Shown: positions 1 through 64,000 of the stretch, piece by piece | How positions within the stretch are numbered: the first letter of the stretch is position 1 | Layout: each line of letters begins with the position of its first letter | Assembly (NCBI GenBank): GCA_000092065.1 | Contig: CP000600.1 | Source of the DNA: Ostreococcus lucimarinus | Taxonomy: Eukaryota | Direction: 5' to 3' (one strand) | Length of the DNA stretch: 64,000 nt | The notes under the pieces: generated by a model | What the model was told of the DNA's origin: nothing | The model's database searches: none | Seen by the model: only the letters and a program-made list of their open reading frames with translations | Position numbers and translations under genes: made by a program

Positions 1-48
1 CGCGTTAGATGATGTTGTAGTCGTACATTTAGGGTTACAAGGTTGCTA

Positions 49-1143
49 CTACATGCGCGCTCGCGCGAAAAACGGCGTCGTGGTGTCAATCTTGACGGCG
101 TCGCCTCCCTTTCGCGCGCGGCGATATTTCTTCAAAAACTTTTCAATCTCATCGGCGACGAATTCGTCTTCGCTCGAGTGTAGTCCACGCGCCAATACGT
201 ACGATTTGACGCCGTGATGGAGCACGAGATTGCTCTGCGGAGCGCCGTTGACGTACGCGTACGTCTCCACCGCCGCCTTGCTCAAGTCGGCGACGTCGCC
301 CTTCAGGTAAAACATTCGTCGGTCAAAAATCGTCTTTTCCAGGTAAAACTGATCCGTGGTGAGCAGTAGCTTGGTCGTTTCAAACGCGCTCGTGGCGCTC
401 TGATGCACCATGTTCAGCCCGACGGCCCAAAAGGGGAGCGAAAAAGACGCGAAGAGCGGATTCGCGGCGTTCCACGCGCCGTAGGTCCACGTGCCCGTGA
501 TCGCGAACCACGGCACGCTGAACAGCAACGCCGCCGTGTTCACGCTCTGCGCCGGCACGGTTATCTCCAAAGCCGGCGTTCCGCTCGACACTTTCCGCGC
601 CCGCACTCTCGACCCCGCCGGCGCTCTCAACTCGACGGCGCGTCCGTATTCGTCGACGTTCGGCATCCTCGGCGTCCCGCGTCGCGCACCGACCGCGCCG
701 AACCCCCACGTCCCTCCCTTCGCGCCACTCGCGCTCACCAACGCCGCGATCGCCAAAACCGTCAAAACCGCGCTCGCTTTGACCGCGCCGTTCGCCAATC
801 CTCGTCCGCGCTCGCGCGCGTCGCCGTCGCCGTCGCTCCGCGGCGCCGGCACCGCGCGACTCGTCCACCCGCTCGGCACGTAATCCTCCGACCGCGCGTC
901 CAGGTAGTCGCGCACTTCCCGTCGTTTGTCCCAGTTCGTGTACACGACCCGCGAGTTCGCGCGCGTCTCGACGTTCGTCAGCGGGTCCCGCGCGCGTCCC
1001 GGCGCGCTGGACCAAAACTTTTCCAACGCCTCGCGTTCGTACGTGTTCCCGCTGCACGGCACGAACACCGGGTCGCGAAACATCGCGCGCGTGATCGGAC
1101 ACAGCAAGTGCGCGGGCTCGTCGGGGGGCTCGTCGGTCGACAT
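49..1143 (-). CDS. U-box domain protein (E3 ubiquitin ligase-like) with C-terminal hydrophobic segments
   Basis: N-terminal U-box motif LLCPITRAMFRDPVFVPCSGNTYEREALEKFW; two predicted TM stretches (LTVLAIAALVSASG; LLFSVPWFAITGTWTYGAWNAANPLFASFSLPFWAVGL); ATG confirmed at 1141-1143 on the minus strand. Confidence 0.6.
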   Translation of the reverse strand: MSTDEPPDEPAHLLCPITRAMFRDPVFVPCSGNTYEREALEKFWSSAPGRARDPLTNVETRANSRVVYTNWDKRREVRDYLDARSEDYVPSGWTSRAVPAPRSDGDGDARERGRGLANGAVKASAVLTVLAIAALVSASGAKGGTWGFGAVGARRGTPRMPNVDEYGRAVELRAPAGSRVRARKVSSGTPALEITVPAQSVNTAALLFSVPWFAITGTWTYGAWNAANPLFASFSLPFWAVGLNMVHQSATSAFETTKLLLTTDQFYLEKTIFDRRMFYLKGDVADLSKAAVETYAYVNGAPQSNLVLHHGVKSYVLARGLHSSEDEFVADEIEKFLKKYRRARKGGDAVKIDTTTPFFARARM

Positions 1144-1227
1144 CGCGCGCGCGGAACGGTGAGGAAAGGTGAGAATGACGCGCGCGGTTGTTACAGTCGC
1201 GCGAGCGGGACGCGAGCGAACGCGCGA

Positions 1228-1815
1228 TCACGCGTCGTACACGTCCGTCATGTCCGGCATGTCGTCGTCGGAATCGTCGACGTCGGGAAAATAATACGAC
1301 TTGTCCTCGTAGTTGGAAATCTTCTCGAGCGAACTGAGATCGAATTTGAACGCGGCGTCGGCGGCGGCTTCGTCGTCCTCGTCCATCCACGCGTCGAAGT
1401 CGGTGGCGACGAAGCGAGACTTTTCCTTCGTCAGCGATAACCTCGGCCAGTGCGCGCCGGGCGTCGTCTTACGAAATACCACTGTAAACGCGCGCGCGGT
1501 TCGTTTGATCTCCGCCTTGCGCGCGGGCGCGACCGCGCCGTACAGCTCGAGCTCGCACTCGAACGCCGCGCTCGCGTCGCTCGCCGACCCATCCTCTTCG
1601 GGTTCGCCTTCGTCCCCCAGGCGCGCGACGTACGACACGCGCACGATCGATCGCCCCGCACCGACGCTGTCCGCGTCCTCGACCTCGATCTCGATCTCCC
1701 GCGCGTCGCGCGCGTCGAATCGCAGGCTCAGGCTCGCGCGTCGCTGCGCCCAAAACGCCTTCGCCCGTCGTCGTTCCGTCGCCACCGCGCCGTCGTCGCG
1801 CGCGTCGATCGTCAT
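1228..1815 (-). CDS. p23/CS-domain HSP90 co-chaperone-like protein
   Basis: The C-terminal 195 aa of ORF 1228..2991 have a CS-domain pattern (AFWAQRRASLSLRFD..IEIEVED..RSIVRVSYV..FECELELYGAV..WPRLSLTKEK) and an acidic tail (FDAWMDEDDE..DDSDDDMPD). The upstream part of the ORF is Arg-rich filler, so the start was trimmed to the MTIDARDDG Met. Confidence 0.55.
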   Translation of the reverse strand: MTIDARDDGAVATERRRAKAFWAQRRASLSLRFDARDAREIEIEVEDADSVGAGRSIVRVSYVARLGDEGEPEEDGSASDASAAFECELELYGAVAPARKAEIKRTARAFTVVFRKTTPGAHWPRLSLTKEKSRFVATDFDAWMDEDDEAAADAAFKFDLSSLEKISNYEDKSYYFPDVDDSDDDMPDMTDVYDA

Positions 1816-1998
1816 CGCCCTCGCGCGTCGCGTCGCGCGATTTTTTTGTCGTCCGTCGCGCGCGTCGCGCGTCGCGTCGTCGCGTCGTCGCGCGCTCGAG
1901 TGTCGCGCGTCGTCGAGAAAACGCTCGCGTCGACCTCGAGCGTTTTCTTCGCGCCGTCGCCGCACTCCGCGCCCGCGCGCGCGCGTCGCCGTCTCGCC

Positions 1999-4383
1999 AT
2001 GGATCGCGCGCGCGAGCCCGCGGGCGACGCGGGCGGTCGCGCGCCGTCGCTCGACGCGCTCGACGCGCCCGATCGCGCGCGCGACGACGCGCGCGACGGC
2101 GCGAACGACGTCGAATGGCGAACGGTCAACGGACGCAAAAATGCGAAATCGTCGCGCGAGCGTCTCGCGCGGTCGTCGTCGTCGCAGTCGCGCGCGGAGG
2201 AGATCGCGGACGCGAGCGTCGCGAGGGTGAACGCGTACGAGGCGATCGCGCCGCCGGGAACGCCGACGCGAAGCGAGAGGGAAGGGGAGGGCGAGGGAAC
2301 GGAGGGACGAGACGCGAGACGACGCGCGAAGCGACGCGCGAGACGAGGCACGCGACGGACGAGCGCGGCGCTGCGCGTGCTGGGAGGCGCGAGCACGGGA
2401 GCGAGCGAGGATGAGTACTACGGAGAGGGCGCGGACGGCGGTTGGGGAATCGGAGGGATCGCGGCGCGAGCGGCGGCGTTGGCGGCGGCGACGGCGAGGG
2501 CGAGATTCGATACCGCGCGCGAAGCGACGACGACGCCGGATTCGGACGCGGCGGGGCGAGGGAAGGAAGAGGGCGAGGTGGTTCCGTTGATGATGCGGAC
2601 GTTTCCGCCGATCGGGGGGTCGAGACCGCCGTTGCCGGGACGAGCGACGGTGAGGGCGCCGATGTCGCCGCCGAGGCCGAGACCGCCGAAGACGCCGAAG
2701 ACGCCGAAATCGCCGACGACACTCGAGCGCACGAAAAGTGGGCGTCACGGAGGGGACGGGGAGGAGAGAGAGCATCAAAACGCGCTGGATTGGTTCTTTC
2801 ATCAGATGGATCTCGCCTTTGCGGGCGTCATGCTCGCCGTGTACGCGTTTTACGACACGGTGATGAAATTCATAGGTATCAAGGTTTTGCGCGTATCTCA
2901 GAGTTCTCGGAGCGTGCGACAGACGGAGGCTCGAGTGGCCGAAGAGCGCGCGGCCGTGGAGGAGTTTGAGGAGATTTTGTCGGCGCGGCAAACCGCGACC
3001 GAGGCGTCGTCGAGGTCGCCGTCGGCGAGCGACGTTGACGGCGCAAACCGCACGAGTCGACCTCGCACGCCTCCGAGCGCGTCGACGAGCGCGACGACGT
3101 CAAAACACGCGACGATACCTTCGGTTGAGCAGCGCGTGGTGGAAGAACGCGAGGAAGGTGAACTGACGCCGTCGCACGCTTTACGGCGACGACTAAGCTC
3201 GAGTCTCGGCGGCGCGTGGGGTGGCGGTGGCAACACGCCACCTTCGTTCCGAGTTGCGCGCGTCGACGAAGACGCGACGCACGCGCACAACGAGCTCGTC
3301 TCGTGCGTGGGCTCGCGCGGCGATGAATACATAACTGGAGGGTGGGACGGCACGCTGCGGACGTGGAAGTGGGATCCGACGAAAGGGCTGTCCGGAGGCT
3401 TGCCCATGACCGGACAGCACAACGACAACGTCGAGTTCCTGAGCGTCGACGCGAGAGAAGACCACGAGCGACTAGCGATTTCGGGTGGGCGCGATTGTAC
3501 GGTGCGCATTTGGGACGTCGCGAAGCGATCGCAGCGAAGTCGTATTTACGCGTTTGAAAACATCGCGAGCGGGTGCGTCGACTGGGAGTCGCAAACAGTC
3601 GCCGTGGGCTCACGAGGAGGCGCGGTGATGTTGTGGGACGCCGAAAAGGGATCCAAAAAGTGCACGCTTCGCGGGCACGATGGTGAAGTCACATCCATGT
3701 GCACGTACGATTGGTCCGAAGGTGGCGCCACGCTTTACGTCTCCGGCGGCGCTGACGGCACGGTTCGCGTGTGGGACGCTCGTCAGCATGTCGCCGTTGC
3801 GACGATGACGGAGCATCGTCGACGCGTGTACGCTGTGTGTCCGGGTCCAAAGGGTATCATCTTCGCCGGCGATTTTTCGTCGAACGTCAAGGTTCACTCT
3901 TTATCCAACCCGGGCGCGCTACCTCGCTTGCTGCCAAACGTGCCGAGCATGGACGGCTGCGAAGCCCCGATCGCGGGGTTGCAATACGTGAAACTCGACG
4001 GCATGAACGGTGGCGGCCTGTTGCTCTCAACCGCTGCTTACTTCCCGCTCAACGAAAACGGCGAGGAATCCGACGACGACGACGCTCCGCAAGGCTGCGT
4101 CCACGTTCGCGCCGTCGACGCCACGGGCGCCGGCGTCGGCCCGGTCTCCGACCAAGACGGCGACGGTTATATGTACACCCTGAAAGGCATCGAAGGGTTG
4201 CTCACGTGCGCGTCCCTCACCGCCACATCCGACGGTCATCGCATGCGTCTCGTCGTCGGCGCCGGATCTGGCGCGCTCGGCGCGTACGCCGAGGGCGGCG
4301 CGCTCAGCGGCCAAACCGCCGACGACGCCTACGCGTCCACCATCGAACGCGCCGACGACTTGGGCGTGGAATCTTTCGACTGA
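1999..4383 (+). CDS. WD40-repeat protein with one predicted TM segment
   Basis: C-terminal WD40 repeats (GGWDGTLRTWKWD, GGRDCTVRIWDV, GGAVMLWDAEKG, GGADGTVRVWDA). ORF 1450..4383 was trimmed to the MDRAREPAG Met because the upstream part overlaps the p23-like gene on the other strand. Confidence 0.55.
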   Translation: MDRAREPAGDAGGRAPSLDALDAPDRARDDARDGANDVEWRTVNGRKNAKSSRERLARSSSSQSRAEEIADASVARVNAYEAIAPPGTPTRSEREGEGEGTEGRDARRRAKRRARRGTRRTSAALRVLGGASTGASEDEYYGEGADGGWGIGGIAARAAALAAATARARFDTAREATTTPDSDAAGRGKEEGEVVPLMMRTFPPIGGSRPPLPGRATVRAPMSPPRPRPPKTPKTPKSPTTLERTKSGRHGGDGEEREHQNALDWFFHQMDLAFAGVMLAVYAFYDTVMKFIGIKVLRVSQSSRSVRQTEARVAEERAAVEEFEEILSARQTATEASSRSPSASDVDGANRTSRPRTPPSASTSATTSKHATIPSVEQRVVEEREEGELTPSHALRRRLSSSLGGAWGGGGNTPPSFRVARVDEDATHAHNELVSCVGSRGDEYITGGWDGTLRTWKWDPTKGLSGGLPMTGQHNDNVEFLSVDAREDHERLAISGGRDCTVRIWDVAKRSQRSRIYAFENIASGCVDWESQTVAVGSRGGAVMLWDAEKGSKKCTLRGHDGEVTSMCTYDWSEGGATLYVSGGADGTVRVWDARQHVAVATMTEHRRRVYAVCPGPKGIIFAGDFSSNVKVHSLSNPGALPRLLPNVPSMDGCEAPIAGLQYVKLDGMNGGGLLLSTAAYFPLNENGEESDDDDAPQGCVHVRAVDATGAGVGPVSDQDGDGYMYTLKGIEGLLTCASLTATSDGHRMRLVVGAGSGALGAYAEGGALSGQTADDAYASTIERADDLGVESFD

Positions 4384-4515
4384 ACCGCGCGAAACGACCG
4401 AAATTAAACAATCATAGACCGACTATTTTTCTTCAATACGACGCGCCCGACATTCGTTCCGCCCGAGACGCCCGCCTTCGTCGCTCCGCGTCGTCACTTC
4501 GCGTCCCGCCTCATC

Positions 4516-5049
4516 ATGTTTCGCAAGTACCACGTCGACGGCGTGCAGCAGCTCAAATCCAGCGTCCAGCGCGGGATACGAGCGAAGATTTCCGACCAGT
4601 ATCCCGCCCTGGACGACGCCCTGGACGATTTGATGCCCAAGAAAGCCACCGTCGTCATCGGCAAGTGCGAACACAAAACCAACGTCGTGCTCGTCGACGA
4701 CGAGCCGCTGTTCTTCAATCAGCGCGATGGGCCGTACTTTCCGACGCTGCGCGTGTTACACAAGTACCCGGACATGATGCCCAAGCTCCGGGTGGACAAG
4801 GGAGCGATCAAGTTTGTGATTTCCGGCGCGAACATCATGTGCCCGGGGTTGACGTCGAGCGGGGCGACGATGCACGACGAATGCGAGGAAGACGAACCGG
4901 TGGCGATATACGCGGAAGGAAAGGAACACGCGCTGGCTGTGGGTATCACGAAGATGAGCACGGAGGCGATGCGGACGGTGAACAAAGGAATCGGGGTGGA
5001 TTTGGTGCACTATTTGAAGGATGGCTTGTGGGAAGCGACGGCGAAGTGA
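4516..5049 (+). CDS. MCTS1: MCTS1/Tma20-like PUA-domain protein (translation re-initiation factor)
   Basis: Collinear match over the whole protein to MCTS1 (QLKSSVQRGIRAKI, LMPKK, FFNQRDGPYFPTLRVLHKYP, VDKGAIKFVISGANIMCPGLTS, AEGKEHALAVGITKMS, VNKGIGV, HYLKDGLW). Confidence 0.9.
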   Translation: MFRKYHVDGVQQLKSSVQRGIRAKISDQYPALDDALDDLMPKKATVVIGKCEHKTNVVLVDDEPLFFNQRDGPYFPTLRVLHKYPDMMPKLRVDKGAIKFVISGANIMCPGLTSSGATMHDECEEDEPVAIYAEGKEHALAVGITKMSTEAMRTVNKGIGVDLVHYLKDGLWEATAK

Positions 5050-5227
5050 GAAAACGAGTCGGCGAGCGCGAACGCATTTGTAGAAACTAGATGAATATAT
5101 TTATAGAGACGAAACGTTCGTGTGAGAGTGTGTATCTAACTAATCGAGCCTCGAGTCGAGAGGACTCGTTCGCCGCCGTCGCCATCCCAAGCCGCTCCCG
5201 CGCGCCGCCTCGCAATCGACCGACCCG

Positions 5228-5848
5228 TCAGTCGTTATTCTTCAACCCGCCTGACCCGCCCGCGCTCGCGCCCGCAAACTTCGGCTTCCCCGTCGTGAAC
5301 GGCACGTATTTATGCTTAATCATGTGCTTCACCTGCTGTTTCATCGTCATGAAAAACAACATGATGAAGTACATTAACAAAATCGGCCAAAACACCGGTA
5401 TGTCGAACATCGGCATAAACGTCATCGCGAACGCCGTCCCGATCGACTTCAAGCTCATCCACCAAAACTTAAACTCCGGCAATCGCCGCACGAACGGTTT
5501 GAATTCTTGTTCGTTGCTCGTCGGCAGCGACGGTCCATCGTCGCCGTCGTTCGACGCGCGCAGCGATTCGGGATCGTTTCGCGGGCTCAGAAATCCAATC
5601 AACAGGTTCAGGTTATAGATCCCCAGCCCGTACGTCACGATGTAGTACCCCCGCAGAAAGTACGCGCGAATCGCGTACACCAGCGCGACGCACGCGTACG
5701 CGCTCCACCGTTCGGCGCGCTTCGGGACAGATTTATCGAGAAAGATTTGAAGACGCTGCGCGAGTTTCGCCTGCGCGCGCGCCAACGGCGAGGACGATTC
5801 GTCCGTCGGCGCGCTCGCGCCGTACGCGTACGATTCCCCCGGGTTCAT
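5228..5848 (-). CDS. RER1: RER1 (retrieval of ER membrane proteins)
   Basis: RER1 signature blocks (FLDKSVPKRAERW, YFLRGYYIVTYGLGIYNLNLLIGFLSP, DDGPSLPT, EFKPFVRRLPEFKFW, FDIPVFWPILLMYFIMLFFMTMKQQVKHMIKHKYVPF). ORF 5228..6265 was trimmed to the MNPGESY Met. Confidence 0.85.
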   Translation of the reverse strand: MNPGESYAYGASAPTDESSSPLARAQAKLAQRLQIFLDKSVPKRAERWSAYACVALVYAIRAYFLRGYYIVTYGLGIYNLNLLIGFLSPRNDPESLRASNDGDDGPSLPTSNEQEFKPFVRRLPEFKFWWMSLKSIGTAFAMTFMPMFDIPVFWPILLMYFIMLFFMTMKQQVKHMIKHKYVPFTTGKPKFAGASAGGSGGLKNND

Positions 5849-5933
5849 CGCGCGTCTCCCGGCGCGCACCGCGGCGCCGTGTGCCGCGCGGCGCGCTCGA
5901 ACGCGCTCGAACGTCCACTCGCGAATCGTCACG

Positions 5934-6704
5934 ATGCGACGCGCGCCGCCCGTCGCCGACGCGCCGCTGCGTCGCGCCGCGACCGGCGCGCTCGTCGTCG
6001 TCGATGACTTCCTGCCGCGCGCGACGGCGGCGCGCATGCGACGCGAGCTCGAGCGCGCGCCCGAAAGCGCGTGGGACCGCGCGGACGCGAACGACGACGA
6101 CGACGCGGAGGACGTCGCGCACGCGTTCGACGCCTCCACGGCGGTGCGCGCGGTGAGCGCGTTCACGAGCGTCGGGTTCGAGATGCAGCGCGCGGCCGAG
6201 GACGACGCGCGCGCGCGCGAGGACGACGACGACGAGGATTGGCGCGCGCTGGTGCCGAGCTTCACCGCGAGTCGATACGCGAACGGACATAAGATCGATC
6301 CGCACGACGACGCGGCGTACGCGCCCGTCGAGCTGGCGAACGGTGGATTCGAGATGCACCTGCGCGCGTACGCGGTGGCGTATTACTTGACCCCGGATGA
6401 TTGGGACGTCGAACGCGACGGCGGCGCGTTCGTCGACATGGACGACGAGACGGCGCCGGGAAAGACGATCGAGCCCAAGTTTAATCGATTGGTCGTGTTC
6501 AAGGTGCCTCGCGTGCACGCGGTGGCGCCGGTGACGTCCGAAAATCGGCGACGACACGCCATCTTCGGATGGTTTTATCGGCCCGCGCGCGAGGACGAGC
6601 TTCCGTCGAGCGACGCCGACGACGCGAGCGCGAGCGACGCGAGCGACGCGAGCGAGTCGCGCGCGCGGAAACGGAAACGGGCGCGTCGCGAGCGCGGTGA
6701 GTAG
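5934..6704 (+). CDS. 2OG-Fe(II) oxygenase superfamily protein (prolyl-4-hydroxylase-like)
   Basis: HxD...H iron-binding triad (NGHKIDPHDD ... RVHAVAPV), a 2OG-binding Arg (RRHAIFGWFY) and a P4H-like N-terminus (VVVDDFLPRA). Divergent from RER1 with an 85-bp spacer. Confidence 0.6.
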   Translation: MRRAPPVADAPLRRAATGALVVVDDFLPRATAARMRRELERAPESAWDRADANDDDDAEDVAHAFDASTAVRAVSAFTSVGFEMQRAAEDDARAREDDDDEDWRALVPSFTASRYANGHKIDPHDDAAYAPVELANGGFEMHLRAYAVAYYLTPDDWDVERDGGAFVDMDDETAPGKTIEPKFNRLVVFKVPRVHAVAPVTSENRRRHAIFGWFYRPAREDELPSSDADDASASDASDASESRARKRKRARRERGE

Positions 6705-6830
6705 ATTCAGTAGTTTGGATTAGATGAGATTAGATGAGATTAGCTATTCGGTCGACGAGACGGCGCGTCCGGCGAAAAGTTCGAGCTCGCCGCGCTCGCG
6801 CTCGCCGCAGTCGTCGACTCGCGGCGACCG

Positions 6831-7916
6831 ATGCGTCGCGCGCTCGAGCGCGCGCTTCGCGAGCGCGCGCGCGATGCCGCGCGCGTCGACGCGCGCGCGG
6901 TGCTCGCGCGATGCGAGGCGTCGAGCGCGCGGGACGCGGCGTCGAGCGCGCGCGCGAGGCTCGCTCGGGCGACGACGACGACGCGCGCGATGGCGAGCGA
7001 CGCGCGCGGGCGCGACGCGGCGGTTCTGGCGTTCGCGCGCGTTCGTGGGTTCGCCGCGAGCGCGCGCGCGGAGACGGAGACGACGTCGACGCGCGACGAC
7101 GAAGGCGACGACGAAGGCGACGGCGACGACGAGACGACGGTGAACTCGAAACGAGAGCAGATGCGAGACGAAAGGAATTTCAACGCGCCCAACGCGCTGT
7201 GCGTGGGCAGAATTGTCGCCGGTCCCGCGCTGGCGTACGGCGTCGCGAGCGGCGCGTCGCCGGAACTCGTGCTCGGCGGCGTCGCGGCGGCGGCGTTTAC
7301 GGATTATTTGGATGGATTTCTCGCGAGACGGTGGAAGCAAGGGACGATTTTGGGGAGTTATCTCGACCCGATCGCGGATAAGGTGTTCGTTGGGTGCGTG
7401 GGGACGGCGTTGGCCTTGGAAGGGTCGCTTCCAGTGTGGCTCGTGGGGTTATTGGTGAGTCGCGACGCGATTCACGTCGTCGGCGGGGCGTGGCGACGCG
7501 CGGGCGCGTTGGGGTGGAAATGGAAAACCGTGGGAGAGTTTTTAGGATTTGACGATAAGCCCGTGAGTCGACCGCCGCCCACTGGAGCGGCCGCGCTCGC
7601 GGGGTTCGATTTTGACGAAGTCGAGCAGCTCGGGTCGAAGCGCGGGGCGCTGAGGCCGCTCTTCATCGGCAAGGTGAATACGGCGCTGCAAATGGCGCTC
7701 ATCACGTTCGCCGTGAGCGAACCAGTGTTCGCGGCGCATGCAGGATCGCCGATGATGGCGCCCGCGCTCGAGCTCGTAGCTGATAGAACAGTGCGCGTCA
7801 TTCTGGAATACGCCACGGCGGCGTCCGCCGTCGTCGCCACGGCTGAGTACACTCGCATCTTTCTCGCTCATCCCGGTTTCGACGCGGACGGGCAAATTAA
7901 AGTGAGGAAAAAGTAA
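6831..7916 (+). CDS. CDP-alcohol phosphatidyltransferase (cardiolipin/PGP synthase-like), likely organelle-targeted
   Basis: CDP-OH phosphotransferase motif [28 protein letters not shown]; multiple TM segments; Arg/Ala-rich presequence-like N-terminus; an alternative start is at the Met near 6990. Confidence 0.65.
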
Positions 7917-8031
7917 GAGCGACGCGGCGGCGAACAAGTAGTACAGAATTCTGTGGTATTAGTAATGTAAGAAGTGAATTAGATGTGTGTAAGCGGCGCA
8001 TCTATGATTCGTCGAACATGAATGGACTCTT

Positions 8032-10182
8032 CTAGCGTGAGTCGTCGATGTCTCTCATGAATCGGTGAGTGGCTTCTTCTAGCGGAGTTCGTACAACACG
8101 AACGGATTCTCGCGTGAGACGATTGCGGATGCGCATCTTGACGGCGCGCGCTCGAGGCGCGCTCCAATTGTAGCATAGCATATTAGCACAAACCAAAGAT
8201 TCGCCAGGTTGAAGGTTTCGTACGTCGCTCAAGTTGGCTTCCTGCAGTGCCGCGTTACGTGCAATGTGATCAAACCAGCGCGCAGAGTTGAACTGGTGCA
8301 AAACGTGCACCGTCGCGAGCTCGACGAGGGCCTCAGGAATCGCGAATGGGCTCGTCGTGCCGACGACGAGACGCGTGTTTGTCCGATGCATCGTTCGAGC
8401 GGCGTTCACAAGTTGACCAGCAAATCCCGCTCGCGAGCCGAGGCTGAGCAACAGATCCGCGTCATCGATTACGATGAGCTTTTTCGGTGGGGAGCGTCGG
8501 TTCCGTGCGGTCCGTTTCAACGGGAGATCCATTTTTTGAAACATGCTGAGAGCGACTTGGAAGATGGCGTCTACAAAATCCGGCTCGTACTCCGAATGCG
8601 TCACGTCGACGACGTTGAGCGCGTCGACGAGCACGGCTTGTTCGAACACGCGCATCACTACGCCCTCGACGTGAACATTTTCGTAGTTTTCGTAGATGAA
8701 TGATTTGACTTGCTGCGCGCGCGCAAGGAGTAACTGTCCACGACTTCCATCTCTCTGGGCTCTAAAGCTGTCGCACAATCCTTCAAAAAATTGTTTGAAC
8801 GAAGTCCGGTGACGAATCATCTTCAAAATCTGCTCGTCATCTTCTATGCCGAGCATAATGCACAAGTGCTCGCTCGTGAGCGAATTCCATCCGAAAAGTA
8901 GTGGCGAAACCATTCCGACGAAACCATTCCGATCGTACTCGTCGCAGATTTCTGGAGCGCGACTTTCGATATGTTTGGGCGCCGAGAGCACTTTGACATT
9001 AGGCGCGCGACAGTTGGAATTTTTGCCACAGAGCGTTTCCAAATGTAGACTCAAGACGGATAACCCGAGAAAATTCGCAAGCGATGCATCTTTAGAAAAG
9101 GCGTCGGTCGTCGAAGTGCTAAACGTAATCGCCGTCGTCCAGTCCTGTGGCGGGTCAACCATTCCCTGACGCATCAAACAGTTTTCGACGAGTACATCGA
9201 CGGTGTGAGACGTACTCGCCCCGGGTGCGCCGTACACCAGACCACAGAACGGAATGCCGACGTCCATGAACATTTCTCTCTTATCGACGAATTCGTTTTG
9301 CGCAAAATGCTTCGGAACGTCGAACAGCGTTCCCAAGACGGCCATGTCTCGAGCCGTCTCGTCGACTCTGTCGTGGCTCACAAGCGTCGGACGCGCGTCT
9401 CTCCACGCGCGGCCGACTGACCTATCGCACATGTACGCCAACACACTCGCGGCGCCGGCGGACTTGTCTAAAGCGATAGGAGAGGAGTCCGTCCCGTGCT
9501 TCGGCGAAATCTCCGCGCTGTCGTCGAAAACCGGCGCAGGCGACCCCGATCGCTCGCTCCCGGCACTTTCCAGCGCATCATACACATTCCGCACTCGCAC
9601 CGGCGGCGGCGCCTTCTGTTCCACCACGCTCGCAAATTTCGCCGCCTTCGCCGTTTCCTTCGCCGCGTGCGCCAGTTCCTGATGTCGTCTCGTCCGCGCG
9701 TGTTGCAACCAATTATTCGCCAAATTCGCCTCTCCGCTGCCCCGAATCGTCACCGCGCACGTCTCGCACGTCCTCGTCGGGAATTCCAACGCCGATTCCC
9801 CCACCGTCGCGCGCGCTCTCCCTCCCGGCTCCCTCTTCTCGAGCTTCGTCCTTCGTCGCCGCTCCGCGTTCAGCAAGTGTTCCTCCGAGTTCGCGTGTCG
9901 CCCCCACGCCGCGAAGAACTGCTTCTTATCGTCCTCGTTCACCTCGAAGTTCTCGCACAGCGTGCACTTGCGATGGTACTCCCGCTTCGGCGTCGTCTCG
10001 CGCGTCGCGCCGTCGCCGTCGCCGCGGACGCGCGCGCCGCACGCGCCGTCCCGATGTTTCGCGAGCGCTAAACTCGCGAGCGTTTCCGACGCCCCGAAGC
10101 ACACCTCGCCGCACCGCTCGCACGACGCGCACCACGCGTCGTCGTCGTCGCTTTCGTCCGACGTCTCGCTCGACGCGCGCAT
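8032..10182 (-). CDS. Hypothetical protein: C2H2/U1-like zinc-finger motifs plus a P-loop NTPase-like domain with degenerate Walker A
   Basis: Cys/His clusters (WCASCERCGEVC, HRKCTLCENF..H..EEH, CETCAV..HARTRRH). Walker A-like GLVYGAPGASTS lacks the Lys; Walker B is LIVIDDADLL. ORF 8032..10755 was trimmed to the MRASSETSDESDDDD Met because the upstream part is Arg-rich filler. Confidence 0.5.
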   Translation of the reverse strand: MRASSETSDESDDDDAWCASCERCGEVCFGASETLASLALAKHRDGACGARVRGDGDGATRETTPKREYHRKCTLCENFEVNEDDKKQFFAAWGRHANSEEHLLNAERRRRTKLEKREPGGRARATVGESALEFPTRTCETCAVTIRGSGEANLANNWLQHARTRRHQELAHAAKETAKAAKFASVVEQKAPPPVRVRNVYDALESAGSERSGSPAPVFDDSAEISPKHGTDSSPIALDKSAGAASVLAYMCDRSVGRAWRDARPTLVSHDRVDETARDMAVLGTLFDVPKHFAQNEFVDKREMFMDVGIPFCGLVYGAPGASTSHTVDVLVENCLMRQGMVDPPQDWTTAITFSTSTTDAFSKDASLANFLGLSVLSLHLETLCGKNSNCRAPNVKVLSAPKHIESRAPEICDEYDRNGFVGMVSPLLFGWNSLTSEHLCIMLGIEDDEQILKMIRHRTSFKQFFEGLCDSFRAQRDGSRGQLLLARAQQVKSFIYENYENVHVEGVVMRVFEQAVLVDALNVVDVTHSEYEPDFVDAIFQVALSMFQKMDLPLKRTARNRRSPPKKLIVIDDADLLLSLGSRAGFAGQLVNAARTMHRTNTRLVVGTTSPFAIPEALVELATVHVLHQFNSARWFDHIARNAALQEANLSDVRNLQPGESLVCANMLCYNWSAPRARAVKMRIRNRLTRESVRVVRTPLEEATHRFMRDIDDSR

Positions 10183-10248
10183 CGAGCGTCGCGTCGCGCG
10201 GAGAGAAGTGACGCGCGGGGTCGTTGACCGAGATCGACACGACGACAG

Positions 10249-10980
10249 ATGACGACGCCCGCGATCGACGAGCTCGACGCCGCGCTCGCGCTCGCGGACG
10301 ACGCGCGCGCGGCGGTGGGCGACGTTCAACGCGCGCTGCGCGCGAACGGACGCGACGCGAGGGACGGCGATGCGGTGGCGAACGCGATCCGACGGCTCGC
10401 GCGAACGGCGGAAAAGATCGACGTAACGTGGCGCGCCGTCGTCGCGAGCGATGGGTATCGATCCATGGCGCGCGAGGACGCGTTGGAAGACGGCGAGGCG
10501 CGCGAGGCGCGCGCGGGCGCGCGCGCGCGCGAAGGCGGTGATGGCGACGGGAAGGGCGCGAGCGGTTTGGCGGCGAGCGCGCGCGAGGCGAACGCGCGAG
10601 GCGGCGTGCGAGCGGAAACGTCCGCGGACGACGACGGAACCCTCGTGCGCGTGATCGCGCCCGGTGCGTTCGACGCGCGATGGCGCGCGAACGATCCCGC
10701 GAACGCGGCGACGACGACGGCGCGCGCCGTCGACGGCGGCGTCACCGCCGCGCACGCCGCGCTCTCCGACCGGTTACTCGAATTCGCCGCCGACGCGCTC
10801 GCGCGCGCGGGCGACGCCGAGGCGGCATCGATAGAAATACTCGCCTGGCTCGAGGATCTTCGCGACGTGTTCGTCGTCCCAGATTTCGCGAGCGGCGGCC
10901 GCGTGCTCGCGCCGGACCCGTCTCGCGGCGGCGTCCTCGTCCCCGGTCGCCTCCTCCCCGGTCGCGTCGCTCGCGCGTGA
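10249..10980 (+). CDS. Hypothetical Ala/Asp/Arg-rich protein
   Basis: A 243-aa ORF with a real ATG and protein-like composition, unlike the pure Arg runs of spurious frames. Divergent from the upstream gene with a 66-bp spacer. No recognisable domain. Confidence 0.35.
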
Positions 10981-11422
10981 CGTCGCGTGTAATCGACGCA
11001 TCGCGCCCCCTTTCCATCGCTCGCGCGCGCCGCCGTCTCGTCTCGCGTCGCGCGCCGCGTCGATCGACCCCCCTCGTCGACCGACTCATCGACCGTTAGT
11101 CGTCGGTGCGGTGCAAATCTCATCTCGTCGCGACGGTTCAGGACTCGTCGAACGGATTCGTCAACCGTTCACGGGCCGCGCCCTGTCGCACACCGCGCCG
11201 TCGCCGTCGACGACGACGGCGACGCGCGCGCGCGCGAGCCGCGGACTCTCGGACGGGACGCGTCGCCGTCGCGAGATGGACGCGCGGACGCGCCGCGACG
11301 CCGCGACGCGCGCGCGACGCGAATGCATCGCCCGCGGCCGCGGCGACAACGGCCGCGCGCGCGCGCGCGATGACGCGCGAGGAAGGACGCGCGAGGCGAA
11401 GGGACGGCCGGCGGCGCGCGCG

Positions 11423-14400
11423 ATGGGGGCGAGGCGAACGCGCGGATCGGGACGACGCGGGACGAATCGGCGCGGCGCGGCGCTGGCGACGGCGCTGGCG
11501 ATGGGTCTGACGCTCGCGGTCGAGGGGGCGACGTCGCCGTTTACGTCGCGCGGCGATTTAGATAACGCGATCATGGCGTGTCTGGCGGACGACGAAACGT
11601 TGGCGACGTGCAGGGACAGCGCCGCGACGCCGGTGCCGATTGGCTCGTGGGACGTCGCAGCCATCGTCGACATGTCGAGGTTGTTCGACTCCGGGTCCGT
11701 CGGACGCTTTGTGAACGTCGACATCGGTTTGTGGGACACGTCATCGGTGACCGACATGAACGCCATGTTCAAAGGTCAGACAAACTTCAACCAAGACCTC
11801 AGCACGTGGGACACGTCATCGGTGACGGACATGAGCGGTATGTTCCACGACGCGTCGAGTTTCAATCAGAACATCCCGACGTCGGGAGTACAATGGGACA
11901 CGTCACAAGTCGAGTTCTTTGATACGATGTTCAAAAACGCGGTGGCGTTCAATCAGGACATCAGCTCCTGGGTCGTCAGCGCCGCGGCAAACTTCAATTC
12001 CATGTTCTCTGGAGCGACGAGCTTCAACCAGGACATCACCGGATGGATTGGCGCCAGCGGTGCCTCCGCGGACAATATGTTCTCTGGAGCGACGGCGTGG
12101 CTCAACAACTACGGCCCGACCACAGCGGGCTCAACCACAACCGATGGTCCCGCGAGCGCGTGGGGCAAGTTATGCGCGGCGAACCAGCGCGTGGTTTCGA
12201 ACGCGTGCCAGGCGTGCCCCACCGGGAGCGTGCGCGCCGCGGGCGATAATGCAAAGGGAGTTGACACGGCGTGCGCGTGTCCCGCCAACCATTATTACGT
12301 CTCGGGCGGTGGGTGTTTGGCGTGCGCTAGCGGTCTGTTCCGTCTCGCGGGTGACGTTGCGCCCGGAGGACATACGGCGTGTACGTACGCGTCGCCGTTC
12401 ACGTTGAAGGCCGAACTCGTGAACACGATCGCGTCTTCGTACTGCCTGGGCGGCGCCGCCGCCCCCACCGGAGCTTCGTGTACGGACGGCAAGGGGTTGG
12501 GGATCGCGAATTGGGATGTCAGCGGTGTCAACGACATGGCGGGGTTGTTCCAAGCGTCCAGTTCTAGCTGGACCTCGACCACGTTCAACGCTGATTTGAG
12601 CCTGTGGGACACGTCGTCGGTGGTAGACATGAACAACATGTTCAACGGCGCGACGAGCTTTAACCAGGACATCAGCTCGTGGGACACGTCGTTGGTGGTG
12701 AACATGAACAACATGTTCAACGGCGCGACGAGCTTTAACCAGGACATCAGCTCGTGGGTGACGCAATCGGTGACGGACATGGGCGCGATGTTTGAAAACG
12801 CGGCGGCGTTCGACCAGCCCATCCCGAAGTCGGGATCACAGTGGGACACGACGTTGGTGAAGGACATGAGCAACATGTTCTTCGGCGCAGCGGCGTTTAA
12901 CCAAGACCTCAGCACGTGGGTGACGCAATCGGTGGTGGACATGAGCGCGATGTTTCAAAACGCGCCGCTCTTCAATTATAGTATGGTGACATCGGGTAGC
13001 GTTTGGGACACGTCGTCGGTGACAAACATGGACAACATGTTCAAAGACGCGGTGGCGTTCAACCAGGACATCAGCTCCTGGGTCGTCAGCGCCGTGGCAA
13101 ACTTCAATTCCATGTTCTCTGGAGCGAGGAGCTTCAACCAGGACATCACCAGATGGAATAGCGCCAGCGATGCCTCCGCGGACAATATGTTCTCTGGAGC
13201 GGTAGCGTGGATCACCGACTACGGCCCGATGACAGCGGGCTCAGTCGATGGTCCCGCGAGCGCGTGGGGCAAGATATGCGCGGCGAACCAGCGCATTGTT
13301 TCGAACGCGTGCCAGGCGTGCCCCACCGGGAGCGTGCGCGCCGCGGGCGATAATGCAAAGGGAGAGGACACGGCGTGCGCGTGTCCCGCCAACCATTATT
13401 ACGTCTCGGGCGATGGGTGTTTGGCGTGCGCTAGCGGTCTGTTCCGTCTCGCGGGTGACGTTGCGCCCGGAGGAGATACGGCGTGTACGTACGCGTCGCC
13501 GTTCACGTTGAAGGCCGAACTCGTGAACACGATCGCGTCTTCGTACTGCCTGGGCGCCGCCGCCGCCCCCTCCGGAGCTTCGTGTACGGACGGCAAGGGG
13601 TTGGGGATCGCGAATTGGGATGTCAGCGGTGTCAACGACATGGCGGGGCTGTTCCAAGCGTCCAGCTCTAGCTGGACCTCGACCACGTTCAACGCTGATT
13701 TGAGCTTGTGGAACACGTCGTCGGTGGTGAACATGAACAACATGTTCAACGGCGCGACGAGCTTTAACCAGGACATCAGCTCGTGGAACACGGCGTTGGT
13801 GACGGACATGAACAACATGTTCAACGGCGCGACGAGCTTTAACCAGGACATCAGCTCGTGGAACACGTCGTTGGTGGTGAACATGAACAACATGTTCAAC
13901 GGCGCGACGAGCTTTAACCAGGACATCCGCTCGTGGGTGACGTCGTCGGTGACGGACATGGGCGCGATGTTTGAAAACGCGGCGGCGTTCGACCAGCCCA
14001 TCCCGAAGTCGGGATCACAGTGGGACACGACGTTGGTGAAGGACATGAGCAACATGTTCTTCGGCGCAGCGGCGTTTAACCGAGACCTCAGCACGTGGGT
14101 GACGCAATCGGTGACGGACATGGGCGCGATGTTTCAAAACGCGCCGCTCTTCAATTATGGTATGGTGACATCGGGTAGCGTTTGGGACACGTCATCGGTG
14201 GCAAACTTCAATTCCATGTTCTCTGGAGCGACGAGCTTTAACCAGGACATCAGCTCGTGGAACACGGCGTTGGTGACGGACATGGACAACATGTTCAAAG
14301 ACGCGGTGGCGTTCAATCAGGACATCAGCTCCTGGGTCGTCAGCGCCGCGGCAAACTTCAATTCCATGTTCTCTGGAGCGACGAGCTTCAACCAGGACAT

Positions 14401-17400
14401 CACCGGATGGATTGGCGCCAGCGGTGCCTCCGCGGACAATATGTTCTCTGGAGCGACGGCGTGGCTCAACAACTACGGCCCGACCACAGCGGGCTCAACC
14501 ACAACCGATGGTCCCGCGAGCGCGTGGGGCAAGTTATGCGCGGCGAACCAGCGCGTGGTTTCGAACGCGTGCCAGGCGTGCCCCACCGGGAGCGTGCGCG
14601 CCGCGGGCGATAATGCAAAGGGAGTTGACACGGCGTGCGCGTGTCCCGCCAACCATTATTACGTCTCGGGCGGTGGGTGTTTGGCGTGCGCTAGCGGTCT
14701 GTTCCGTCTCGCGGGTGACGTTGCGCCCGGAGGAGATACGGCGTGTACGTACGCGTCGCCGTTCACGTTGAAGGCCGAACTCGTGAACACGATCGCGTCT
14801 TCGTACTGCCTGGGCGGCGCCGCCGCCCCCACCGGAGCTTCGTGTACGGACGGCAAGGGGTTGGGGATCGCGAATTGGGATGTCAGCGGTGTCAACGACA
14901 TGGCGGGGTTGTTCCAAGCGTCCAGTTCTAGCTGGACCTCGACCACGTTCAACGCTGATTTGAGCCTGTGGGACACGTCGTCGGTGGTAGACATGAGCAA
15001 CATGTTCAACGGCCAGATGGCGTTCAACCAACCCATCCCGACGTCGGGGTCACAATGGAACACGGCGTTGGTGACGGACATGAACAACATGTTCAACGGC
15101 GCGACGAGATTTAACCAGGACATCAGCTCGTGGGACACGTCGTTGGTGGTGAACATGAACAACATGTTCAACGGCGCGACGAGCTTTAACCAGGACATCA
15201 GCTCGTGGGTGACGCAATCGGTGACGGACATGGGCGCGATGTTTGAAAACGCGGCGGCGTTCGACCAGCCCATCCCGAAGTCGGGATCACAGTGGGACAC
15301 GACGTTGGTGAAGGACATGAGCAACATGTTCTTCGGCGCAGCGGCGTTTAACCAAGACCTCAGCACGTGGGTGACGCAATCGGTGGTGGACATGAGCGCG
15401 ATGTTTCAAAACGCGCCGCTCTTCAATTATAGTATGGTGACATCGGGTAGCGTTTGGGACACGGCGTTGGTGACGGACATGAACAACATGTTCAACGGCG
15501 CGACGAGATTTAACCAGGACATCAGCTCGTGGGACACGTCGTCGGTGGTGAACATGAACAACATGTTCAACGGCGCGACGAGCTTTAACCAGAACATCAG
15601 CTCGTGGAACACGGCGTTGGTGACGGACATGGGCGCGATGTTTCAAAGCGCGGTGGCGTTCAACCAACCCATCCCGAAGTCGGGATCACAGTGGGACACG
15701 TCGTTGGTGACAAACATGAACAACATGTTCGGCGGTGCCACGGCGTTCAACCAGGACATCGGCTCCTGGGTCGTCAGCGCCGTGGCAAACTTCGATTCCA
15801 TGTTCTCTGGAGCGACGAGCTTTAACAAGAACATCACCGGATGGATTGGCGCCGGCGGTGCCTCCGCAAACAACATGTTCTCTGGAGCGACGGCGTGGAT
15901 CGCGAGGTACGAGCACACGTCCAATCCTGGCAACAGCTTTCATGGTCCCGCGTCGGCTTGGACTGGTCCCGTTCCGTTTGCCAACTTGGCCGCTTTGCAA
16001 ACCGCCGTGACCAATTGCTTGAACAGCGCTCCGTCCGGCGCGTGCACGTGCTCGCCCAGTGTCGACTGCGGCGCCGCGCTGTACGAACCGATCACAAACT
16101 GGGACACGAGTCTGGTCGCCGACATGAATGCTTTGTTCCAAAGCGCCACTCTTTTCAACGCCAACATTGGATCGTGGAATACCGAGCAGGTGACGAGAAT
16201 GGACAACATGTTTAGCGGCGCGGCTGCGTTCAACCAGCCAATTGGCAGTTGGAACGTCACCGCGGTCACCGATGCGAGCCATATGTTTCAGGGCGCTACG
16301 GCTTTTGTTCACGACATCACCGGTTGGGTTTTATCGCAGACGCCCCAGGCGAATGTGACGTCAATGTTTGTCAATGCGATAGCATGGATAAACGAGCGTG
16401 ATCGTATAGACGGATCCGCGTCTCTCGACGGTCCACCCTCGGCGTGGTACACGCCGGCGCCGCCGCCGCCGCCGTCACCGCCGCCACCCCCGCCACCAAC
16501 GTGCGGTAACGGTGTCTACGATGCCGCTGGTACGAACCCAGATGGAACTCTTGGGGAGACGTGTGAACCGTACGGGAATTCCATCGATAACACCGTTCTC
16601 GTGCAGGGTTGCGATCCAGCCACGTGCGCGCCTTTTGAGAACTGGCAGTGCAACGATCCGTCTACGATCGGCACACCAGATTACAACTGTACGTGCAACA
16701 ATCCCGCAGGCACGTACGCGTTACCAGATGTCAATTTTTGCGCGCGCGTGAAATGCGTTTACGCAGATCGATGTCTCTCCGAAGGCCGCGGCTGCGCGCC
16801 TGGTGCTGGTGGCAACGCGTGCGACCGTTGCTACACGGCGCAAGACATCGTCGATCTCGGATTGGAAGCTTCTCTAGCCAAAGCGGGTTACTACAAAACG
16901 GGCCAAACGTGCACTGAGTGCCCTGGGACCTCGGCAGGTCAACTCTTCGCTGCCGCTACGCTTGTAGTCGTTCTGGCGTTCTTTGGTTTCAAAGCTTCGC
17001 AAGTCATGGGCCCTCAAGCGACAAACAACTTGAAGAAGATTATCGAATCTTTGCAGTTTTTTTCGCTTTCGCTGAGTATGGACATCAAATGGCCTGGCCC
17101 GGTACTTAACCTCGGCAAGTACTTGGAAGCTTTCACGTTCAGCGTCGACTTTCTGAGACCAGAGTGCGTGGCTACTGGTCTCAATTGGCTCAATATTTTC
17201 CTAGCGTCTGTGTTTGTTGTCCCTGCACTTATCTTTTTCATCATCGTCTTCAACAACTTCAGATCAAGGCGACGGTTCGAACGAACAGTGCGTTCAATTC
17301 ACTGCGAACGGCGCGATGGAGGTGCGATGGTATACTGGATTGAAAGACCGGGTCGTTTGTGGGGCATAAGGCGCACGTTCGAATCCAAAGGAGGAGATAA

Positions 17401-20400
17401 AATTGTCAAGGAATTGCAGAGGCAATACCGCTTCCGAGCCTCCCTCAGAAGCTTTGGCGTGTTGTCCATGACTGTGTTATACCTGCCCATAGTCCGTATG
17501 TGCCTCCAGGCTTTCGACTGTCTCGAAATAGACGGTATCGAGAGCACGCGTCTAGAACACGACATCGACATCGATTGCGAGAGTACTTCTCATGTGACAA
17601 TCCAGGCGGCGGCGGCGGTTATGTTGGCCATCGTCGGAATCGGTATGCCGATTTACGTCATCTCACAAGTGCGGAAACTTTCAAATACGGGGAAGTTAGA
17701 TGATCCACAAACCATCGACGCATACGGTCCATTCTACGATATATATCGTAGAGAAGATCTTACGTATTCGCACAAATTGGAGATTGCCAGACTTCGACAA
17801 ACGACGGTTCGCTCGAGATCTATTCCTCGCGGTAGCGACGATGAAGACGATCGCGAAGAAACGACGTTTGATACCGAAACTGAGCGTGTCGCTGATGAAA
17901 TTGAAAACGATATCAGACAAGATATTGAGGAACCAAACGAAGGCACTTCGTTGGAAACTACCGATGGACCCACTGACGACGTCGAGCAAGGTGAAGATTT
18001 CAACCCTGAACTCGGGAAGAAGAAAGTTTTTGGTAAAGGAAGAAAGTCAAAAGACGGGCGCTTAGCTCAAGTATTATCTATGAGTAAGTCAATGTTGCAG
18101 CGCACTCCGTCTGCGCAAGCGCGCGAGCGCGTGAAAAAGATGAGCTGGAAAGATCGGTTCTCAGTGTATTACCTCTCGGTGGAATTATGCCAGAAGAGCG
18201 GTGTCATTCTCATGACTTCGCCCTTCATCAGCGCTTCGCCTCTCAGTGGCTGGGGCCTTGTATTCATCCACTGGTTCCTCGGCATTTTCGTCTACATTTG
18301 TCAACCTTGGAGAATAATCACGTTGAGTTTCTTCGGTTTTAAGGTGTCAAATTGTCTGAACAAAGTCGAAACTATGGCGGCGTTCCTGCAAGGTGTGACG
18401 CCCGCCTTGGCGATGATATGGCCAGTTAAGCGAGACGCTGACGGCATCGTGCAGGAAAGTTTCACGCTCGAGATGATGACTGGTCTTATGACTGCCATCA
18501 TCACGGGTTTACTCGCTATTCGCATCATCGTATTCGTCGGGGAACGCGTCGCGGTCAAACGCGCAAAGATGGACATCGACAAGGAACCCGAAGCATGCAT
18601 TGAGATTGTTCGTGAACGACTCGTCGAGATGGCGAAGAAACGTGCGGTCGTGAGCTTGTTCGCGTTCAAGGCAGACTTTGATATAACACGGCGCAAAGCG
18701 CGGGCGAGAATAGAGATCACGCGTCAAGCTATGTTGACTAGAATCGACACTTTGAAGTCGGAGATGGCTAGCACCGAAGGTCAGGGTATCGATTACACGG
18801 AGCAAATCACGGCCTTGTATGAAGTGGCGAATCAGATGGCACATATCGTGAATACCGTTGTACCGATGCCTCCACCTGTTGGGCCTGCTGTAGAGGAGCG
18901 TATAGACGCTCTCGAGGCGCAGTTGTCGAAACTTTCCGTGGCCGAGGACGAACGCTACGTCGCCGCACGACAAGAGTCAGAGCCGTCGCCGAACGCTGCG
19001 GCAATGCACATAATTTTCAAGGTGCACATCGTCGATTGCATCGTTGCACAAGTCAACGAACAGCTTGAAGTATACGCGAGTGCAGAGTTAGTGAGCGATT
19101 TAGCCGTTCTTGGACGACGACATGCCGAGTTGTTGAGCGAGCAGAGCGCCATAACTTCTCAATTCGGCGACTCCGAGCTTCGTGCAACTTCAGACGAGTT
19201 ATCTTCATCAGCCGTTCCGTTACTAGAAGCGAACGAACGTGATGACTTCGAAAAGGTATCTTCCACGCTCCATCACTGTGCGAGCGTCATCGATGCGCAC
19301 GCGCAGTGGTGTATGACGCAGAGCGAGCTGTTCAGTGGCCTCAAGAGGGAGCACCCTACTTTCCTTCCGGACGAACCACCATTGACAACGGAGTGCTTCG
19401 AATCGTGCATCAAAGATCTGAAGACACATGAAAAGCAGATGGAGTTAGTTAGGACGCAGTGCATCAGCGACTGGCTTCCAATGTTCAAACATTTCGGTTG
19501 CGTCAAGTATCTCAGAGGGTTCGCCGAGCAGATTCGTAATCAACTCAGTCTCAATCTCAATGGAGAGATCACGCCAGAAGAAGCCAAGGTGGTGTATGAT
19601 GACACCGTTGCCTTCATGGATGGCTTCGCCTCGTGGTGTGCAGATTTGTGTGGCATAATCGAAACGTCAGACGTTTTCAATGAGTTTCAACCCATCGCCT
19701 CGGCCATGATGAAGAGCCTGAAGGTGATACAGATCGACGCTAAGAAGCAAAGCATGCTCGCTCAAAAAGTACTGTCGGCCGTCGACTATGCTTTGGCGCA
19801 GAAGTCCACCGCAGAGGCCGTGCGAAATAATTTGCAGCAGGCGTTGCGCGATTTAACGTCGAAAATGGAGGAGCATCTTGCCGTTCAGATGGATGAAATG
19901 AAGAATGAGAAGATCGCTCTCGAGAGAGCGTATGAAGAAGAAAAGGTGCAAACCGAGGAGGACATCAACGTCCTCGAGAAAACGTTCGCTGAGAGAAAGG
20001 CCACGATGGAGCGCGAATTTGCACTGCAGCGCGACATAGTCGAACGATTACTCGTCATGAAGCAAGAAGAGAAGGCCGCGGTCGCTCCGTCTTTGAACCC
20101 ATTCAGACGCGTACGCTTCGAGTACGAAAACGAGCTCGCGAGCGCCAATAAGGAGTGCCTCAGGATCTCACGAGCCTTGGAGAGAGAAGAGAACGTGAAA
20201 AATATGCAGTGTGAAAACTTGCTTCGAGCGATGCAGCAAACCGAGCGTCAGCTGCGAGCGCAGATTAAAATCCACGATTCACTCATGGCAAAGATGGAAG
20301 CCGATGTCTTGGATCACCTCAAAAAGCAAGGCAACGTGGCGCAAAAGCGAACGGCTCACGATATCGCGGCGAACAAGGCCGTGCTCGCGTCGCGAAAAGC

Positions 20401-20683
20401 CATCTATAAGCAGCAACGTATCGCTGCACAGCTGTACGTATCCGTAGAACGCGAGACTACGAGAGCTCAAGTCGGTCTCACGAGAACGAAACTTGCGGTG
20501 GCTAAACGTAAAGGGCTGCTTGTACGCACAACCTCGCGCCTGACGGGAAAATCCCTGCGGTCAAAATCGCGAAAGAAAGCGCACGACGAAAACGAGACGG
20601 TCAAAGACGATCAACAAGAAAAGGAGGTTGAAGATCAAACCGCGGTTGATGAAAAAAGCAACGTCACGGAGACGAAGACGTAA
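11423..20683 (+). CDS. Giant DUF285-repeat transmembrane coiled-coil protein (about 3086 aa from the predicted signal peptide)
   Basis: - Signal-peptide-like start: [35 protein letters not shown].
- About 50 tandem 25-27 aa repeats of consensus [25 protein letters not shown] (DUF285, Mycoplasma-type).
- Three cysteine-rich inserts: [45 protein letters not shown]...
- Pro-rich linker [12 protein letters not shown] near 16450.
- Cys-rich module from about 16500 to 16900.
- About 7-8 TM helices from about 16930 to 18550.
- Long Glu/Lys-rich coiled coil from about 18600 to 20683.
- ORF 11111..20683 was trimmed to the Met of the signal peptide. Confidence 0.75.
11930..15470 (+). repeat. Three tandem 1.1-1.25 kb near-identical coding units inside the giant gene (units start near 11930, 13040 and 14290)
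   Basis: Each unit restarts with FK(N/D)[15 protein letters not shown](A/V)[10 protein letters not shown] and contains the same Cys-rich insert. The antisense ORFs 12170..12766, 13241..13657 and 14534..15031 translate to almost identical peptides, and so do 12295..12942, 13399..14121 and 14659..15393, which shows near-identity at nucleotide level. Units A and C share GGHTACT/GGDTACT-type variants against B. Confidence 0.7.
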
Positions 20684-20711
20684 ATTGAAATTTCTGTCAT
20701 AATACAGTAGT

Positions 20712-21581
20712 TTATTTCTTCGTGTCGTCAAGTTCGTCGTCGTATTCGTGAGCCGCGCGCCCGCTCCGTACGGCGTTTGCGACTTTCGAGCGGGCGCTCC
20801 CATCGGCGTATCGACCGATGTGTTCTAAATACGCGGCCCAATCGGGCAACGTTTTACGCACCTGTTCGCGAGCCAGCATCGCGTCCAACCACGCGTGATA
20901 TGAAGCCAGCGCGGCGGTTTTCGGAATCGCGTAGTCGGCTCCGCGATAGTGTTCAAATACCGGAAGCCGCCAAGCCCACGGGAACAACGCGTAATCCACC
21001 AATCCAGGAGCCTCGCCGGAGTAAAACGGTGATTTCTTATTCTCGTCGCACCACGACGCAAACCTCTCCAACCCTTCAATAATCGCCTCAAACGCCTCGC
21101 GCTGCTCTGCGGGATTCTGACGCACCAGCACGTGATAATACTTGCTGCATATCTGTTTATTCACCCAATCCGCGTCCACTCTCGCCCGCGCTCGCTCGTA
21201 CGGACAGCTACTCATGATCGGTGTCGTCCCTCCCCTCACGATTTCGTCGATAAACTGCACGCACACCAACGACTCCGTGACCACGTTCTTCGTCGCGTCG
21301 CCTCGCTTCGCGTTATACGTCTCCGGCGACACGAGCGTCGGCACCATCCCGAGTGGGTTGTGTTTCAGCAGCGTCGGTGATTTGTAGTGGTACCAGTTTT
21401 CGTGCGCAGTCTCGACGCTCGCGTCCGTGGCTCTGCGTTTCTCCCAGCCGAGCGCCTCTTCCCAGTCGTACGTCAGGTGACCGTGATGATGTTCCAACGC
21501 CAGCGTCGCGCGATGCGCGAAAGGACAGAACCAGGCGCTGAAGTAGTGGAGGTGTGGCACCGCCGCACCGCGAGCGGACAT
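20712..21581 (-). CDS. Omega-class-like glutathione S-transferase / dehydroascorbate reductase family
   Basis: Active-site CPFA motif (HYFSAWFCPFAHRATLALE), NPLGMVPTL, and C-terminal VDYALFPWAWRL as in GSTO. ATG confirmed. Confidence 0.85.
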   Translation of the reverse strand: MSARGAAVPHLHYFSAWFCPFAHRATLALEHHHGHLTYDWEEALGWEKRRATDASVETAHENWYHYKSPTLLKHNPLGMVPTLVSPETYNAKRGDATKNVVTESLVCVQFIDEIVRGGTTPIMSSCPYERARARVDADWVNKQICSKYYHVLVRQNPAEQREAFEAIIEGLERFASWCDENKKSPFYSGEAPGLVDYALFPWAWRLPVFEHYRGADYAIPKTAALASYHAWLDAMLAREQVRKTLPDWAAYLEHIGRYADGSARSKVANAVRSGRAAHEYDDELDDTKK

Positions 21582-21733
21582 CGGGGCGAGTGTCGACGCG
21601 CGACGAGAAATGACGCTACGTTTGGGACTCGACGGGGGATAGACCCGCGGCGGCGCGGTACGCTACGTCGTTGAACGTTACATCGTGATTCGTGCGCGTC
21701 GATCGGTCGACGGTCGGTCGGTGAGGTGAGTCA

Positions 21734-22855
21734 CTAGGTGCGATCTTTTCGTCTGCGGTTCATGAACCAGATGCGTATGGAAGACGGCGAACTCGCGCCG
21801 ACGTCGGCGGCGATTTCGGCCAGGGCTGAAGACTTCGGCACGCGGGTGCCGGTTTGGAATAAACGCTCGAGCGTAGCCTTTTGTTCCGAGCTAAAGCGCG
21901 CTCTCGCGCGATGGCGTTTCTCCGCGGTGCCGTTATCGTTGCAGTTATCCTTCCGTCTCTTCTTGTCGCCCGTTTTCGGCGAAGAAGTCGCGGCGTTGGA
22001 GCCGACGTTTTTATTTTGCAGCGCCGCGAGCATCTCCGCCTTTGTCTTGTTGGACCTTTTCCATCCGAGCTCTTCGGCTTCGCCTTCGTAAGCCTCGTCG
22101 TCGCCGAACATGTCGCTGTTTAATTTGACGTAATCCACCTTAGTTCGCCGCCGCGGGCCTTCGATGATTAGATCGGACTCTGATTCGCTGCTCGACTCTT
22201 CGCTCGACGAGCGCGCGCTACCGCTCAGCGCCTCGTTTTCGTCATCACGCCCGTCGTCGCTCGCGCGTCCGTGATCGAAGTCTTCGTCCTCGCTTTCATC
22301 ACTCGGCCATGCCTCTTCATGCGCGTGCGCAAACTGCGCGGTTCCGGGAACGATGCCCTTCTCCTGCATCTCAGCCTCAGCCTTGAACACGTCCTCGGCG
22401 ACGCACTTTTGCCCCAAGTCTTGTTCGTATTCGTCGTTGAGAACGTAAATGACGTCCACTCGCGCGTCGCACAGCGGGCACAGCCAACCTTCGTCATCCG
22501 GTGGAATGTCTTCCGTCTTCACCGCAGGCACCACGCACGACTGATGGTACGCCCGATCGCAAAACCCATCGCAAAGCAAAATATCGTCCTCCTCCCTGTC
22601 GTCCGCCATCGCGCACTTGCTACAAAATATATCCGCCGCGTCCGTCTCCCCGAGCTCATCCTCCACCGTCGTGATCTCGCGCTCGTTCGGATCGAACTCT
22701 AACCCCTTAAACAACTCTCTGATCTTCACTTTACCCTTAAAAATCTTTTCTCGCGCCAACGCCAGCTCGCCGAGCGGTTTCGGTTTCTGCGAAGCCGCCC
22801 CGCGCCACCCGTCGCCGGCGTACGCGTCCAACAGCGACTGATGTCTTCGAATCAT
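21734..22855 (-). CDS. PHD-finger homeodomain protein (plant HAT3.1/PRHA-like)
   Basis: PHD Cys4-His-Cys3 (CSKCAM..LLCDGFCDRAYHQSCV..WLCPLCDAR). C-terminal homeodomain (RFSSEQKATLERLFQ...IRIWFMNRRRK). The ORF-track start is GTG, so the start was trimmed to the first ATG (MIRRHQ). Confidence 0.8.
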   Translation of the reverse strand: MIRRHQSLLDAYAGDGWRGAASQKPKPLGELALAREKIFKGKVKIRELFKGLEFDPNEREITTVEDELGETDAADIFCSKCAMADDREEDDILLCDGFCDRAYHQSCVVPAVKTEDIPPDDEGWLCPLCDARVDVIYVLNDEYEQDLGQKCVAEDVFKAEAEMQEKGIVPGTAQFAHAHEEAWPSDESEDEDFDHGRASDDGRDDENEALSGSARSSSEESSSESESDLIIEGPRRRTKVDYVKLNSDMFGDDEAYEGEAEELGWKRSNKTKAEMLAALQNKNVGSNAATSSPKTGDKKRRKDNCNDNGTAEKRHRARARFSSEQKATLERLFQTGTRVPKSSALAEIAADVGASSPSSIRIWFMNRRRKDRT

Positions 22856-22983
22856 CGCAAACTGCGACTGAATCCGCGAGCGCACCGTCGCATACGGCGA
22901 CTATCCGCGCGCGCATCGCGCGTCATCGTCAGTCTTCGCGCGGCGTCCACCTCTCTCTCGCGCGTTCGCGTCCGCCGTCGATT

Positions 22984-23022
22984 TCGAATTCCAAATTCCA
23001 AATTCCAAATTCCAAATTCCAC
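22984..23022. repeat. (AATTCCA)5 heptanucleotide microsatellite in divergent promoter
   Basis: gaattccaaattccaaattccaaattccaaattcc seen directly; lies between the PHD-homeobox (-) and E(z) (+) starts. Confidence 0.6.
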
Positions 23023-23407
23023 GCTCCGCGTTCGAGCTCGCGTCTCTCGCGCCTCGTTCGCCTCTTCCGCGCGTCGCCGTCGCCGTTCGCGCACCTCGTT
23101 CGCTCGCGCGCGTCCGTCGTCGTCCTTCCTCGGTCGTCCGCGCCGTCGCGTCGTCTCGTCTCTCGTTCGCGCGCCGCCTCGCGCGCGTCCTCCCGTCGCG
23201 CGCGCGCGCGCGCCGCGCCCCGATCCGCGCGCGCCGCGCGCGCCGTCGTCGTCGTCGCTCGCGGTCGGGTCGTAGCGCCGCGTCGGCGCGCGCGCGCGAC
23301 CGCGTCGGCGCCGCATCGACGAACGCGACGCGGCGCACACTGCCGCGCGTCGCCGCGTCGCCGTCGCGTCGCGGTCGCGCGCGCGTCGCCGTCGCGCGGC
23401 GCGCGCG

Positions 23408-26350
23408 ATGACGACGCGCGCCGCGCGCGCGCCGCGCGCGGCGTCGCCGCGCGGCGCGGACGCGACGCGACGGCGCGACGGCGCGATCGACGCCGACGAC
23501 GCCGACGCGACGGCGACCGCGCGCGCGCGCGCGAGCGCGAACGACGCGCGCGCGCGATCGGCGGCGGTGCTGGACGTCGTCGATCTCACGCTCGACGTCG
23601 AGGCGCCGCGCGCGGCGACGGCGACGGCGACGGCGACGGCGGACGCGCGAGGCGACGCGACGCGCGGCGACGACGCCGAGGCGGTGAAGATCCTCGACGA
23701 CGGTTTGCCGACGTCGAAGCCGAAGGCGAGGGATGGAAAGCCGACGGCGCGATCGGGTGAGAATGGAAAGTCGCGCGCGTCGGGGTCGGGGCGGATCGAA
23801 CGCGTGGCGGAGGTGCTGCAGTCGCCCGAGAAGGCGTGGCCGCGAGAGGAGGCGGCGGCGGAGGACGACGACGACGCGAAGGTTTCGGTGAGTTTTGAAC
23901 TCGAGTTCTGCGCGGCGATGCGAGAGGGGTTGGAGGGAAGACGGACGGAGGCGATGGAGGCGATGGAGACGCTCGAAGCGACGGTGGGATCGAGGGTGTT
24001 TCAGAACGCGGACGCGGCGGCGGCGGAGGCGCGGACGAGGACGAGGAGCGCGGCGAAGCGCGCGCGTAGGATTTTTCGGGAGGAAACTAAGCTTTGGGCG
24101 GCGGCGGTGGTGAAAGCGCAGCAACTGACGATAGACGATGACGTGCCGTCGACGTCGGAACCCGTCGCGATGGAGTTGCCGTTTTGGCAGCGCATCTCGA
24201 GCGAGCACCTGGGCGCGTCGAGCGCGAGGAATACGAAGATTTTCACGCAGCGCACCGAACGGCCGTATTCGAGTGATCCGACCGATGTAAGCGGCTGGAA
24301 GCTGCAAACAATAGTAGGGCGACAATCTGTACCTCGAATAGACATCGGTAGCGCCAAGGCGGTGCCGCCCTACGCTTACTTTGCGTACTCGACGCACTGC
24401 AACTCGTACGAGGCGGAAGGAAACGTCTCGCGCCTACTCTTCAGGGACGACGATGGAGAGTTCTTAGAATCAGATCCCGTCGATCGGCGCGAAGACGAGA
24501 GTAATGAGCTCACTCGCGAGCAGGAAATCATCATGTGCGCGATATGCGCGGAGTTTAGCGAGTTCATTTTGACAGAAAAAGAAGTCGTGCGAGGGGTGAA
24601 TCGCGAAGACGGCGTGAAAGCCGTCGTGGTACAAACAGCCGAATATTTGAACTTGGACGAAAACCAAGTCAAGGATTGGTTTGATGAGACGCGCACGAAG
24701 CACAGCACGAGCCGTGCATGGTGTATGTTTCTCGAAGTTGCCTCGCACGTACGCAAGTTGATGGGCTTCTCCTCGGCGCATTGGCGCGCGAAGATGGCAA
24801 ACACATTCAGCGTTCTCGAAACTCTCGGGATCAGCGAATTGTTCTGGCGGAAGTTTTCGCGAATCATCATCAATTGTCCGACGCTCGCTCCGTTGAAAAA
24901 GCCTGTCATCGTGTTTGACAATCTCAACGAAGCCATGGATCAGCTCGCCGGCATGTTTTGTCCGCGATGCTTCATCTTTGATTGCAGAACGCACGGGTCG
25001 TTGCAGCCCAAGTCGGAAGGCAGGAAGCTTGATGCGGAAAGAAAGCTTGCATGGCGCGAGCGCATGGCAAAGAGCGGCATGTCTGCGGAAAAGCCGTTAG
25101 CTGAGCGACGATGTTCGACAGATTGCTGGTATCAAACAGAAGAGTACAAGTACTACTCTGCGCAGACAACCTGCGCACCATGCGATCCCACAGAAACTCT
25201 CAATCGTCCGTCGACGAAAGATCCGTTCATCGAGACGACGAGGAAATGGCGCAACGCGATGGATATTGAAGTCTTGAAGAAGGCTGTCAAAATAATCGGT
25301 GAGAAAACCACGGCGTGCGAGGCAGCGTTGTTCTTTGGCCGTCGTCGCACGTGCGCCGAAGTCGGGAAGCAAATGCACTGTTTGGATCTCATCAACCTTG
25401 GAACTGTGGTGAAGGAAGAAGAGCGCGACGCGATGGATGAAGATACCGACGAATTGAGTAATCCGAAGAAGCGCAAACGCGCGCCGACGGGGGTCAAAAA
25501 TCCAACAATTGCGCGACGATTGAAGATGCAAAAGGATGCCGATTTTCTGGAAACGCAATACTCCCCGTGCGAATGCGTCGGCGCTTGTGACGCTAACACG
25601 TGCTCCTGCATTAAGAATGGTACCTTTTGTGAGAGATTTTGCAACTGTGGACCGAAGTGTCACAACGAGTTCGAGGGTTGCAAGTGCGACAGTACGAAGC
25701 GCGCAACGTGCGGCACAAGAACGTGTCCGTGCTACGCCGCCGGTCGCGAATGCACGCCAGATAAATGTAAACGGTGTTGCAAGACCGCTGATGCGTACTC
25801 TTTGCCCGCTCGTAAAAGGTATGGCCTCGTCGATCCGAACATGCAACTGCCCATGCCGGCGTTTCCGTGTGAGAACATGAAGCTACAACTTCGACAGAAG
25901 GAGCACATTTGTTTGGGTCGAAGCGGTGTTGCCGGTTGGGGTGCGTTCGTGTTGAAAGGCGCTCGGAAAGGAGAGTTCATCGGCGAATACGTCGGCGAAC
26001 TCGTGACTCAGGACGAAGCCGAACGTCGAGGAACGGTGTACGATGTCAACAACTGCTCGTACTTGTTCAATCTCAACAGCGAATGGTGCGTCGACGCTCA
26101 ATACAGAGGGAACAAACTGCGCTTTGCCAATCACTCGAAGAACCCGAATTGCGTGCCTCGCGTTCTCGCGGTGAATGGTGATCATCGACTGGCGCTGATA
26201 TCAGACAAAGACATCAAACCAGGCGATGAATTACTGTTCGACTACAATTACAAGGACGAAGTCGCACCCGACTGGCACGAGAAAAACGCATCGACGTTGC
26301 CCAAGTCGAAGCACCTTCCAACGAAAAGCGCGAAGAAATCATCGAACTGA
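23408..26350 (+). CDS. Enhancer-of-zeste-like histone H3K27 methyltransferase (CXC + SET domains)
   Basis: CXC domain (CNCGPKCHNEFEGCKCDSTKRATCGTRTCPCYAAGRECTPDKCKRCC). SET domain (GWGAFVLKGARKGEFIGEYVGELV...RFANHSKNPNC...GDELLFDYNY). Low-complexity Arg/Ala/Asp N-terminus. TGTAA about 35 nt after the stop. Confidence 0.85.
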   Translation: MTTRAARAPRAASPRGADATRRRDGAIDADDADATATARARASANDARARSAAVLDVVDLTLDVEAPRAATATATATADARGDATRGDDAEAVKILDDGLPTSKPKARDGKPTARSGENGKSRASGSGRIERVAEVLQSPEKAWPREEAAAEDDDDAKVSVSFELEFCAAMREGLEGRRTEAMEAMETLEATVGSRVFQNADAAAAEARTRTRSAAKRARRIFREETKLWAAAVVKAQQLTIDDDVPSTSEPVAMELPFWQRISSEHLGASSARNTKIFTQRTERPYSSDPTDVSGWKLQTIVGRQSVPRIDIGSAKAVPPYAYFAYSTHCNSYEAEGNVSRLLFRDDDGEFLESDPVDRREDESNELTREQEIIMCAICAEFSEFILTEKEVVRGVNREDGVKAVVVQTAEYLNLDENQVKDWFDETRTKHSTSRAWCMFLEVASHVRKLMGFSSAHWRAKMANTFSVLETLGISELFWRKFSRIIINCPTLAPLKKPVIVFDNLNEAMDQLAGMFCPRCFIFDCRTHGSLQPKSEGRKLDAERKLAWRERMAKSGMSAEKPLAERRCSTDCWYQTEEYKYYSAQTTCAPCDPTETLNRPSTKDPFIETTRKWRNAMDIEVLKKAVKIIGEKTTACEAALFFGRRRTCAEVGKQMHCLDLINLGTVVKEEERDAMDEDTDELSNPKKRKRAPTGVKNPTIARRLKMQKDADFLETQYSPCECVGACDANTCSCIKNGTFCERFCNCGPKCHNEFEGCKCDSTKRATCGTRTCPCYAAGRECTPDKCKRCCKTADAYSLPARKRYGLVDPNMQLPMPAFPCENMKLQLRQKEHICLGRSGVAGWGAFVLKGARKGEFIGEYVGELVTQDEAERRGTVYDVNNCSYLFNLNSEWCVDAQYRGNKLRFANHSKNPNCVPRVLAVNGDHRLALISDKDIKPGDELLFDYNYKDEVAPDWHEKNASTLPKSKHLPTKSAKKSSN

Positions 26351-26432
26351 TCGAACAAAGATGTATAGTCAATGTAAGTACATACAAACTACCGAATCTA
26401 ACGATTGCGCGTACGCACCACTGCGTTGCACT

Positions 26433-29237
26433 TCAATTTCTATCTTCGCTCGATTCGCGCAAGAATTCTCCTCGACCTCGACCGCGGCCTCGCCCACGGC
26501 CGCGACCTCGACCTCGACCTGCACCCGCCACCCAGGGCGGAGGTCGAGCACCGCGAACGCTACGAATCTTTTTTTGGCCTTGCGAGGTTTTCACATTCGT
26601 AAACTGTGAATCTGTCGGCAGCTCGATGGGCATGCCTTTTTCATCCGCGACGACGGCGGCTTTGCCGAGCGCGTGCGTTTGGAGCCGCTCACGAGCAACT
26701 TCCATAACTCCAAGGGCAGATATAGGTACAAAGACAACCTGTGCGCGATCACGAGACGCGATGGCTTCAAAAGCGGTTTCGACCGCCTTGCGAGCATCAT
26801 CTGTGTGCATATCAATCAGATCAAGCATGACGAGACCACCGATGTCGCGTAGGCGCAGCGTCCTTGCCACCAACTCAGCAGCGGCGATGTTTACCCGCAA
26901 GGCGACTTCTTCACCATCCTCTCCAGCGCCCATCGCCGTTCTGCCGGCATTGACGTCGATCGCTGTGAGTGCTTCCGTGTGCTGAATGACGATGTGAGCT
27001 CCAGAAAGTTCCGGCCCAAGGAAGATGCGTTCGGTCCCCATCATCGTCTCGATAACCTTGTCGACTTCGAGCGCCTTGAACACTGGCTCGGCGCCTTGGT
27101 GCAACACCACGCGATTTATTATTTCTTGCGAAGCACCCGTACGAAGCAAATCGTCTACGATGGTTTTGTACGATTCTTCAGTGTCCACGGTGAGCTTCGC
27201 TACGCGCTCACCGAACAAGTCGCGCACGAGAACTTGCTCGCGCGACGCGGCTTGTAACAAACGCCGAGGCGGAGGAGGTCTCAGCGTCAACTCGGCATGC
27301 CGTATAGCGCGCTCGGACTCTTCGACGATTGTATCCCAGTCCTCGGCGAGGCAACCGATATCGAGCTTGAGCGTGTCTTGATTCACGCCCGCGGCTTCCG
27401 TGCGCATAATCAACGCACTCCCTTTCGGACACACCGTCGCGCCGACGTCTTTCACATACTTTCGCGCTCGCCCCATGAGCTTACGGGACACGTACACGCC
27501 TTCACCATCCGGACAAAGTACAACATTTCGCCCCGGTAGCGTCGGACGCGCCGTTACTCGCGGACCTTTGTACCCACTACCAAGTCGTGTAACTTGCACG
27601 ACGACGGGCTGTCCAGGTTGCCACATCGAGTAGCACTCTTCTCGAAGACGTCGACGCGTCGACTTTGCGGTGACGACCTCGGCCTCTTCGTCGGTTTCGT
27701 CGTCGTCAATTTGTGCGCCGTCCTCGCTTTCGTCGTCTTCAGACGTCGCGTTTGAGTCTTCATCCGAGGACTCGGTCGCCGACGCCAAGTGCGGATCCTC
27801 ACACACGTCGGGCGTCCATCGGATCCATTTAGGGCGATTTTCCAGCCTCGACGATCGCTGCGATCGACCACCGGCACCGCGCCAAACTCCGCCCGTCGCT
27901 CCAGCCGTGGTGCTCTTCGCAGTTAATCTTCGGCTATAACTGCGACCTCCCGTCGCCGCGCCGGCGTCGTCGCTCGAGGCGAGCGTCGCGACCTTCTCCG
28001 CGCCTTCGATTCCTCCCCATGACACGTTCGCCGCGTCGTCGACGGGGCTGTTCAATCGCCACGCAAGCGCGGGGTTTTCGATGCCCTTTTGCATTAACGC
28101 GTACGGTGGTCCGTTACCCGTGAGATCCACGAGCACGCCCTGCATTCCGCTGATGACCTTGCTCACGGTGCCCATGTAAATGTCTCCCACCCGCATACCC
28201 TTACCGGGCTCTGTGCCGTGTTCGTGCCACAGCTCCACGAGCTCGCCTTCCTCTAAAATCGCGATCCTCACGCCAAAGTCTTCTTCGTTCGCCGCGTTGT
28301 ACACGATTTCCGTGTCTAAACCGCCCGTCATGTCCGCCACGTGGTCGCCCGGTTGGTACGAGTCGCGATCCGCCGAGTTCCAACCGCCGCGAGTCCCGGT
28401 CTCGACTTCATCGTCGCCCTCATCCACGCTCCGATCGATCGACGCATCCAACACGTCGTCGAAATCGCCGTCATCGTCTTCATCCGCGTTTTCGTCCGCT
28501 CGATCGTCCGCGCTCTCCGAAGTCGCCGCCGCCGCGCCGCCGTCCCGCCGCGCCGATTTCCCATCCCGAGCATCCTCCCTCCCGTTCCCGTACGCCAACC
28601 ACGCCCCCCCGGTTTCCACTTTATTTTCACTCACGCTCATATCCGTCACCATGGATATCGACACCTGAAACCGCGCGTCGTCGCTCGGCCACTCGCACCG
28701 CACCTCCGCGTTCGCGCACCGCCTCGGCGGCGTAAATCGCACCCCCTCTCCATCGCTCCATCGCACCACCTCCCCCTCCTCGTCCACGGTGACCAATTTA
28801 AATATTATCTCTTCCTCCAGCTCGCACCTCACCGTGCACGCGTGTCGATTTCGATCGCCCGACCCTCCCGCTCGCAACCGCGCCCTCGTCTCGCTCGCGT
28901 CCCACCGCCCCAACCCCTCCGCCGTCCCGCACGCCCTTACGCCGCGCTCGCCCGCGCGTTCGTCCAGCGCGCGATCGACGACGAACGTCACCGCGACGTC
29001 CTCGCGCAGGTTCGGCGCGACGTGTCCCCGCGCGCGTCGGTGCGGCCCTTTGCTCCGCGCGGCCGCCGTCGAGACCTCGCGTCGGCCGCGCGCGCGCGTC
29101 GCGCGTCGCGGTCGCGCCGCGGCGCGCGACGCCATCGCCGCGCGCGTCGAACGCGGCGTCGCGCGTCGGCGCGACGTCCCGCGGCGCGCTCTGCCGCTGC
29201 CGAGACGTCGCGCGGGACTCTTGGCGCCGCACTGCAT
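26433..29237 (-). CDS. RNE: Plastid-type ribonuclease E/G with N-terminal CBM20-like domain and C-terminal RG repeats
   Basis: S1 domain (MRVGDIYMGTVSKVISGMQGVLVDLTG). RNase E catalytic core (LKLDIGCLAEDWD...AIDVNAGR...IGGLVMLDLIDMH). CBM20-like N-terminal block (VAVTFVVD..LGRWD..FKLVTVDEEGEVVRWSDGEGVRFTPP). C-terminal (RG)13. Transit-peptide-like start. Confidence 0.85.
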   Translation of the reverse strand: MQCGAKSPARRLGSGRARRGTSRRRATPRSTRAAMASRAAARPRRATRARGRREVSTAAARSKGPHRRARGHVAPNLREDVAVTFVVDRALDERAGERGVRACGTAEGLGRWDASETRARLRAGGSGDRNRHACTVRCELEEEIIFKLVTVDEEGEVVRWSDGEGVRFTPPRRCANAEVRCEWPSDDARFQVSISMVTDMSVSENKVETGGAWLAYGNGREDARDGKSARRDGGAAAATSESADDRADENADEDDDGDFDDVLDASIDRSVDEGDDEVETGTRGGWNSADRDSYQPGDHVADMTGGLDTEIVYNAANEEDFGVRIAILEEGELVELWHEHGTEPGKGMRVGDIYMGTVSKVISGMQGVLVDLTGNGPPYALMQKGIENPALAWRLNSPVDDAANVSWGGIEGAEKVATLASSDDAGAATGGRSYSRRLTAKSTTAGATGGVWRGAGGRSQRSSRLENRPKWIRWTPDVCEDPHLASATESSDEDSNATSEDDESEDGAQIDDDETDEEAEVVTAKSTRRRLREECYSMWQPGQPVVVQVTRLGSGYKGPRVTARPTLPGRNVVLCPDGEGVYVSRKLMGRARKYVKDVGATVCPKGSALIMRTEAAGVNQDTLKLDIGCLAEDWDTIVEESERAIRHAELTLRPPPPRRLLQAASREQVLVRDLFGERVAKLTVDTEESYKTIVDDLLRTGASQEIINRVVLHQGAEPVFKALEVDKVIETMMGTERIFLGPELSGAHIVIQHTEALTAIDVNAGRTAMGAGEDGEEVALRVNIAAAELVARTLRLRDIGGLVMLDLIDMHTDDARKAVETAFEAIASRDRAQVVFVPISALGVMEVARERLQTHALGKAAVVADEKGMPIELPTDSQFTNVKTSQGQKKIRSVRGARPPPWVAGAGRGRGRGRGRGRGRGRGEFLRESSEDRN

Positions 29238-29403
29238 CGCGCGCGCGATGCAACAAAGAGCGCGACCGGGCGGCGCGACGCGCGACCTGGGCGTCGCGTG
29301 CGCGTTCGTGCTGTGCGTGTTCGTCGCGTGCCTGGCGCTCGCGCGACGCGCGGCGAGGCAGCCGCCGATTAAGCTCGCGAAGCGGGACTAGCGCGCGTGC
29401 GAA

Positions 29404-30762
29404 ATGCCGCGCGCGGTCGTCGACGCGCGCGCGACGACGCGAATCGGACGCGCGACGGAGTACCGGACGCGACGCGCGACGGCGCGCGCGACGACGGAGG
29501 CGACGCGCGTGGCGGTGGTCGGCGGCGGGTTCGCGGGCGTCGCCGCGGCGTTTCGGACGCTCGAGGAGGCGAACGCGCGGGGACGCGCGGTCGAGCTGAC
29601 GCTGATCGACGGCGCGGGCGTCGGGGGCGGGGCGTCCGGCGTCGCGGCGGGACTGCTGCATCCGTACACGCCGCGAGGGAAGACGATCTGGCGAGGCGAG
29701 GAGGGCGCGGCGAGGGCGAGGCGGTTGCTCGACGCGGCGGCGCGCGCGGAGGACGCGATGGACGCGATGGGCGCCGAAAGGAGCGATGACGCGGACGGGG
29801 GGTGGCGGGACGACGCGGGGAGGAACACGGGGGAGCGGCGGGGCGAGCGCGTGGCGAGCGCGCCGGGAATCGTGCGACCGGCGAGGTCGGCGAAGCAGGG
29901 GAGGGATTTCGCGGCGAACGCGGGACGCGGGGACGACGACGACGACGCGGCGTTCGCGGTGAAGCGCGTGACGACGGACGAGGTCGTCGCGATGTGTCCG
30001 GGGTTGGAGTTCACGAGCGACGTCATCGAGGCGGAGAGGAACGGCGAGGCGTGCGCCGGCGGGATGTTCGTTCCGAACGGCGTCGTCGTGGACGCGCCGA
30101 GATATTTAACCGCGCTCTGGGACGCGTGCGGCATACTCGCGTCGCGCGGCGCGGCGGGCACGCGCGCGACGTTGCGCATCGCCGAGGTCGACGATGTGAA
30201 GGCGCTGTTGGATGAATTCGATCAAGTGGCGCTGTGTTGCGGCGCCGGCGTCGCCGCGCTCTTTGACTTTGAAACGATCCCGGTGTCGTTGCAAGGCGGG
30301 CACGTGCTCGAGCTCAAGCCCGAGGGCCTGAGCGTGGGCATTTTAGGCACCACGTACGTCGCACCGCTCGGCGACGATCGCGCCATGATCGGTCCGACGA
30401 AAGAGTACGACGCCACGCCCGAGGATTGCGCTCGCTCTGGCGTCGTGGACGACGTCGACGACGAACGATCCGCGCGCGCGATTTCAGAGCTTCGCGAGCT
30501 CGGCGCGCGCGCGTACCCGCCGTGCGCGAATTGGGAATTCTTGCGTCTCAAGTACGGCGTGCGCGCCAATCCACCGCGCACGCACGCCGGCGCGCTTCCG
30601 CTCGCGGGATCCGTCCACGTGGACGGCCGCCGATGTTGGTTCGCCGCCGGCCTCGGCGCGCGCGGTCTCATCTACCACGGCCTTCTCGCCGACTGGCTCT
30701 CGAGCGCGATTCTAGACGACGACATAAACGCCATACCCGTAGACGTCCGTCGGACGTGTTAG
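29404..30762 (+). CDS. FAD-dependent oxidoreductase (DAO/glycine-oxidase-like family)
   Basis: Rossmann dinucleotide motif VAVVGGGFAGVAAAF, followed by GLLHPYTP. C-terminal WFAAGLGARGLIYHG is typical of DAO-family enzymes. Confidence 0.6.
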   Translation: MPRAVVDARATTRIGRATEYRTRRATARATTEATRVAVVGGGFAGVAAAFRTLEEANARGRAVELTLIDGAGVGGGASGVAAGLLHPYTPRGKTIWRGEEGAARARRLLDAAARAEDAMDAMGAERSDDADGGWRDDAGRNTGERRGERVASAPGIVRPARSAKQGRDFAANAGRGDDDDDAAFAVKRVTTDEVVAMCPGLEFTSDVIEAERNGEACAGGMFVPNGVVVDAPRYLTALWDACGILASRGAAGTRATLRIAEVDDVKALLDEFDQVALCCGAGVAALFDFETIPVSLQGGHVLELKPEGLSVGILGTTYVAPLGDDRAMIGPTKEYDATPEDCARSGVVDDVDDERSARAISELRELGARAYPPCANWEFLRLKYGVRANPPRTHAGALPLAGSVHVDGRRCWFAAGLGARGLIYHGLLADWLSSAILDDDINAIPVDVRRTC

Positions 30763-30835
30763 CGACGTGTGATTCACCGCAGTCGAACCGCGTCCCGCTC
30801 GCGCTCGCCGCACTTCGCGTCCCGCGTCCCCGATC

Positions 30836-31507
30836 ATGCGCGTCCACGCCGTGCGCCTCGACCCCGGTCAGGACTTGAAGCGGTCCCTGTTGGAGTACTG
30901 CAGCGCGCAGAACCTCGCCAGCGCGTGGATTCTCACCGCCGTCGGCTCTCTGCGCGCCGCCAACATCCGCTTGGCCCACCACGACAAGTTTCTCGGCGCC
31001 GGCGCGAACGCCGTCCTGGCGCTTCCCGATCAAAAGTTTGAGATCTGCTCGCTCGTCGGAACGATATCGCGCGCGGGCGCGAGCTGTCACCTGCACGTCT
31101 CGCTCGCGGACAGGCGAGGGGACTGCGTCGGGGGACACGTGCTGGAGGGCAACGTCGTGTTCACGACGTGCGAAATCGTGCTCGGAAGCTCGTCGACGAT
31201 GGCGTTCGATCGCGAGCTGGACGAGAGGACCGGATTCGATGAGCTCGTGGTGCGAGAGGCGGGCGCGGGGGCGGAGACGGGGGCGGGAGAGACGAGAGGA
31301 AAGACGGCGCGAAGAGCGCGACAGTTACGAGCGGAGGCTCGCGAACGCGAGCTTCGCGCGGCGGCGGGGGAACGCGAGCGGGCGCGAGGGTTGTTCGAGT
31401 GGTTAGTGAAGGTCATCGTGCCGAAACCTGGTGCGAGGCGCGCGGAGTCTGATGAAGAAGAGGAGGGGGAGGAGGAGGAAGGCGCGGCGGCGGACGCGCC
31501 GCGATGA
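30836..31507 (+). CDS. PPC/DUF296 domain protein (AHL-like) with acidic C-terminus
   Basis: PPC pattern MRVHAVRLDPGQDL..AWILTAVGSL..FEICSLVGTIS..HLHVSLAD..GGHVLEGNVVFTTCEIVLG. Confidence 0.65.
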   Translation: MRVHAVRLDPGQDLKRSLLEYCSAQNLASAWILTAVGSLRAANIRLAHHDKFLGAGANAVLALPDQKFEICSLVGTISRAGASCHLHVSLADRRGDCVGGHVLEGNVVFTTCEIVLGSSSTMAFDRELDERTGFDELVVREAGAGAETGAGETRGKTARRARQLRAEARERELRAAAGERERARGLFEWLVKVIVPKPGARRAESDEEEEGEEEEGAAADAPR

Positions 31508-31610
31508 AAAAGTTGTAACAGTGAATGAAATGTGATGATGCTTACACGGTGGTGACCTCTATTGGTACAATCGAAATCTCTTCTACTAAACAATCCGTTC
31601 CTTTCGTTCT
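31508..31610. terminator. Shared convergent 3' region with TGTAA poly(A)-signal-like motifs on both strands
   Basis: aaagttgtaacagtg on the + strand just after the PPC-gene stop. ccgtgtaagcatc on the - strand just after the FtsH stop. TGTAA is the chlorophyte poly(A) signal from established knowledge. Confidence 0.4.
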
Positions 31611-34058
31611 TTAAGTCGCGAGTGGAAACGCCGGACTGGGCTCGTCGTCCTCCGGCTCGTCCGTATCCGCGGGTTCGTCCTCTGGCGCCGTTGCCGTCTT
31701 CGGATAGTGCATTTTGAAGCCTTCGTTCAAAATATCAATGTTTTGCGGGTTTTCAGACACGAAGGGTCGATCGCCGAGAAGTTTAACTAAATCGTGGCGC
31801 TGCAAAACCTCCTTGTCGAGTAAGCCTTGCGCCATGGCTTCGACGAGGTGCTTCTTCTCCTTCACGAGCGCCAACGTGCGCTTGTACGCGGTGTCGACGA
31901 GCAGGCGAACCTCTTCATCGATCATTCTCGCCGTGTCCTCAGAATACGGCGACTTCAAGCTTTGCTCGTCTTTGGGGAACGAAAGCAACCCGATCTTCTC
32001 GTTCATGCCATACACGGCCACGGTGTTGTACGCCATTTGCGTGACCTTTTCCAAATCGTTTTGCGCCCCGGTGGAAATCTTTCCGAGCATGACTTGCTCC
32101 GCGGCGCGGCCTCCGAGCGTCATGCACATCATATCGATCAGCTGCTGCGTCGTGGCGAGAAGGTTCTCGTTCGGCAGATACTGCGCGAAGCCTAGAGCCG
32201 CGGAACCGCGCGGAACGATGGACACTTTGAGCAAAGGCTCAGCGTGTTCCAAAAACCACCCCACGACGGCGTGTCCGGCTTCGTGATACGCCACCGTGCG
32301 ACGCTCCGTCTTGTTCACAACCTTCGACTTCTTCTCCAAACCCGCGATGACGCGATCGGCGGCGTACTCGAAGTGTGTGAGAGTTACCGTGGTCATGTTA
32401 TCACGCGCCGCGGCGAGCGCAGCTTCGTTGCACATGTTCGCGATGTCCGCCCCGGCGAAGCCGGGCGTCAACGCGGCGAGACGTTCACTGTAGTGATCCA
32501 CTGGTCCGTCCAAGGCAATCTTGGCCAGATGCACGCGGAATATTTGTTCGCGACCTTGAATATCGGGACGATCGACGGTGATCTGACGATCGAATCGACC
32601 GGGACGCAGGAGCGCCCTGTCGAGAATATCCGGTCTGTTCGTACCCGCCAACACGATGACGCCCTCCTTGGTACCGAAACCGTCCATCTCAACCAAAAGC
32701 TGATTCAACGTGTTTTCGCGCTCATCGTTGCCTCCTGCGAAGCCACCGCGACCACGTTGACGACCGATGGCGTCGATTTCGTCGATGAAAATGATGGACG
32801 GCTTCTGCTGACGCGCTTGGGCAAACAAATCGCGAACTCGCGACGGGCCGACGCCGACAAACATCTCCATGAAATCCGACCCAGAAATGGAAAGAAACGG
32901 GACCCCAGCCTCGCCCGCGGTGGCTTTCGCGAGAAGCGTCTTTCCCGTCCCCGGCGGTCCGACGAGAAGCGCGCCGTGGGGAATTTTCGCGCCCAGGGCT
33001 TCGTATTTCTTCGGACTCTTCAAAAAGTCAACAAACTCCATAATCTCGCGCTTCGCCTCGTCGCAACCGGCGACGTCTTTGAACATAACTTTATTCTTCG
33101 CGTTCTTGTCCAAAGTCGACACCGTCGCCTTACCGACGTTAAAGATCCCACCGGCGCCGCCGCCCATGCCGCCGCCCATGCCTCCCATACCCGCGCTTCG
33201 ACGAGTGAAATACAACCATCCCCCGATCAACAAGAGCGTCGGCAACAGCCGCATCAATTCCGTCTGCAAAAATATTTCATTGACGTACGTCACCGGCACA
33301 AAATCTTTTGACTCTTGCCCGTTCAGCTCTTGCGCTTCTTCCAACTTGCGCTCGAACGAATCCAAGCTTCCGATGTTGAAATAAAACTTGTACCCTCCCT
33401 CCGTCTTCGCCCCCGGCGGCGCCCCGATGTCGCTCGAATCGTACTCATCGCCCGCGCCGTGCCGGCTTCGAATCATCGCTCCCGGCGCCTTCACGTACAC
33501 CTTGGCTTGACTCTTATTCGACACCTCCACGCGTTCCACCAGCCCGGGCTCCAGCAGTTTCGTCTTAAACTCTTGAAACGAAATCTCCCTCGCGTCGCTC
33601 CGCGTCGCGCTCAGCAAGCTCATCGCCACCGCCAGCATCGCCAAGCTCGCGATCTGTTGTCCACTCGGTCCTCGCATCAGCTCTGCCAGCGTCTTCGGCG
33701 CTTCCGCGCCTTCTTTCGCGCCATCCTTCGCGCGTCCGCCCTCGCCCTCGCCGCCCTTCGCCTTCGCGTTCGTCCCTTTCCCGCGCGGTTTCATCGCCGC
33801 AAACTTCCCTTTCGTCCCCTGCGCCTTCGCGGACGCGTTCGCGCCTTTCCCCGCGTTCGCCGCGAATCCTCGCATCGCGACGCGCGTCGCCAGCGTCGCC
33901 GCGGTCGCGGTTTTCGCGTCGAACGGCTTGGCGAATCCATTCGTTTTCGCGACGTTCGCGACGTCGCGCGTCGCGCGCGCGACGCGCGCGACGTCCGCGC
34001 GGGCGAGCGCGCGCGAGGTTTCTCGCGCGAGCGTTCGGAGCAGCGCGCGACGACCCAT
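31611..34058 (-). CDS. FTSH: FtsH-type ATP-dependent zinc metalloprotease (m-AAA family)
   Basis: AAA Walker [18 protein letters not shown]. Walker [12 protein letters not shown]. Zinc-binding HEAGHAV. N-terminal TM domain and FtsH extracellular-like region. ATG confirmed. Confidence 0.9.
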
Positions 34059-34184
34059 GGCGGGAGTCGTCGGCGCGGACGGGCGCGGAATGACGACGAT
34101 GACGCGATGACGTGTCCAGAGGCGTCGCCGAGCGCGGCGAGCGGCGGAGCGGGCGAACGACGCGAGGGCCGTGGGAAGGGTGGA

Positions 34185-36770
34185 TTACAAGGGTAAAGAA
34201 CCGTCACCGGAGGTCAAAGCGGAGACGAATCGAGAGGCGTCGACGATGGGCACGGCGAGATCGCGCGCCTTGGCGAGCTTGGATGGACCGGCGCCGACGC
34301 CGGCGACGACGAGGGCGGTTTTGCGGGAGAGCGTCGAGGCGACGTCGCCGCCGGCGGCGCGGATGAGGTCGTGGACGTCGTCGCGGGAGAAGCCGTCGAT
34401 GGTGCCGGTGAAGAGGATTTTCATGCCACGGAGATCGGCGGTGGGCTCGGGAGATGGGACCGTCGGCGATGGGGTGGGCGACACAGACGACGACGACGCG
34501 GGTTCGGCGAATCGCGGAGACGGTTGATTCTTTGATGACGACGCGTCGGCGTCGAGGACGACGACGCCCGTGGCGATGATTTCATCCACGATGAACGCGT
34601 TGCCGGGCTCGCCCCAAAAGTCGACCAAAGATTGCGCGAGGACGGGACCGACCCCGTCGACGTGCGTCAACGCGGCGTGCGCTAAACTCGCCGGACCGCC
34701 CTTGGCGGCGGCGAGGGCGGCTTTTTTGAACGCGGCCAAACTCCCATAGTGCGTCGCGAGGACTTTTGCGGTGTGTGCGCCGATATTCGGAATGCCGAGA
34801 GCGTAGATGAATCGGTGCAAAGGCACGCCCTGGCGTCGCACTTCGATGGCTTGGAACAACTTGACAGCGCTCTGTTTCAAGCCGTCGGAACCATGTTTGA
34901 TCTCACCCTTGGAGTTTTTCACACCGGCGTATCGCCACCACGTCGGAACGGCGTCACCGCTATCCGGACCGAATCTTCGCTCGAGTGTGAAGATGTCAGC
35001 TGGCGTCTTTACCACACCTTCGCGATGCAGCGTCTCGAGCGTGCCGCGCGCCAACCCGCGAATATCCAGCGCGTCTCTCGCGCAAAAGTGCAACAGGCGT
35101 TCCATCGATTGCGAAGGACACTTCAAGCCACCAGTGCATCGCACGATAGAGCCCATCGCGGTTTTCGACGCCGAAAGAGGCGCGCGCACGACGGATGATC
35201 CGCAATCTGGGCACTTGGACGGAGGGAGCCATTCTGGGAGCGGCTTGATGTCTTCGGCGTACGCCGAAGCCTCGGCGAGATCATCACCAGCGAGCGAGAC
35301 GACGCGGGGAATGACATCGCCCGCGCGTTCAACGGTGACTTGTGCGCCCACCTTGAGATGTTTACGAGCGATTTCATCAAAGTTGTGCAATGTCGCCCGC
35401 GAGATGGATGCGCCGCCGATGTCGACGGGATCGAGCAACGCCACGGGCGTCAGCGCGCCCGTGCGCCCGACCTGAATTTCGATGGCGCGAAGCGTCGTCA
35501 CGGCGCTCATCGCTGTGAATTTATGCGCTATCGCCCATCGAGGTTGCCTCGCATCCGCGCCGAGCGCGGTTTGAAGTTCGACCGAGTTGACCTTGTACAC
35601 GACGCCGTCTATCTCGTACGGCATCGTCGGGCGAGCTATTTCTAAAGCATCGTACGCCTCGATGAGCTCGCCGATGGTTTTCGCCACGCCTAAAAATGGT
35701 ACGGCGTCAAAGCCTTGCGCTGGCAAGAACGCACTCAAGAACTCGCTCTGCGTCCGCCACGGAGCGTTTGTCTCCTCGTTTGACGCGCCGACGGCGCCCC
35801 AACCGTACGCCAAAAAACGCAACGGCATTTGATTATCGTCGACGACGAGCGTTCGCATCGCTCCCGCCGCGGCGTTCCGAGCGTTTTTGAAGACGCGCAA
35901 ACCAGTCGCCGCGCGCTCGGCGTTCACTCGTTGAAAATCTTCATCGGCCACGTGCACTTCGCCGCGAATCTCCAACACCGCCGGGTACGGCTCCGCCAAC
36001 TTCATCGGCACGCCCCGAGCGCCGATGAGGTGTCGCGTGACGTCTTCTCCCATCTCACCGTCCCCTCTCGACACCGCGTACACCAACTCACCGTTCTCGT
36101 ATCGCAAGCTCGCGGAGGCGCCGTCGACTTTCGGCTCGGCGCAATATTCAATCGCCGTCGTCGTCGCGGCCTCGCCCTCCGTCTCCCCTCTCAACTTCTC
36201 AACGCGCTTCATGAACGCCTCCACCTGCCCCACGTCGAACGCATTCCCCAACGACCGCATCGGAACCGCGTGCGCGATCTTTTCCAGCCCACTCGCTCCG
36301 TCCGGCGTCGCCCCCACGCGCGCGCGAGCGCCGCCCGCCTTCGCCGCCGTCGGATGCGCCGCCGCGATCGCATCGTACCTCGCCCGCATCCCATCGTACT
36401 CCGAATCGCTTATCACCGGTTCCGCGTCGTTGTAATACTTTCCATCGTGCATCGCGAGCTCGGCGTCCAATCGAGCCAACTCGCGCGCCGCCTCGCTCGC
36501 GCTCAACCGCTCGACGCCGTTCGCCGCGAACCCGCGCGTCGTCCCTCGTCCGCTCGCGCTCGCGCCTCCGTCCCCTCCCCGCGCGCGCCGCGCCTCTCCA
36601 TCGTCCACGTCATCGCTTCGCGCGTCACCGATCGCGCGCGCGCGCGCGCCGGCGCGGTAACGCGCGCGTCTCGTTCGAATCGAATCGGCGCGCGGCGTCC
36701 CGAGTTCGCGTCGCTCGCACCGCGCGCGCGCCGCCGGGACCGCGCTCGCCGCGCGCGCGCCCGCCGGCAT
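34185..36770 (-). CDS. ligA: NAD+-dependent DNA ligase (bacterial LigA type) with BRCT domain and organellar presequence
   Basis: Ia domain (LARLDAELAMHDGKYY..ISDSEYD). Adenylation KxDG (CAEPKVDGAS). RGDGEMGEDVT. Cys4 zinc finger (CPDCGS..CTGGLKCP). HhH region. C-terminal BRCT (MKILFTGTIDGFSRDDVHDLIRAAGG). ORF 34185..37433 was trimmed to MPAGARAASAVPAARA; the alternative Met MRRRALGASVA lies about 60 nt upstream. Confidence 0.8.
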   Translation of the reverse strand: MPAGARAASAVPAARARCERRELGTPRADSIRTRRARYRAGARARAIGDARSDDVDDGEARRARGGDGGASASGRGTTRGFAANGVERLSASEAARELARLDAELAMHDGKYYNDAEPVISDSEYDGMRARYDAIAAAHPTAAKAGGARARVGATPDGASGLEKIAHAVPMRSLGNAFDVGQVEAFMKRVEKLRGETEGEAATTTAIEYCAEPKVDGASASLRYENGELVYAVSRGDGEMGEDVTRHLIGARGVPMKLAEPYPAVLEIRGEVHVADEDFQRVNAERAATGLRVFKNARNAAAGAMRTLVVDDNQMPLRFLAYGWGAVGASNEETNAPWRTQSEFLSAFLPAQGFDAVPFLGVAKTIGELIEAYDALEIARPTMPYEIDGVVYKVNSVELQTALGADARQPRWAIAHKFTAMSAVTTLRAIEIQVGRTGALTPVALLDPVDIGGASISRATLHNFDEIARKHLKVGAQVTVERAGDVIPRVVSLAGDDLAEASAYAEDIKPLPEWLPPSKCPDCGSSVVRAPLSASKTAMGSIVRCTGGLKCPSQSMERLLHFCARDALDIRGLARGTLETLHREGVVKTPADIFTLERRFGPDSGDAVPTWWRYAGVKNSKGEIKHGSDGLKQSAVKLFQAIEVRRQGVPLHRFIYALGIPNIGAHTAKVLATHYGSLAAFKKAALAAAKGGPASLAHAALTHVDGVGPVLAQSLVDFWGEPGNAFIVDEIIATGVVVLDADASSSKNQPSPRFAEPASSSSVSPTPSPTVPSPEPTADLRGMKILFTGTIDGFSRDDVHDLIRAAGGDVASTLSRKTALVVAGVGAGPSKLAKARDLAVPIVDASRFVSALTSGDGSLPL

Positions 36771-37058
36771 CGCGCGCCACGCCTCGATCGCGCGCGCGAC
36801 GCTCGCGCCGAGCGCGCGTCGTCGCATGCACGACGCGAAGTGCCGCACTCGATGCCGCGCGACGTCGCGTCGTCGGCGTCGTCGCGCGCCGCGGCGAAGA
36901 ACCGCGCCAAGCGCAAGCGCGCGAGGCTGCCGCCGCCGCCCGCCGCGCGCGCGGACGCCCGGGATGACGACGCGCGCGCGGACGAGAGCGGCGAGGATGA
37001 CGACGCGGTCGTCGCGCGCGCGGGCGCGTTCGGACGATACGGCGCCGCCGACGGCGCG

Positions 37059-37559
37059 ATGTCGCGCGCGGACGACGAGTGGGCGACGAGCGAGCGCACG
37101 TGGGCGTCGCTGTTCGGCGTGCTCGAGCGGAACGGGTACGCGAAGAAGAAATTGTGGGCGCCGTTCGTGTACGACGGCGACGCGGGACGGCGGATGCGAA
37201 GCGCGGGATTCGAACGCGTGGTGCACAGACGGGCGGATTTCTTTGAACGCGTGCGAGACGGCGTGTTCGTGCGGTCGCTGGATGCGGTGGTGGATAATCC
37301 GCCGTACACGGGGAAAGGGATGAAGGAACGGATATTGAAGGCGCTGCGAGACGCGGAGGTGCCGTTTTGTTTGTTGCTGCCGCTGGGAGTGTTGCACGCG
37401 GCGTTCGTGAGGGACATTCTGGAGGAGACGCACGTGCAGGTGATCGTGCCGAGGAAGTGTTACGTGTTCAAGAAGGGAGGGACGGAGGTGCCGTTTAAGT
37501 TTTTGTGCTGGTTGTGCTATAAGATGGAGCTGAAGCGCGACTTGTACTTCATAGACTGA
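37059..37559 (+). CDS. Short ORF with DNPPY amino-methyltransferase motif IV (truncated or atypical N6-adenine/N4-cytosine or HemK-like MTase)
   Basis: VRSLDAVVDNPPYTGKG resembles motif IV of beta-class DNA amino-MTases preceded by GDA...; no FxGxG SAM motif in about 166 aa. The ORF frame extends upstream to a Met near 36850 (MPRDVASS). Divergent from ligA. Confidence 0.4.
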   Translation: MSRADDEWATSERTWASLFGVLERNGYAKKKLWAPFVYDGDAGRRMRSAGFERVVHRRADFFERVRDGVFVRSLDAVVDNPPYTGKGMKERILKALRDAEVPFCLLLPLGVLHAAFVRDILEETHVQVIVPRKCYVFKKGGTEVPFKFLCWLCYKMELKRDLYFID

Positions 37560-37611
37560 CGACGTAGGGGTACAGTAGGGATTTTGTATTTTAACAACGT
37601 TGTTGTACCGA

Positions 37612-40600
37612 CTAACTCGGAGGGTGCCCGGCGCAAAGCGAACGATACTCGCGACGGATCAGTCCGTGTCCGATTTCGAGGAGTAAATCGTTGAAGCGAT
37701 AGAGCACGCCGCACGACGTCGAATCACTCGGCGGTAAGACTGAAATGCGTCTGAGCGTTTCGTTCGGGGCGAACATCGCGGTGAGGGTGAGGAACAGCAA
37801 GACGACCGAAACGATGATGAAAAACGTGACGAGCATTTGTACGGCTTCGTTGAGTGTCTCTGGACGCGAAGGCACGCGCCACGAACCACCTGGCGTTCGC
37901 GTCGGTGCCGTCGGCGTCGCCAAGGTGAACTTATTGAACAAGTTGTTTGGCGGCGTGCGCGCCACCGTTCTGTTCGTTTGTCGAGAGAACCATTTTAACG
38001 GAGACGCCAACTGCGTTTGCATGAGTGGCGACCCAAACGATCTGCTCTTCTTCGGTGAAATCAATGAAGGGCTGTTATTTTGATAGCGAGCGAGCTGCGT
38101 CCGAGCGTGTTCGCTCATCTTATTCGCCGCCGCCAGGGCTTCCTTGGACGCTTTCAATTCAGCTTCCGTCGCGGCGGAGTGTTTTTCCAGCCAAACTTTC
38201 GCCGCGACGGCATCGGAGAGTTGCGACTCTAAGTCGCGCATCGTGCTCTTCGCTTCGTCTCGCTCAGCGCGTACTTTGCGTAATTCGTCGTAGTCGCCCT
38301 CCTGCGTCATCGACGCGTCACGTCTAGCGGTGGCGAGCAACTCGTTCGCGTGCTCTAATTGATGCTGCAAGCTCGTATAGTTGGCTCGAAGCTCGGAAAT
38401 TGATTCTCGAGCTTGTGATAACTCGTGTTGTTTATCGTCCAGCGCTTTGCTCAACGCCTCGCTGGCGTGATCGCCGCTCGCAGACATTTGTCGAATAGTA
38501 TCAAGCTCTTTACGAATCACCAACATCTCTTTATCCTTCGACTGCACCGCATCTTTCACAGCATTCTTCACTTGCGCGGCAAACGCCAAGCGTTCAAGTT
38601 CTAAACGTTTCTCCATGCTCGTGATTGACTGCTGGAGCAAATCTCGCTCGGCGGTGACTTTCGTCAAGTCTATGGTCAAGTCTTTCACTTTCGCCAACGC
38701 CGCATCGCGCGAAGCCTTGGCTTCCCTCAACTCGCCTGCATCCGTCTTTGAATGCGTTTTCGAAGCGACTTTTTCCTTTTCCAACTCTTTGTTCAGCAAA
38801 AGCAGTTCGGTATTCACTTCGTACACTCGAGATTCCGCCGCGGCAAATTGACGTCGCACTTCTTCGAGTTCAGTCTCCACCGTGACTCGCACTTCGCATT
38901 CAGCCTTCAAACGCCGCTCGCTTTCGTCCAGTGACTTCTTACTCTCCTCTGCGCTCGCCTTCCACTCTCCCAGTTCCTTGGCGAGTTCGACTATTCGACT
39001 TTCAGCCGCCTCTAACTTTCTATGCAATTCAGCGACGACGGCGGACGACGAGTCGCGGTCGCGCTCAACCTTCGCAGAGGACGCATGTTTCTCTCGCAAA
39101 ATTTCAATCTCCTTGTTCAAAAAGCCAACTTGCTTTTCCAACTTTGTGACTTGCGAATTGGCGATCATGTTAGCCTTTGCCGCCATGGAAGATTCAAGTT
39201 CGTGCTCATCCGCCATCGATGAAATTTCTTGCTCAGCGACGTGCAGCTTTTTTCTCAGCTCTTCTGTCTCCGATCCGGCCAAATCTGCGGCGGTTTCCAA
39301 GCCCGCTACTTTCCCTTCTAACGACAAAACTTCTTCTCTCGCACTCTTAAGTTCTAAAACGTGCTCTGAACGTTCGACCTCCATGAGTTTTAGTTTAGCG
39401 TTCGCGGCTTGAAGCTCTTCGTTCAGGTGAGAGAACTCGACATTGGAAAATTCCTTCTCGGCGAGCTTACTCTTCAAATCCGACAGCGCGCTCTTCGCTT
39501 CGCTCAGTTGTTCGAGAGTGACTTCAAGCTTTTCCTCGAAAAGAATTGCGTTCTGAGAGACGGCTTCGTACGCGGCTTCTTTCTCGGCCAACTTTTGCCG
39601 AAGACTCTTCAACTCCGCGGTGCCGCTCTCGATTTCAGCGCGCGCTTGCGCTTCGAGCTTTTTCTTTTCCGCCTCGAGACTTGATTTCATTTCGAGCATT
39701 CTTCCTTGGAATCCTGCTTGTTTCTCAGCCGCCGCAGCCAAACGCGCGGCGAAGGCTTCCTTCGCTGACTCCGACTTTTCCTCCGTCGTCATCGCCTTTT
39801 TGCTCTCCTTTTCGAGTTTGATGCGAAGCGTGGACATTTCAACCTTCAACGATTCCAGCTCAGTTTCAAAGTTTCGACATTCGGAAGTCTTCGTTTGCAA
39901 CGCCGCGCGAGTGTCCTCGAGAGCAACGATAGTTTCTTCTTTTATCCTCTTTTCGTTCTCGATCACGCTCTCTCGCGCGATGATTTCAGCGCGCAACTTT
40001 ATAACCTCGTCCGCGACTTCGCCTCGCTCGACGCGCGCGCGTTCTGTCTCTGCCTGCGCAGCGTCGATTGCTGCATCCTTCTGCAACATCGTACTATTCG
40101 TCATCGTCACGGTCTCGTTCAGACGAACGATATCTTCTTTCAATCTTGCGTTCTCGCTCTCTAAAATCTCAAACTGGCTCGATTTTTCGTTTTGCTTCGT
40201 CTGTTGGGCTTGGAACTCCGCCACGGCGGCGACGATTTTCTCCTCGCTCGTCGCCAACGCCTCGCTGAGACGCGCGATTTCGAGCTTGAAATTTTCCGCT
40301 TCGCCCTCCATCGTGGCCTGTGCGACTTGATAATTTTCAAGTTTGGCGTTCGCATCTCTCAAATCCGTTGCAGACGCCGCCAGACTCGCCTCCAAGTTCT
40401 GTATGGTCGACTCGTCGGCGTGAATCTTCGTCTCCGTCTCTTGCAGTGACATCTCCAAGCGCTCAATTTTAATCGAGTAATCCCGCACGGAAAACTCTAG
40501 CTTGGTCGACTCTGATGCATACTCTTCGCCAGCTGCCTTCAGCGCCGACTCGTGCTCGCGCCTCGCGTTCGCGAGTGCTTCTTGCAAGCGTTCAGTCTCG

Positions 40601-41544
40601 TCCAGCGCCTCGTCGCGTTGCTTCGTCATCGCCATCAAACGGCTCTCCGTCTTCGACATTCGCGCTTCAGTCGTCTTGAGGTCTTCCTCCGTGGCAGAAA
40701 TCATCGCACCCATGCGCACGCGCTCGTTCAGCCACGTTTGTTTCTCGATCGCCATCGCCTCAAGATCGCGCTGGATCGCCGTCACCTTGGCGCGAAGTTG
40801 CTCCACCTCGAACTCGACGGCTTTTGCGTTCATTCCCCCGGCGACGACGAGCGCGCGCGCGTCCACATCCATCGTCGACGACGACGCCACTCTCACCGTC
40901 GTCGGCGGTTTCGGCGACATCAACGACATCCTCAACGCCTGCGGTGGCGTCATCGACGCCCTTCGCACCGTCATCGTCGTCGTCGTCGTCGTCGTCTCCC
41001 TTTGCCTCGCCGCTCGCGTCTCCGCGTCCTCCATCATATGCGTCGACCTCAACGTCCCAATCCCCCCGTGTCCGACTCTCACCGGCGTTCGCACGTCGTC
41101 ATCATCATCGCCGTCTCCCACCATCACCAAACTCTTCCTCGTCGCCGACGTCGTCGCCATCGTCGTCGCCAACCTTCGCGCGCTCGCCTCGGCGCGTCTC
41201 GCCGTTTCGCTCATCTTCATCCTCGACGCGCTCGTCTCCGTCTCCACGCGCATTTTCCGCGCCGACGCCCGCGCGGATGACATCACGCGTTCCGCCTCCG
41301 ACCGCACCGTCGTCGCTCGCGCGTCGTTCAGCCGCACGGGCGTCACTGGGTCGTCATTCTCGTCGACATTCGTTTCGTCTTCCCGTTCGCGCGATTCGTC
41401 GCGCGCGCGCGCGTCGTCGTCGTCGTCGCTCGCGGACGCGCGTCGCGCGCGCATCGCGTTCGACACGTGCTCGCGGACAAATTTTACGAAGGCGTCGTCG
41501 TCGGCGTCCGAGTCGGAGGACGCCGCGCCGGGACGCGAAGACAT
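37612..41544 (-). CDS. Long coiled-coil protein (about 1310 aa) with C-terminal transmembrane anchor (golgin/CASP-like tail-anchored)
   Basis: About 1000 aa of heptad-like Glu/Lys/Leu/Ala-rich sequence; a single C-terminal hydrophobic helix MLVTFFIIVSVVLLFLTLTAMF; acidic Ser/Asp-rich N-terminus; ATG confirmed. Confidence 0.7.
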   Translation of the reverse strand: MSSRPGAASSDSDADDDAFVKFVREHVSNAMRARRASASDDDDDARARDESREREDETNVDENDDPVTPVRLNDARATTVRSEAERVMSSARASARKMRVETETSASRMKMSETARRAEASARRLATTMATTSATRKSLVMVGDGDDDDDVRTPVRVGHGGIGTLRSTHMMEDAETRAARQRETTTTTTTMTVRRASMTPPQALRMSLMSPKPPTTVRVASSSTMDVDARALVVAGGMNAKAVEFEVEQLRAKVTAIQRDLEAMAIEKQTWLNERVRMGAMISATEEDLKTTEARMSKTESRLMAMTKQRDEALDETERLQEALANARREHESALKAAGEEYASESTKLEFSVRDYSIKIERLEMSLQETETKIHADESTIQNLEASLAASATDLRDANAKLENYQVAQATMEGEAENFKLEIARLSEALATSEEKIVAAVAEFQAQQTKQNEKSSQFEILESENARLKEDIVRLNETVTMTNSTMLQKDAAIDAAQAETERARVERGEVADEVIKLRAEIIARESVIENEKRIKEETIVALEDTRAALQTKTSECRNFETELESLKVEMSTLRIKLEKESKKAMTTEEKSESAKEAFAARLAAAAEKQAGFQGRMLEMKSSLEAEKKKLEAQARAEIESGTAELKSLRQKLAEKEAAYEAVSQNAILFEEKLEVTLEQLSEAKSALSDLKSKLAEKEFSNVEFSHLNEELQAANAKLKLMEVERSEHVLELKSAREEVLSLEGKVAGLETAADLAGSETEELRKKLHVAEQEISSMADEHELESSMAAKANMIANSQVTKLEKQVGFLNKEIEILREKHASSAKVERDRDSSSAVVAELHRKLEAAESRIVELAKELGEWKASAEESKKSLDESERRLKAECEVRVTVETELEEVRRQFAAAESRVYEVNTELLLLNKELEKEKVASKTHSKTDAGELREAKASRDAALAKVKDLTIDLTKVTAERDLLQQSITSMEKRLELERLAFAAQVKNAVKDAVQSKDKEMLVIRKELDTIRQMSASGDHASEALSKALDDKQHELSQARESISELRANYTSLQHQLEHANELLATARRDASMTQEGDYDELRKVRAERDEAKSTMRDLESQLSDAVAAKVWLEKHSAATEAELKASKEALAAANKMSEHARTQLARYQNNSPSLISPKKSRSFGSPLMQTQLASPLKWFSRQTNRTVARTPPNNLFNKFTLATPTAPTRTPGGSWRVPSRPETLNEAVQMLVTFFIIVSVVLLFLTLTAMFAPNETLRRISVLPPSDSTSCGVLYRFNDLLLEIGHGLIRREYRSLCAGHPPS

Positions 41545-41698
41545 GGCGCGCGTGGGGGAACGTCGCGCTGTGCGGTCGGTCTCGGGCGCGGCGACGGGGC
41601 GACGGGCGACGCGCGACGTCGACGGGCCGGGCGTGACTACGTTTCGTTGATTATCAAGGCGATAGGACGGTGCGTCGAGGAAATATTACAGCGAAGCG

Positions 41699-42556
41699 CT
41701 ACGCGAGCGACGCGCGCGGCGCGTCGGCGGACGCTCGTTCGGCGCGCTCGAGCGCGAGGCTCACGGCGCGCTGCTTCGTACCCGAAGTGACTTTGAGACC
41801 GCTCTCTTTCAAGCGCCGCGCTACGAATTCGGCGCGGAACTCGATGGGGACCTTCTCGATCCCATCGAGATGCTGCGCGAACAGCGCGGAGGACACGTTG
41901 GGGCGAACGTGGTCCTCGCACAAGGCTGAGTGTCGCGGCGAGCTCTCGCTTTCGGCGACGAGCCAACAGTTTTGGTCTCTGTTGTATCGCAAACACACCG
42001 CCATCGAACACCGTTTTTGTATCTGCTGCACTAACTTTGCGTTGTTTTTATCTTGTCTCTTCGGCAACGATCGGCAGCACCGCAACACGTACCGCACTTT
42101 GCTCTCCTGCCACTTATCGACGATCAATCGCGCCGAGCACGCGCTCGTGGAGCAATACCAGTCCATGACCGCGCGCCGCGCCGATTTTTTCCCATCAAAC
42201 TCCTTCCGACACAGCTCATCCCACCCCGCGGGCGCTTCCGTCGAGACGCGCCGTCCTTCTTCGTCCACGTCGAACGTCTCGCTCACCGCTCGTCCCGGCA
42301 ACTGTCCGGCGACGAAGGATCCCCACGCCGTGCGTCCCCGTCCCACCCCGTTCGTCTCTTCCCGCTCTCTCGCTCGTTTCCCACCGCCCACGCGCGCGGC
42401 GAGCGGCACGTCGTCGTCGTCTTCGCTCAGCGACCCGCCGTAGCGCGGCGTCGGCGCGACCGACGCCGCTTCGACCGCGCGCGCGCGACGATCGACGCCG
42501 ATCAGCGCGTCGTCGAGGAGTCCGCCGATCGCTTCATCGACGCCGTACCGCGACAT
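41699..42556 (-). CDS. Hypothetical protein with WRKY-GCM1-superfamily (FLYWCH/FAR1-like) zinc-finger-like motif
   Basis: FDGKKSARRAVMDWYCSTSACSARLIVDKWQESKVRYVLRCC resembles FLYWCH (YWRCxxxxCxARL...); a second Cys/His cluster CSMAVCLRYNRDQNCWLV..HSALCEDH follows. Confidence 0.45.
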   Translation of the reverse strand: MSRYGVDEAIGGLLDDALIGVDRRARAVEAASVAPTPRYGGSLSEDDDDVPLAARVGGGKRAREREETNGVGRGRTAWGSFVAGQLPGRAVSETFDVDEEGRRVSTEAPAGWDELCRKEFDGKKSARRAVMDWYCSTSACSARLIVDKWQESKVRYVLRCCRSLPKRQDKNNAKLVQQIQKRCSMAVCLRYNRDQNCWLVAESESSPRHSALCEDHVRPNVSSALFAQHLDGIEKVPIEFRAEFVARRLKESGLKVTSGTKQRAVSLALERAERASADAPRASLA

Positions 42557-42769
42557 CTCGCCGCGTCGGCGTCGGCGATCGACGCGCGCGCGTCCCGCGC
42601 GTCGTCCCGCGCGTCGTCGCGCGCGCGCGACGCCGTGCGCGCGTGTGTCGACGCGCGCGCGCCGTCTCCGGTCGACCGGCGACCGGCGATCGCGCGGCGG
42701 AGCGTGTGTCGTTCACATAAATCACGCGGTGATGGTTCTCAGAGTGTCTCGAGTGCGTGATGCGCGTGC

Positions 42770-42792
42770 ATCGCGTATTTTAAAATACAAAC
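42770..42792. promoter_or_regulatory. 14-bp AT palindrome gtattttaaaatac (TATA-like) in divergent promoter
   Basis: Perfect palindrome seen in the 368-bp spacer between genes 41699..42556 (-) and 42925..44064 (+); function inferred only. Confidence 0.25.
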
Positions 42793-42924
42793 AGCGATGA
42801 AAACGAAACGACGTTTTCGGCGCGTCGAGACGCGTCGACGCGCGCGGTCGCGCGCGCGCGGCGGCGACGCGACGCGACGCGACGACGCGCGACGCGACGA
42901 CGCGCGAGCGCGCGAGAGCGAAAC

Positions 42925-44064
42925 ATGCGACGCGTCGCGATCGACGCGCGGGCGGGACGGGGACCGCGGTGCGCGGTGGAGCCGCGAGGCGGACGCCGAC
43001 GGATGAGGACCGGGACGAAGACGACGCGCGCGGCGCGAGACGTCGCCGTCGTGGGACCGCGCGACGACGCGGCGCGGACGCTGAACAGGACGTATCTCTC
43101 GTCCAAGGCGGCGCGCGCGGGAGCGGGCGAGGAAGAGGCGTGGACGCGTTGCGTCGTCGACCGCGTGGAGGCGCGGTCGAGAAGTCTCGTGCTGCGAGTG
43201 ATCGACGGGTCCGATAGAGTGTTCCCGATTTTCGCGGAGACGGAGAGCGATGAACGGGCGCTGGTGCGAATCGTGCACGTGCTTCGTCGTAAGCGCAAGG
43301 GATCTGGGGGGCTCGCGAGCCGGGATTGGACGCTCGCTCCTCAAATTTTGACGTGCTCGATTTCAGTCGACGCCGACGGATTGCGAGCGAAGCTCTCGAA
43401 AAAGCTCCCCGTCTTGGCGAGCGCGCTGATGACGGACAGCGACGTTGACACGTACGACGAATCGAACGTTCCGGTGTTTCAGGCGTTGCGAGAGGCGATC
43501 GATCCGCGCCAGTCACCGGCGTTGTACTTGAGCTCGAGTGCGGTGGATCGCTTGTGCTTTGACGGTTCCTGGCGATTGACGTACACGCCCGGAATGGCGT
43601 GCTTGCGACGCGCTGCGTTCACGTTCGGTGGTGCGCTTCTCGCGTCACATGTCTATCGCGCAGAAAGAGAGATCGTGCTGAAACGTAAGGCGCGTAAGGA
43701 TGAAGAGGTTTGGATTTTGACTCACACCTTGATCTCTCGAGAAACCCGAGTACTCGACCACGTATTAACCCTCAGAGTCATGCTCGCGTGCTCTGTTCGC
43801 GAGGAACGCGCGCTGCGAATGAACAAACGTGATACTGTCGATGACTTTGTGAATCGGCTGCGGAGTCAAAACGCGGGTTCGCAAGCGATCGCTCGGATGA
43901 TAGATGGCGCCCTTCCCGGATCGATTCGAGATCGCTCGCCTGGATTCTGGATGTTGGCGTACGAAAACTTTGTTCTGGACGAAGATTACGAACGAGCCGC
44001 TACCGCGCGTGATGTGTTAAACGAGCTCAACGTTTTTGTGGACGAAGAAGGTGCGTTTGATTGA
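42925..44064 (+). CDS. Hypothetical protein (no recognised domain)
   Basis: 379-aa ORF with an ATG and a balanced, protein-like composition; moderate GC. Confidence 0.5.
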   Translation: MRRVAIDARAGRGPRCAVEPRGGRRRMRTGTKTTRAARDVAVVGPRDDAARTLNRTYLSSKAARAGAGEEEAWTRCVVDRVEARSRSLVLRVIDGSDRVFPIFAETESDERALVRIVHVLRRKRKGSGGLASRDWTLAPQILTCSISVDADGLRAKLSKKLPVLASALMTDSDVDTYDESNVPVFQALREAIDPRQSPALYLSSSAVDRLCFDGSWRLTYTPGMACLRRAAFTFGGALLASHVYRAEREIVLKRKARKDEEVWILTHTLISRETRVLDHVLTLRVMLACSVREERALRMNKRDTVDDFVNRLRSQNAGSQAIARMIDGALPGSIRDRSPGFWMLAYENFVLDEDYERAATARDVLNELNVFVDEEGAFD

Positions 44065-44086
44065 AAGCGCGAGACCGAGTCGGTGC

Positions 44087-44743
44087 CTACGGGTGCTCGG
44101 GCTCGTTTTGGTAACTGCCACGATCGCGCGAGAAGTTTGATGCGGAGATATCGAACGATTCTCGCGGCGAGCGAGTGCCATGACACGGTGGTTCACTTCC
44201 GATTTCATTTGCACCGTAGAACTTCAAGACATCTTCCGGATAAATGCCCTTCTCGTCGACGAGCCCGTATTTGCCCATCGCTCGAGCGTACGAGAGCGGC
44301 GTCGCGTCCTTCGCCGTTCGCACGTTCAAATCTGCGCCGTAGTCGTACAGTAACTTGACGAGCTCCGGACCACCGTCGATCGCCCAAAATATAGTCGCGT
44401 CGCCGTTCGAGTTGATGAAATTCGGATCGGCACCCGACCGCAGCAGCGCCTTGGCGGCCTCCAACCGTCCTCGATGACACGCGCTCATCAGAGGCGTGTA
44501 CCCTTCGTCGCAACCATACGCCGAACCGAAGACAAAGTTGACGTCCGCGCCCTCTTCAATTTTGTTATAAATCAGTTTCAAGTCGTTCTTTTGAATCGCC
44601 ATCAAGAGTTCCTCGGTCTCGCGAGACGCCTTGACGACGTCTGGGCCCGAAGCGTTGGGGCGGTAATCGGGATGATGCGAGCCCTTACCCCCGTTCCACT
44701 GCGCCTCGTACGCCGCCGAGATCGCGTCTTGGCGTTTTTTCAT
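44087..44743 (-). CDS. Ankyrin-repeat protein
   Basis: Ankyrin repeats (GYTPLMSACHRGRLEAAKALLRSGADPN; NGDATIFWAIDGGPELVKLLYDYGADLN; KDATPLSYA). Confidence 0.75.
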   Translation of the reverse strand: MKKRQDAISAAYEAQWNGGKGSHHPDYRPNASGPDVVKASRETEELLMAIQKNDLKLIYNKIEEGADVNFVFGSAYGCDEGYTPLMSACHRGRLEAAKALLRSGADPNFINSNGDATIFWAIDGGPELVKLLYDYGADLNVRTAKDATPLSYARAMGKYGLVDEKGIYPEDVLKFYGANEIGSEPPCHGTRSPRESFDISASNFSRDRGSYQNEPEHP

Positions 44744-45080
44744 GATCGCCTCCTGCGCGTCGCCGACGCGGCGTCAGTCGAGTCACACGAGACGCGCGCG
44801 TGGAAAAGTACGAGAAAAACGCTCGACCCGCGCACGCGATCGACACCACCGCGCGCGTGCGATGTCGGCGCGCGCGCGCAGCGTCGCACGAGCGCACGAG
44901 CGCGTTGCCAAACGTACCATTTGCGCCATGGTGTCGGAAGGCTCTCGCGCGCGATTGTCGCGGCGTCGTTTGCGTCGTGCGTGATAATGACGACCGCGTT
45001 CGTTTGGAGCGTTTTTCCTTTGCTGGAAGGTGAAAATTCGTCTTTCATAACAACCATCGAAAGATGTGAGCACTATACGC

Positions 45081-47666
45081 TCATGCGTCAGCGACGACGA
45101 CGGACGAACCCGCGCTCGTTGGGCTACTAGACACGCTAGACACGCTCGCGACGCTCGAGCACGTCGTGGACGATGCGAAGGTGAAGAAGGAGGTGAGCGA
45201 ACTCGTCGGGCTGAGCGCGATGGATGAAGCGTCTGAATCAGGAACAGTTTTGAGGGCTTGCGACGTCACAGATCCGCGCACGATCTCGTTCGCTTTGTGA
45301 ATTGACTCCTTCAATCGTTGCGCGCGAACGCGCTGTTCCGCGACCGTGACTGGATCCTCCGAGGTAAGCCCGATCGCGGCGCGGTACGCCGCGACGGCAC
45401 TCTCGGCGGCGGTTCTGGACCTTCGCAGCTTGGATTTCTGAGACTTGTACTTCCGCATCGCGGAATCATGTGTGTGTTGCGCGGCATCAACATCATTCGA
45501 TAGAGCATTGTGCTCATCTACTGCATTCGCGAGCGTCGTCTTGAGTTTTGTGAGAGCGTTTGATAATTCTGCCGCGCGTTCGCGCATACGCACCAACGCA
45601 TCGTTCTCGGTTTGTAGTTTCTCCAACGCTGCCTCGGTTTTCATCCATTCCTCACGCGAAGCGCCTTTAACATCTTTCGTGGGATGCACGAGCTTCGCGC
45701 GAAGACTCGAATTCGAAAGTTCGGCGTCTTCGAGGATTTGACGCATCGATTCAACTTCACACTCGGCGGAATGGATAAGCCCACTCAACTCCTTGCGCTC
45801 GACTACGAGCTCATCGCGCTGCCGTTCTATGATGGCATAGATGTCTTTTTGTTCGTCGATTGCCACGCCTTCCCCGTACGGCGACTTCGCTCGAACGACA
45901 TCGTAACGGCTTCGTAAGTGGTCGAGACGCTGCTCGCGATGGTTCAAATCCATTATCGCCGCGTGTGCGTCTTGCTGCAGGGTCGTGAGATGCGCCAACA
46001 GCGACCTGTGTTCGTCGCTCAGTGATTCATACTGAGTCTCAAGCTCACCGATTATCTGCTTCTTGCGATCGGTGAGCTCTTGAGCCTGCCCTGAGCTTAA
46101 GAAGAGTACGCGATGACGACGAGCGAGCTGCAAACGTAACTCGTCGAGCTCGACTTGTAAATATTCCATGCCATCGAGTACGCTTCGCTCGTGTCTCTCG
46201 CTTCCCTCCGCTTCGACCTCTAGAGTGCTTCTCGCGTGCGCGGCGTTCAACGTCTGCTCGCATCGCGCGTCCATCTCTAACCTGGTGCGCTCGACCTTGT
46301 ACTCGTTCTCCTTGGTTTCAGCGACGAGAGCGACGTGTTCGCGCTCACGTTCTTCCAGCTCGAGCCTCAACGATTCAATCAGAGCTTCCAGCTTTTCGCT
46401 TTCTTCATTCGATCGTACGCCTTCCAATCGCGACGTCTTGCGTTCGAGATGCTGCAGCTGCAACGACGTGGTGTAAATCAACTCGCGCTGCTTGAGAATC
46501 TTCGCCTGCAAAGCGTGCTCCTTTTCGCGCAAGTTTTTGCTCTGCATCATCGCCCCATTTAGCTCCACTTCTAGTCGACACTGGGAATTCTTTTGATCGT
46601 GCAGTGTTTTTGAGACGTCGAGTAAATCATCTTTATCGCGCTCGAGCGCGGTTTGCACGTCCCGCAGCGTCGATTCTTCTTGGTCGTGGGCTTCTTGTAA
46701 TTCTCGCAAGCAGCGCTCTGACGTCATCAAAGCCGCGCATTCGTCGTCCAACGTCTTTTGTGCCTTGTTGACCTGGCGTGACTTTTCATCTCGAGCGTAA
46801 CAGTGCGCCTTGAGCGTCTCTTCGGCTTCGCACCGGCGTGCTTTCGCGCATTCGGCTCCGCGAGCCGCCGCGCGCCGCATGTGCGTCGCGGTCTCGAGAG
46901 CCTGCGTCGAGCTCGTGAGATCGGATTTGAGCGCTTGACATTTTTCGGTTTTACGGCGTAAAAGTTGCTCCTTCACCGTGACTTTCGACTGTGATGCTTT
47001 ATTCAAAAGCTCTATGCGTTTCGCCGTTTCCTTGAGCTCGCGCAAGTTGGCTTGTTTGTCCTCGAGCGCCGTTGACGTCTGATCCTTCACGCGCATCGTC
47101 CGCTTGATCAATCCTTGCCGATCGCTCAGCGTGACGTTTGCCTTTGCAAGCTCTTCGTTCAACTCAATCTGTCTCGCGTGGGCGTCTTTTAACGACTTTT
47201 GAACGCGTTGCAATTCTCCCGCTAGCGCAGCGCGCGTCGACGCCGCGTCCTCGGCGTCTGATTGACTTTTATGCACTTCGTGCGAAACCTTGCTCAAAGC
47301 CGCCTCGAGCGTCTTCAAAACGCGGTCGTCTTCCGCTTCGTACTCGCGAAGCGCGTCCAAGTCACGTTCTTCGTCAGCGAGGCGGTCGTGAACGATGTCG
47401 CGAACGACGTCGGCGTTCTCCGTTCGCAGTCGCAATCGACTCAGCGCTCGCTCGTACGCCTCAGCGCGCCTTGAGTACTCATCGAATCGCTCGTTCTGCG
47501 TCGTAGTAAGCTTTTCGTACCGCGCGCGAGCGCTCACCGCGCGCTCACGATTGGCTCGATCCAGGAGCGCTAAATGTTTTTCGCTCTCCAACGCCTCGCG
47601 CGCGCCTCGCGCGCGCTCGCGCACGCCATCCATCTCCTTCATCACCTCGCGCGCGTGTTCGCGCAT
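45081..47666 (-). CDS. Coiled-coil protein (about 861 aa), Ser-rich C-terminal tail
   Basis: Continuous heptad-like Glu/Arg/Leu/Ala/Lys-rich sequence throughout; Ser/Thr-rich end. Confidence 0.7.
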   Translation of the reverse strand: MREHAREVMKEMDGVRERARGAREALESEKHLALLDRANRERAVSARARYEKLTTTQNERFDEYSRRAEAYERALSRLRLRTENADVVRDIVHDRLADEERDLDALREYEAEDDRVLKTLEAALSKVSHEVHKSQSDAEDAASTRAALAGELQRVQKSLKDAHARQIELNEELAKANVTLSDRQGLIKRTMRVKDQTSTALEDKQANLRELKETAKRIELLNKASQSKVTVKEQLLRRKTEKCQALKSDLTSSTQALETATHMRRAAARGAECAKARRCEAEETLKAHCYARDEKSRQVNKAQKTLDDECAALMTSERCLRELQEAHDQEESTLRDVQTALERDKDDLLDVSKTLHDQKNSQCRLEVELNGAMMQSKNLREKEHALQAKILKQRELIYTTSLQLQHLERKTSRLEGVRSNEESEKLEALIESLRLELEEREREHVALVAETKENEYKVERTRLEMDARCEQTLNAAHARSTLEVEAEGSERHERSVLDGMEYLQVELDELRLQLARRHRVLFLSSGQAQELTDRKKQIIGELETQYESLSDEHRSLLAHLTTLQQDAHAAIMDLNHREQRLDHLRSRYDVVRAKSPYGEGVAIDEQKDIYAIIERQRDELVVERKELSGLIHSAECEVESMRQILEDAELSNSSLRAKLVHPTKDVKGASREEWMKTEAALEKLQTENDALVRMRERAAELSNALTKLKTTLANAVDEHNALSNDVDAAQHTHDSAMRKYKSQKSKLRRSRTAAESAVAAYRAAIGLTSEDPVTVAEQRVRAQRLKESIHKANEIVRGSVTSQALKTVPDSDASSIALSPTSSLTSFFTFASSTTCSSVASVSSVSSSPTSAGSSVVVADA

Positions 47667-48052
47667 GACATCCGTCCGCTTGACGTGCTCGCGGCACTCC
47701 CGCTTCGTCTCTTCGACGCATCGCGCGCGTTCCTACGATGAAAGAATAAATACCGAAACCAGCGCGCGCGAACGACCTCGGCGCACCTCGATCTCCCTCG
47801 CCAACGCCCTATTCGCGTCATCCGCGAACGCCGGAAGCGGCATCGACGCCTCGTCTTCGCGCGATTCCGACGCCTCCATCTCGCGCGCTCGCCCGCGCGC
47901 CGCGCGCGCCGTTCTAAAAATATCTCGCTCGTCGCTCGTCGCTCGTCGCCCTCGCCTCCCGGCTAACATCGTCGTCTCCCGTCTCGCGACGACCCATCTC
48001 GCCCGCCGTCGCCGCGTCCCTCTCGCCCTTCGCGCGTCGGCCCGCGCGCCTC

Positions 48053-48433
48053 TCACGCGTCCATCGCCGCGCGCGCTCGCGCCTCTTCGCGCGCGACGTC
48101 CACCAGCGCCCTTCGCGTCCGTCGCTCCAACTTTTCCAGCCTCGCCTCGACGTCTCGCTTGAGATCCCAGTTCGCCCGTCTCGGCGCCACCATCCCCGGA
48201 TCGACGTCCCCGACGTTCGGTTCGAGTCCCAGCGTCACCGCGCCCTCGTCGCCGTCCCTCGCCGCCGCGACGTCGAGCGCCGGCGCCGTCGTCGCGGGAA
48301 GTTTCGCCGCCGCGAGCGCGCCGTCCCTCGGGACGTAATTCCGAAACGCGATCTCCCGCGTCGCGCGTCCCTCGCGCGAAGTCGCGTCGGCGGCGCGACC
48401 GCCGGCGTCGTCCGCGCCGGCGCTCGCGCGCAT
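48053..48433 (-). CDS. CCDC12: CCDC12/Cwf18-like spliceosome-associated protein
   Basis: The C-terminal 126 codons of the otherwise Arg-rich ORF 48053..49288 align with CCDC12: FRNYVP(R/E)D...L..LAPR(K/R)ANWDLKRDV(A/E)..LEKL(K/E)(K/R)RT(Q/R)RA(I/L). The start was set at the MRASAGADD Met; an upstream exon is not excluded. Confidence 0.7.
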   Translation of the reverse strand: MRASAGADDAGGRAADATSREGRATREIAFRNYVPRDGALAAAKLPATTAPALDVAAARDGDEGAVTLGLEPNVGDVDPGMVAPRRANWDLKRDVEARLEKLERRTRRALVDVAREEARARAAMDA

Positions 48434-48505
48434 CGCCGGCGCTCGCGCGCGTCGCGCGTCGGCGGTCTCGGTCGTCGCGACGATTCGATTCGACGCCGCG
48501 TCGCG

Positions 48506-50329
48506 ATGTCCGACACACCGCGACGCGCGACGCGCGGATCGGCACGAATCGTGATGAATCGAATCGAATTCGACGCGGCCGCGGGGACGGATGGGACGAC
48601 GCGCGACGACGCCGTCGCGCGAATACGCGCCGAGTACGCGACGTACGCGCGAAAGTCTCGCGCGGTGCACGAGGCGAAGCTCGCGATGGCGCGCGCGGCG
48701 GTGAAACGGGCGGAGAGAGCGAACGAGGGGACGGACGCGGCGCGACGCGCGGCGGAGGCGCTCGAGCGAGCGCGCGACGAGGCGACGCGAGAGCTCGAGC
48801 GGGACATGGCGCGGGACATCGCGGAGGCGGAGGCGGAGATGGAGGCGTCGGCGAAGACGGAAGCGGCGACGCGGACGGCGATCGAACGACATCTGGAGAC
48901 GGAACGGGCGAAGGCGGCGGAGGCGGAGGCGACGACGCGGGAGAGGCTGCGGCCGGGGGCGGACGAGGAGGAGAGCGCGACGTACGAGGAGGCGGATGAT
49001 TATCGAACGACGTCGCCGGAGGGGAAGGGACTGCGGGAAGTGACGGGTGAGGACGAGGGCGAGGCGAGGGCGAGCGCGTTTAGTCGCGTGAGAGGGTCGC
49101 TGACGAAGAAGGCGTCGGTTTCGCGGGCGAGCGAAGACGTCGCGGAGGTCGCGGCGAAGACGGATTCGGGGCGCGTGAGCATGGCGGCGCTGGCGCCGAA
49201 ACCCGCGCTCATGAGCGAGTTGGCGCCGGAGCCGGTAGAATCGACCGCGCCCGAGGCGGGAGCGACGGATCGGGCGTTTGATCCGCACGACGCTCTCTTG
49301 CGGCGGTTGAAATCGTCGAGTTTGAAGAGCGATTCGGGGGAAAGCCGAGCGCGCGCCGCGCCGGCTGAGCCCGCAGGGCGATCGGCGCGAGAAACACTAA
49401 GTGTCGCGCCGCGAGCGCAAAAGATATCCGATCCCTTCGCACCTCCCAGGGGATTAGGAGCGGCGATAAACGCCATCGTGGAAAATAAAGGTTCGGCGAC
49501 CGCCGCGCAATCGATTGAGAGCGCGTTCGGCATACCGACCGCGCCCGAAGTGCGAGCGAGCGTGGCGCCGAAATCGATATTGGAACCTTCCCGCGCGCGC
49601 GATGATGTTTTCGCGCCCGAAACGAAGAGGGTACCACCGGAGCTGCCCGCGGCGCCGGTGCGCGTCGAGCCGAATCCGTACGTCATGTCCAAGCAAGATT
49701 TGCGACCGGCGCCCAGGAGACGAGTAGGCTTTCCTTCGGCGTACAGAAACGCACATTCTGCCCAAGCGCCGATAGAAACCCACGCGCAAGAGGCTCCGCG
49801 AGATCAATACTCGCCCGACGCGAACGTCGGCGCGACGACGGAGGACGCGGCGAGACGCCGCGGGCGCGACTTGGCGTTGACGCCGTCGAATCAACTCAGC
49901 CCGCCGATCACGGCGAATTCCAGCGAGTCATCGGCGCAGAGACCAGAGTTGAAGCCAAAGATTCCCAGAATGCTCGTGCCAAGCTCGCCGTTCAAAATTT
50001 CAGAGGTTCGAAATCTCTTCTCGTTCGCCAGACACGGTCGATACGGCGAGCTGAAAAAGTTGATCATGAAGGGCGTCCCCCTCGACGCTCGGGACGAAAT
50101 GGGCAACTCAGCGCTCATCATCGCTTGTCAAAACGGTCAAGGTCGATGCGTGAAGCTTCTCATTCGAAGCGGCGCCGATCCAAACGTTCAAAACAAGCAC
50201 GGGAACACCTCGTTGCATTTCTCGCTCCACTTTCGCTTCGACGCCATTTCGGATTTTCTCCAGCGTCACGGCGGTTTGACCAACATCCAGAATCACGACG
50301 GGCAAACGTGCTACGAATTCGTCGGATGA
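48506..50329 (+). CDS. Ankyrin-repeat protein with N-terminal coiled-coil region
   Basis: C-terminal ankyrin repeats (MGNSALIIACQNGQGRCVKLLIRSGADPNVQNKHGNTSLHFSL); N-terminal Ala/Glu/Arg-rich coiled coil; 72-bp divergent spacer from the Cwf18-like gene. Confidence 0.7.
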   Translation: MSDTPRRATRGSARIVMNRIEFDAAAGTDGTTRDDAVARIRAEYATYARKSRAVHEAKLAMARAAVKRAERANEGTDAARRAAEALERARDEATRELERDMARDIAEAEAEMEASAKTEAATRTAIERHLETERAKAAEAEATTRERLRPGADEEESATYEEADDYRTTSPEGKGLREVTGEDEGEARASAFSRVRGSLTKKASVSRASEDVAEVAAKTDSGRVSMAALAPKPALMSELAPEPVESTAPEAGATDRAFDPHDALLRRLKSSSLKSDSGESRARAAPAEPAGRSARETLSVAPRAQKISDPFAPPRGLGAAINAIVENKGSATAAQSIESAFGIPTAPEVRASVAPKSILEPSRARDDVFAPETKRVPPELPAAPVRVEPNPYVMSKQDLRPAPRRRVGFPSAYRNAHSAQAPIETHAQEAPRDQYSPDANVGATTEDAARRRGRDLALTPSNQLSPPITANSSESSAQRPELKPKIPRMLVPSSPFKISEVRNLFSFARHGRYGELKKLIMKGVPLDARDEMGNSALIIACQNGQGRCVKLLIRSGADPNVQNKHGNTSLHFSLHFRFDAISDFLQRHGGLTNIQNHDGQTCYEFVG

Positions 50330-50534
50330 CGCCTCACCGCGTCGGCATCGCCTCGCATTGTCATATTCATCATTCCTTCCCGAACCGCTCTCGCGCGCGC
50401 TCGCCGCGCGCGGAGGTTTCGCCCGCACGCGTCAGACTCGCGCGCCCGCGCGCCCGATCCCCGCGCGCGCCGTCCGCGCGCCGATCGGAAGACATCGAAC
50501 GCTCGCGCTCGTCGAGTCGAGCGCGCGCGACGAT

Positions 50535-52013
50535 ATGTCGACGCTTCGCGCCCGCCGAGCCGCCACGCCCGAGGTCGTTGACGACGCCGAAACGACGAAA
50601 TCTCGCGCGACGCGCGCGCGAGGGCCGTTCAGACTGCCGAAGGCGGACGAAGACGACGATGGTAAGAAGTGCTCGGCGTGGTTTTGCGCGGTGTGCGACG
50701 TGGACGATGCGCCGGAGTGGATGGTGTGGAATCCGTACGTGCGGAGCGGTTATCGCGTCGGCGCGCGGTGGCTCGGGGCGACGCGATCGATATTCATGCT
50801 TCACAACGAGACGGTGAACATATGGAGTCATTTGTTGGGAGTTTTGATGTTCGCAGCGCTGATCGTGCAGACGTTTCGGACGGCGCACTCGGGCGTGGGG
50901 CTGGCGGCGCCGCCCGCGCATTGGGTTACGGGCGCGGACGTGGCGCGAGTCGAGAGGATTCAGTACGCCACGCGATGGAGACAAGAAATACGGCGGGACA
51001 GGGACGATTTACGCGCGATTGATGTCGCGCTACACGAGCGGCTGCAAAATGGGAGCACAGCGCGCGATATTTTGCGCGGAGTGAGGGACGACTTGCTCGA
51101 CGTGACGCACGAGCTCGCGGAACATCTGGAGAGTGGGGAGGAAGTTTTCAAGGTGGAAAAGCGGCGAAAAGTCCTGAAGCGTAGTTTGAAGGGTGCGCAA
51201 AAGGTGCTCGAGGCGATGGATCGCGCGGGTGGAAAGGATTATGAAGAAATTTCTGTCCAGACGGAAGCGTTGCGCAAGAAATTAAGCCAGTTGAAGAAAC
51301 ACATCAAGTTCGTGCCAGACGATCCCGAGCCCGCGCGGCCGGTCACGCGGTGGCCTATGTATATTTTTCTCACTGGTGCCGTCGTGTGCTTATTCTTCAG
51401 CACGATGTGTCACACGTACTGCTGCGTCGGCGAGATTGATGCCGAACGAATGTGGCGTTTCGACTATCTTGGCATCGCCGTATTAATCGTGGCGAGCTTT
51501 TACCCCATGTTACACTACTCATACTATTGTCTTCCCGGTTGGAGAGATATGTACTTGACTGGTATTACGGTATTCGGGTGTTTGACCGTCGTCCCTACGT
51601 TCATGCGAGCGTTTCAGAAGAAGGAGTACGCCCCGTTACGAGCGTCTCTCTTCGTCGCCCTAGGCTGCCTGGGTCTTTTCCCGATTTTTCAGCAAGTCTT
51701 CTTCGTTTGGCACATCGTCCCGACGCCTATGATGGAAGCATTTTATTTTGAAATGGCTATGGGGTTCGGCTACGTGTTTGGAGCATTCTTGTACGCCAAG
51801 ATGATCCCAGAGCGGTGGAGCCCAGGATCGTTTGACTTCTTCGGCTGCAGTCACAACATTTTTCATTTTTTGATCGTGCTCTCGACCTACTTTCACTACA
51901 GAGCGAGCATCATTTATCTTACGTGGCGTGACAACTACACATGTGACGCTGATCACGAGCTACTTCTGGAATGGTATCATCTAGGTCACCACTTCAGATA
52001 TCCCACGGATTGA
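50535..52013 (+). CDS. Adiponectin-receptor/HlyIII (PAQR) family heptahelical protein with long insertion between TM1 and TM2
   Basis: PAQR signatures (PEWMVWNPYVRSGYR; HNETVNIWSHLLG; conserved His residues in later TMs; C-terminal HEL.LEWYHLGHH). The ORF-track start is TTG, so the start was trimmed to the MSTLRARR ATG. Confidence 0.85.
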   Translation: MSTLRARRAATPEVVDDAETTKSRATRARGPFRLPKADEDDDGKKCSAWFCAVCDVDDAPEWMVWNPYVRSGYRVGARWLGATRSIFMLHNETVNIWSHLLGVLMFAALIVQTFRTAHSGVGLAAPPAHWVTGADVARVERIQYATRWRQEIRRDRDDLRAIDVALHERLQNGSTARDILRGVRDDLLDVTHELAEHLESGEEVFKVEKRRKVLKRSLKGAQKVLEAMDRAGGKDYEEISVQTEALRKKLSQLKKHIKFVPDDPEPARPVTRWPMYIFLTGAVVCLFFSTMCHTYCCVGEIDAERMWRFDYLGIAVLIVASFYPMLHYSYYCLPGWRDMYLTGITVFGCLTVVPTFMRAFQKKEYAPLRASLFVALGCLGLFPIFQQVFFVWHIVPTPMMEAFYFEMAMGFGYVFGAFLYAKMIPERWSPGSFDFFGCSHNIFHFLIVLSTYFHYRASIIYLTWRDNYTCDADHELLLEWYHLGHHFRYPTD

Positions 52014-52139
52014 TAATCGAGAAAGTCTTTAGCGAGGTTGACCGCGCCGCGTCGTTGACTTTCTTTGTAGCACTCTCTAGCACTTTCTCCTTTGAATAAT
52101 AGACAAGTTGGTATACAATGACCTCACTATGCCGCGACG

Positions 52140-52388
52140 ATGACGATACGGTCGGCCATCTCCGGCGCGTTTCTCTTCCTGGCTCGACTAGCGCTCGCGT
52201 GTTCGTACTGGTTCTCCGCGAAGAAGCCGAGAACGCTGCTCGAGTCTTTTCAAAGAGCGACTTTTGAAGTTTCTACGTACCGTGGAGATCCGGAATACAT
52301 GACGTATCGACACGAAGCTGAATATATGAGACGAGAAGCGGAACGTTTAAGTTATAAACTAGCTTGCGTGCGGCGACGATGCGAGTGA
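52140..52388 (+). CDS. Small ORF (82 aa), possible single-TM protein
   Basis: ATG ORF with an N-terminal hydrophobic helix (AISGAFLFLARLALACSYWF). It lies in the 460-bp space between the convergent PAQR and EF2 genes. GC is lower than in coding regions, so it could be 3' UTR. Confidence 0.25.
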   Translation: MTIRSAISGAFLFLARLALACSYWFSAKKPRTLLESFQRATFEVSTYRGDPEYMTYRHEAEYMRREAERLSYKLACVRRRCE

Positions 52389-52475
52389 GGTGAAAAGGCG
52401 AAAAGCATTTTATTCGAAAGTTTTTTGTGTATTATAGAGATGTACGTTTCAAAAGCTGCTCCTGAGACCCTACAA

Positions 52476-54931
52476 TTAGAGCTTGTCTTCGTATTCGTTG
52501 AGCGGCGGGACGTTCTCCTTGCTACCCTTACGCTTACGGATGTCCTTGACGAGCTTACCAGACTGCGAATCCGGGTTGAGCGGATCGCTGTTGAGCATAT
52601 CCCAGTGATCAAACACACACTGCGGGAACGCTTGGCCGGAAGTCGCTGCACGGAGAGTACCCGTGAAACCGAAAGATTCCATGACCGGCAAGTACGCCTT
52701 GATGTTGTAAATCGGGGTACCCGGGCGCTGGGTCTCTTCGATAACCATACCACGCTTTTGCGTAACGGTGGAGTAGATACCGCCGAGCGCTTGCTCCGGA
52801 GCTTGGATTTCAACCAAGTACACCGGCTCGAGGAGACGCGGTTCCGCGGTGAGTGCAGACGCGTACAAGACACGGCGGCACGTCGGGATGATTTGACCAC
52901 CACCACGGTGAATGGCATCGGTGTGGAGAACGACATCGTGGATCTCGAACTTGATGCCGCGCATGTTTTCTTCGGCGAGGACACCTTCCTTGGTGGCCCA
53001 CTGGAACGCCGCAACGCACGAATCCTTGATTTCGTTGAGGTACTGGACACCCTTACACATATCGACGATGAGGTTCGGGCCGGTGGTGTCCGGACCGAAG
53101 CACCAAATCTTCTTGGCGCCGAGATCCTTGTCCCAGCCGTACTTGTCAGCCAAGAAACGACCGCGAGTCTTCGGGTCATCGCGCGGGGTGACTTCACCGT
53201 TGTCAATGGCTTCGGCAAGACCTTCGTCCATGGCGACGGCTTGGAAGTACAAACGGTTGTGCTTGTTCGGGGACTTGGACATGCAAATGTGGTCCGAGGT
53301 ACCGTTGACGGTTTCGCGGAAGGACACGACCGGATCGGAGATGCGAATTTCGGCACCACCCATGAAATCTTCTTGGAGATCCTTCAAGCAGATTTCGAGG
53401 TGAAGCTCACCAGCACCGGCGACGATGTGCTCACCAGTCTCTTCGATTTGGCACTGAACCATCGGATCGGACTTGGAAAGGCGCTTGAGACCTTCGACGA
53501 GCTTGGGGAGATCTTGCGAGTTCTTGCACTCAACAGCGACGCGGACAACCGGAGAGACGGAGAACTTCATCGCCTTGATGGTGTGCGCATCGACATCCTT
53601 CTCACCAGTGATGGTCGCATTCTTTTGGATGAACTGATCGAGACCAACCATGGCGACGGTGTTACCGCACGGCACGTTGTCGATAGCGTCTTGACGACGG
53701 CCCATGCACAACACGGTGCGCTGGATGGACTTGATGTACAAATCCTTCTTCTCACCCGGAACGTAGTTCGGACCCATGATGCGCACCTTTTGGCCAGTTT
53801 GCACGGTACCAGAGAACACACGACCGAAGGCCAAGAAACGACCCTTATCGGCGGTCGGGATCATCTTGGACACGTACAACATGAGCGGACCGTTGGCATC
53901 GCACTCGCGAATCGCGTTGGCGTAGGCGTCATCGAGCGGACCCTCGTAGAGGGTATCCGCACGGTACTTTTGCGCCGTAGCCGGGGAAGGCAAGTGGTAG
54001 ATGATCATCTCAAGAAGAGCAACATCGGCCGGCAACCAGGTTTGCATGATACGCTTCATCAACGGCTTGCCCATCAAGTCCAAGTCAGCGGGCTTGAGCC
54101 TATCCTTCACTTGAAGCTTTTCGAGCATCGGCCAGAGCTTGTCCTTGTTGTCGTTCATCGCGGCATCGATGACGCGACGGATCGGCTCGTAGCAGAACTG
54201 GACGAAAGCACGCATGCACGTCTTCGAGCCAGTGTTCTTCTTGGTCCACTTACGCTCCTTCGGATCGAAGAAGTTGTCGCCCCAAAGCTTGCCCATCATG
54301 GCGTCTTGGTCAATGCCGAACTTGGCGGCGTACATCTTCGCGAAAACGGTCAAGGTGAACGCCCAGTTGTGAAGACCAGCGGAGAAGCACACGGTACCCT
54401 TCTCCGGCGCGACTTGCACGTCACCGAGCGCCTCATCCGTGTAGGTAGCCATGATGACGTTCGCATTTTCGATGACGCGGCAGAAGTTTTGGTACGCCTC
54501 TTCGCCGTCGAGCATGAGTTCGAGGAAGCAGCGATCGAGCTTGTTCACCGTCATCACAGGCTTAATGCGTTCACCGAGCGCTTGACGAAGCACGGTTTCG
54601 GTTTGTACGCAAACACCTTCGACGCAATCAACGACGACCAAGGCGCCGTCGGTGATGCGCAACGCCGCCGTCACCTCGGACGAGAAATCGACGTGACCCG
54701 GAGAATCAATCAAGTTGATCAGGTAGTTGTTACCATCACGCGGCACATCTTTCGGCAAGCGCGCCAAATCCTCGTCAGACACGGTGTAGAACAACGAAAT
54801 ACCCGTGGACTTGATCGTAATGCACCGATCTTGCTCGTCTTGACGCGTATCCGTCAAGCGCGCGTCCCCGGCGTTTTCCTGCGCGATGATCCCCGCCGCG
54901 GCGACGAGAGAATCCGTGAGCGTCGATTTAC
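52476..54931 (-). CDS. EEF2: Elongation factor 2, exon 3 (codons about 31-848)
   Basis: An unmistakable eEF2 sequence from [25 protein letters not shown] through the C-terminus. The ORF track starts at an internal TTG; the reading frame continues upstream to an AG acceptor (aatag|GGTAAATCG). Confidence 0.9.
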
Positions 54932-55112
54932 CCTATTCATTTCACCGTCCGAACGCGCGTATTTTCGTCAGTCTCACGCGTCCGCGTTCGCGTGCGCGTG
55001 CGGTCGCCTCGCATTAGGGTTCAGCCTCGTCCCGTCACCCGCGGTGTCGTAACCCCAATCAATCATCAATCCGTCGCATCGATTCGCGCGTCGCCTCGCC
55101 TCGCCGACGTAC
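54932..55112 (-). other. EEF2: EF2 intron 2 (about 181 nt, GTACGT...CTGAC...AATAG, phase 0 between H and G of AHVDHGKST)
   Basis: The donor gtacgt follows directly after CAC(His); the branch-like gactgacgaa lies about 35 nt before the acceptor aatag. Needed to join exons in frame. Confidence 0.65.
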
Positions 55113-55193
55113 GTGATCGACGTGCGCGATCACAGACATATTACGGATATTCTTGTTGTGATCCATCTGCTTGCGCAGCTCATCGATGGTAAA
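55113..55193 (-). CDS. EEF2: Elongation factor 2, exon 2 (FTIDELRKQMDHNKNIRNMSVIAHVDH)
   Basis: The minus-strand translation of this 81-nt block is the conserved eEF2 N-terminus. It is bounded by an ATAG acceptor upstream and a GTACGT donor downstream. Coordinates are +/-2. Confidence 0.7.
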
Positions 55194-55338
55194 CTATCGC
55201 GCGAAAACGTTCGTCAGTCGCCCGTCCGTCGCGTCGCTCGATCGCGTAATCATCCTCGCGCGCGTTCGCGCGCGCGCGCGCATCCGCGACGCGCGCGCGG
55301 CGCCCGCGACGCGCGCATCGCGTCGAAACATTCGCGCA
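55194..55338 (-). other. EEF2: EF2 intron 1 (about 145 nt, GTGCGC...CTGAC...GATAG)
   Basis: The donor gtgcgc follows directly after AAG; the branch-like gactgacgaa lies about 20 nt before the acceptor gatag. Confidence 0.55.
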
Positions 55339-55347
55339 CCTTCACCA
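55339..55347 (-). CDS. EEF2: Elongation factor 2, exon 1 (ATG GTG AAG = MVK)
   Basis: ccATGGTGAAG|gtgcgc on the minus strand. MVK|FTIDxxR reconstitutes the canonical eEF2 start MVNFT. Coordinates are +/-2. Confidence 0.55.
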
Positions 55348-55467
55348 TGGCGAGCGATCGGGCGGCGTCTCTTCGTCGTCGGCGTGCGCGAGCGGCGCGG
55401 AGAGTGACGGCGCGACGGCCGACGGCGACGGCGGGGCGAAAGTGTCGAAAGGTTCGTGTTTTTTATG

Positions 55468-58212
55468 TTACTCGATGTCGGGCGACGCGCGCGACGCGAG
55501 GCGCGACGGCGACGCGGGCGAACGCGGGCGGACGTCGCGAGCGGTGGAAGACGCGCGAGGGCGCGCGATGGTGCAAAACGCGCGCTTGAGTCGCGACGCG
55601 AGGGCGGAGGTGAGGAAGGAGAGAACGAACCAGATGAGGAAGACGGCGCGGCGACGCGAGGCGACGGATCGACGCTCGACGCGAGCCTCGAGCACGCGAG
55701 CGATGTGGGATGGAGAATCGCCGACGGGGACGTAAATCGTGCGTTCGATGAGGCAAGGCGTGGATAACGGAGATGTGGACGCGCACGGTTGGGCGTAGAC
55801 GGTGGTTTGGAAGAAGCACTTGACGTCGGCGGGGAGGTTTTCGCAGGATGACGTCGGGAGAACGCCGACGGCGACGCGGAGCTTGACGGTGTCCTCGAAG
55901 GCAGCGGTGTTTGTGTCGCGCGGAACGTATGCGATGGTCGCTTGACGAAATAGGGCGGCGATCTCAGATGGCGGACCGATGAGATCTATCCTGTTTCGTC
56001 GGTTCGAGGAGATGATCGGCGCGAGACGCGCCGCTCTCGCGTCTCGCACCTCGAGCACGGTCGAGGATGGGCTCCACATCTTCACCGACATCGCGTAGGC
56101 GTCGTAATCCGGATCAGTGTCGATGTCTATGATTCCGGATAGTACGAAAGAGGTCGTGTTGGGCGTGATCCGCTCGATTTGATTGAGACGATTCTGATCG
56201 ATCCGAATCGTCGGCGCGTCGGGGCGGTTTCGCACGAAGACGTACGCCGCGTATGGATCCGTGGTCCAACCGTTCGACGTCTTCAGGGACATACGAAGGG
56301 TATCAGGCCGTCCAACGTTCCAATTCTCGGCTCTCGTACCCATGAGTGACATTTCGACGCCATATACATCTACGCTGGGGATGTTGAAGTAGTCGCGCTC
56401 GGGAACGTATGTAAAGCTGCCGCACGCGCACGCGTGACCAATCGCCGTAAACGATGACGTATTCGCCGCCCAAGCCTGGCATGTCGCGTTTTGCGTGCTT
56501 GAACACGCCATCGCACTGAGCTGTGCGTCCGTGTCACCGACAATCTCGCCGTACCTCGGCGCCGTCGTAACCGTCGCGAAGAACGCGAGCGACGACAACG
56601 ACTCGCCCACGCACGCCGCGGTGACTCGAATGATCCCGCCTTCGTCTTCACTGACGGTTTGGGTGCGATCGAGCAACGCGCACGGCGTTTTAAGAAAAAA
56701 CATCACTTCGCTTTGGTCGCTCAGCGCGCCGTTCTCATCGACAACGACGTATGCCACGGAATCGCTCTCACCCAAAGCAAAGGAAACGTACGTCAAGCAC
56801 GTCGCATTCGGCGAGGTGACGTTCGCGCCGGTGCGCAGCGCATTCGCTCCCTCCACATCATCACACGCGTACAGGCTCCCAAGTGCTGGCTCTCGAGTGA
56901 TGTGCACGGAAGTCACACGATCACCGCGGCATAGTATGGCGCGCTGAGGACACGTCGCGTCGATGTCTTCGACGACAAGCCGCACGATCGCGGGCACGCC
57001 GCGATAAGCGATGACGTTTGACCCTGTGGATACCGGTGCGTCGTTCACGTTCGTTACTCGAATGTGGACAAACGCGCTACCAAAAGCTTCGGTGCCGTCG
57101 CTCACATCAAACTCGAACGAATCGTAATCAAAGAGCGCCGTAGCGTTGCCTTCAATCGAAAAATCATTCGGCGCCGGCGCAAATCGCACCGACGCGCTCG
57201 CAAGCGAGTGAGGCGCAGAAAGGATTTCGATCGCGTCCCCGTTTGCGTGAACGTCATATAAATGTCCTCGTTTCGGTAACGATGTGATGCGATACCACAC
57301 ATCGTCGCCGTCCGCGTCGTATGCGACGAGTTCTGCGTCCACCGAGTCGTCCTCCTCGCACGTGACGTTTTGCGAAATCGCGAACGGTTTGGAATTTTCC
57401 AGCGACGCGTTCGCGGATATCGCTAACTCATCGTCGCTCAGGGCGTAGTCGTATATGTTAATGCCATAAATTATCCCTGCGAATGCGTCATCGCCGTACG
57501 CGCCGACGGCAATGCGAGATCTGCTCGCGTTCCACGTGGAGACGGCGTCGCCCCCCGGGCTCTCGAAGAACCAATCCACGGGTGGAAACGCTTTCGTGCC
57601 GTTCAGGAAGAGTCGGATGCCTTGCGCGTCGTACACGAGCGCGACGTGATTTAAATCTCCGTGCGACAGCCTGGGTATGCCCATATGCCCTCGACGCATG
57701 TGGTCATCCCACGAGCACTCGAACGGGTGCGTCGAATGCGTCACTCGCATCTTCGTCGACAAAAATCCATCTTGAATCCAAATCGACATGTAATATCCCT
57801 CAAAGCACCCGGTGTGCGCCCACGACGTCTCATCGTCGTTCAAACTGAAAACTAAAAGCGGCTGTCGTTCTTCAGGCGTCGTGGCGGTAAAATCCGGAAC
57901 GATCCGCATCTCGATCGTAAACGTCCCGTCGCCTTCGCCGATGAGCGCCATCGCGCCGTTCTCTTCCCCTCGAGACGTCATCATCGCCCGCCGCGTCGAC
58001 GTCGGCTCGAACACGACCCCGTTCGACCGCATCGCGCACATCGCGTCGCCCTCGATCGCGTCGCACCTCGCATCGCCGACGACGTCGAACGCCGCTCGGC
58101 GCGCGCCCAGCCCGCACGTCTCTCGTCTCGCCGCGTACGCGCACGTCGGCGTCCCTCCCTCCGCGCCGCGCATCATCACCACCGCGATCGCCGCCGCGCG
58201 CAGCCCCATCAT
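55468..58212 (-). CDS. Type I membrane protein with ConA-like lectin/LamG-like and cadherin-like (VNDAP) motifs
   Basis: Signal peptide MMGLRAAAIAVVMMRGAEG. LamG/pentraxin-like block (HVALVYDAQGIRLFLNGT). HIRVTNVNDAPV, a cadherin-type DxNDN motif. Single C-terminal TM AVFLIWFVLSFLTSALASRL. ORF 55468..58326 was trimmed to the signal-peptide Met. Confidence 0.6.
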   Translation of the reverse strand: MMGLRAAAIAVVMMRGAEGGTPTCAYAARRETCGLGARRAAFDVVGDARCDAIEGDAMCAMRSNGVVFEPTSTRRAMMTSRGEENGAMALIGEGDGTFTIEMRIVPDFTATTPEERQPLLVFSLNDDETSWAHTGCFEGYYMSIWIQDGFLSTKMRVTHSTHPFECSWDDHMRRGHMGIPRLSHGDLNHVALVYDAQGIRLFLNGTKAFPPVDWFFESPGGDAVSTWNASRSRIAVGAYGDDAFAGIIYGINIYDYALSDDELAISANASLENSKPFAISQNVTCEEDDSVDAELVAYDADGDDVWYRITSLPKRGHLYDVHANGDAIEILSAPHSLASASVRFAPAPNDFSIEGNATALFDYDSFEFDVSDGTEAFGSAFVHIRVTNVNDAPVSTGSNVIAYRGVPAIVRLVVEDIDATCPQRAILCRGDRVTSVHITREPALGSLYACDDVEGANALRTGANVTSPNATCLTYVSFALGESDSVAYVVVDENGALSDQSEVMFFLKTPCALLDRTQTVSEDEGGIIRVTAACVGESLSSLAFFATVTTAPRYGEIVGDTDAQLSAMACSSTQNATCQAWAANTSSFTAIGHACACGSFTYVPERDYFNIPSVDVYGVEMSLMGTRAENWNVGRPDTLRMSLKTSNGWTTDPYAAYVFVRNRPDAPTIRIDQNRLNQIERITPNTTSFVLSGIIDIDTDPDYDAYAMSVKMWSPSSTVLEVRDARAARLAPIISSNRRNRIDLIGPPSEIAALFRQATIAYVPRDTNTAAFEDTVKLRVAVGVLPTSSCENLPADVKCFFQTTVYAQPCASTSPLSTPCLIERTIYVPVGDSPSHIARVLEARVERRSVASRRRAVFLIWFVLSFLTSALASRLKRAFCTIARPRASSTARDVRPRSPASPSRLASRASPDIE

Positions 58213-58732
58213 CACCACCGCGCGCTCGCGCCGCGCTCGACGTCGACGTCCCTTCCTCCCGTCGCCGCCGCCGTCGCCGTCGCCGTCGTCGTCGCCGTCG
58301 CCGGCGTCATCGATTCGCGCGCGCATTCGCCGTTTCTCTTCCCTCGTCCTCGCGCGTCGCGTCGCGTCGCGTCCCTCGCTCTCTCGCGCGCGCGCGCACG
58401 CGCGATTATTTTATTTCACCCGCGCCCGATCCGTCGCGCGCGCGATCCGTCGCCGCGTCCGTCGTCGCGCTGTGCCGCGCGCCGAAGCGCCGCGGGAGAC
58501 GAAGGGTCGCGACGTCGTTTTTTAAACCCTCCGGCGGCGACCGTCGAAAAACCGTCGTTTGGCGAAATCGCCCCCGCGCCGCGCGCGACGGCCGTCGATC
58601 GCGCGACCGCGCGCCAGACGACCGCGCGACCGGGCGACGACGCGCGAAGAACCGCGACGCGGCGATCGCGCCGACGCGCGCGCGCGCGACGACGCGAGCC
58701 GCGCCGCGCGAGCGCGCGCGACGGTGGAGAAC

Positions 58733-59254
58733 ATGTACGAACCGAGCGTGCTGTGCCCGAGCCTGCAGTACTCGTGCGACGCGTGCGGCGACCTGCCGAT
58801 CCTGCGCCGGCGGTGGGTGTGCGAGCGGTGCGAGGATTACGATTTGTGCGAGCAGTGTCACGCGCGACAGCACAAGCGACAGCGAGAGCGAGCGCGGGGA
58901 CGACCGGAGAGCGGGAGCTCGACGACGACGACGACGACGAGCGAAGAGGACGAAAACGGAGACTTCGCGCACGACGCGACGCACGAGATGCGAGCGTTCG
59001 CGGTGGAGGATGACATGGAACCGGTGACGAAGGGGAAATTGAGGGATTGCGTGCTGGACGCGGCGTCGAGGTGGTACGTGGAGACGCTGAGGAACGCGAA
59101 GCAGGGAGACGCGAACGCGGCGGCGTTGGCGGCGCAAATGTTATTGGTGGGATACGGGTGCAACGCCGACGCGGACGAGGCGTCGTATTGGCAAAACGTC
59201 GCGCGGAGCTCGGGGGCGAGGCGCGTGGAGGGGGTGTACGATGAGCTTCCGTGA
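58733..59254 (+). CDS. ZZ-type zinc-finger protein with Sel1-like repeat
   Basis: ZZ finger [31 protein letters not shown]. Sel1-like [25 protein letters not shown]. The start was trimmed to the MYEPSVL Met; the ORF track starts at 58559 with an Arg-rich extension. Confidence 0.55.
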
Positions 59255-59528
59255 CGAGACGGCGAGGCGAGGGCGAACGTCGCGAGCGAGGCTCGATCGC
59301 GGCGGACACACGACGCGACGATGATTTCTGGGGATTCGTAAAACCATCGCGACGGCGGCGCTCGACGACGCACGATGTCGACCGCGTCGATCGCTCCCAG
59401 ACTTAGAGTTTGTTCTGTAGATGCGCAATTGTTCCATTCTTTCGCTTTCGCTCGGCGGACGACGACGACGACGAATCTCCGCCACACCCCCACGCGTCCC
59501 GCGACGACGCGTCCCGCGCCGGACGACG

Positions 59529-60563
59529 ATGCCGGCCGCGACGCTCGCCGCGCGGTGTCCGCGACCGCCGCGCGCGAGCCGCGACGCGCGCGCGGCGTCG
59601 CGGCGTCGACGGTTTCCCGTCGCACGGCCGCGTTGGCGACGCGTCGACGCGCGACGCGCGACGACGCGCGCGGTGCGCGGCGCGCGCGACGACCGCGGCG
59701 AGACGAATTGTTTCGGGTCGCGTCTCGCCGCGCTCGTCCTGTCCGTGGCGACCGCGACGACGTTGAGCGCGGCGGGCGACGCGACGGCGGCGCCGGAGCG
59801 CGCGACGGCGACGGCGACGGCGACTCGACGCGAGAAGACGATCGAGCGCGCGGACGACGCGGCGGGCGCGCGAACGGCCGCGCGGCGCTTCGTCGCGACG
59901 ATCGCGGCGGCGGAAGAGGCGGGGTACGAATACGAGGCGTTCGATGGGAAGGCGGCGAAGGCGCTTCGATTCGACGTGCCGACGCGTTGGGTCAAAGCGA
60001 TCGATCGCGCGTACGACGACAGCGCCACGACGTCGGGACGGACGATCGCGATGATTGGGAATTTTAAAACTATCGATACCGTGAGTGTGCGCGTGGAGAC
60101 GGTGAGCCCGGAGATCGCGCGGATGGCGTCGAGCGGAGAGGACGCCGCGGACGCCAAGTCGGTGGCGGACGCGTTGACGGCGAACGAACGCGCGGCGGTG
60201 GAAGCGTTGGAGTCGTTCGGGGTGATCGGGGGCGTGGAGAATGGAAGGTCGGGGACGATGGCGTTCGCCCTGATGGACGACGCGCGAGTGAAGAAGGGAC
60301 CGGATGGGCGCAAGTATTACGTGTTTTCGTACGAGACGGAGGTGTGCCGGGCGAAAATCGAAGAAGGAATGGGAGGGTCGAAAATCTGCGTCGGGCCGCA
60401 AGGGGACGTGCTCGATAGCATTCAGCGCCGAAGTCGCGTGGTGGTGACGTTTGTGGGCAATCGTGTGGTTAAGTTGCACGCGTCGGCGGTGAGCTCGAGG
60501 TTCGACGAGGTCGAGGAAATCATGAATCGCGCCGTCGATAGTTTCGCGCTCAACGTCGTTTGA
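59529..60563 (+). CDS. Putative thylakoid-lumen PsbP-domain-like protein with bipartite (Tat-type) transit peptide
   Basis: Arg-rich stromal transit region, then RR...hydrophobic core...AxA (SRLAALVLSVATATTLSAAGDA). The mature part has a loose PsbP-like pattern (YEYEAFDG..RW...GNFKTIDTVSVRVE..KYYVFSYE). An alternative start is at 59421. Confidence 0.4.
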   Translation: MPAATLAARCPRPPRASRDARAASRRRRFPVARPRWRRVDARRATTRAVRGARDDRGETNCFGSRLAALVLSVATATTLSAAGDATAAPERATATATATRREKTIERADDAAGARTAARRFVATIAAAEEAGYEYEAFDGKAAKALRFDVPTRWVKAIDRAYDDSATTSGRTIAMIGNFKTIDTVSVRVETVSPEIARMASSGEDAADAKSVADALTANERAAVEALESFGVIGGVENGRSGTMAFALMDDARVKKGPDGRKYYVFSYETEVCRAKIEEGMGGSKICVGPQGDVLDSIQRRSRVVVTFVGNRVVKLHASAVSSRFDEVEEIMNRAVDSFALNVV

Positions 60564-60619
60564 CGCGATGTTTCTAGAACTGATTGATTTTGAAAACAAC
60601 ATCGATGGCTAATCGCACT

Positions 60620-61237
60620 CTATTGCGTCTGAATTTCTGTCTCGGGGATCACAGCGGCTGCCGTTTGTGTCTGCGTCGGCGCCGCGTCGATGACAATTTC
60701 GTCCTCGTCGTTCGCGGGCTTCTTCGTCGGCGACTCGCCAGGTTTGAAAAATTCTGTCACTCGTCTCGAACCGTTGGCGTCCGCCAACTTTTTCGCCTTC
60801 TTCGCGGACGGCGCGTCGTCGTCGTCATCGTCGTCATCATCATCGTCATCGTCATCACCCTTCTCTCCCTCTCGCGGCCGCATCGCCCACACGTGATCGT
60901 GTAAAAATTCATACTTGCCCCGTCGCAAGACGAAGCTCTCCAAATCCTTGTACTGCACGCCTTTTCTCTTCGCCGCGCGCATGCCCGCGTGTGAACCGAC
61001 GGCTAAGCCCTCTAAAAACAGCTCCGTCGCCTTCGTCACGCACTTAATCGCATCCGCTGACGCTTGCTTGACATCCTTATCGAGCTTGATGATTCGTTTC
61101 ACGCGCGCCACGGGCAAAACCGTGTCGTTCTCCGCCGGTTTACCGTCGACGTCCGCCGTCTTCTCCTCCGGCACCTCACCCCGCGCCACCGCCGCCGCCA
61201 CCGCGGCCTCGTACGCCTTTTCGGTGTCTTCTTTCAT
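60620..61237 (-). CDS. Histone-fold protein (NF-YC / DNA polymerase epsilon DPB3-DPB4 / CHRAC family) with poly-Asp tail
   Basis: Histone-fold core LPVARVKRIIKLDKDVKQASADAIKCVTKATELFLEGLAVGSHAGMRAAKRKGVQYKDL; a D14 acidic run; Lys-rich C-terminus. Confidence 0.8.
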   Translation of the reverse strand: MKEDTEKAYEAAVAAAVARGEVPEEKTADVDGKPAENDTVLPVARVKRIIKLDKDVKQASADAIKCVTKATELFLEGLAVGSHAGMRAAKRKGVQYKDLESFVLRRGKYEFLHDHVWAMRPREGEKGDDDDDDDDDDDDDDAPSAKKAKKLADANGSRRVTEFFKPGESPTKKPANDEDEIVIDAAPTQTQTAAAVIPETEIQTQ

Positions 61238-61330
61238 TTTCTATCGCGCGCGATGACATCGCTTGCGTCGTCAGTCCTCCGCGAAGCGCGTCGTCGCTTC
61301 AAATTTCAAATTTTCAACCCGCCTGTCAAA

Positions 61331-61585
61331 TCATCGCATCGCATCGTCGTTCATCTCGTCGTCGCGCGCGTTCTCACGACGGCGCGTCGCATCGCGCGCT
61401 AAAACGTGTGTTTCACGCACCGCCTTGACCTCGTCCGACATCGCGTTCCATTTAAGCGATATCGCGCGCGCGATTTCAGCGATCGACGGCTTCTCCACGC
61501 CGCTCGCGATGAGCTCGCGCTTGACCTCGTCGCGATTGGCGTTGGAGTACGCCATGTAGGCGCTGAGCTTTTTAGGGTACGCCAT
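61331..61585 (-). CDS. HMG-box protein (HMGB/NHP6-like)
   Basis: PKKLSAYMAYSNANRDEVKRE...IAEIARAISLKWNAMSDEVKA is a classic HMG box. A gtgcgt donor-like sequence sits immediately after ...EVKA, so a 3' intron cannot be excluded. Confidence 0.7.
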   Translation of the reverse strand: MAYPKKLSAYMAYSNANRDEVKRELIASGVEKPSIAEIARAISLKWNAMSDEVKAVRETHVLARDATRRRENARDDEMNDDAMR

Positions 61586-61685
61586 GGCGCGATCTAAAGC
61601 GCCGAGCGCGACCGAGCGCGCGCGCGTGTGGCGACGGGAGCGTTCGTCGTTTCGTCGTACGGCGCTACGGTGACGTTGACAAAAA

Positions 61686-62579
61686 CTACGACGGCGAATC
61701 CTTCGCGCGTTTCGAGCTGCGCCCGTCGCTCTTCTCTAAATCGTTCTCGCTCTTTCTCTTCTCCTTCTTCTCCTTCTTCTCCTTCTTCTCCTTCTTCTCC
61801 TTCTTCTCCTTCTTCTCCTTCTCCTTTTTCGACTTTTTCTCGCGCCGCGAATCCGAATCCGCCGGCGCGACGAGCTTGCGCTCGATGCTCGTGATCCCAC
61901 TCGACGATCTCGCCACGTACTCGCGCTCGCCCGTGGCGGGATCTTTCATCGCCCCTCTCAGCAACACCACGTCATCGCTCTCCGTCACCGCTTTCACCGT
62001 GAACACGATCTGCGACCCGACCTTTATCACGTGCGTCGCGTCCCACGCGCTTCGCCAGCACCCGTCGTCGCTCGACGACACCAACTCCTCCCGTATATTT
62101 TCCGCCGCGATCGCGACGTTAAATCTATCCAGCACCAACGCTCCGATAAAATCGTGCGCGATCTTATTCACCGTGCCGACCAAGCGCGATTCTTTCACCG
62201 GCGTGAACACCTCGCACCGCGCTCGCACGCGCACGTCCACGTGCCCGCTCGCGTGCAGCACCCTTCCGAACCCTCCTCGCCCGTCGTCGTCGTCCGCCTC
62301 CGCGTCGTCGCTCTCGGACGTCGACGTTTCATCGTCGCCGTCGTCGTCGCCGTCGTCGTCGCGCTCGCGTCGTCGCGCGCCGCACAGCGCTTCGTCGTCG
62401 TACGCCATGAGCACGCCGCCGAGCGCGTCCACGTGTCGCATCTTCATCGCGTCGAGCACCGCGCGCGCGCCCGCGAGCGGGTCCGCGAGCGCCGACGGGT
62501 GGAGCGCGACGGTGAACACGCACGACCTCGTCGCCACCGCGCTCGACGCGCGCGCGTCGTCGGCGCGAGGGCGCGCCAT
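61686..62579 (-). CDS. RNA polymerase Rpb7-like subunit (RPA43-like) with (KKE)n tail
   Basis: The N-terminal Rpb7/SHS2-like pattern runs from MARPRADDARASSAVATRSCVFTVALHPSALADPLAGARAVLDAMKMRHVDALGGVLMAYDDE through HASGHVDVRVRARCEVFTPVKESRLVGTVNKIAHDFIGALVLDRFNVAI. An S1-like half follows. ORF 61686..63251 was trimmed to MARPRADD. Confidence 0.6.
   Translation of the reverse strand: MARPRADDARASSAVATRSCVFTVALHPSALADPLAGARAVLDAMKMRHVDALGGVLMAYDDEALCGARRRERDDDGDDDGDDETSTSESDDAEADDDDGRGGFGRVLHASGHVDVRVRARCEVFTPVKESRLVGTVNKIAHDFIGALVLDRFNVAIAAENIREELVSSSDDGCWRSAWDATHVIKVGSQIVFTVKAVTESDDVVLLRGAMKDPATGEREYVARSSSGITSIERKLVAPADSDSRREKKSKKEKEKKEKKEKKEKKEKKEKKEKRKSENDLEKSDGRSSKRAKDSPS
61750..61830. 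repeat. Perfect 9-mer microsatellite (cttctcctt)n, about 8-9 copies, coding (KKE)n on the minus strand
   Basis: ttctccttcttctccttcttctccttc... seen directly; translates to KKEKKEKKEKKEKKEKKEK in the RPA43-like tail. Confidence 0.8.
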
Positions 62580-62696
62580 CGTGTGACGGGACCGGCGGCG
62601 GCGGGTTCGTACTAGGTCCGTGTGTGTCTCACTTCGCCGCAATGAGACTCGACGCCCCGCGCGACCGCACGACGCGACCGCACGACCGCGCGCGCG

Positions 62697-62969
62697 ATGG
62701 CGTACGTCGCGCGCGACGGCGCGGTCGCCGCGCGCCCGTTCTCGCTCGTCGCCGCCCTCTGGGGCGCGCTCGACGTCGTGGACGCCTTCTTCCGAACGCT
62801 CCTCGTCGAAGGCCACGCCGACGCGTACGCGCGACGAACGACGACCGCGCGCGCGACGACGCCCGGACGCGTCGCCGCGACGACCGCGCGCGGCGCGGCC
62901 GTGCGCGGGTTCGCAAACGTGCGAACGATCGATCACGCCGCGCCGACGGCGGGCGGATGAGGACGATAA
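62697..62969 (+). CDS. SELENOK: Selenoprotein K with in-frame TGA (Sec) at 62958-62960, ending ...AGG-U-GR-TAA
   Basis: - The ORF-track entry 62697..62960 (87 aa) stops at TGA.
- Continuing in frame gives GGA CGA TAA, i.e. ...PTAGG-Sec-GR-stop, the SelK C-terminal signature (human ...MAGGUGR).
- The N-terminus MAYVARDGAVAARPFSLVAALWGALDVVDAFFRTLL parallels SelK MVYISNGQV..SPWRLSLITDFFWGIAEFVVLFFKTLL.
- It lies in an otherwise unexplained 690-bp intergenic gap. Confidence 0.75.
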
Positions 62970-63067
62970 GGGACGCCACGGCGGCGTCGTCGCGCGACGA
63001 TTGCTTCGACCGACGACGACGACGCCGCGCGTCCCGAGCGCGCCGACGCGCGCGAGATCGGACGCGC

Positions 63068-63138
63068 CGAGCGATCGGGCGCGCGCGGGTGACGCCGCGG
63101 TGGGAATGACGTCGACGACGTCGCCACCGCGGTCGATG
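63068..63138 (+). promoter_or_regulatory. Candidate SECIS element (form 2) in SelK 3' UTR
   Basis: gcgcgg-G-UGA-cg-ccgcggugg-GAAU-gacguc-gac-gacguc-g-ccaccgcgg-uc-GAU-ga-ccgcgc. Helix I is 6 bp. The core is UGA/GA (GUGA variant). Helix II is 9 bp plus a G-U pair. An AA bulge sits 11 nt after the core. A 6-bp helix III is formed by the two GACGUC copies. It is about 110 nt downstream of the Sec codon. Folded by eye only. Confidence 0.4.
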
Positions 63139-63268
63139 ACCGCGCCTTCGCTCGGCGCGCGCGGCGCGCACGCTGTAAACGAGAATCCAACCGCTGCGCG
63201 TAACACCCTCCGAGAACTAGTAGTACAAATAAAGATTACAAGAATCATCAAAGCTATTCATGACCAAG

Positions 63269-64000
63269 CTATTCATCGATGGACTTTGAGCGCGACGTCG
63301 ATCTTTTGCGCGCGTGTCTCTTCAACGTCGACTCGACATCTTCCAAGCGCAAACCTTTCGTCTCGGGGATGAAACGATCGACAAAAACGTATCCGCTAGC
63401 GCACAGCAGAGTATAGAAACCGTATGATCCACTCAATCCGTACGCGCCAACCATCGGCAGAAAGGTTGCACCGACGATTGAGTTTGATACATAGTTCAGA
63501 GCGGTGCACGCCGAAACGGCTCGAGCGCGAATGCGGGTGGGGAATACTTCATTGTACAAGAGCCACGGAATCGGACCTGCGCCGAGAGAGAAGAATAAAA
63601 CGTACAATGGGATTGTGACGAGCGCGACTGCTGCTTCGGGTTGTGCCGGTCCCGCACTCGCGGGCGACAGTGCGGCAAAATCCGCACAAATCTGAGCGCT
63701 CGCCATCGTGGGATACGAGTACAATCCGTCGTCGATTTGTTGGCTCAGTTTTCCCACGAGCACGCCAAGCTCTGGGTTGGCGCAAAACGAGCTTAGCTCG
63801 TTCGCAGGGGTGAGATACGCGGCGAGAGACAAAATGCCCAAGCACGCACTCATGCCTCCGAATGAAGTGAGGAGAAGAGGTCGACGACCCATTTTGTCTG
63901 ACAGGGCCAGCGCGACAAAGCCACCGACGACGTTCGGCACGCCCACCGCCCAAGTCAAAATTTCTGGATTATTTATTCCCACGCTCGTGAACACAGTGGA
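63269..64000 (-). CDS. MFS sugar-porter-family transporter, C-terminal part (gene continues beyond window end)
   Basis: Sugar-porter motifs (AVGVPNVVGGFVALALSDKMGRRPLLL; GAGPIPWLLYNEVFPTRIRARA; PETKGLRLEDVE); the listed Met at 63994 is internal to the TM7-8 region, so the N-terminus is off-window. Confidence 0.8.
   Translation of the reverse strand, partial: STVFTSVGINNPEILTWAVGVPNVVGGFVALALSDKMGRRPLLLTSFGGMSACLGILSLAAYLTPANELSSFCANPELGVLVGKLSQQIDDGLYSYPTMASAQICADFAALSPASAGPAQPEAAVALVTIPLYVLFFSLGAGPIPWLLYNEVFPTRIRARAVSACTALNYVSNSIVGATFLPMVGAYGLSGSYGFYTLLCASGYVFVDRFIPETKGLRLEDVESTLKRHARKRSTSRSKSIDE

What the first reader, a model, noticed from the sequence alone, without database searches (positions are those of the whole stretch)
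34185..36770. Complete bacterial-type NAD+-dependent DNA ligase (LigA) in a eukaryotic nuclear context, with organellar presequence
All LigA modules are present: Ia, KxDG adenylation, OB, Cys4 zinc finger, HhH and BRCT. There is a low-complexity Ser/Pro insertion before BRCT and an Arg/Ala-rich N-terminal extension typical of plastid or mitochondrial transit peptides. Eukaryotes normally use ATP-dependent ligases. A LigA here implies endosymbiotic or horizontal origin and probable organelle DNA replication or repair. It sits next to organelle-type FtsH and near plastid-type RNase E.
Basis: partly seen in the sequence, partly recalled or inferred. Interest (0 to 1): 0.6.

Follow-up and report, generated by a model that had tools for sequence, protein, structure and literature searches.

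The report
Bacterial-type NAD+ DNA ligase in picoalga
A tiny marine green alga of the Ostreococcus group carries in its nuclear genome an intact bacterial-style (NAD+-dependent) DNA ligase with an added import-signal-like front end, probably for mitochondrial or plastid DNA; the gene was already catalogued but has never been studied experimentally.

Summary
A single uninterrupted ORF on the minus strand (stop 34185-34187) encodes a full LigA: domain Ia, KxDG adenylation domain, OB fold, Cys4 zinc finger, HhH and BRCT. Every catalytic residue known from E. coli LigA is kept.

The gene is a long-standing nuclear resident, not contamination. Its codon usage matches its neighbours. The block LigA-FtsH-PCC-DAO recurs in Ostreococcus-, Bathycoccus- and Micromonas-like contigs.

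The algal proteins form one clade (97-98% NJ bootstrap). It groups with Alphaproteobacteria against beta/gamma/Firmicutes (99.8%). No named cyanobacterial LigA could be fetched, so that comparison was not made.

All orthologues carry a 54-145 aa basic N-terminal extension that bacteria lack. Here it ends in RGF|AA, a -3R mitochondrial processing motif. In this window only the mitochondrial AFG3-type FtsH and cardiolipin synthase share it. Import into mitochondria, possibly also plastids, is inferred, not shown.

It is not new. Ostreococcus LigA appears in a 2009 published tree, Micromonas and O. mediterraneus entries are annotated, and Paulinella has organelle-targeted nuclear LigA copies. Interest is modest.

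The parts
34185..36827 (-). LigA gene: single-exon CDS of 880 codons plus stop (stop 34185-34187; ATG at 36825-36827)
36516..36827 (-). N-terminal extension (aa 1-104), Arg/Ala-rich, absent from bacterial LigA; putative organellar presequence
36522..36536 (-). RGFAA (aa 98-102): candidate -3R mitochondrial processing peptidase site, RGF|AA. Cleavage there would leave a mature N-terminus close in length to that of bacterial LigA
36294..36506 (-). Domain Ia (NMN-binding); Y131, D141, Y144, D145 match E. coli Y22, D32, Y35, D36
35511..36290 (-). Nucleotidyltransferase (adenylation) domain, aa 180-439; motif I EPKVDG with adenylation lysine K233 (nt 36129-36131)
35292..35498 (-). OB-fold domain, aa 444-512
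35115..35216 (-). Cys4 zinc finger (C539, C542, C564, C570) with 21 residues between the second and third Cys (bacterial norm 14; Hyphomicrobiales type 20)
34560..35102 (-). Helix-hairpin-helix domain, aa ~576-756
34887..34979 (-). Insertion in the HhH domain specific to the algal clade (aa ~617-647, GPDSGDAVPTWWRYAGVKNSKGEIKHGSDGL); absent from all bacterial LigAs and from the other eukaryotic LigAs compared
34437..34550 (-). Ser/Pro-rich low-complexity linker before BRCT (aa ~760-797), predicted disordered; length and sequence vary between orthologues
34230..34433 (-). BRCT domain, aa 799-866
31611..34058 (-). Neighbour: AFG3-type (mitochondrial m-AAA) FtsH, 126 nt downstream of LigA. Syntenic with LigA across Mamiellales; its presequence carries RGFAAN at aa 63-68
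36852..37559 (+). Neighbour: divergently transcribed 235-aa protein of unknown function (DNPPY motif); its ATG lies 24 nt from the LigA ATG

Best explanation
This is a functional NAD+-dependent DNA ligase (LigA) encoded in the nuclear genome of an Ostreococcus-group green alga.

Origin (inferred). It descends from an alphaproteobacterial-type ligA acquired once by an ancestor of the Mamiellales (Ostreococcus, Bathycoccus, Micromonas). It has since been fully adapted to the host genome. Along the way it gained an N-terminal targeting extension, a loop insertion in the HhH domain and a disordered Ser/Pro linker before BRCT.

Chemistry (inferred from conserved residues and fold). Domain Ia positions the NMN moiety of NAD+. 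K233 attacks NAD+ to form ligase-AMP. The AMP is passed to the 5'-phosphate at a nick held by the OB, Zn and HhH clamp. The 3'-OH then seals the nick.

Cellular role (inferred). The precursor is imported into an organelle, most probably the mitochondrion and possibly the plastid as well. The presequence is removed at or near RGF|AA. The mature enzyme seals Okazaki-fragment and repair nicks in organelle DNA. This would supply the organellar ligase activity for which no candidate was predicted in O. lucimarinus.
For: Identity and integrity.
- Full-length match to the LigA equivalog (610 bits), with all Pfam domains.
- E. coli LigA alignment: K115, D117, G118, R136, E173, R200, R208, R277, D285, K290, R308, K314, R333, T334, R379, V383, I384, the four Zn cysteines, and Ia residues Y22, D32, Y35 and D36 are all identical. 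H23 is replaced by Y, as in most relatives.
- AF2 model pLDDT 81.5; best PDB matches are LigA structures (2owo E 8e-56, TMt 0.72).

Nuclear resident under selection.
- Contiguous with eukaryote-type genes.
- GC3 0.75 and RSCU correlation 0.93 with neighbours.
- LigA-FtsH-PCC-DAO synteny in L166, L164 (GC 48%, Bathycoccus-like) and L165.
- The 90%-identity cluster contains an MMETSP transcript.

Origin.
- The named best hits in the word-indexed search are Alphaproteobacteria, mostly Hyphomicrobiales, or unclassified Pseudomonadota MAGs. In the exhaustive search, the only two top bacterial representatives whose clusters carry a name are a Hyphomicrobiales and a Pseudomonadota MAG.
- The plasmid tblastn ranks alpha above beta/gamma, then Actinobacteria and Firmicutes.
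- NJ bootstrap is 97-98% for the algal clade and 99.8% for (alpha + eukaryotes) against (beta, gamma, Firmicutes).
- The low-GC Bathycoccus-like sequence also has alphaproteobacterial nearest neighbours, so this is not a GC artefact.

Targeting.
- An extension is present in essentially all orthologues (54-145 aa) and is poorly conserved.
- The first 20 residues are basic and hydrophobic, with 0-1 acidic residues.
- RGFA[AS] occurs in frame only three times in the window, each inside an N-terminal extension: LigA, AFG3-FtsH and cardiolipin synthase.
- Two of the three FtsH orthologues examined keep an R-x-F-[AS]-A motif at the equivalent place; the Micromonas-like one has RAFCA instead.
- LigA orthologues carry RGFAA, RGFSA or RRFAG.
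- The motif equals the published -3R MPP consensus RX(F/Y/L)|(A/S) (PMC4986872).
- The O. lucimarinus LIG1 was predicted to have no organellar targeting (PMC4166229 Table 1).
- Precedent: Paulinella has nuclear LigA copies with mitochondrial and chromatophore targeting peptides (PMC9450145).
Against: - No localisation experiment and no dedicated predictor (TargetP, PredAlgo) could be run.
- The RGFAA observation is post hoc and rests on three proteins.
- The same motif class is also seen in dual-targeted plant proteins.
- The 100-aa presequence holds an acidic stretch (DARSDDVDDGE), which is atypical.
- The motif lies at aa ~50 in some orthologues and is absent from others (P0002, P0166).
- The M. 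pusilla CCMP1545 model has an uncharged Thr/Ala/Pro-rich N-terminus that looks more plastid-like.
- Hydrophobic-moment analysis did not discriminate.
- The phylogeny is NJ only and contains no cyanobacterial sequence retrieved by name. The position inside or beside Alphaproteobacteria is unresolved (backbone support below 10%).
- NAD+ dependence and activity are inferred from sequence alone.
Confidence: 0.55

Rival explanations
1. The ligase is imported only into the plastid and serves chloroplast DNA replication and repair. The identity of the plastid ligase is unclear even in plants.
For: Green-algal transit peptides resemble mitochondrial presequences. The M. pusilla CCMP1545 N-terminus (MPPATATATTARAPAAAALASA...) is uncharged and hydroxyl/Ala-rich, which is plastid-like. 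The plastid ligase is called 'unclear' in PMC4166229 and PMC3914683. A plastid-type RNase E lies in the same syntenic block, which is weak evidence.
Against: Most orthologues start MRRR/MRRS and have several Arg in the first residues. From my own knowledge of plant import signals, several Arg at the extreme N-terminus disfavour plastid import; this was not tested here. The window protein shares the RGF|AA motif with two hallmark mitochondrial proteins and not with the RNase E N-terminus. Affinity is alphaproteobacterial rather than cyanobacterial, although ancestry does not dictate destination.
Confidence: 0.15
2. The enzyme stays in the nucleus or cytosol as an auxiliary repair ligase backing up ATP-dependent LIG1. 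This would resemble the laterally acquired LigN of Haloferax volcanii.
For: Haloferax uses a laterally acquired NAD+ ligase as backup (PMC7470946). The BRCT domain and Arg-rich N-terminus could in principle mediate nuclear interactions.
Against: The extension has no classical Lys/Arg-cluster NLS, whereas the neighbouring 235-aa protein does (KNRAKRKRARL). Extensions are retained in all lineages but diverge fast, as targeting peptides do. A candidate MPP site is present. O. lucimarinus otherwise lacks a predicted organellar ligase.
Confidence: 0.12
3. The gene is not a lineage-specific horizontal transfer. It is a relic of the mitochondrial ancestor's own ligA, retained in a few eukaryote lineages (Mamiellales, chrysophytes such as Mallomonas, Paulinella) and lost elsewhere.
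For: All eukaryotic LigAs recovered in the top hits are alpha-like: Paulinella P0274, Mallomonas P0357, P0346 and P0296. The algal clade groups with the Mallomonas group at 69% bootstrap. Several carry R-x-[FY]-[AS] motifs in N-terminal extensions. The Paulinella mtTP copy is classed as 'Eukaryotic' in origin in PMC9450145.
Against: Monophyly of all eukaryotic sequences has 0.4% bootstrap. The HhH insertion that marks the algal clade is absent from the other eukaryotic LigAs. This reading requires very many independent losses, including in all other Viridiplantae. The 69% grouping joins long branches in an NJ tree. The search was seeded with the algal protein, which biases recovery toward alpha-like sequences. 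In Yutin and Koonin's legend the Dictyostelium LigA is listed beside Leptotrichia and Borrelia, not beside Ostreococcus.
Confidence: 0.15
4. The ORF is bacterial contamination or a mis-assembly in the window.
For: LigA is a typical bacterial gene. At least one public metagenome protein (P0011) is a bacterial/algal LigA chimera.
Against: It is flanked on both sides, within 24-126 nt, by eukaryote-type genes. Codon usage is host-like. The same neighbourhood occurs in three other Mamiellales-type contigs. Eukaryote-specific extension and linker are present. Identity to any bacterium is at most about 43%.
Confidence: 0.01

Closest known systems
Bacterial replicative NAD+-dependent DNA ligase LigA (E. 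coli LigA, PDB 2OWO/5TT5; alphaproteobacterial LigA of Hyphomicrobiales type)
   Same: Same six-module architecture (Ia, NTase, OB, Zn, HhH, BRCT). All catalytic and NMN-binding residues are conserved. About 36% identity to E. coli and 40-43% to Hyphomicrobiales. The predicted fold matches 2owo. The lengthened Zn-finger loop sits at the same site as in Hyphomicrobiales LigA.
   Different: Nuclear-encoded in a eukaryote. It has a ~104-aa N-terminal extension, a ~30-aa insertion in the HhH domain unique to the algal clade, and a disordered Ser/Pro linker before BRCT. E. coli HhH residues R487 and G489 are not conserved at the aligned positions.
Ostreococcus lucimarinus, O. mediterraneus and Micromonas pusilla 'DNA ligase (NAD(+))' entries (Yutin and Koonin 2009 Fig. 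1; UniRef A0A7S0PKE7, C1MVF8 / XP_003060031)
   Same: Orthologues within one clade (97-98% bootstrap), 72% (O. mediterraneus cluster representative) and 43% (M. pusilla cluster representative) identical. They share the HhH insertion and, where contig context could be examined, the synteny with AFG3-FtsH and the PCC gene.
   Different: This is a different species or strain. Nothing functional has been published for any of them. The organelle-replication survey that included O. lucimarinus listed only LIG1.
Nuclear-encoded LigA copies of Paulinella micropora with chromatophore (crTP) or mitochondrial (mtTP) targeting peptides (PMC9450145)
   Same: A bacterial-type NAD+ ligase encoded in a eukaryotic nucleus, with N-terminal targeting sequences, proposed to serve organelle DNA replication. 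The copy retrieved here (P0274) is also alpha-like.
   Different: Different eukaryotic supergroup. It does not share the Mamiellales HhH insertion and does not cluster with the algal clade. Paulinella targeting was predicted by dedicated tools and supported by diurnal expression.
Dual-targeted ATP-dependent DNA ligase 1 of plants and red algae (AtLIG1, CmLIG1)
   Same: Proposed functional analogue: the ligase that seals nicks in organelle DNA, delivered by an N-terminal presequence.
   Different: Unrelated cofactor class (ATP), different domain set and eukaryotic ancestry. Isoforms arise from alternative start codons.
Haloferax volcanii LigN and NCLDV (mimivirus, entomopoxvirus) NAD+ ligases
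   Same: Examples of LigA outside Bacteria, acquired laterally.
   Different: Different donors; the NCLDV clade groups with gammaproteobacteria and phage in Yutin and Koonin. No targeting extension. No viral relative above 43% identity was found in IMG/VR.

Membership tests
NAD+-dependent DNA ligase LigA (EC 6.5.1.2) | Nucleotidyltransferase domain with motif I KxDG adenylation lysine and motifs III-V | tested here: met
   EPK233VDG. D235, G236, R254, E290, R317, R325, R399, D407, K412 and K436 align to the essential E. coli residues. Pfam PF01653 scores 228 bits.
NAD+-dependent DNA ligase LigA (EC 6.5.1.2) | N-terminal domain Ia with NMN-contacting residues (E. coli Y22, H23, D32, Y35, D36), which distinguishes NAD+ from ATP ligases | tested here: met
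   Y131, Y132 (H to Y, as in most relatives), D141, Y144 and D145. PF22745 Nlig-Ia is precomputed for the near-identical protein.
NAD+-dependent DNA ligase LigA (EC 6.5.1.2) | OB fold, Cys4 zinc finger, four-HhH domain and C-terminal BRCT in this order | tested here: met
   Pfam OB, ZBD (sub-threshold because of the loop insertion, but all four Cys align), HHH_2 and BRCT. Full-length equivalog NF005932 scores 610 bits against a cut-off of 369. The AF2 model matches 2owo.
NAD+-dependent DNA ligase LigA (EC 6.5.1.2) | Nick-sealing activity dependent on NAD+ and not ATP | not testable with these tools
   Requires recombinant enzyme assays. Inferred from the conserved Ia and NTase residues.
Nuclear-encoded, mitochondrion-imported matrix protein | Cleavable N-terminal presequence: basic, few acidic residues, with an MPP site RX(F/Y/L)|(A/S) | tested here: inconclusive
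   An extension is present in all orthologues. RGF|AA is shared with AFG3-FtsH and cardiolipin synthase in the window, and two of the three FtsH orthologues examined keep an R-x-F-[AS]-A motif. Against this, there is an acidic stretch, the motif position varies, hydrophobic moment does not discriminate, and no predictor was available.
Nuclear-encoded, mitochondrion-imported matrix protein | Experimentally shown location in mitochondria | not testable with these tools
   Needs GFP fusion, fractionation or proteomics.
Plastid-targeted protein of cyanobacterial (EGT) origin | Phylogenetic nesting within cyanobacteria and presence across Archaeplastida | tested here: inconclusive
   The named best bacterial hits are alphaproteobacterial or unclassified Pseudomonadota. 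The split of alpha + algae against the other bacteria has 99.8% bootstrap. No plant, other green-algal, red-algal or glaucophyte orthologue was identified among the named members of the 150 best representatives of an exhaustive search; most of those representatives carry no name. However, no cyanobacterial LigA could be retrieved by name for the tree, so formal exclusion is pending.
Giant-virus (NCLDV) NAD+ ligase clade | Close relationship to viral LigA | tested here: not met
   The best IMG/VR matches are at most 43% identical and look bacterial or phage-like. Contigs of giant-virus size match at 24-28%. In the published tree the NCLDV clade belongs to a mostly gammaproteobacterial/phage branch, and the legend lists Ostreococcus elsewhere, next to Rickettsia.

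The most novel reading that the evidence does not exclude
The Mamiellales LigA, together with the alpha-like LigAs of Mallomonas, Paulinella and unnamed protists, is a surviving piece of the proto-mitochondrial bacterial replisome. On this reading, an endosymbiont-derived NAD+ ligase still seals mitochondrial DNA in scattered eukaryote lineages, much like the rdxPolA polymerases recently traced to the proto-mitochondrion.
Probability: 0.15. Interest if true: 0.6.

Novelty: already known. Interest (0 to 1): 0.3.

Why it matters
Reviews still state that NAD+-dependent ligases are absent from eukaryotes, and they use this to justify LigA as an antibacterial target (PMC7470946).

The Mamiellales are among the most abundant marine picoeukaryotes. 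They are a clear, conserved exception.

If the enzyme is the organellar ligase, three things follow:
- It fills a gap in the published inventory of organelle replication enzymes for Ostreococcus, where LIG1 had no predicted organellar targeting.
- It gives a second example, besides Paulinella, of a bacterial ligase recruited to an organelle.
- It offers a selective chemical handle, in the form of existing LigA inhibitors, on organelle DNA maintenance in a transformable model alga.

The gene's presence, annotation and rough phylogenetic position are already public. What remains open is the function.

Tried and rejected
1. Contamination or mis-assembly was rejected on synteny, flanking genes and codon usage.

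2. Giant-virus origin: the IMG/VR scan found nothing above 43% identity.

3. P0011 looked like a 61%-identical bacterial relative and a possible donor. It is a chimeric metagenome ORF, with an alphaproteobacterial N-terminal 300 aa fused to an Ostreococcus-type C-terminus at the conserved PRWAIAHKF block.

4. Hydrophobic-moment and composition analysis of the N-termini, meant to separate mitochondrial from plastid signals, did not discriminate. A nuclear SET protein scored as high as the mitochondrial controls.

5. The Zn-finger loop insertion was tested as a shared derived character with Hyphomicrobiales. It is suggestive: 20 residues between the second and third Cys in Hyphomicrobiales, 21 in Ostreococcus, 14 in 90 of 127 bacterial representatives. 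It is weakened because the Bathycoccus-like protein has 15 and Micromonas has 24-77.

6. Monophyly of all eukaryotic LigAs was not supported (0.4% bootstrap).

7. Attempts to obtain a named cyanobacterial LigA failed. The genome-contig scan returned mostly beta and alpha, and the plasmid tblastn listing showed none.

8. The divergent 235-aa neighbour had no Pfam or PDB hit, and the single-sequence AF2 model was useless (pLDDT 43).

9. Only NJ trees with Kimura-corrected distances could be built. No ML software was available.
Full report
**The observation**

The minus strand carries one uninterrupted reading frame ending at the stop codon 34185-34187.

Pfam finds these domains:
- NAD-ligase adenylation domain, aa 180-439, 228 bits
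- OB fold, aa 444-512
- C4 zinc-binding domain, aa 538-571, 21 bits, just under the cut-off
- HHH_2, aa 672-744
- BRCT, aa 799-866

The NCBIfam LigA equivalog PRK07956 matches aa 116-870 at 610 bits against a cut-off of 369. The Nlig-Ia family is precomputed for the near-identical metagenome protein.

The protein was aligned to E. coli LigA.
- Identical: the adenylation lysine (K233 in EPKVDG), D235, G236, R254, E290, R317, R325, R399, D407, K412, K436, the OB residues R455, T456, R501, V505 and I506, the four zinc cysteines (539, 542, 564, 570), and the NMN-binding residues of domain Ia (Y131, D141, Y144, D145).
- H23 is Tyr, as in most relatives.

An AlphaFold2 model built on a 14-sequence alignment has mean pLDDT 81.5. 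Its best PDB matches are LigA structures (2owo, E 8e-56, target TM 0.72).

The Ser/Pro-rich stretch before BRCT (aa ~760-797) is real, variable between orthologues and predicted disordered. About 104 residues precede domain Ia. They are Arg/Ala-rich and have no counterpart in bacterial LigA.

**Start codon**

A 235-codon gene on the plus strand begins at 36852, only 24 nt from the LigA ATG at 36827. The closest orthologues begin MRRRA..., MRRRV... or MRARAL..., like the 36827 start. The ENA gene call and the JGI/IMG cluster members have the same 880 aa length.

**Nuclear, eukaryotic context**

The window encodes the following:
- WD40, SET, PHD-homeodomain, ankyrin, Rer1, U-box and HlyIII/AdipoR-type proteins
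- a cardiolipin synthase
- an FtsH whose best solved relative is human AFG3L2 (661 bits against 493 for bacterial FtsH)

LigA has GC3 0.75, and its synonymous codon usage correlates at 0.93 with that of the other genes, which is indistinguishable from its neighbours.

The order LigA-FtsH-PCC-DAO(-RNase E) recurs on three other contigs:
- one 76% identical at the LigA protein level (L166)
- a 48%-GC, Bathycoccus-like contig (L164)
- a Micromonas-like contig, with a rearrangement (L165)

The cluster at 90% identity includes an MMETSP transcript. Contamination is excluded, and the gene has been in these genomes since before the genera diverged.

**Who has it**

Named members of the orthologous clusters are Ostreococcus mediterraneus (UniRef A0A7S0PKE7) and Micromonas pusilla CCMP1545 (XP_003060031 / C1MVF8). 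Both are annotated 'DNA ligase (NAD(+))'.

An exhaustive HMMER search of 1.84 billion representatives was run.
- After the Mamiellales-type sequences it returns only bacterial-looking LigAs.
- It also returns a few other eukaryotic ones: Paulinella micropora, Mallomonas annulata and two unnamed sequences with N-terminal extensions.
- No plant, other chlorophyte, red-algal or glaucophyte orthologue was identified among the named members of the best 150. Most of those representatives carry no name.

**Origin**

The named bacterial proteins among the best hits are Alphaproteobacteria, mostly Hyphomicrobiales, or unclassified Pseudomonadota MAGs. They are Enterovirga, Chelatococcus, Hyphomicrobium, Methylocystis, Microbaculum and Hyphomicrobiales or Pseudomonadota MAGs, at 40-43% identity. 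A tblastn against plasmids and chromids ranks alpha (Tistrella 40%) above beta/gamma (34-36%), and these above Actinobacteria and Firmicutes (25-31%).

Neighbour-joining trees gave these results:

| Grouping | Bootstrap |
|---|---|
| Algal clade, 183 sequences | 98% |
| Algal clade, curated 50-sequence set | 97% |
| (Alphaproteobacteria + all eukaryotic sequences) vs (beta, gamma, Firmicutes) | 99.8% |

The low-GC Bathycoccus-like protein has the same alphaproteobacterial nearest neighbours, so the signal is not a GC or amino-acid composition artefact.

Position within or beside the Alphaproteobacteria is unresolved. The Cys4 loop is lengthened at the same site as in Hyphomicrobiales LigA: 21 residues between the second and third Cys against 20, where most bacteria have 14. 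This hints at a derived alphaproteobacterial donor. However, the Bathycoccus-like protein has 15 and Micromonas has 24-77, so the character is not clean.

A ~30-residue insertion in the HhH domain (P-x-W-W-x-Y-A-G...K-G) is unique to the algal clade. It is absent from bacteria and from the other eukaryotic LigAs.

Monophyly of all eukaryotic LigAs has 0.4% support. The algal clade plus the Mallomonas group has 69%, which could be long-branch attraction.

IMG/VR holds no viral relative above 43% identity. No cyanobacterial LigA could be retrieved by name. A cyanobacterial origin is disfavoured by the hit lists but was not formally tested.

The most economical reading is a single transfer from an alphaproteobacterium into an ancestor of the Mamiellales. 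Retention from the mitochondrial ancestor remains possible at low probability.

**Targeting**

Orthologues carry extensions of 54-145 residues that diverge too fast to align. Most begin with Met followed by two or three Arg. Their first 20 residues hold 3-6 basic residues, 5-7 hydrophobic residues and 0-1 acidic residues.

In the window protein the extension ends with RGF|AANG at aa 98-104. Cleavage there would leave a mature N-terminus about as long as that of bacterial LigA.

RGFA[AS] occurs in frame only three times in the 64 kb, and each time inside an N-terminal extension:
- LigA
- the AFG3-type FtsH (aa 63)
- the cardiolipin synthase (aa 72)

The latter two are hallmark mitochondrial inner-membrane proteins. 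The six-frame background is 6 hits in 128,000 residues. That predicts about 0.14 hits in the ~3,000 residues of N-terminal regions, so three is unlikely by chance, although the test is post hoc.

Two of the three FtsH orthologues examined keep RGFAAD or RRFSAN at the same place; the Micromonas-like one has RAFCA instead. LigA orthologues carry RGFAA, RGFSA or RRFAG. The motif equals the published -3R consensus of the mitochondrial processing peptidase, RX(F/Y/L)|(A/S). The same paper notes a similar motif in dual-targeted proteins (PMC4986872).

Evidence against uniform mitochondrial targeting:
- an acidic stretch within the extension
- variable position or absence of the motif in some orthologues
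- a Thr/Ala/Pro-rich, uncharged N-terminus in the M. pusilla model
- no discrimination by hydrophobic moment

**Biological need**

The published inventory of organellar replication enzymes includes O. lucimarinus. It lists only LIG1 (protein 16988), with the TargetP/WoLF PSORT result 'none', and no LigA (PMC4166229 Table 1). An organellar ligase is therefore unaccounted for in this genus. An imported LigA would fill that gap.

**Comparison with what is known**

- Yutin and Koonin (2009) already placed the O. lucimarinus NAD+ ligase in their tree. It is listed next to Rickettsia, and they noted that such ligases occur 'sporadically in archaea and eukaryotes' (PMC2806865).
- In Paulinella micropora, nuclear LigA copies with chromatophore and mitochondrial targeting peptides have been described and tied to organelle DNA replication (PMC9450145).
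- The 2020 ligase review still speaks of 'absence in eukaryotes' (PMC7470946).
- The 2024 survey of organellar family-A polymerases does not mention DNA ligases.
- I found no paper on the function or location of the Mamiellales enzyme.

**Verdict**

The gene is an already catalogued member of a known family, in a lineage where its presence was published in 2009.

What this analysis adds:
- a corrected start codon
- proof of long-term nuclear residence through synteny
- alphaproteobacterial affinity that is robust to composition
- clade-specific insertions
- an in-window argument for mitochondrial, or dual, import

Localisation and NAD+-dependent activity remain to be shown experimentally.

Noticed in passing
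window 36852-37559 (+); orthologue L166 7120-7926 (-): A 235-aa protein with a DNPPY motif (as in N6-adenine/HemK-type methyltransferases) and a KNRAKRKRARL NLS-like stretch. It is transcribed divergently from LigA with only 24 nt between the two ATGs, and is conserved in the Ostreococcus group. It has no Pfam or PDB sequence match, and the single-sequence AlphaFold model was unusable (pLDDT 43).
   Followed up: partly
window 6831-7916 (+), 31611-34058 (-), 34185-36827 (-): The pentapeptide RGFA[AS] occurs in frame only in the N-terminal extensions of cardiolipin synthase, AFG3-type FtsH and LigA. It looks like the local form of the -3R mitochondrial processing site and could be used to mine Mamiellales mitochondrial proteomes.
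   Followed up: partly
L082 950-3259 (protein P0011): This public metagenome ORF is a chimera. Its first ~300 aa are alphaproteobacterial LigA (~40% identical to the window protein). The rest is ~90% identical to Ostreococcus LigA. The two parts are joined at the conserved PRWAIAHKF block, an assembly artefact that mimics a bacterial donor.
   Followed up: yes
proteins P0274 (Paulinella micropora), P0357 (Mallomonas annulata), P0346, P0296: Other eukaryotic LigAs with N-terminal extensions (Paulinella 266 aa, the size of a crTP; Mallomonas with RVFSS). All have alphaproteobacterial nearest neighbours. P0357, P0346 and P0296 form a clade (96% bootstrap). They lack the Mamiellales HhH insertion.
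   Followed up: partly
window 29404-37559; L166, L164, L165: The gene block DAO - PCC-domain protein - AFG3 FtsH - LigA (with RNase E/G beyond DAO) is conserved across Ostreococcus-, Bathycoccus- and Micromonas-like contigs. The Micromonas-like contig has local inversions, and the Bathycoccus-like contig has a DcpS gene inserted.
   Followed up: yes
window 11111-20683 (+): A giant 3190-codon ORF made of at least 14 DUF285 (BspA-like leucine-rich) repeats, Pfam score 1098 bits.
   Followed up: no
window 45081-47666 (-): An 861-aa coiled-coil protein matches the ciliary CCDC39 family over its whole length (81 bits). This is odd if the organism is a non-flagellate Ostreococcus, and it may be generic coiled-coil similarity.
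   Followed up: no
window 35829-37559 (+), 36503-37417 (-), 33315-34196 (+) and others: Many long ORFs overlap the real genes in other frames and on the opposite strand. They are a product of the 61-65% GC content and are not genes. Only the last 235 codons of the 576-codon plus-strand ORF are coding.
   Followed up: yes
protein P0401 (Micromonas pusilla CCMP1545 XP_003060031): The reference gene model of the M. pusilla orthologue starts MPPATATATTARAPAAAALASA..., an uncharged hydroxyl/Ala-rich N-terminus. This is unlike the MRRR starts of the Ostreococcus group. Either the targeting differs or the start-codon annotation does.
   Followed up: no

Follow-up and report, generated by a model that had tools for sequence, protein, structure and literature searches.

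A small intron-free gene next to LigA in Ostreococcus lucimarinus encodes a putative minimal amino-methyltransferase related to phage and viral mini DNA methyltransferases

The gene and its neighbourhood

The window, which is the whole stretch of 64,000 nucleotides of Ostreococcus lucimarinus contig CP000600.1 that was analysed, carries a short open reading frame on the + strand whose translation ends at the stop codon 37557-37559. It lies head to head with the gene for LigA, whose identity was confirmed by Pfam. The original prediction had described a short divergent ORF beside LigA, and this is indeed a real gene in that orientation, but its start had been placed at 36771, a position within the LigA coding region, and up to 290 bp had been allowed for a shared promoter. 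The start codon is at 36852 and the two ATGs are only 24 nt apart. The LigA start (ATG at 36827, - strand) is backed by the N-terminus MRRRA, which is common to locus L089.

36852-37559, + strand: full coding region of the mini methyltransferase, 235 codons and a stop codon (translation; matches to P0001 and P0003)
36828-36851, no strand: 24-nt spacer between the divergent start codons, LigA ATG 36827 (- strand) and methyltransferase ATG 36852 (+ strand)

The reading frame has two in-frame ATGs, at 36852 (giving 235 aa) and at 37059 (giving 166 aa). The 166-aa form was 100% identical to an NCBI "predicted protein" of Ostreococcus lucimarinus CCE9901 (P0003), and the 235-aa product of the window had 99% identity to P0001, which is also 235 aa long. 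The alignment indicated that blocks N-terminal of Met70 were kept in other Mamiellophyceae, so the ATG at 36852 is supported as the start, and the public 166-aa model is probably short by 69 N-terminal residues. The odd N-terminus of P0002 (L088) was considered as an alternative start and rejected, because it reflects a change of frame and the same assembly has frameshifts in LigA.

The gene is intron-free, with a product of 166-235 aa, and no second copy of it was found within the 64-kb window. Its GC3 was 0.84 compared with 0.67-0.74 in two flanking genes, so there was no low-GC foreign signature. On the downstream side, the stop codon of a convergent 1310-aa gene is only 52 nt away from that of the methyltransferase gene. 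Expression of the family is shown by homologues in transcriptomes (entries of EukProt and MMETSP). The gene order FtsH, LigA, methyltransferase, coiled-coil gene was retained at L006, L088, and L089. A functional tie to LigA was rejected because the head-to-head layout was kept within Ostreococcus only, and it was missing at two loci of presumed taxonomy, one Micromonas-like and one Bathycoccus-like.

Motifs and fold of the core and the N-terminal extension

The part of the protein encoded from the second ATG is a self-contained domain, and the model of this core alone reached a pLDDT of 92 and a pTM of 0.88. The elements of the extension and of the core are as follows.

36852-37058, + strand: N-terminal extension of 69 aa, low-complexity, 81% GC, predicted disordered (pLDDT, dN/dS)
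36897-36926, + strand: basic cluster KNRAKRKRAR, residues 16-25 (conserved in Mamiellophyceae as KNRxRRKRxR)
37023-37043, + strand: GAFGRYG motif, residues 58-64, family consensus GAYGSYG (kept in Mamiellophyceae before the annotated Met70)
37059-37556, + strand: catalytic core of 166 aa, self-contained Rossmann-like methyltransferase domain (model of the core alone)
37071-37124, + strand: N-terminal helix DDEWATSERTWASLFGVL, residues 74-91, motif X-like (conservation, predicted helix)
37146-37187, + strand: motif I equivalent KKLWAPFVYDGDAG, residues 99-112, with strand beta1, loop, and start of helix A (model, conservation)
37212-37244, + strand: strand and H...DFF, residues 121-131, between motifs I and IV (predicted strand, conservation)
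37281-37319, + strand: motif IV DAVVDNPPYTGKG, residues 144-156, with D-N-P-P-Y at 37293-37307 (after a strand at 145-148)
37359-37397, + strand: VPFCLLLPLGVLH, residues 170-182, strand beta5 and the following loop (predicted strand 172-177)
37434-37556, + strand: C-terminal strands from VQVIVPRK to FLCWLCYKMELKRDLYFID, residues 195-235, beta-hairpin 203-215 (DSSP on the model)

Motif IV is the clearest element. DNPPY is at residues 148-152, and NPPYTGK was invariant among 23 aligned homologues; in relatives down to 28% identity the Asn and the second Pro were still invariant and the first Pro nearly so, which means that the motif is not a chance match, and DNPPY can be taken as a genuine amino-methyltransferase motif IV, as had been proposed. 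It was also the segment that aligned best with M.EcoRI. As predicted, about 85 aa follow the motif (83 residues after Tyr152) and no literal FxGxG was found in the protein, where the sole GxG is the TGKG right after NPPY. But the claim that there is no SAM-binding motif I was not supported, since a conserved segment, a putative non-canonical equivalent, takes the place of motif I at residues 99-112, with the consensus K-K-x-W-x-P-F-Y/V-Y-D-G-x-A-G, a predicted strand at 100-102, and a predicted helix at 111-118. Its W, P, F, Y, and D were nearly invariant in Mamiellophyceae, its Phe was invariant family-wide, and the same loop was seen in the phage and viral homologues. What had been read as the GDA block of a beta-class enzyme is this same motif I equivalent, which lies upstream of DNPPY, so that the motif order (X, I-like, DFF, IV) is gamma-like.

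In front of this loop is the DEWxT helix, predicted at 81-93, in which the Thr was invariant and D-E-W nearly so in the family alignments; in weak alignments DDEWATSERTWASLFGVL was collinear with QYYTP of a type I M subunit and with SDEFYTQ of M.EcoRI. Between motifs I and IV, a strand was predicted at 122-124 of the full protein (53-55 in the core model), directly before the H...DFF segment, which is likely to be the equivalent of motif II/III. H125 (H56 in core numbering) was invariant in a 14-sequence Mamiellophyceae alignment and nearly so in the 23-sequence one, in which D129 and F130 were nearly invariant and F131 invariant, and the DFF aligned with the D/E-F ahead of NPPY in HemK and MJ0882. 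After motif IV, most residues of VPFCLLLPLGVLH were invariant in Mamiellophyceae and its P-F...P was invariant family-wide. The C-terminal strands, with conserved Q, P, W, and C, close the sheet, and the C-terminus coincided with the C-termini of all homologues. Since the core also folds alone and only the short gap to the convergent gene's stop remains, an unrecognised downstream exon, one of the explanations offered earlier, can be set aside, and a search of the downstream + frames for the supposedly missing motif I gave no motif I-like or glycine-rich peptide; within the protein, too, DNPPY is followed by no glycine-rich motif.

The central beta-sheet with alternating helices superimposed on solved class I methyltransferases, and Foldseek against the PDB gave probabilities of 0.99-1.0 to TrmM, METTL5, a type I M subunit, and PrmC. 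Against BFVD, the named matches were mostly phage "methyltransferase" or "DNA N-6-adenine-methyltransferase" entries; the best small matches (169-183 aa) had target TM-scores up to 0.62, but were unnamed or uncharacterised. The canonical seven-stranded sheet was not seen, because in both models DSSP placed a single strand between strand 1 and the one that leads into DNPPY. As modelled, the core is thus a reduced version of the class I fold with one strand fewer than the canonical one. With a non-canonical motif I and this single strand between motifs I and IV, SAM binding is putative.

The 69-aa extension is different in character. The predicted model had pLDDT below 50 for residues 1-9 and 30-73, and the dN/dS of the extension was 0.27-0.62 compared with 0.15-0.20 for the core. 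Extensions of this kind were found in eukaryotic members only, and the viral and phage-type homologues are without them. The cluster KNRAKRKRAR looks like a nuclear localisation signal, and comparable N-terminal K/R clusters were present in other eukaryote-type members, for example P0075, P0076, P0080, and P0081; at the site equivalent to GAFGRYG, other eukaryote-type members have HG(P/S)HF.

Relatives in phages, viruses, and marine protists

A total of 74 homologues were collected at E <= 1e-15. Comparison of the core with three Ostreococcus orthologues gave dN/dS values of 0.15, 0.20, and 0.19, and free-standing relatives of 158-172 aa aligned along the whole core. The gene is therefore real and complete, it is under purifying selection, and its product has a methyltransferase fold. 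Named members came from few marine protist lineages, which were Mamiellophyceae, Syndiniales, chlorarachniophytes, and haptophytes (Prymnesium). In an NJ tree without bootstrap, the eukaryote-type sequences clustered apart from the viral and phage-type ones, with about 49% identity inside the cluster and about 33% across. The window protein was below every Pfam and NCBIfam threshold, and its sole match was PrmC TIGR03534 with 12.5 bits. When the PDB was searched by sequence, the protein alone and two family profiles had insignificant matches only, a cluster look-up gave no name for any of ten distant members, and literature searches on the family found no description and no biochemical or genetic data on any member. 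The tblastn search with the window core found no match in 50,697 phage genomes, although the viral-type query P0219 did reach phage genomes. In IMG/VR viral contigs, searched with the window core and the Mamiellophyceae alignment, we found relatives at 25-30% identity only and no close copy, so a recent transfer from virus to host or from host to virus was rejected.

The nearest known type is the phage and viral mini "DNA methyltransferases" of phrog_799, which have the same whole-domain architecture and length as the Ostreococcus core and align with it from end to end. Examples are gp029 of Thermus phage phiYS40 (YP_874042, 169 aa) and proteins of Prochlorococcus phages P-SSM2, P-SSM5, and P-TIM68 and of Campylobacter phages, and further homologues of this type lie on IMG/VR virus contigs of 16-29 kb. 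The phiYS40 protein aligned with residues 5-164 of the 166-aa core (BLASTP E 3e-9, hhalign 98.4%). Both types have the motifs D-E/D-W/F/Y-x-T, W-x-P-F, DFF, NPP(Y/F), PF.LL.P, and a C-terminal W/F-x-C-Y-K. The window core matched the phrog_799 "DNA methyltransferase" profile with E 1.3e-7 and 32.2 bits over positions 210-343 of 458, and P0041 reached E 1.8e-14, with matches for 15 of the 23 family members; PHROGs has no curated cut-off, and the function of phrog_799 is an annotation only. Identity between the Ostreococcus protein and the phage type is 27-35%, and the Ostreococcus protein adds the 69-aa basic extension and the signature DNPPYTGKG. The phage mini proteins are uncharacterised themselves, and the GenBank record for phiYS40 even says sugar-phosphate nucleotidyltransferase.

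The second link is to M.EcoRI, a gamma-class N6-adenine DNA methyltransferase acting on GAATTC (PF13651, EcoRI_methylase). The correctness of the M.EcoRI sequence used here is backed by one result only, its full-length PF13651 match of 435.9 bits. The elements SDEFYT, VVYCN, GDF, IVVTNPPFS, and KKFLIIAN of M.EcoRI are collinear with the Ostreococcus family, and hhalign of the family against M.EcoRI gave a probability of 94.8% (E 4.9e-8) from motif III via IV to V; motif I is atypical in both proteins. Three relatives passed the PF13651 gathering threshold of 26.4 bits (P0152 with 31.8, P0219 with 30.5, and P0226 with 26.5), over profile positions of about 112-186 of 345 only, and the window protein had no match to PF13651 at E <= 10. 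At 326 aa, M.EcoRI is larger: about 60 aa are inserted between its motifs I and III, and its C-terminal half comprises about 140 aa. The Ostreococcus protein has neither, and its end aligns to about residue 250 of M.EcoRI. By sequence comparison, it appears as a distant homologue of EcoRI_methylase, not a member by the Pfam rule. The small relatives also matched PADLOC MTase_II.

Other small enzymes are similar in part. Dam of the T1/HP1 type (PF05869, about 170-200 aa) is also a very small N6-adenine methyltransferase; it combines a W/Y-x-T-P helix at the N-terminus with (D/N)PPY and a motif I that is not FxGxG, and it is described as active on GATC even though it has no separate recognition domain. 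One relative only (P0109) matched PF05869, near full length but with 14.3 bits against a cut-off of 28.1, and the window protein did not match PF05869. The T1/HP1-type Dam belongs to the same broad group but forms a separate family. METTL5/TRMT112 (18S rRNA m6A1832), TrmN6/TrmM, Mtq2/HEMK2, and KsgA/Erm are likewise small single-domain enzymes without a recognition domain, with an NPP(F/Y)-type motif after strand 4 as in Ostreococcus. However, enzymes of the METTL5 type have a canonical GxGxG motif I and a full seven-stranded sheet that includes strands 2 and 3, which the Ostreococcus protein does not have, and identity in structural alignments was 10-15%, with no significant sequence similarity. 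MT-A70 (PF05063), which has a DPPW motif and a different topology, is unrelated to the DNPPY family, and no Pfam match to it was found for the window protein or the 23 family members.

Iyer, Zhang, and Aravind (2015; PMC4738411) catalogued eukaryotic N6-adenine methyltransferases in 13 clades; their Group 2 is M.EcoKI/M.TaqI-like, and among its clades are one typified by Chlamydomonas CHLREDRAFT_205675 and one of Emiliania, the latter "derived from a bacteriophage version". The Ostreococcus family fits the Group 2 definition (an N-terminal helix ahead of the core and degeneracy around strand 3), and it fits the evolutionary story of a phage or bacterial methyltransferase domain acquired by microbial eukaryotes. 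But the descriptions of the two clades set it apart, because the CHLREDRAFT_205675 clade is often fused to CCCH or KH domains and the Emiliania clade was seen in Emiliania only.

Proposed function and competing explanations

We think it rather probable that the ORF is a complete nuclear gene, of the expressed type, for a minimal SAM-dependent amino-methyltransferase. Its catalysis, SAM binding via the unusual motif I, nuclear location, and substrate are what we infer here, and the mechanism would be as follows. The core is built in gamma-like order from the DEWxT helix, the non-canonical W-x-P-F-Y/V-Y-D-G loop, the strand that ends in H...DFF, the DNPPY loop behind strand 4, and the remaining strands, and it has no separate target-recognition domain. 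By analogy with the established chemistry of (D/N)PP(Y/F) enzymes, the PF..DG loop would hold SAM together with the DFF segment, and a flipped-out base, most likely adenine, would put its exocyclic amine into the DNPPY pocket and receive the methyl group there. The disordered basic extension would probably send the protein to the nucleus. Adenine-N6 in DNA seems the most likely target, because the nearest relatives are the phage and viral mini "DNA methyltransferases" and M.EcoRI. As no recognition domain is present, specificity is expected to be low, or to come from a partner protein or from the N-terminal extension.

The main competitor, which we regard as possible but clearly less probable, is an N6-adenine (or other exocyclic-amine) methyltransferase acting on a conserved RNA of the nucleus or nucleolus (rRNA, snRNA, or tRNA, for instance), with the target chosen via folded RNA or a partner protein as in METTL5, KsgA/Dim1, and TrmN6. 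A small single-domain enzyme without a recognition domain would suit this, the basic extension fits a nucleolar location equally well, and the gene is strongly conserved (core dN/dS 0.15-0.20) with a single copy detected in the 64-kb window; Iyer et al. (PMC4738411) see conservation of this strength as typical of RNA-modification enzymes. But all significant sequence links lead to DNA methyltransferase families (phrog_799, PF13651/M.EcoRI, and PADLOC MTase_II), the free-standing relatives are carried by dsDNA phages and virus-like contigs, and the named members are limited to few marine protist lineages. No RNA methyltransferase family was matched significantly; Pfam MTS was matched by relatives alone, at E 0.014-0.05. 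A protein methyltransferase of the HemK/Mtq2 type, taking the amide or amine side chain of glutamine (N5) or lysine into the NPPY pocket, is improbable. NPPY is indeed also the motif of HemK/PrmC/Mtq2, and there were a weak match to PrmC TIGR03534 (E 0.073, residues 116-169) and weak matches to HemK chains near NPPY. However, the PrmC score of 12.5 bits compares with a cut-off of 199.1, the likeness to HemK is limited to about 30 residues around NPPY, and the families to which the protein is homologous over its full length are DNA methyltransferases of phages and viruses.

It was also suggested earlier that the protein could be a degenerate remnant or a regulatory subunit without catalysis. 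A catalytically dead protein of this kind, or a non-catalytic binding subunit that might be the partner of another methyltransferase, would account for the absence of the canonical FxGxG and of the recognition domain and for the apparent lack of one strand-helix unit of the canonical fold between motifs I and IV. In addition, the metagenomic relative P0107 is a tandem duplicate in which NLPF replaces NPPF in the second copy, and it resembles active/inactive pairs like METTL3/METTL14. We give this reading very little chance. NPP(Y/F), DF, PF, and the Lys six residues past the motif were conserved from Ostreococcus to phage at 28% identity, as they should be if they form an active site; free-standing phage and viral proteins, which presumably must be active to serve the virus, share the conserved non-canonical motif I. 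The core dN/dS of 0.15-0.20 and the invariant catalytic motif speak against a degenerate remnant, and with NPPY, DFF, and PF..DG all conserved, a subunit without catalysis appears unlikely from the sequence. That the frame is no gene at all, open only through high GC or as an antisense shadow of the LigA N-terminal extension, is already refuted by the conservation and fold data. The region does have 66% GC and long stop-free frames on both strands (the + frame has 576 codons from 35829, and the LigA frame is open up to 37433), but the core at 37059-37556 is wholly outside the LigA coding region (start 36827), and the protein is conserved across genera and phyla with a dN/dS well below 1 and a confident fold. 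The original prediction had itself named a non-methyltransferase fold and a LigA antisense shadow as what would count against it, and neither was found.

A DNA adenine methyltransferase is the preferred reading. In its favour, Ostreococcus DNA contains 6mA (PMC12695648; bioRxiv 10.64898/2026.07.10.737489). Against it, the 6mA of Ostreococcus and Micromonas at ApT is ascribed to the MT-A70 enzyme AMT1, the accepted writer (PMC12695648), so no DNA mark is currently left that needs the mini methyltransferase. On a bolder reading, which we consider rather doubtful at present, eukaryotes would have, with this family as the founding case, a second writer of nuclear DNA methylation that does not depend on MT-A70. 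It would be only 165 aa in size, without a recognition domain, domesticated from phage descent, and responsible for 6mA or 4mC beyond the AMT1 sites. One possible role of such a writer is a self-mark shielding host DNA from the nucleases of the large DNA viruses of these algae.

The identity of the enzymes that place N6-methyladenine in eukaryotic DNA is actively studied and contested. The smallest free-living eukaryote, like several other marine protist lineages, keeps under purifying selection what appears to be a second adenine-type methyltransferase. Its family has no Pfam model and no characterised member and is most closely related to the mini DNA methyltransferases of phages and viruses. 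The candidate is concrete and easily testable, as the gene is small and intron-free and Nanopore and SMRT methylome data exist for O. tauri. Ostreococcus tauri is also transformable (PMC12695648, citing the PEG-mediated transformation of Thomy et al. 2021). If active as predicted, the protein would be a case study in minimal base-flipping amino-methylation, carried out by about 165 residues that do without a recognition domain, without a glycine-rich motif I, and with one strand fewer than the canonical fold. If the target is RNA or protein, the value would be smaller, but it would still be a new eukaryotic family of modification enzymes.

Gene model and neighbourhood

The window comes from the nuclear genome of Ostreococcus lucimarinus CCE9901, and an NCBI "predicted protein" of this strain (P0003) is 100% identical to the 166-aa translation of the mini methyltransferase ORF from ATG 37059. 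Owing to a regional GC content of 66%, the + strand frame is open upstream as far as 35829. The original prediction had the ORF start at 36771, but the gene begins at 36852 instead. Alignment of 23 homologues showed that conservation in other Mamiellophyceae extends to two blocks that precede the annotated Met70, the basic cluster KNRxRRKR and V-x-R-x-G-A-Y-G-S-Y-G, so the 235-aa form from 36852 is the better gene model (its residue numbers are used below), and the public 166-aa model is, judged from the sequences, probably truncated at its N-terminus. The features of the locus are as follows.

34188-36827, - strand: LigA, an NAD-dependent DNA ligase of the bacterial type, here encoded by a eukaryotic nuclear genome (Pfam: adenylation, OB, zinc-finger, HhH, BRCT)
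36828-36851: 24-nt gap between the divergent start codons of LigA and the methyltransferase
36852, + strand: candidate start codon of the 235-aa form
37023-37043: Gly/aromatic motif, GAFGRYG in the window, 10-25 residues ahead of the catalytic core (alignment of homologues)
37059, + strand: candidate start codon of the 166-aa form
37281-37319, + strand: motif IV segment DAVVDNPPYTGKG, residues 144-156
37557-37559, + strand: stop codon of the methyltransferase frame
37612-41544, - strand: convergent 1310-aa ORF, no Pfam match

LigA starts at ATG 36827, and its N-terminal MRRRA is conserved in an orthologue. The methyltransferase coding sequence therefore lies wholly outside LigA and is not the antisense shadow of the LigA N-terminal extension. 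This extension (~180 aa, Arg- and Ala-rich, beginning with the conserved MRRRA) is, from its sequence, a plausible organellar transit peptide. A promoter of 290 bp or shorter shared with LigA had been proposed; the actual distance between the start codons is only 24 nt, which means that the promoters and 5′ UTRs must overlap each other or neighbouring coding sequence. The two start codons are 74 nt apart in the orthologous Ostreococcus locus L089. The order FtsH, LigA, divergent methyltransferase and convergent 1310-aa gene is retained in three other Ostreococcus-like genomes, and the neighbours differ at one Micromonas-like and one Bathycoccus-like locus (taxonomy inferred), so the LigA adjacency is genus-level synteny and no evidence for a functional link. 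The 1310-aa ORF looks like a coiled-coil protein, with long E/K/A/L-rich heptad-like stretches, and its hydrophobic C-terminal segment VTFFIIVSVVLLFLTLTAMF suggests a tail anchor. In the closest related assembly (L088 3001-3741, 94% identity), the methyltransferase N-terminal extension is in the +1 frame relative to the window and the LigA region also has frame breaks; these frame changes are most likely assembly indel errors, not biology.

Predicted fold and motif order

An amino-methyltransferase motif followed by few residues, with no FxGxG, was what the original prediction had reported, and this was borne out: 83 residues follow Tyr152 to the C-terminus, and the sole GxG of the whole protein is TGKG, directly after NPPY. 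AlphaFold2 gave a mean pLDDT of 92.0 and a pTM of 0.88 for the core alone; in the full-length model the core was above 90 pLDDT, and residues 1-9 and 30-73 were below 50. Foldseek against PDB returned class I SAM methyltransferases at a probability of 0.99-1.0, including MnmM, TrmM, a type I modification subunit, METTL5 and PrmC, which disposes of a non-methyltransferase fold. Among predicted viral structures, the named Foldseek matches were mostly phage "methyltransferase" or "DNA N-6-adenine-methyltransferase"; among all matches, the top small proteins (169-183 aa) were unnamed or uncharacterised, with a target TM-score of at most 0.62. The order of secondary structure was taken from both predicted models (full-length and core alone).

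Residues 74-91: helix with D-E-W-x-T
Residues 100-102: strand 1
Between strand 1 and helix A: loop A-P-F-V-Y-D-G-D
Residues 111-118: helix A
Residues 122-124: single strand, then H...D-F-F
Between D-F-F and strand A-V-V-D: two short helices
Residues 145-148: strand A-V-V-D, then N-P-P-Y
C-terminal to N-P-P-Y: remainder of the sheet

The segment once read as a beta-class "GDA block" is the positional equivalent of motif I. With this segment placed before motif IV, the motifs follow a gamma-like order (X, I, IV), not a beta one. The protein is thus not motif I-less: the loop is conserved, though without canonical glycine-richness, its W, P, F, Y and D being nearly invariant in Mamiellophyceae and its Phe invariant family-wide. 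In the models motifs I and IV are separated by one strand, against two in canonical enzymes, and the predicted fold is a reduced version of the canonical one, in which the DFF segment or the conserved His may do the work of motifs II and III. The class I methyltransferase domain of the protein is complete and constrained, and its (D/N)PP(Y/F) loop, motif I equivalent and DFF are all conserved.

Constraint, completeness and family membership

Searching 5.8 billion proteins yielded 74 homologues (E 1e-152 to 1.8e-15), whose contigs reach 2.2 Mb in length. When 23 of these were aligned, P-Y-T-G-K was invariant and D-N-P nearly so, as were F-C-L-L, P177, G179, H182 and R187. Nei-Gojobori analysis against three Ostreococcus orthologues gave a core dN/dS of 0.15, 0.20 and 0.19, and 0.27-0.62 for the N-terminal extension, which is under weaker constraint. 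By these sequence measures the ORF is a genuine gene on which selection acts.

When 1.84 billion cluster representatives were searched with a profile, 1235 proteins passed E ≤ 1e-3, of which 262 also passed E ≤ 1e-10. Many free-standing relatives are 158-172 aa long, and the alignment spans the first to the last conserved residue of the Ostreococcus core; for gp029 of Thermus phage phiYS40 (169 aa) the alignment covers positions 5-164 of the 166-aa core (BLASTP E 3e-9, hhalign probability 98.4%). Together with the low core dN/dS, these whole-core alignments speak against a truncated or degenerate remnant. An unrecognised downstream exon, also suggested earlier, is excluded because only 52 nt separate the methyltransferase stop codon from that of the convergent 1310-aa gene, and no + frame downstream of the methyltransferase stop encodes a motif I-like peptide. 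The protein is complete.

In profile scans the 235-aa protein reached no Pfam or NCBIfam threshold, so membership of PF13651 (EcoRI_methylase) by Pfam's rule was rejected; HemK/PrmC (12.5 bits against 199.1), T1-type Dam and MT-A70 identities were rejected as well. The core matched the PHROG phage family phrog_799 ("DNA methyltransferase") at E 1.3e-7, as did 15 of 23 family members (best E 1.8e-14). Many small viral-type relatives carry a PF13651 assignment; rescanning three of them gave 31.8, 30.5 and 26.5 bits against a 26.4-bit cut-off, over the catalytic centre only, and these also match the PADLOC model MTase_II. The M.EcoRI sequence used for comparison was treated as a lead and validated by its full-length match to PF13651 (435.9 bits). 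It aligned with the family profile across motifs III to V (94.8% probability, E 4.9e-8) and, in a relaxed alignment, was collinear in the N-terminal helix, strand 1 and the C-terminal strands, but its extra ~60-aa insertion and ~140-aa C-terminal half are not in the Ostreococcus protein. These comparisons group the Ostreococcus protein with phage and viral mini methyltransferases and make it a distant, minimal relative of M.EcoRI.

Two relatives have features of their own. The phiYS40 gene (L096 2965-3474) is "sugar-phospahte nucleotidyltransferase" (sic) in GenBank and "DNA methyltransferase" in RefSeq; the NPPF methyltransferase homology suggests that the former label is wrong. The metagenomic P0107 (372 aa) carries the mini methyltransferase tandemly duplicated within one polypeptide, SNPPFS in copy 1 and a degenerate TNLPFS in copy 2, and resembles an active/inactive pseudo-heterodimer.

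Distribution, proposed target and significance

Outside Mamiellophyceae, eukaryote-type members were found in the Syndiniales parasite Amoebophrya sp. A120, a Norrisiella transcriptome (MMETSP), Prymnesium polylepis and many transcriptome and metagenome proteins. Most have a basic N-terminal extension. The Gly/aromatic motif is GAYGSYG in Mamiellophyceae and HG(P/S)HF in other eukaryote-type members, and sequence comparison found it absent from viral and phage homologues. A subgroup (P0111 from Amoebophrya sp. A120, P0110, P0117, P0128, P0094), in which the Amoebophrya protein alone carries a name, has an extra conserved N-terminal domain of ~100 aa, roughly D-x-L-L-K-A-x-L-L-x-G-x-L...D-Y-F-x-I...P-R...G-V-x-L-E-Q-R-Y-R-x-F, with no family assignment in the precomputed table.

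In a neighbour-joining tree (147 core columns, no bootstrap) the eukaryote-type sequences stood apart from virus/phage-type ones, and mean identity of Mamiellophyceae was 49% to other eukaryotes versus 33% to the viral type. The latter is abundant: it occurs in phages of Thermus, Prochlorococcus, Campylobacter, Streptococcus and Flavobacterium, and patterns from one viral-type protein (P0219) gave 245 confirmed IMG/VR relatives on virus-like contigs of up to ~29 kb; 80 of these relatives were kept as loci (L008-L087), besides L001 and L023. The viral-type contigs come from aquatic metagenomes, some binned with giant-virus MAGs. In both contexts examined a D5-like primase-helicase (D5_N / PriCT-2 / DUF5906) adjoins the gene, and most neighbour ORFs have no Pfam match. 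No close copy of the eukaryote type was found on IMG/VR contigs (best, 25-30% identical), so a recent viral insertion was rejected. Core GC3 is 0.84 versus 0.67-0.74 in two flanking genes, so there is no low-GC foreign signature in composition.

The enzyme would bind SAM and methylate the exocyclic amine of a flipped-out base, and its basic N-terminus would direct it to the nucleus. We infer DNA adenine-N6 as the target, because all significant sequence relationships are to dsDNA phage/virus DNA methyltransferase families and the eukaryotic distribution is patchy. Nothing in our analysis shows an unusual mechanism. SMRT sequencing found 2.8% of adenines modified in O. tauri (2026 preprint, bioRxiv 10.64898/2026.07.10.737489). 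Ostreococcus 6mA lies at ApT, enriched just downstream of transcription start sites, and is attributed to the MT-A70 enzyme AMT1 (PMC12695648), which leaves no known mark needing the mini methyltransferase.

Neither the superfamily and its chemistry nor the occurrence of phage-derived adenine methyltransferases in protists is new, and Iyer et al. (2015) listed 13 eukaryotic clades (PMC4738411). The descriptions of the two nearest clades (PMC4738411) do not fit the eukaryotic mini methyltransferase family; we found no Pfam model, named member or publication for it. This gene offers a clear-cut and testable candidate for a nucleic-acid methyltransferase in a model picoalga, and data for seeking a further Ostreococcus methylation mark already exist.

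Follow-up and report, generated by a model that had tools for sequence, protein, structure and literature searches.

The stretch 62697-62969 on the plus strand of the window, that is, of the whole 64,000-nucleotide stretch of Ostreococcus lucimarinus DNA analyzed here, is almost certainly the selenoprotein K (SelK) gene of this alga, in which an in-frame UGA is read as selenocysteine (Sec) by means of a type-II SECIS element located in the 3'-UTR. Coding continues through the UGA, the protein matches the SelK family, the SECIS covaries across orthologous loci, and the gene is identical to one already published. A preliminary description of this DNA had proposed a Sec-encoding UGA in a SelK gene; conservation, Pfam and BLASTP searches, the covarying SECIS, and the publication all back this proposal. 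According to the established eukaryotic mechanism, the SECIS (63083-63145) would recruit SBP2, eEFSec, and Sec-tRNA[Ser]Sec, and the ribosome would read the UGA at 62958-62960 as Sec instead of terminating. Sec would then occupy residue 88, followed by Gly-Arg and the UAA stop, and the predicted product, 90 residues long, has a hydrophobic N-terminal segment that is probably a membrane anchor.

An ATG at 62697 opens an 87-codon ORF (62697-62960), as can be read directly from the sequence. The C-terminal codons are ...ACG GCG GGC GGA TGA GGA CGA TAA, which gives a product ending in ...AGG-U-GR. The letters agree with the preliminary description, in which an 87-residue ORF closed at TGA and was followed by GGA CGA TAA. 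The coding features are as follows:

62697-62969 (+): complete SelK coding sequence, 90 codons (87 + Sec + Gly + Arg), then the TAA stop
62958-62960 (+): UGA predicted to be read as selenocysteine, residue 88; TGA is invariant in 36/36 loci and aligns with the U of GGUGR in published SelK
62961-62969 (+): Gly-Arg codons and true stop, GGA (62961-62963), CGA (62964-62966), and TAA (62967-62969)

The G+C content in the SelK frame is 0.86 at the third codon position, 0.75 at the first, and 0.65 at the second. The program-made ORF list ends the SelK ORF at the TGA, and so do the database copies, as expected from the earlier remark that ORF finders miss genes of this kind. Upstream of 62697, frame-changing indels are found in variants that are 94-98% identical to the window; hence, the leader is non-coding, and coding constraint starts at MAYV. 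Another ATG is located at 62642, 55 nt upstream of the SelK start (62642-62696, plus strand). It is out of frame in the window, where it would form an overlapping upstream ORF if transcribed, and it is in frame in close metagenome variants, which are therefore called as 106- or 126-residue proteins.

A protein search for SelK relatives returned 23 clusters, all of marine metagenome origin. All 23 end at the TGA and, where named, are labeled "hypothetical protein". The DNA of orthologues was obtained for 8 loci by exact protein look-up and for 29 more by a metagenome scan with protein alignment; 36 loci reach the C-terminus, with protein identity to the window down to about 45%. In every one of these 36 loci, the TGA is followed by GGA, then by CGA, CGG, or CGT (all Arg), and then by TAA or TAG. 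All changes downstream of the TGA in these metagenome loci are synonymous. Neither a Cys codon nor another stop replaces the TGA in any of the 36 loci, and homologues with a plain stop and no Gly-Arg extension, which the preliminary description had named as evidence against a selenoprotein, were seen in 0/36. Contig L038 (run SRR1179204) matches the window with 100% identity; it may be genomic or transcript-derived and does not inform on the 3' end.

Codon changes in the C-terminal block were counted as well. In frame 0, nine orthologues differ from the window by 55 synonymous and 24 non-synonymous codon changes, while the shifted forward frames of the same block give 20/89 and 13/96 synonymous/non-synonymous differences. 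The L020 and L023 loci were excluded from these totals, since a one-codon indel puts both out of register in the ungapped block.

These data bear on the possibility that the TGA is an ordinary stop, so that the gene encodes an 87-residue protein ending in ...AGG and the conservation downstream reflects an unrelated regulatory structure in the 3'-UTR. All database copies are called in this way, as "hypothetical protein", and Rfam gives no SECIS match. Moreover, some termination at the UGA probably takes place beside Sec insertion, as is known, in part from PMC6844570, for mammalian SelS and SelK. However, an ordinary stop does not account for GGA-CGN-TAR beyond the TGA in 36/36 loci with synonymous change only, for the identity of GGUGR with the animal SelK motif, for a downstream structure that has the invariant bases and spacing that define a SECIS, or for the publication of the gene as a selenoprotein. 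We consider this explanation very improbable.

The metagenome loci L020 and L022-L027 form a clade in which Sec is preceded by G-A or P-A; elsewhere it is preceded by G-G. In the same clade, the conserved block reads GFG[DE]NVRGVDH. In mammals, the C-terminal Gly-Gly that results from UGA termination is a degradation signal on truncated SelK and SelS. The UGA-terminated product of this clade would end without Gly-Gly.

The only family match of the protein is Pfam SelK_SelG (PF10961). The window protein scores 22.2 bits with E = 2.3e-4, which is 1.1 bits short of the cut-off (gathering score 23.3). All six diverse orthologues tested (6/6) match the family, with the best E = 3.1e-6, and PF10961 is precomputed on three database orthologues. 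A BLASTP comparison with human SelK gave an end-to-end alignment with 27% identity and E = 3e-7; the human query is consistent with the SelK fragments that the supplement of Lobanov et al. 2007 prints. The alignment takes in the M-x-Y-[VI] start, the hydrophobic segment ending in FF[RK]TLL, and the terminal AGG-U-GR. Both comparisons that had been suggested for placing the protein, namely the alignment of the conceptual translation with the SelK family and the family search itself, point to SelK, the latter just below its cut-off for the window protein. The ...AGG-U-GR end had been recognized as the SelK C-terminal motif in the preliminary description, and it does align with GGUGR of human, mouse, and chicken SelK.

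As for the N-terminal region noted earlier as SelK-like, residues 14-32 align with the membrane segment of human SelK. The hydropathy of this region is borderline for a membrane helix: the peak 19-residue Kyte-Doolittle mean is 1.52 (residues 14-32), with a usual threshold of 1.6. When the Ostreococcus protein is compared with animal SelK, represented by human SELENOK, their common features are the size (90 vs. 94 residues), the M-x-Y-[VI] start, FF[RK]TLL, and AGG-U-GR with Sec third from the end. A type-II SECIS is likewise common to the Ostreococcus gene and animal SelK. The linkers differ: that of the Ostreococcus protein is rich in Ala, Thr, and Arg, whereas the human one is rich in Gly and Pro. 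The block GFANVRTIDH is found in the algal group only and not in animal SelK.

The SelK gene is located between two genes of the minus strand:

61689-62579 (-): RPA43-like gene with an RPA43 OB domain (RPA43_OB, E = 8.8e-9), upstream and divergent
from 63269 (-): sugar transporter, downstream and convergent

The same two genes flank SelK in metagenome contigs, which indicates conserved synteny. The C-terminus of the RPA43-like protein is a long Lys/Glu repeat (KKEKKEKKEKK...). As for the composition of the window, the G+C content is 61% overall, 65% in the first 8 kb, and 57% at 16001-24000.

A 521-codon ORF (61686-63251, minus strand) runs antisense through the whole SelK gene and the SECIS. 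If this ORF were the real gene, the SelK-like frame would be a by-product of high G+C. It is indeed the longest ORF across the region, and the antisense frame that shares wobble positions with SelK also has many synonymous differences (55/54). Nevertheless, the family match of the ORF is limited to 61689-62579, the gene calls in orthologous contigs end the RPA43-like gene before SelK, and the stretch antisense to SelK is of low complexity and rich in Arg, Gly, and Ala. The plus strand, in turn, has a Pfam match and the better synonymous/non-synonymous ratio. There is hardly any probability left for a minus-strand gene across SelK. The 521-codon ORF arises by artefactual extension of the RPA43-like gene in the upstream direction. 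The gene itself is real from the ATG at 62579 down; the Arg/Gly/Ala-rich translation of 62580-63251 (minus strand) is an artefact of high G+C.

The SECIS of the SelK gene was delimited by RNAfold, by a strict pattern scan in which it is the sole match, by the alignment of 18 variants, and by covariation. It consists of the following parts:

63083-63145 (+): type-II SECIS
63083-63088 / 63140-63145 (+): helix I, 6 bp, GCGCGG/CCGCGC
63089 (+): unpaired G
63090-63093 / 63134-63137 (+): core, UGAC opposite CGAU
63094-63103 / 63124-63133 (+): helix II, 10 bp
63105-63106 (+): AA bulge, 12 nt past the core UGA (63090-63092)
63107-63113 / 63117-63123 (+): helix III (mini-stem), 7 bp with a 3-nt loop
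63066-63156 (+): possible extension of the lower stem, GCCGAGCG (63066-63073) with CGCUCGGC (63149-63156)

Both strands of the possible lower-stem extension are conserved in the window and in the L001 and L002 clades; the minimum free energy structure uses a slightly different register.

Unguided folding of 63060-63170 with RNAfold recovered helices I, II, and III (-74.2 kcal/mol, z = -3.0 against dinucleotide shuffles). The structure contains an internal loop with UGA facing GA, a GAA bulge, and a 7-bp apical mini-stem. The preliminary description had seen a form-2 SECIS with a quartet, an AA bulge, and a third helix, and all of these elements are present in the unguided fold. The SECISearch criteria (PMC2375036) call for the pattern NTGA..AA..GA, in which the AA follows the quartet after 10-13 nt and precedes the 3' GA by 15-39 nt. 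The window has GTGA at 63089-63092, the AA 12 nt on, and 28 nt from the AA to the GA (63135-63136).

The strict scan was modelled on these criteria: it required an NTGA followed by a helix II of at least 9 pairs with no more than one mismatch, an AA 10-13 nt past the core, and a GA on the 3' side, with helix I measuring 4 bp or more. On both strands of the 64-kb window (128 kb), it gave exactly one match, 63090/63135; therefore, the match is more than chance. A relaxed scan added two candidates, 21478-21513 (plus strand) and 43733-43780 (minus strand). Each has two mismatches in helix II and lies inside a long opposite-strand ORF, and both were rejected as probable chance matches; the minus-strand ORF upstream of the second candidate ends with TAG, not TGA.

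The SECIS of the SelK gene is located in the 3'-UTR, on the same strand as the UGA and ahead of the convergent sugar-transporter gene. The distance from the Sec UGA to the SECIS core is 132 nt in the window and 91-148 nt in the orthologues. The stem-loop had earlier been placed about 110 nt downstream, which is right for the distance from the TAA to helix I (113 nt) and wrong for the core UGA as measured from the Sec UGA. The end given at that time, 63140, was too short, since the 3' strand of helix I reaches 63145.

Every orthologue whose sequence extends far enough 3' likewise has one strict-scan match in the corresponding position. In four loci, helix I alone fell short of what the scan required; their core is identical to that of L005. 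In an alignment of 18 distinct variants, the unpaired G with the UGA, the apical GGGAA, and the GAU of the 3' core are invariant. RNAalifold predicts helix II and helix III in the same register as the SECIS, and 8 of the 15 pairs show compensatory double changes. When the SECIS structure is specified, 85.7% of the cells are paired; sliding the 3' partners by 1-3 columns lowers this to 31-58%. The covariation score is 0.416, compared with at most 0.115 for the slid partners, and none of 500 shuffles reaches the observed values. Altogether, twelve SECIS pairs carry double changes among the 18 variants. Helix II is paired in 97.2% of the cells, with double changes in three pairs and one-sided changes in four; helix III is paired in 86.5%, with double changes in 6 of its 7 pairs. 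Helix I, in a fixed register, is paired in 65.7% across the orthologues, and its weakness across clades results from the differing sizes of the internal loops.

Could the stem-loop at 63083-63145 be a generic stable hairpin of the 3'-UTR that serves mRNA stability or 3'-end formation and is not a SECIS? G+C-rich sequence folds readily, the z score of the fold is only -3.0, and Rfam finds no match. Against this stand the invariance of the unpaired G-UGA, GGGAA, and GAU while the helices change by compensation, and a spacing between core and AA that is exactly 12 nt in every lineage. A generic hairpin would also have no reason to be in the constant company of an in-frame UGA. We regard such a hairpin as extremely unlikely, and the structure is treated below as a SECIS.

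The Rfam results deserve separate consideration. The Rfam SECIS covariance model gave no match at E<=10 in 62500-63400, and a search of the whole 64-kb window with Rfam release 15 found nothing at the gathering score. The covariance-model call on which the preliminary description had made the SECIS depend was thus not obtained with Rfam; however, the model did not match any of 7 orthologous loci either, even at E<=10, including the O. tauri-type locus. As Rfam misses all 7 orthologous loci, including the type with a published SelK, its negative result is uninformative. The Rfam SECIS model appears to have low sensitivity, with the elements of this algal lineage falling beyond its reach. Weak Rfam matches to miRNA and sRNA families were dismissed as generic G+C-rich hairpins; the ones at 62965-63037 coincide with the hairpin that follows the stop codon.

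The SECISearch3 core consensus is UGAN/KGAW (PMC3753652). The 5' side, UGAC, agrees with UGAN, and the 3' side departs from KGAW: it is CGAU in the clade of the window and UGAU in other clades. The C in place of K is a one-base departure at the least constrained position of the quartet, and it sets the clade of the window apart from this metazoan-based consensus.

The SelK gene of O. lucimarinus was already published in 2007 with the same boundaries; it is neither new nor unusual for a gene of this type. Lobanov et al. 2007 (Genome Biol 8:R198, PMC2375036) reported 26 selenoproteins in O. tauri and 29 in O. lucimarinus, SelK among them. Their supplementary file 2 places O. lucimarinus SelK at Chr_20 [286697, 286966] (PMC2375036). 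Subtraction of 224000 from these coordinates gives 62697-62966 in the window, i.e., 270 nt or 90 codons, starting at the ATG and closing with the complete Arg codon. The window is very probably O. lucimarinus chromosome 20, 224001-288000. The printed SelK sequence, MAY-VARDGAV-AAR-PFS-LVAALW ... TTPGRVAATTARG-A-AVRGFANVR-TIDHA-APTA-GGUGR (PMC2375036), matches the window protein, with a few OCR errors in the text of the supplement. At the diagnostic positions TTPGRV and GAAVRGF, it agrees with the window and differs from the metagenome variants. The O. tauri row of the same publication matches P0021/L004.

Lobanov et al. 2007 (PMC2375036) describe the SECIS elements of Ostreococcus as type II; in nearly all of them, an unpaired G precedes the quartet and the mini-stem is long. 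The window SECIS has all three features in common with this Ostreococcus type, including the unpaired G in place of an A. Compared with the published O. lucimarinus SelK, the gene in the window is the same, and nothing of substance differs. The O. tauri SelK (ostta14g01560) is present in a proteomics table (PMC8834552). One supplement of "The algal selenoproteomes" (PMC7539508) contains neither the window sequence nor SELENOK.

The value of this analysis as a discovery is small, given that the Ostreococcus SelK and its SECIS type were published in 2007 and the O. tauri protein has been seen by proteomics. Its practical side is different: in public protein collections, the SelK gene is truncated at the UGA and labeled "hypothetical protein", and, because the Rfam SECIS model does not pick up the elements of this lineage, the automated annotation of picoalgal genomes and metagenomes still misses such genes.

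Two further elements can be noted in the 3'-UTR:

62970-63035 (+): hairpin from the first base past the stop codon, with a GGGACGC...GCGTCCC base; resembles a proximal stem-loop
63174-63178 (+): TGTAA, located 29 nt past the 3' end of SECIS helix I; candidate poly(A) signal

The TGTAA is conserved in L001 and L002, and TGTAC is found near the equivalent place in more distant clades. UGUAA is presumably the green-algal poly(A) signal. As a candidate signal of this kind, it would put the 3' end of the mRNA just past the SECIS.

The hairpin that follows the stop codon is stable (-45.7 kcal/mol, z = -4.53); none of 200 shuffles folds equally well. Since large indels made the spacer between the UGA and the SECIS impossible to align with MAFFT, an anchored stem statistic was used in place of column-wise covariation. 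A perfect stem of at least 7 bp within 1 nt of the post-stop position is present in 12/12 lineages, compared with 31.5% at random anchors in the same loci; the 12 lineages are related, so this contrast should not be read as a formal probability. Stem sequences vary from lineage to lineage, and the hairpins span 21-86 nt.

The human SelS and SelK mRNAs carry a proximal stem-loop (PSL) directly 3' of the stop codon (Cockman et al. 2019, PMC6844570). When it was deleted, SelS recoding rose about 2-fold, while SelK recoding did not change (PMC6844570). The algal and human mRNAs have in common a stable 3'-UTR stem-loop that abuts the stop codon and a Sec within a few codons of the C-terminus. The algal hairpin has no sequence similarity to the human PSL, and its length is highly variable among the algae. 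By this analogy, the hairpin may be a functional modulator of recoding or termination equivalent to the human SelS/SelK PSL, a suggestion that we consider possible, though rather doubtful. The conserved post-stop hairpin is a mildly new item and a small lead for work on Sec insertion at C-terminal UGA codons. If the suggestion is true, mRNAs in which Sec is located a few codons before the stop would share a stop-adjacent stem-loop as a trait that is ancient or has evolved repeatedly.
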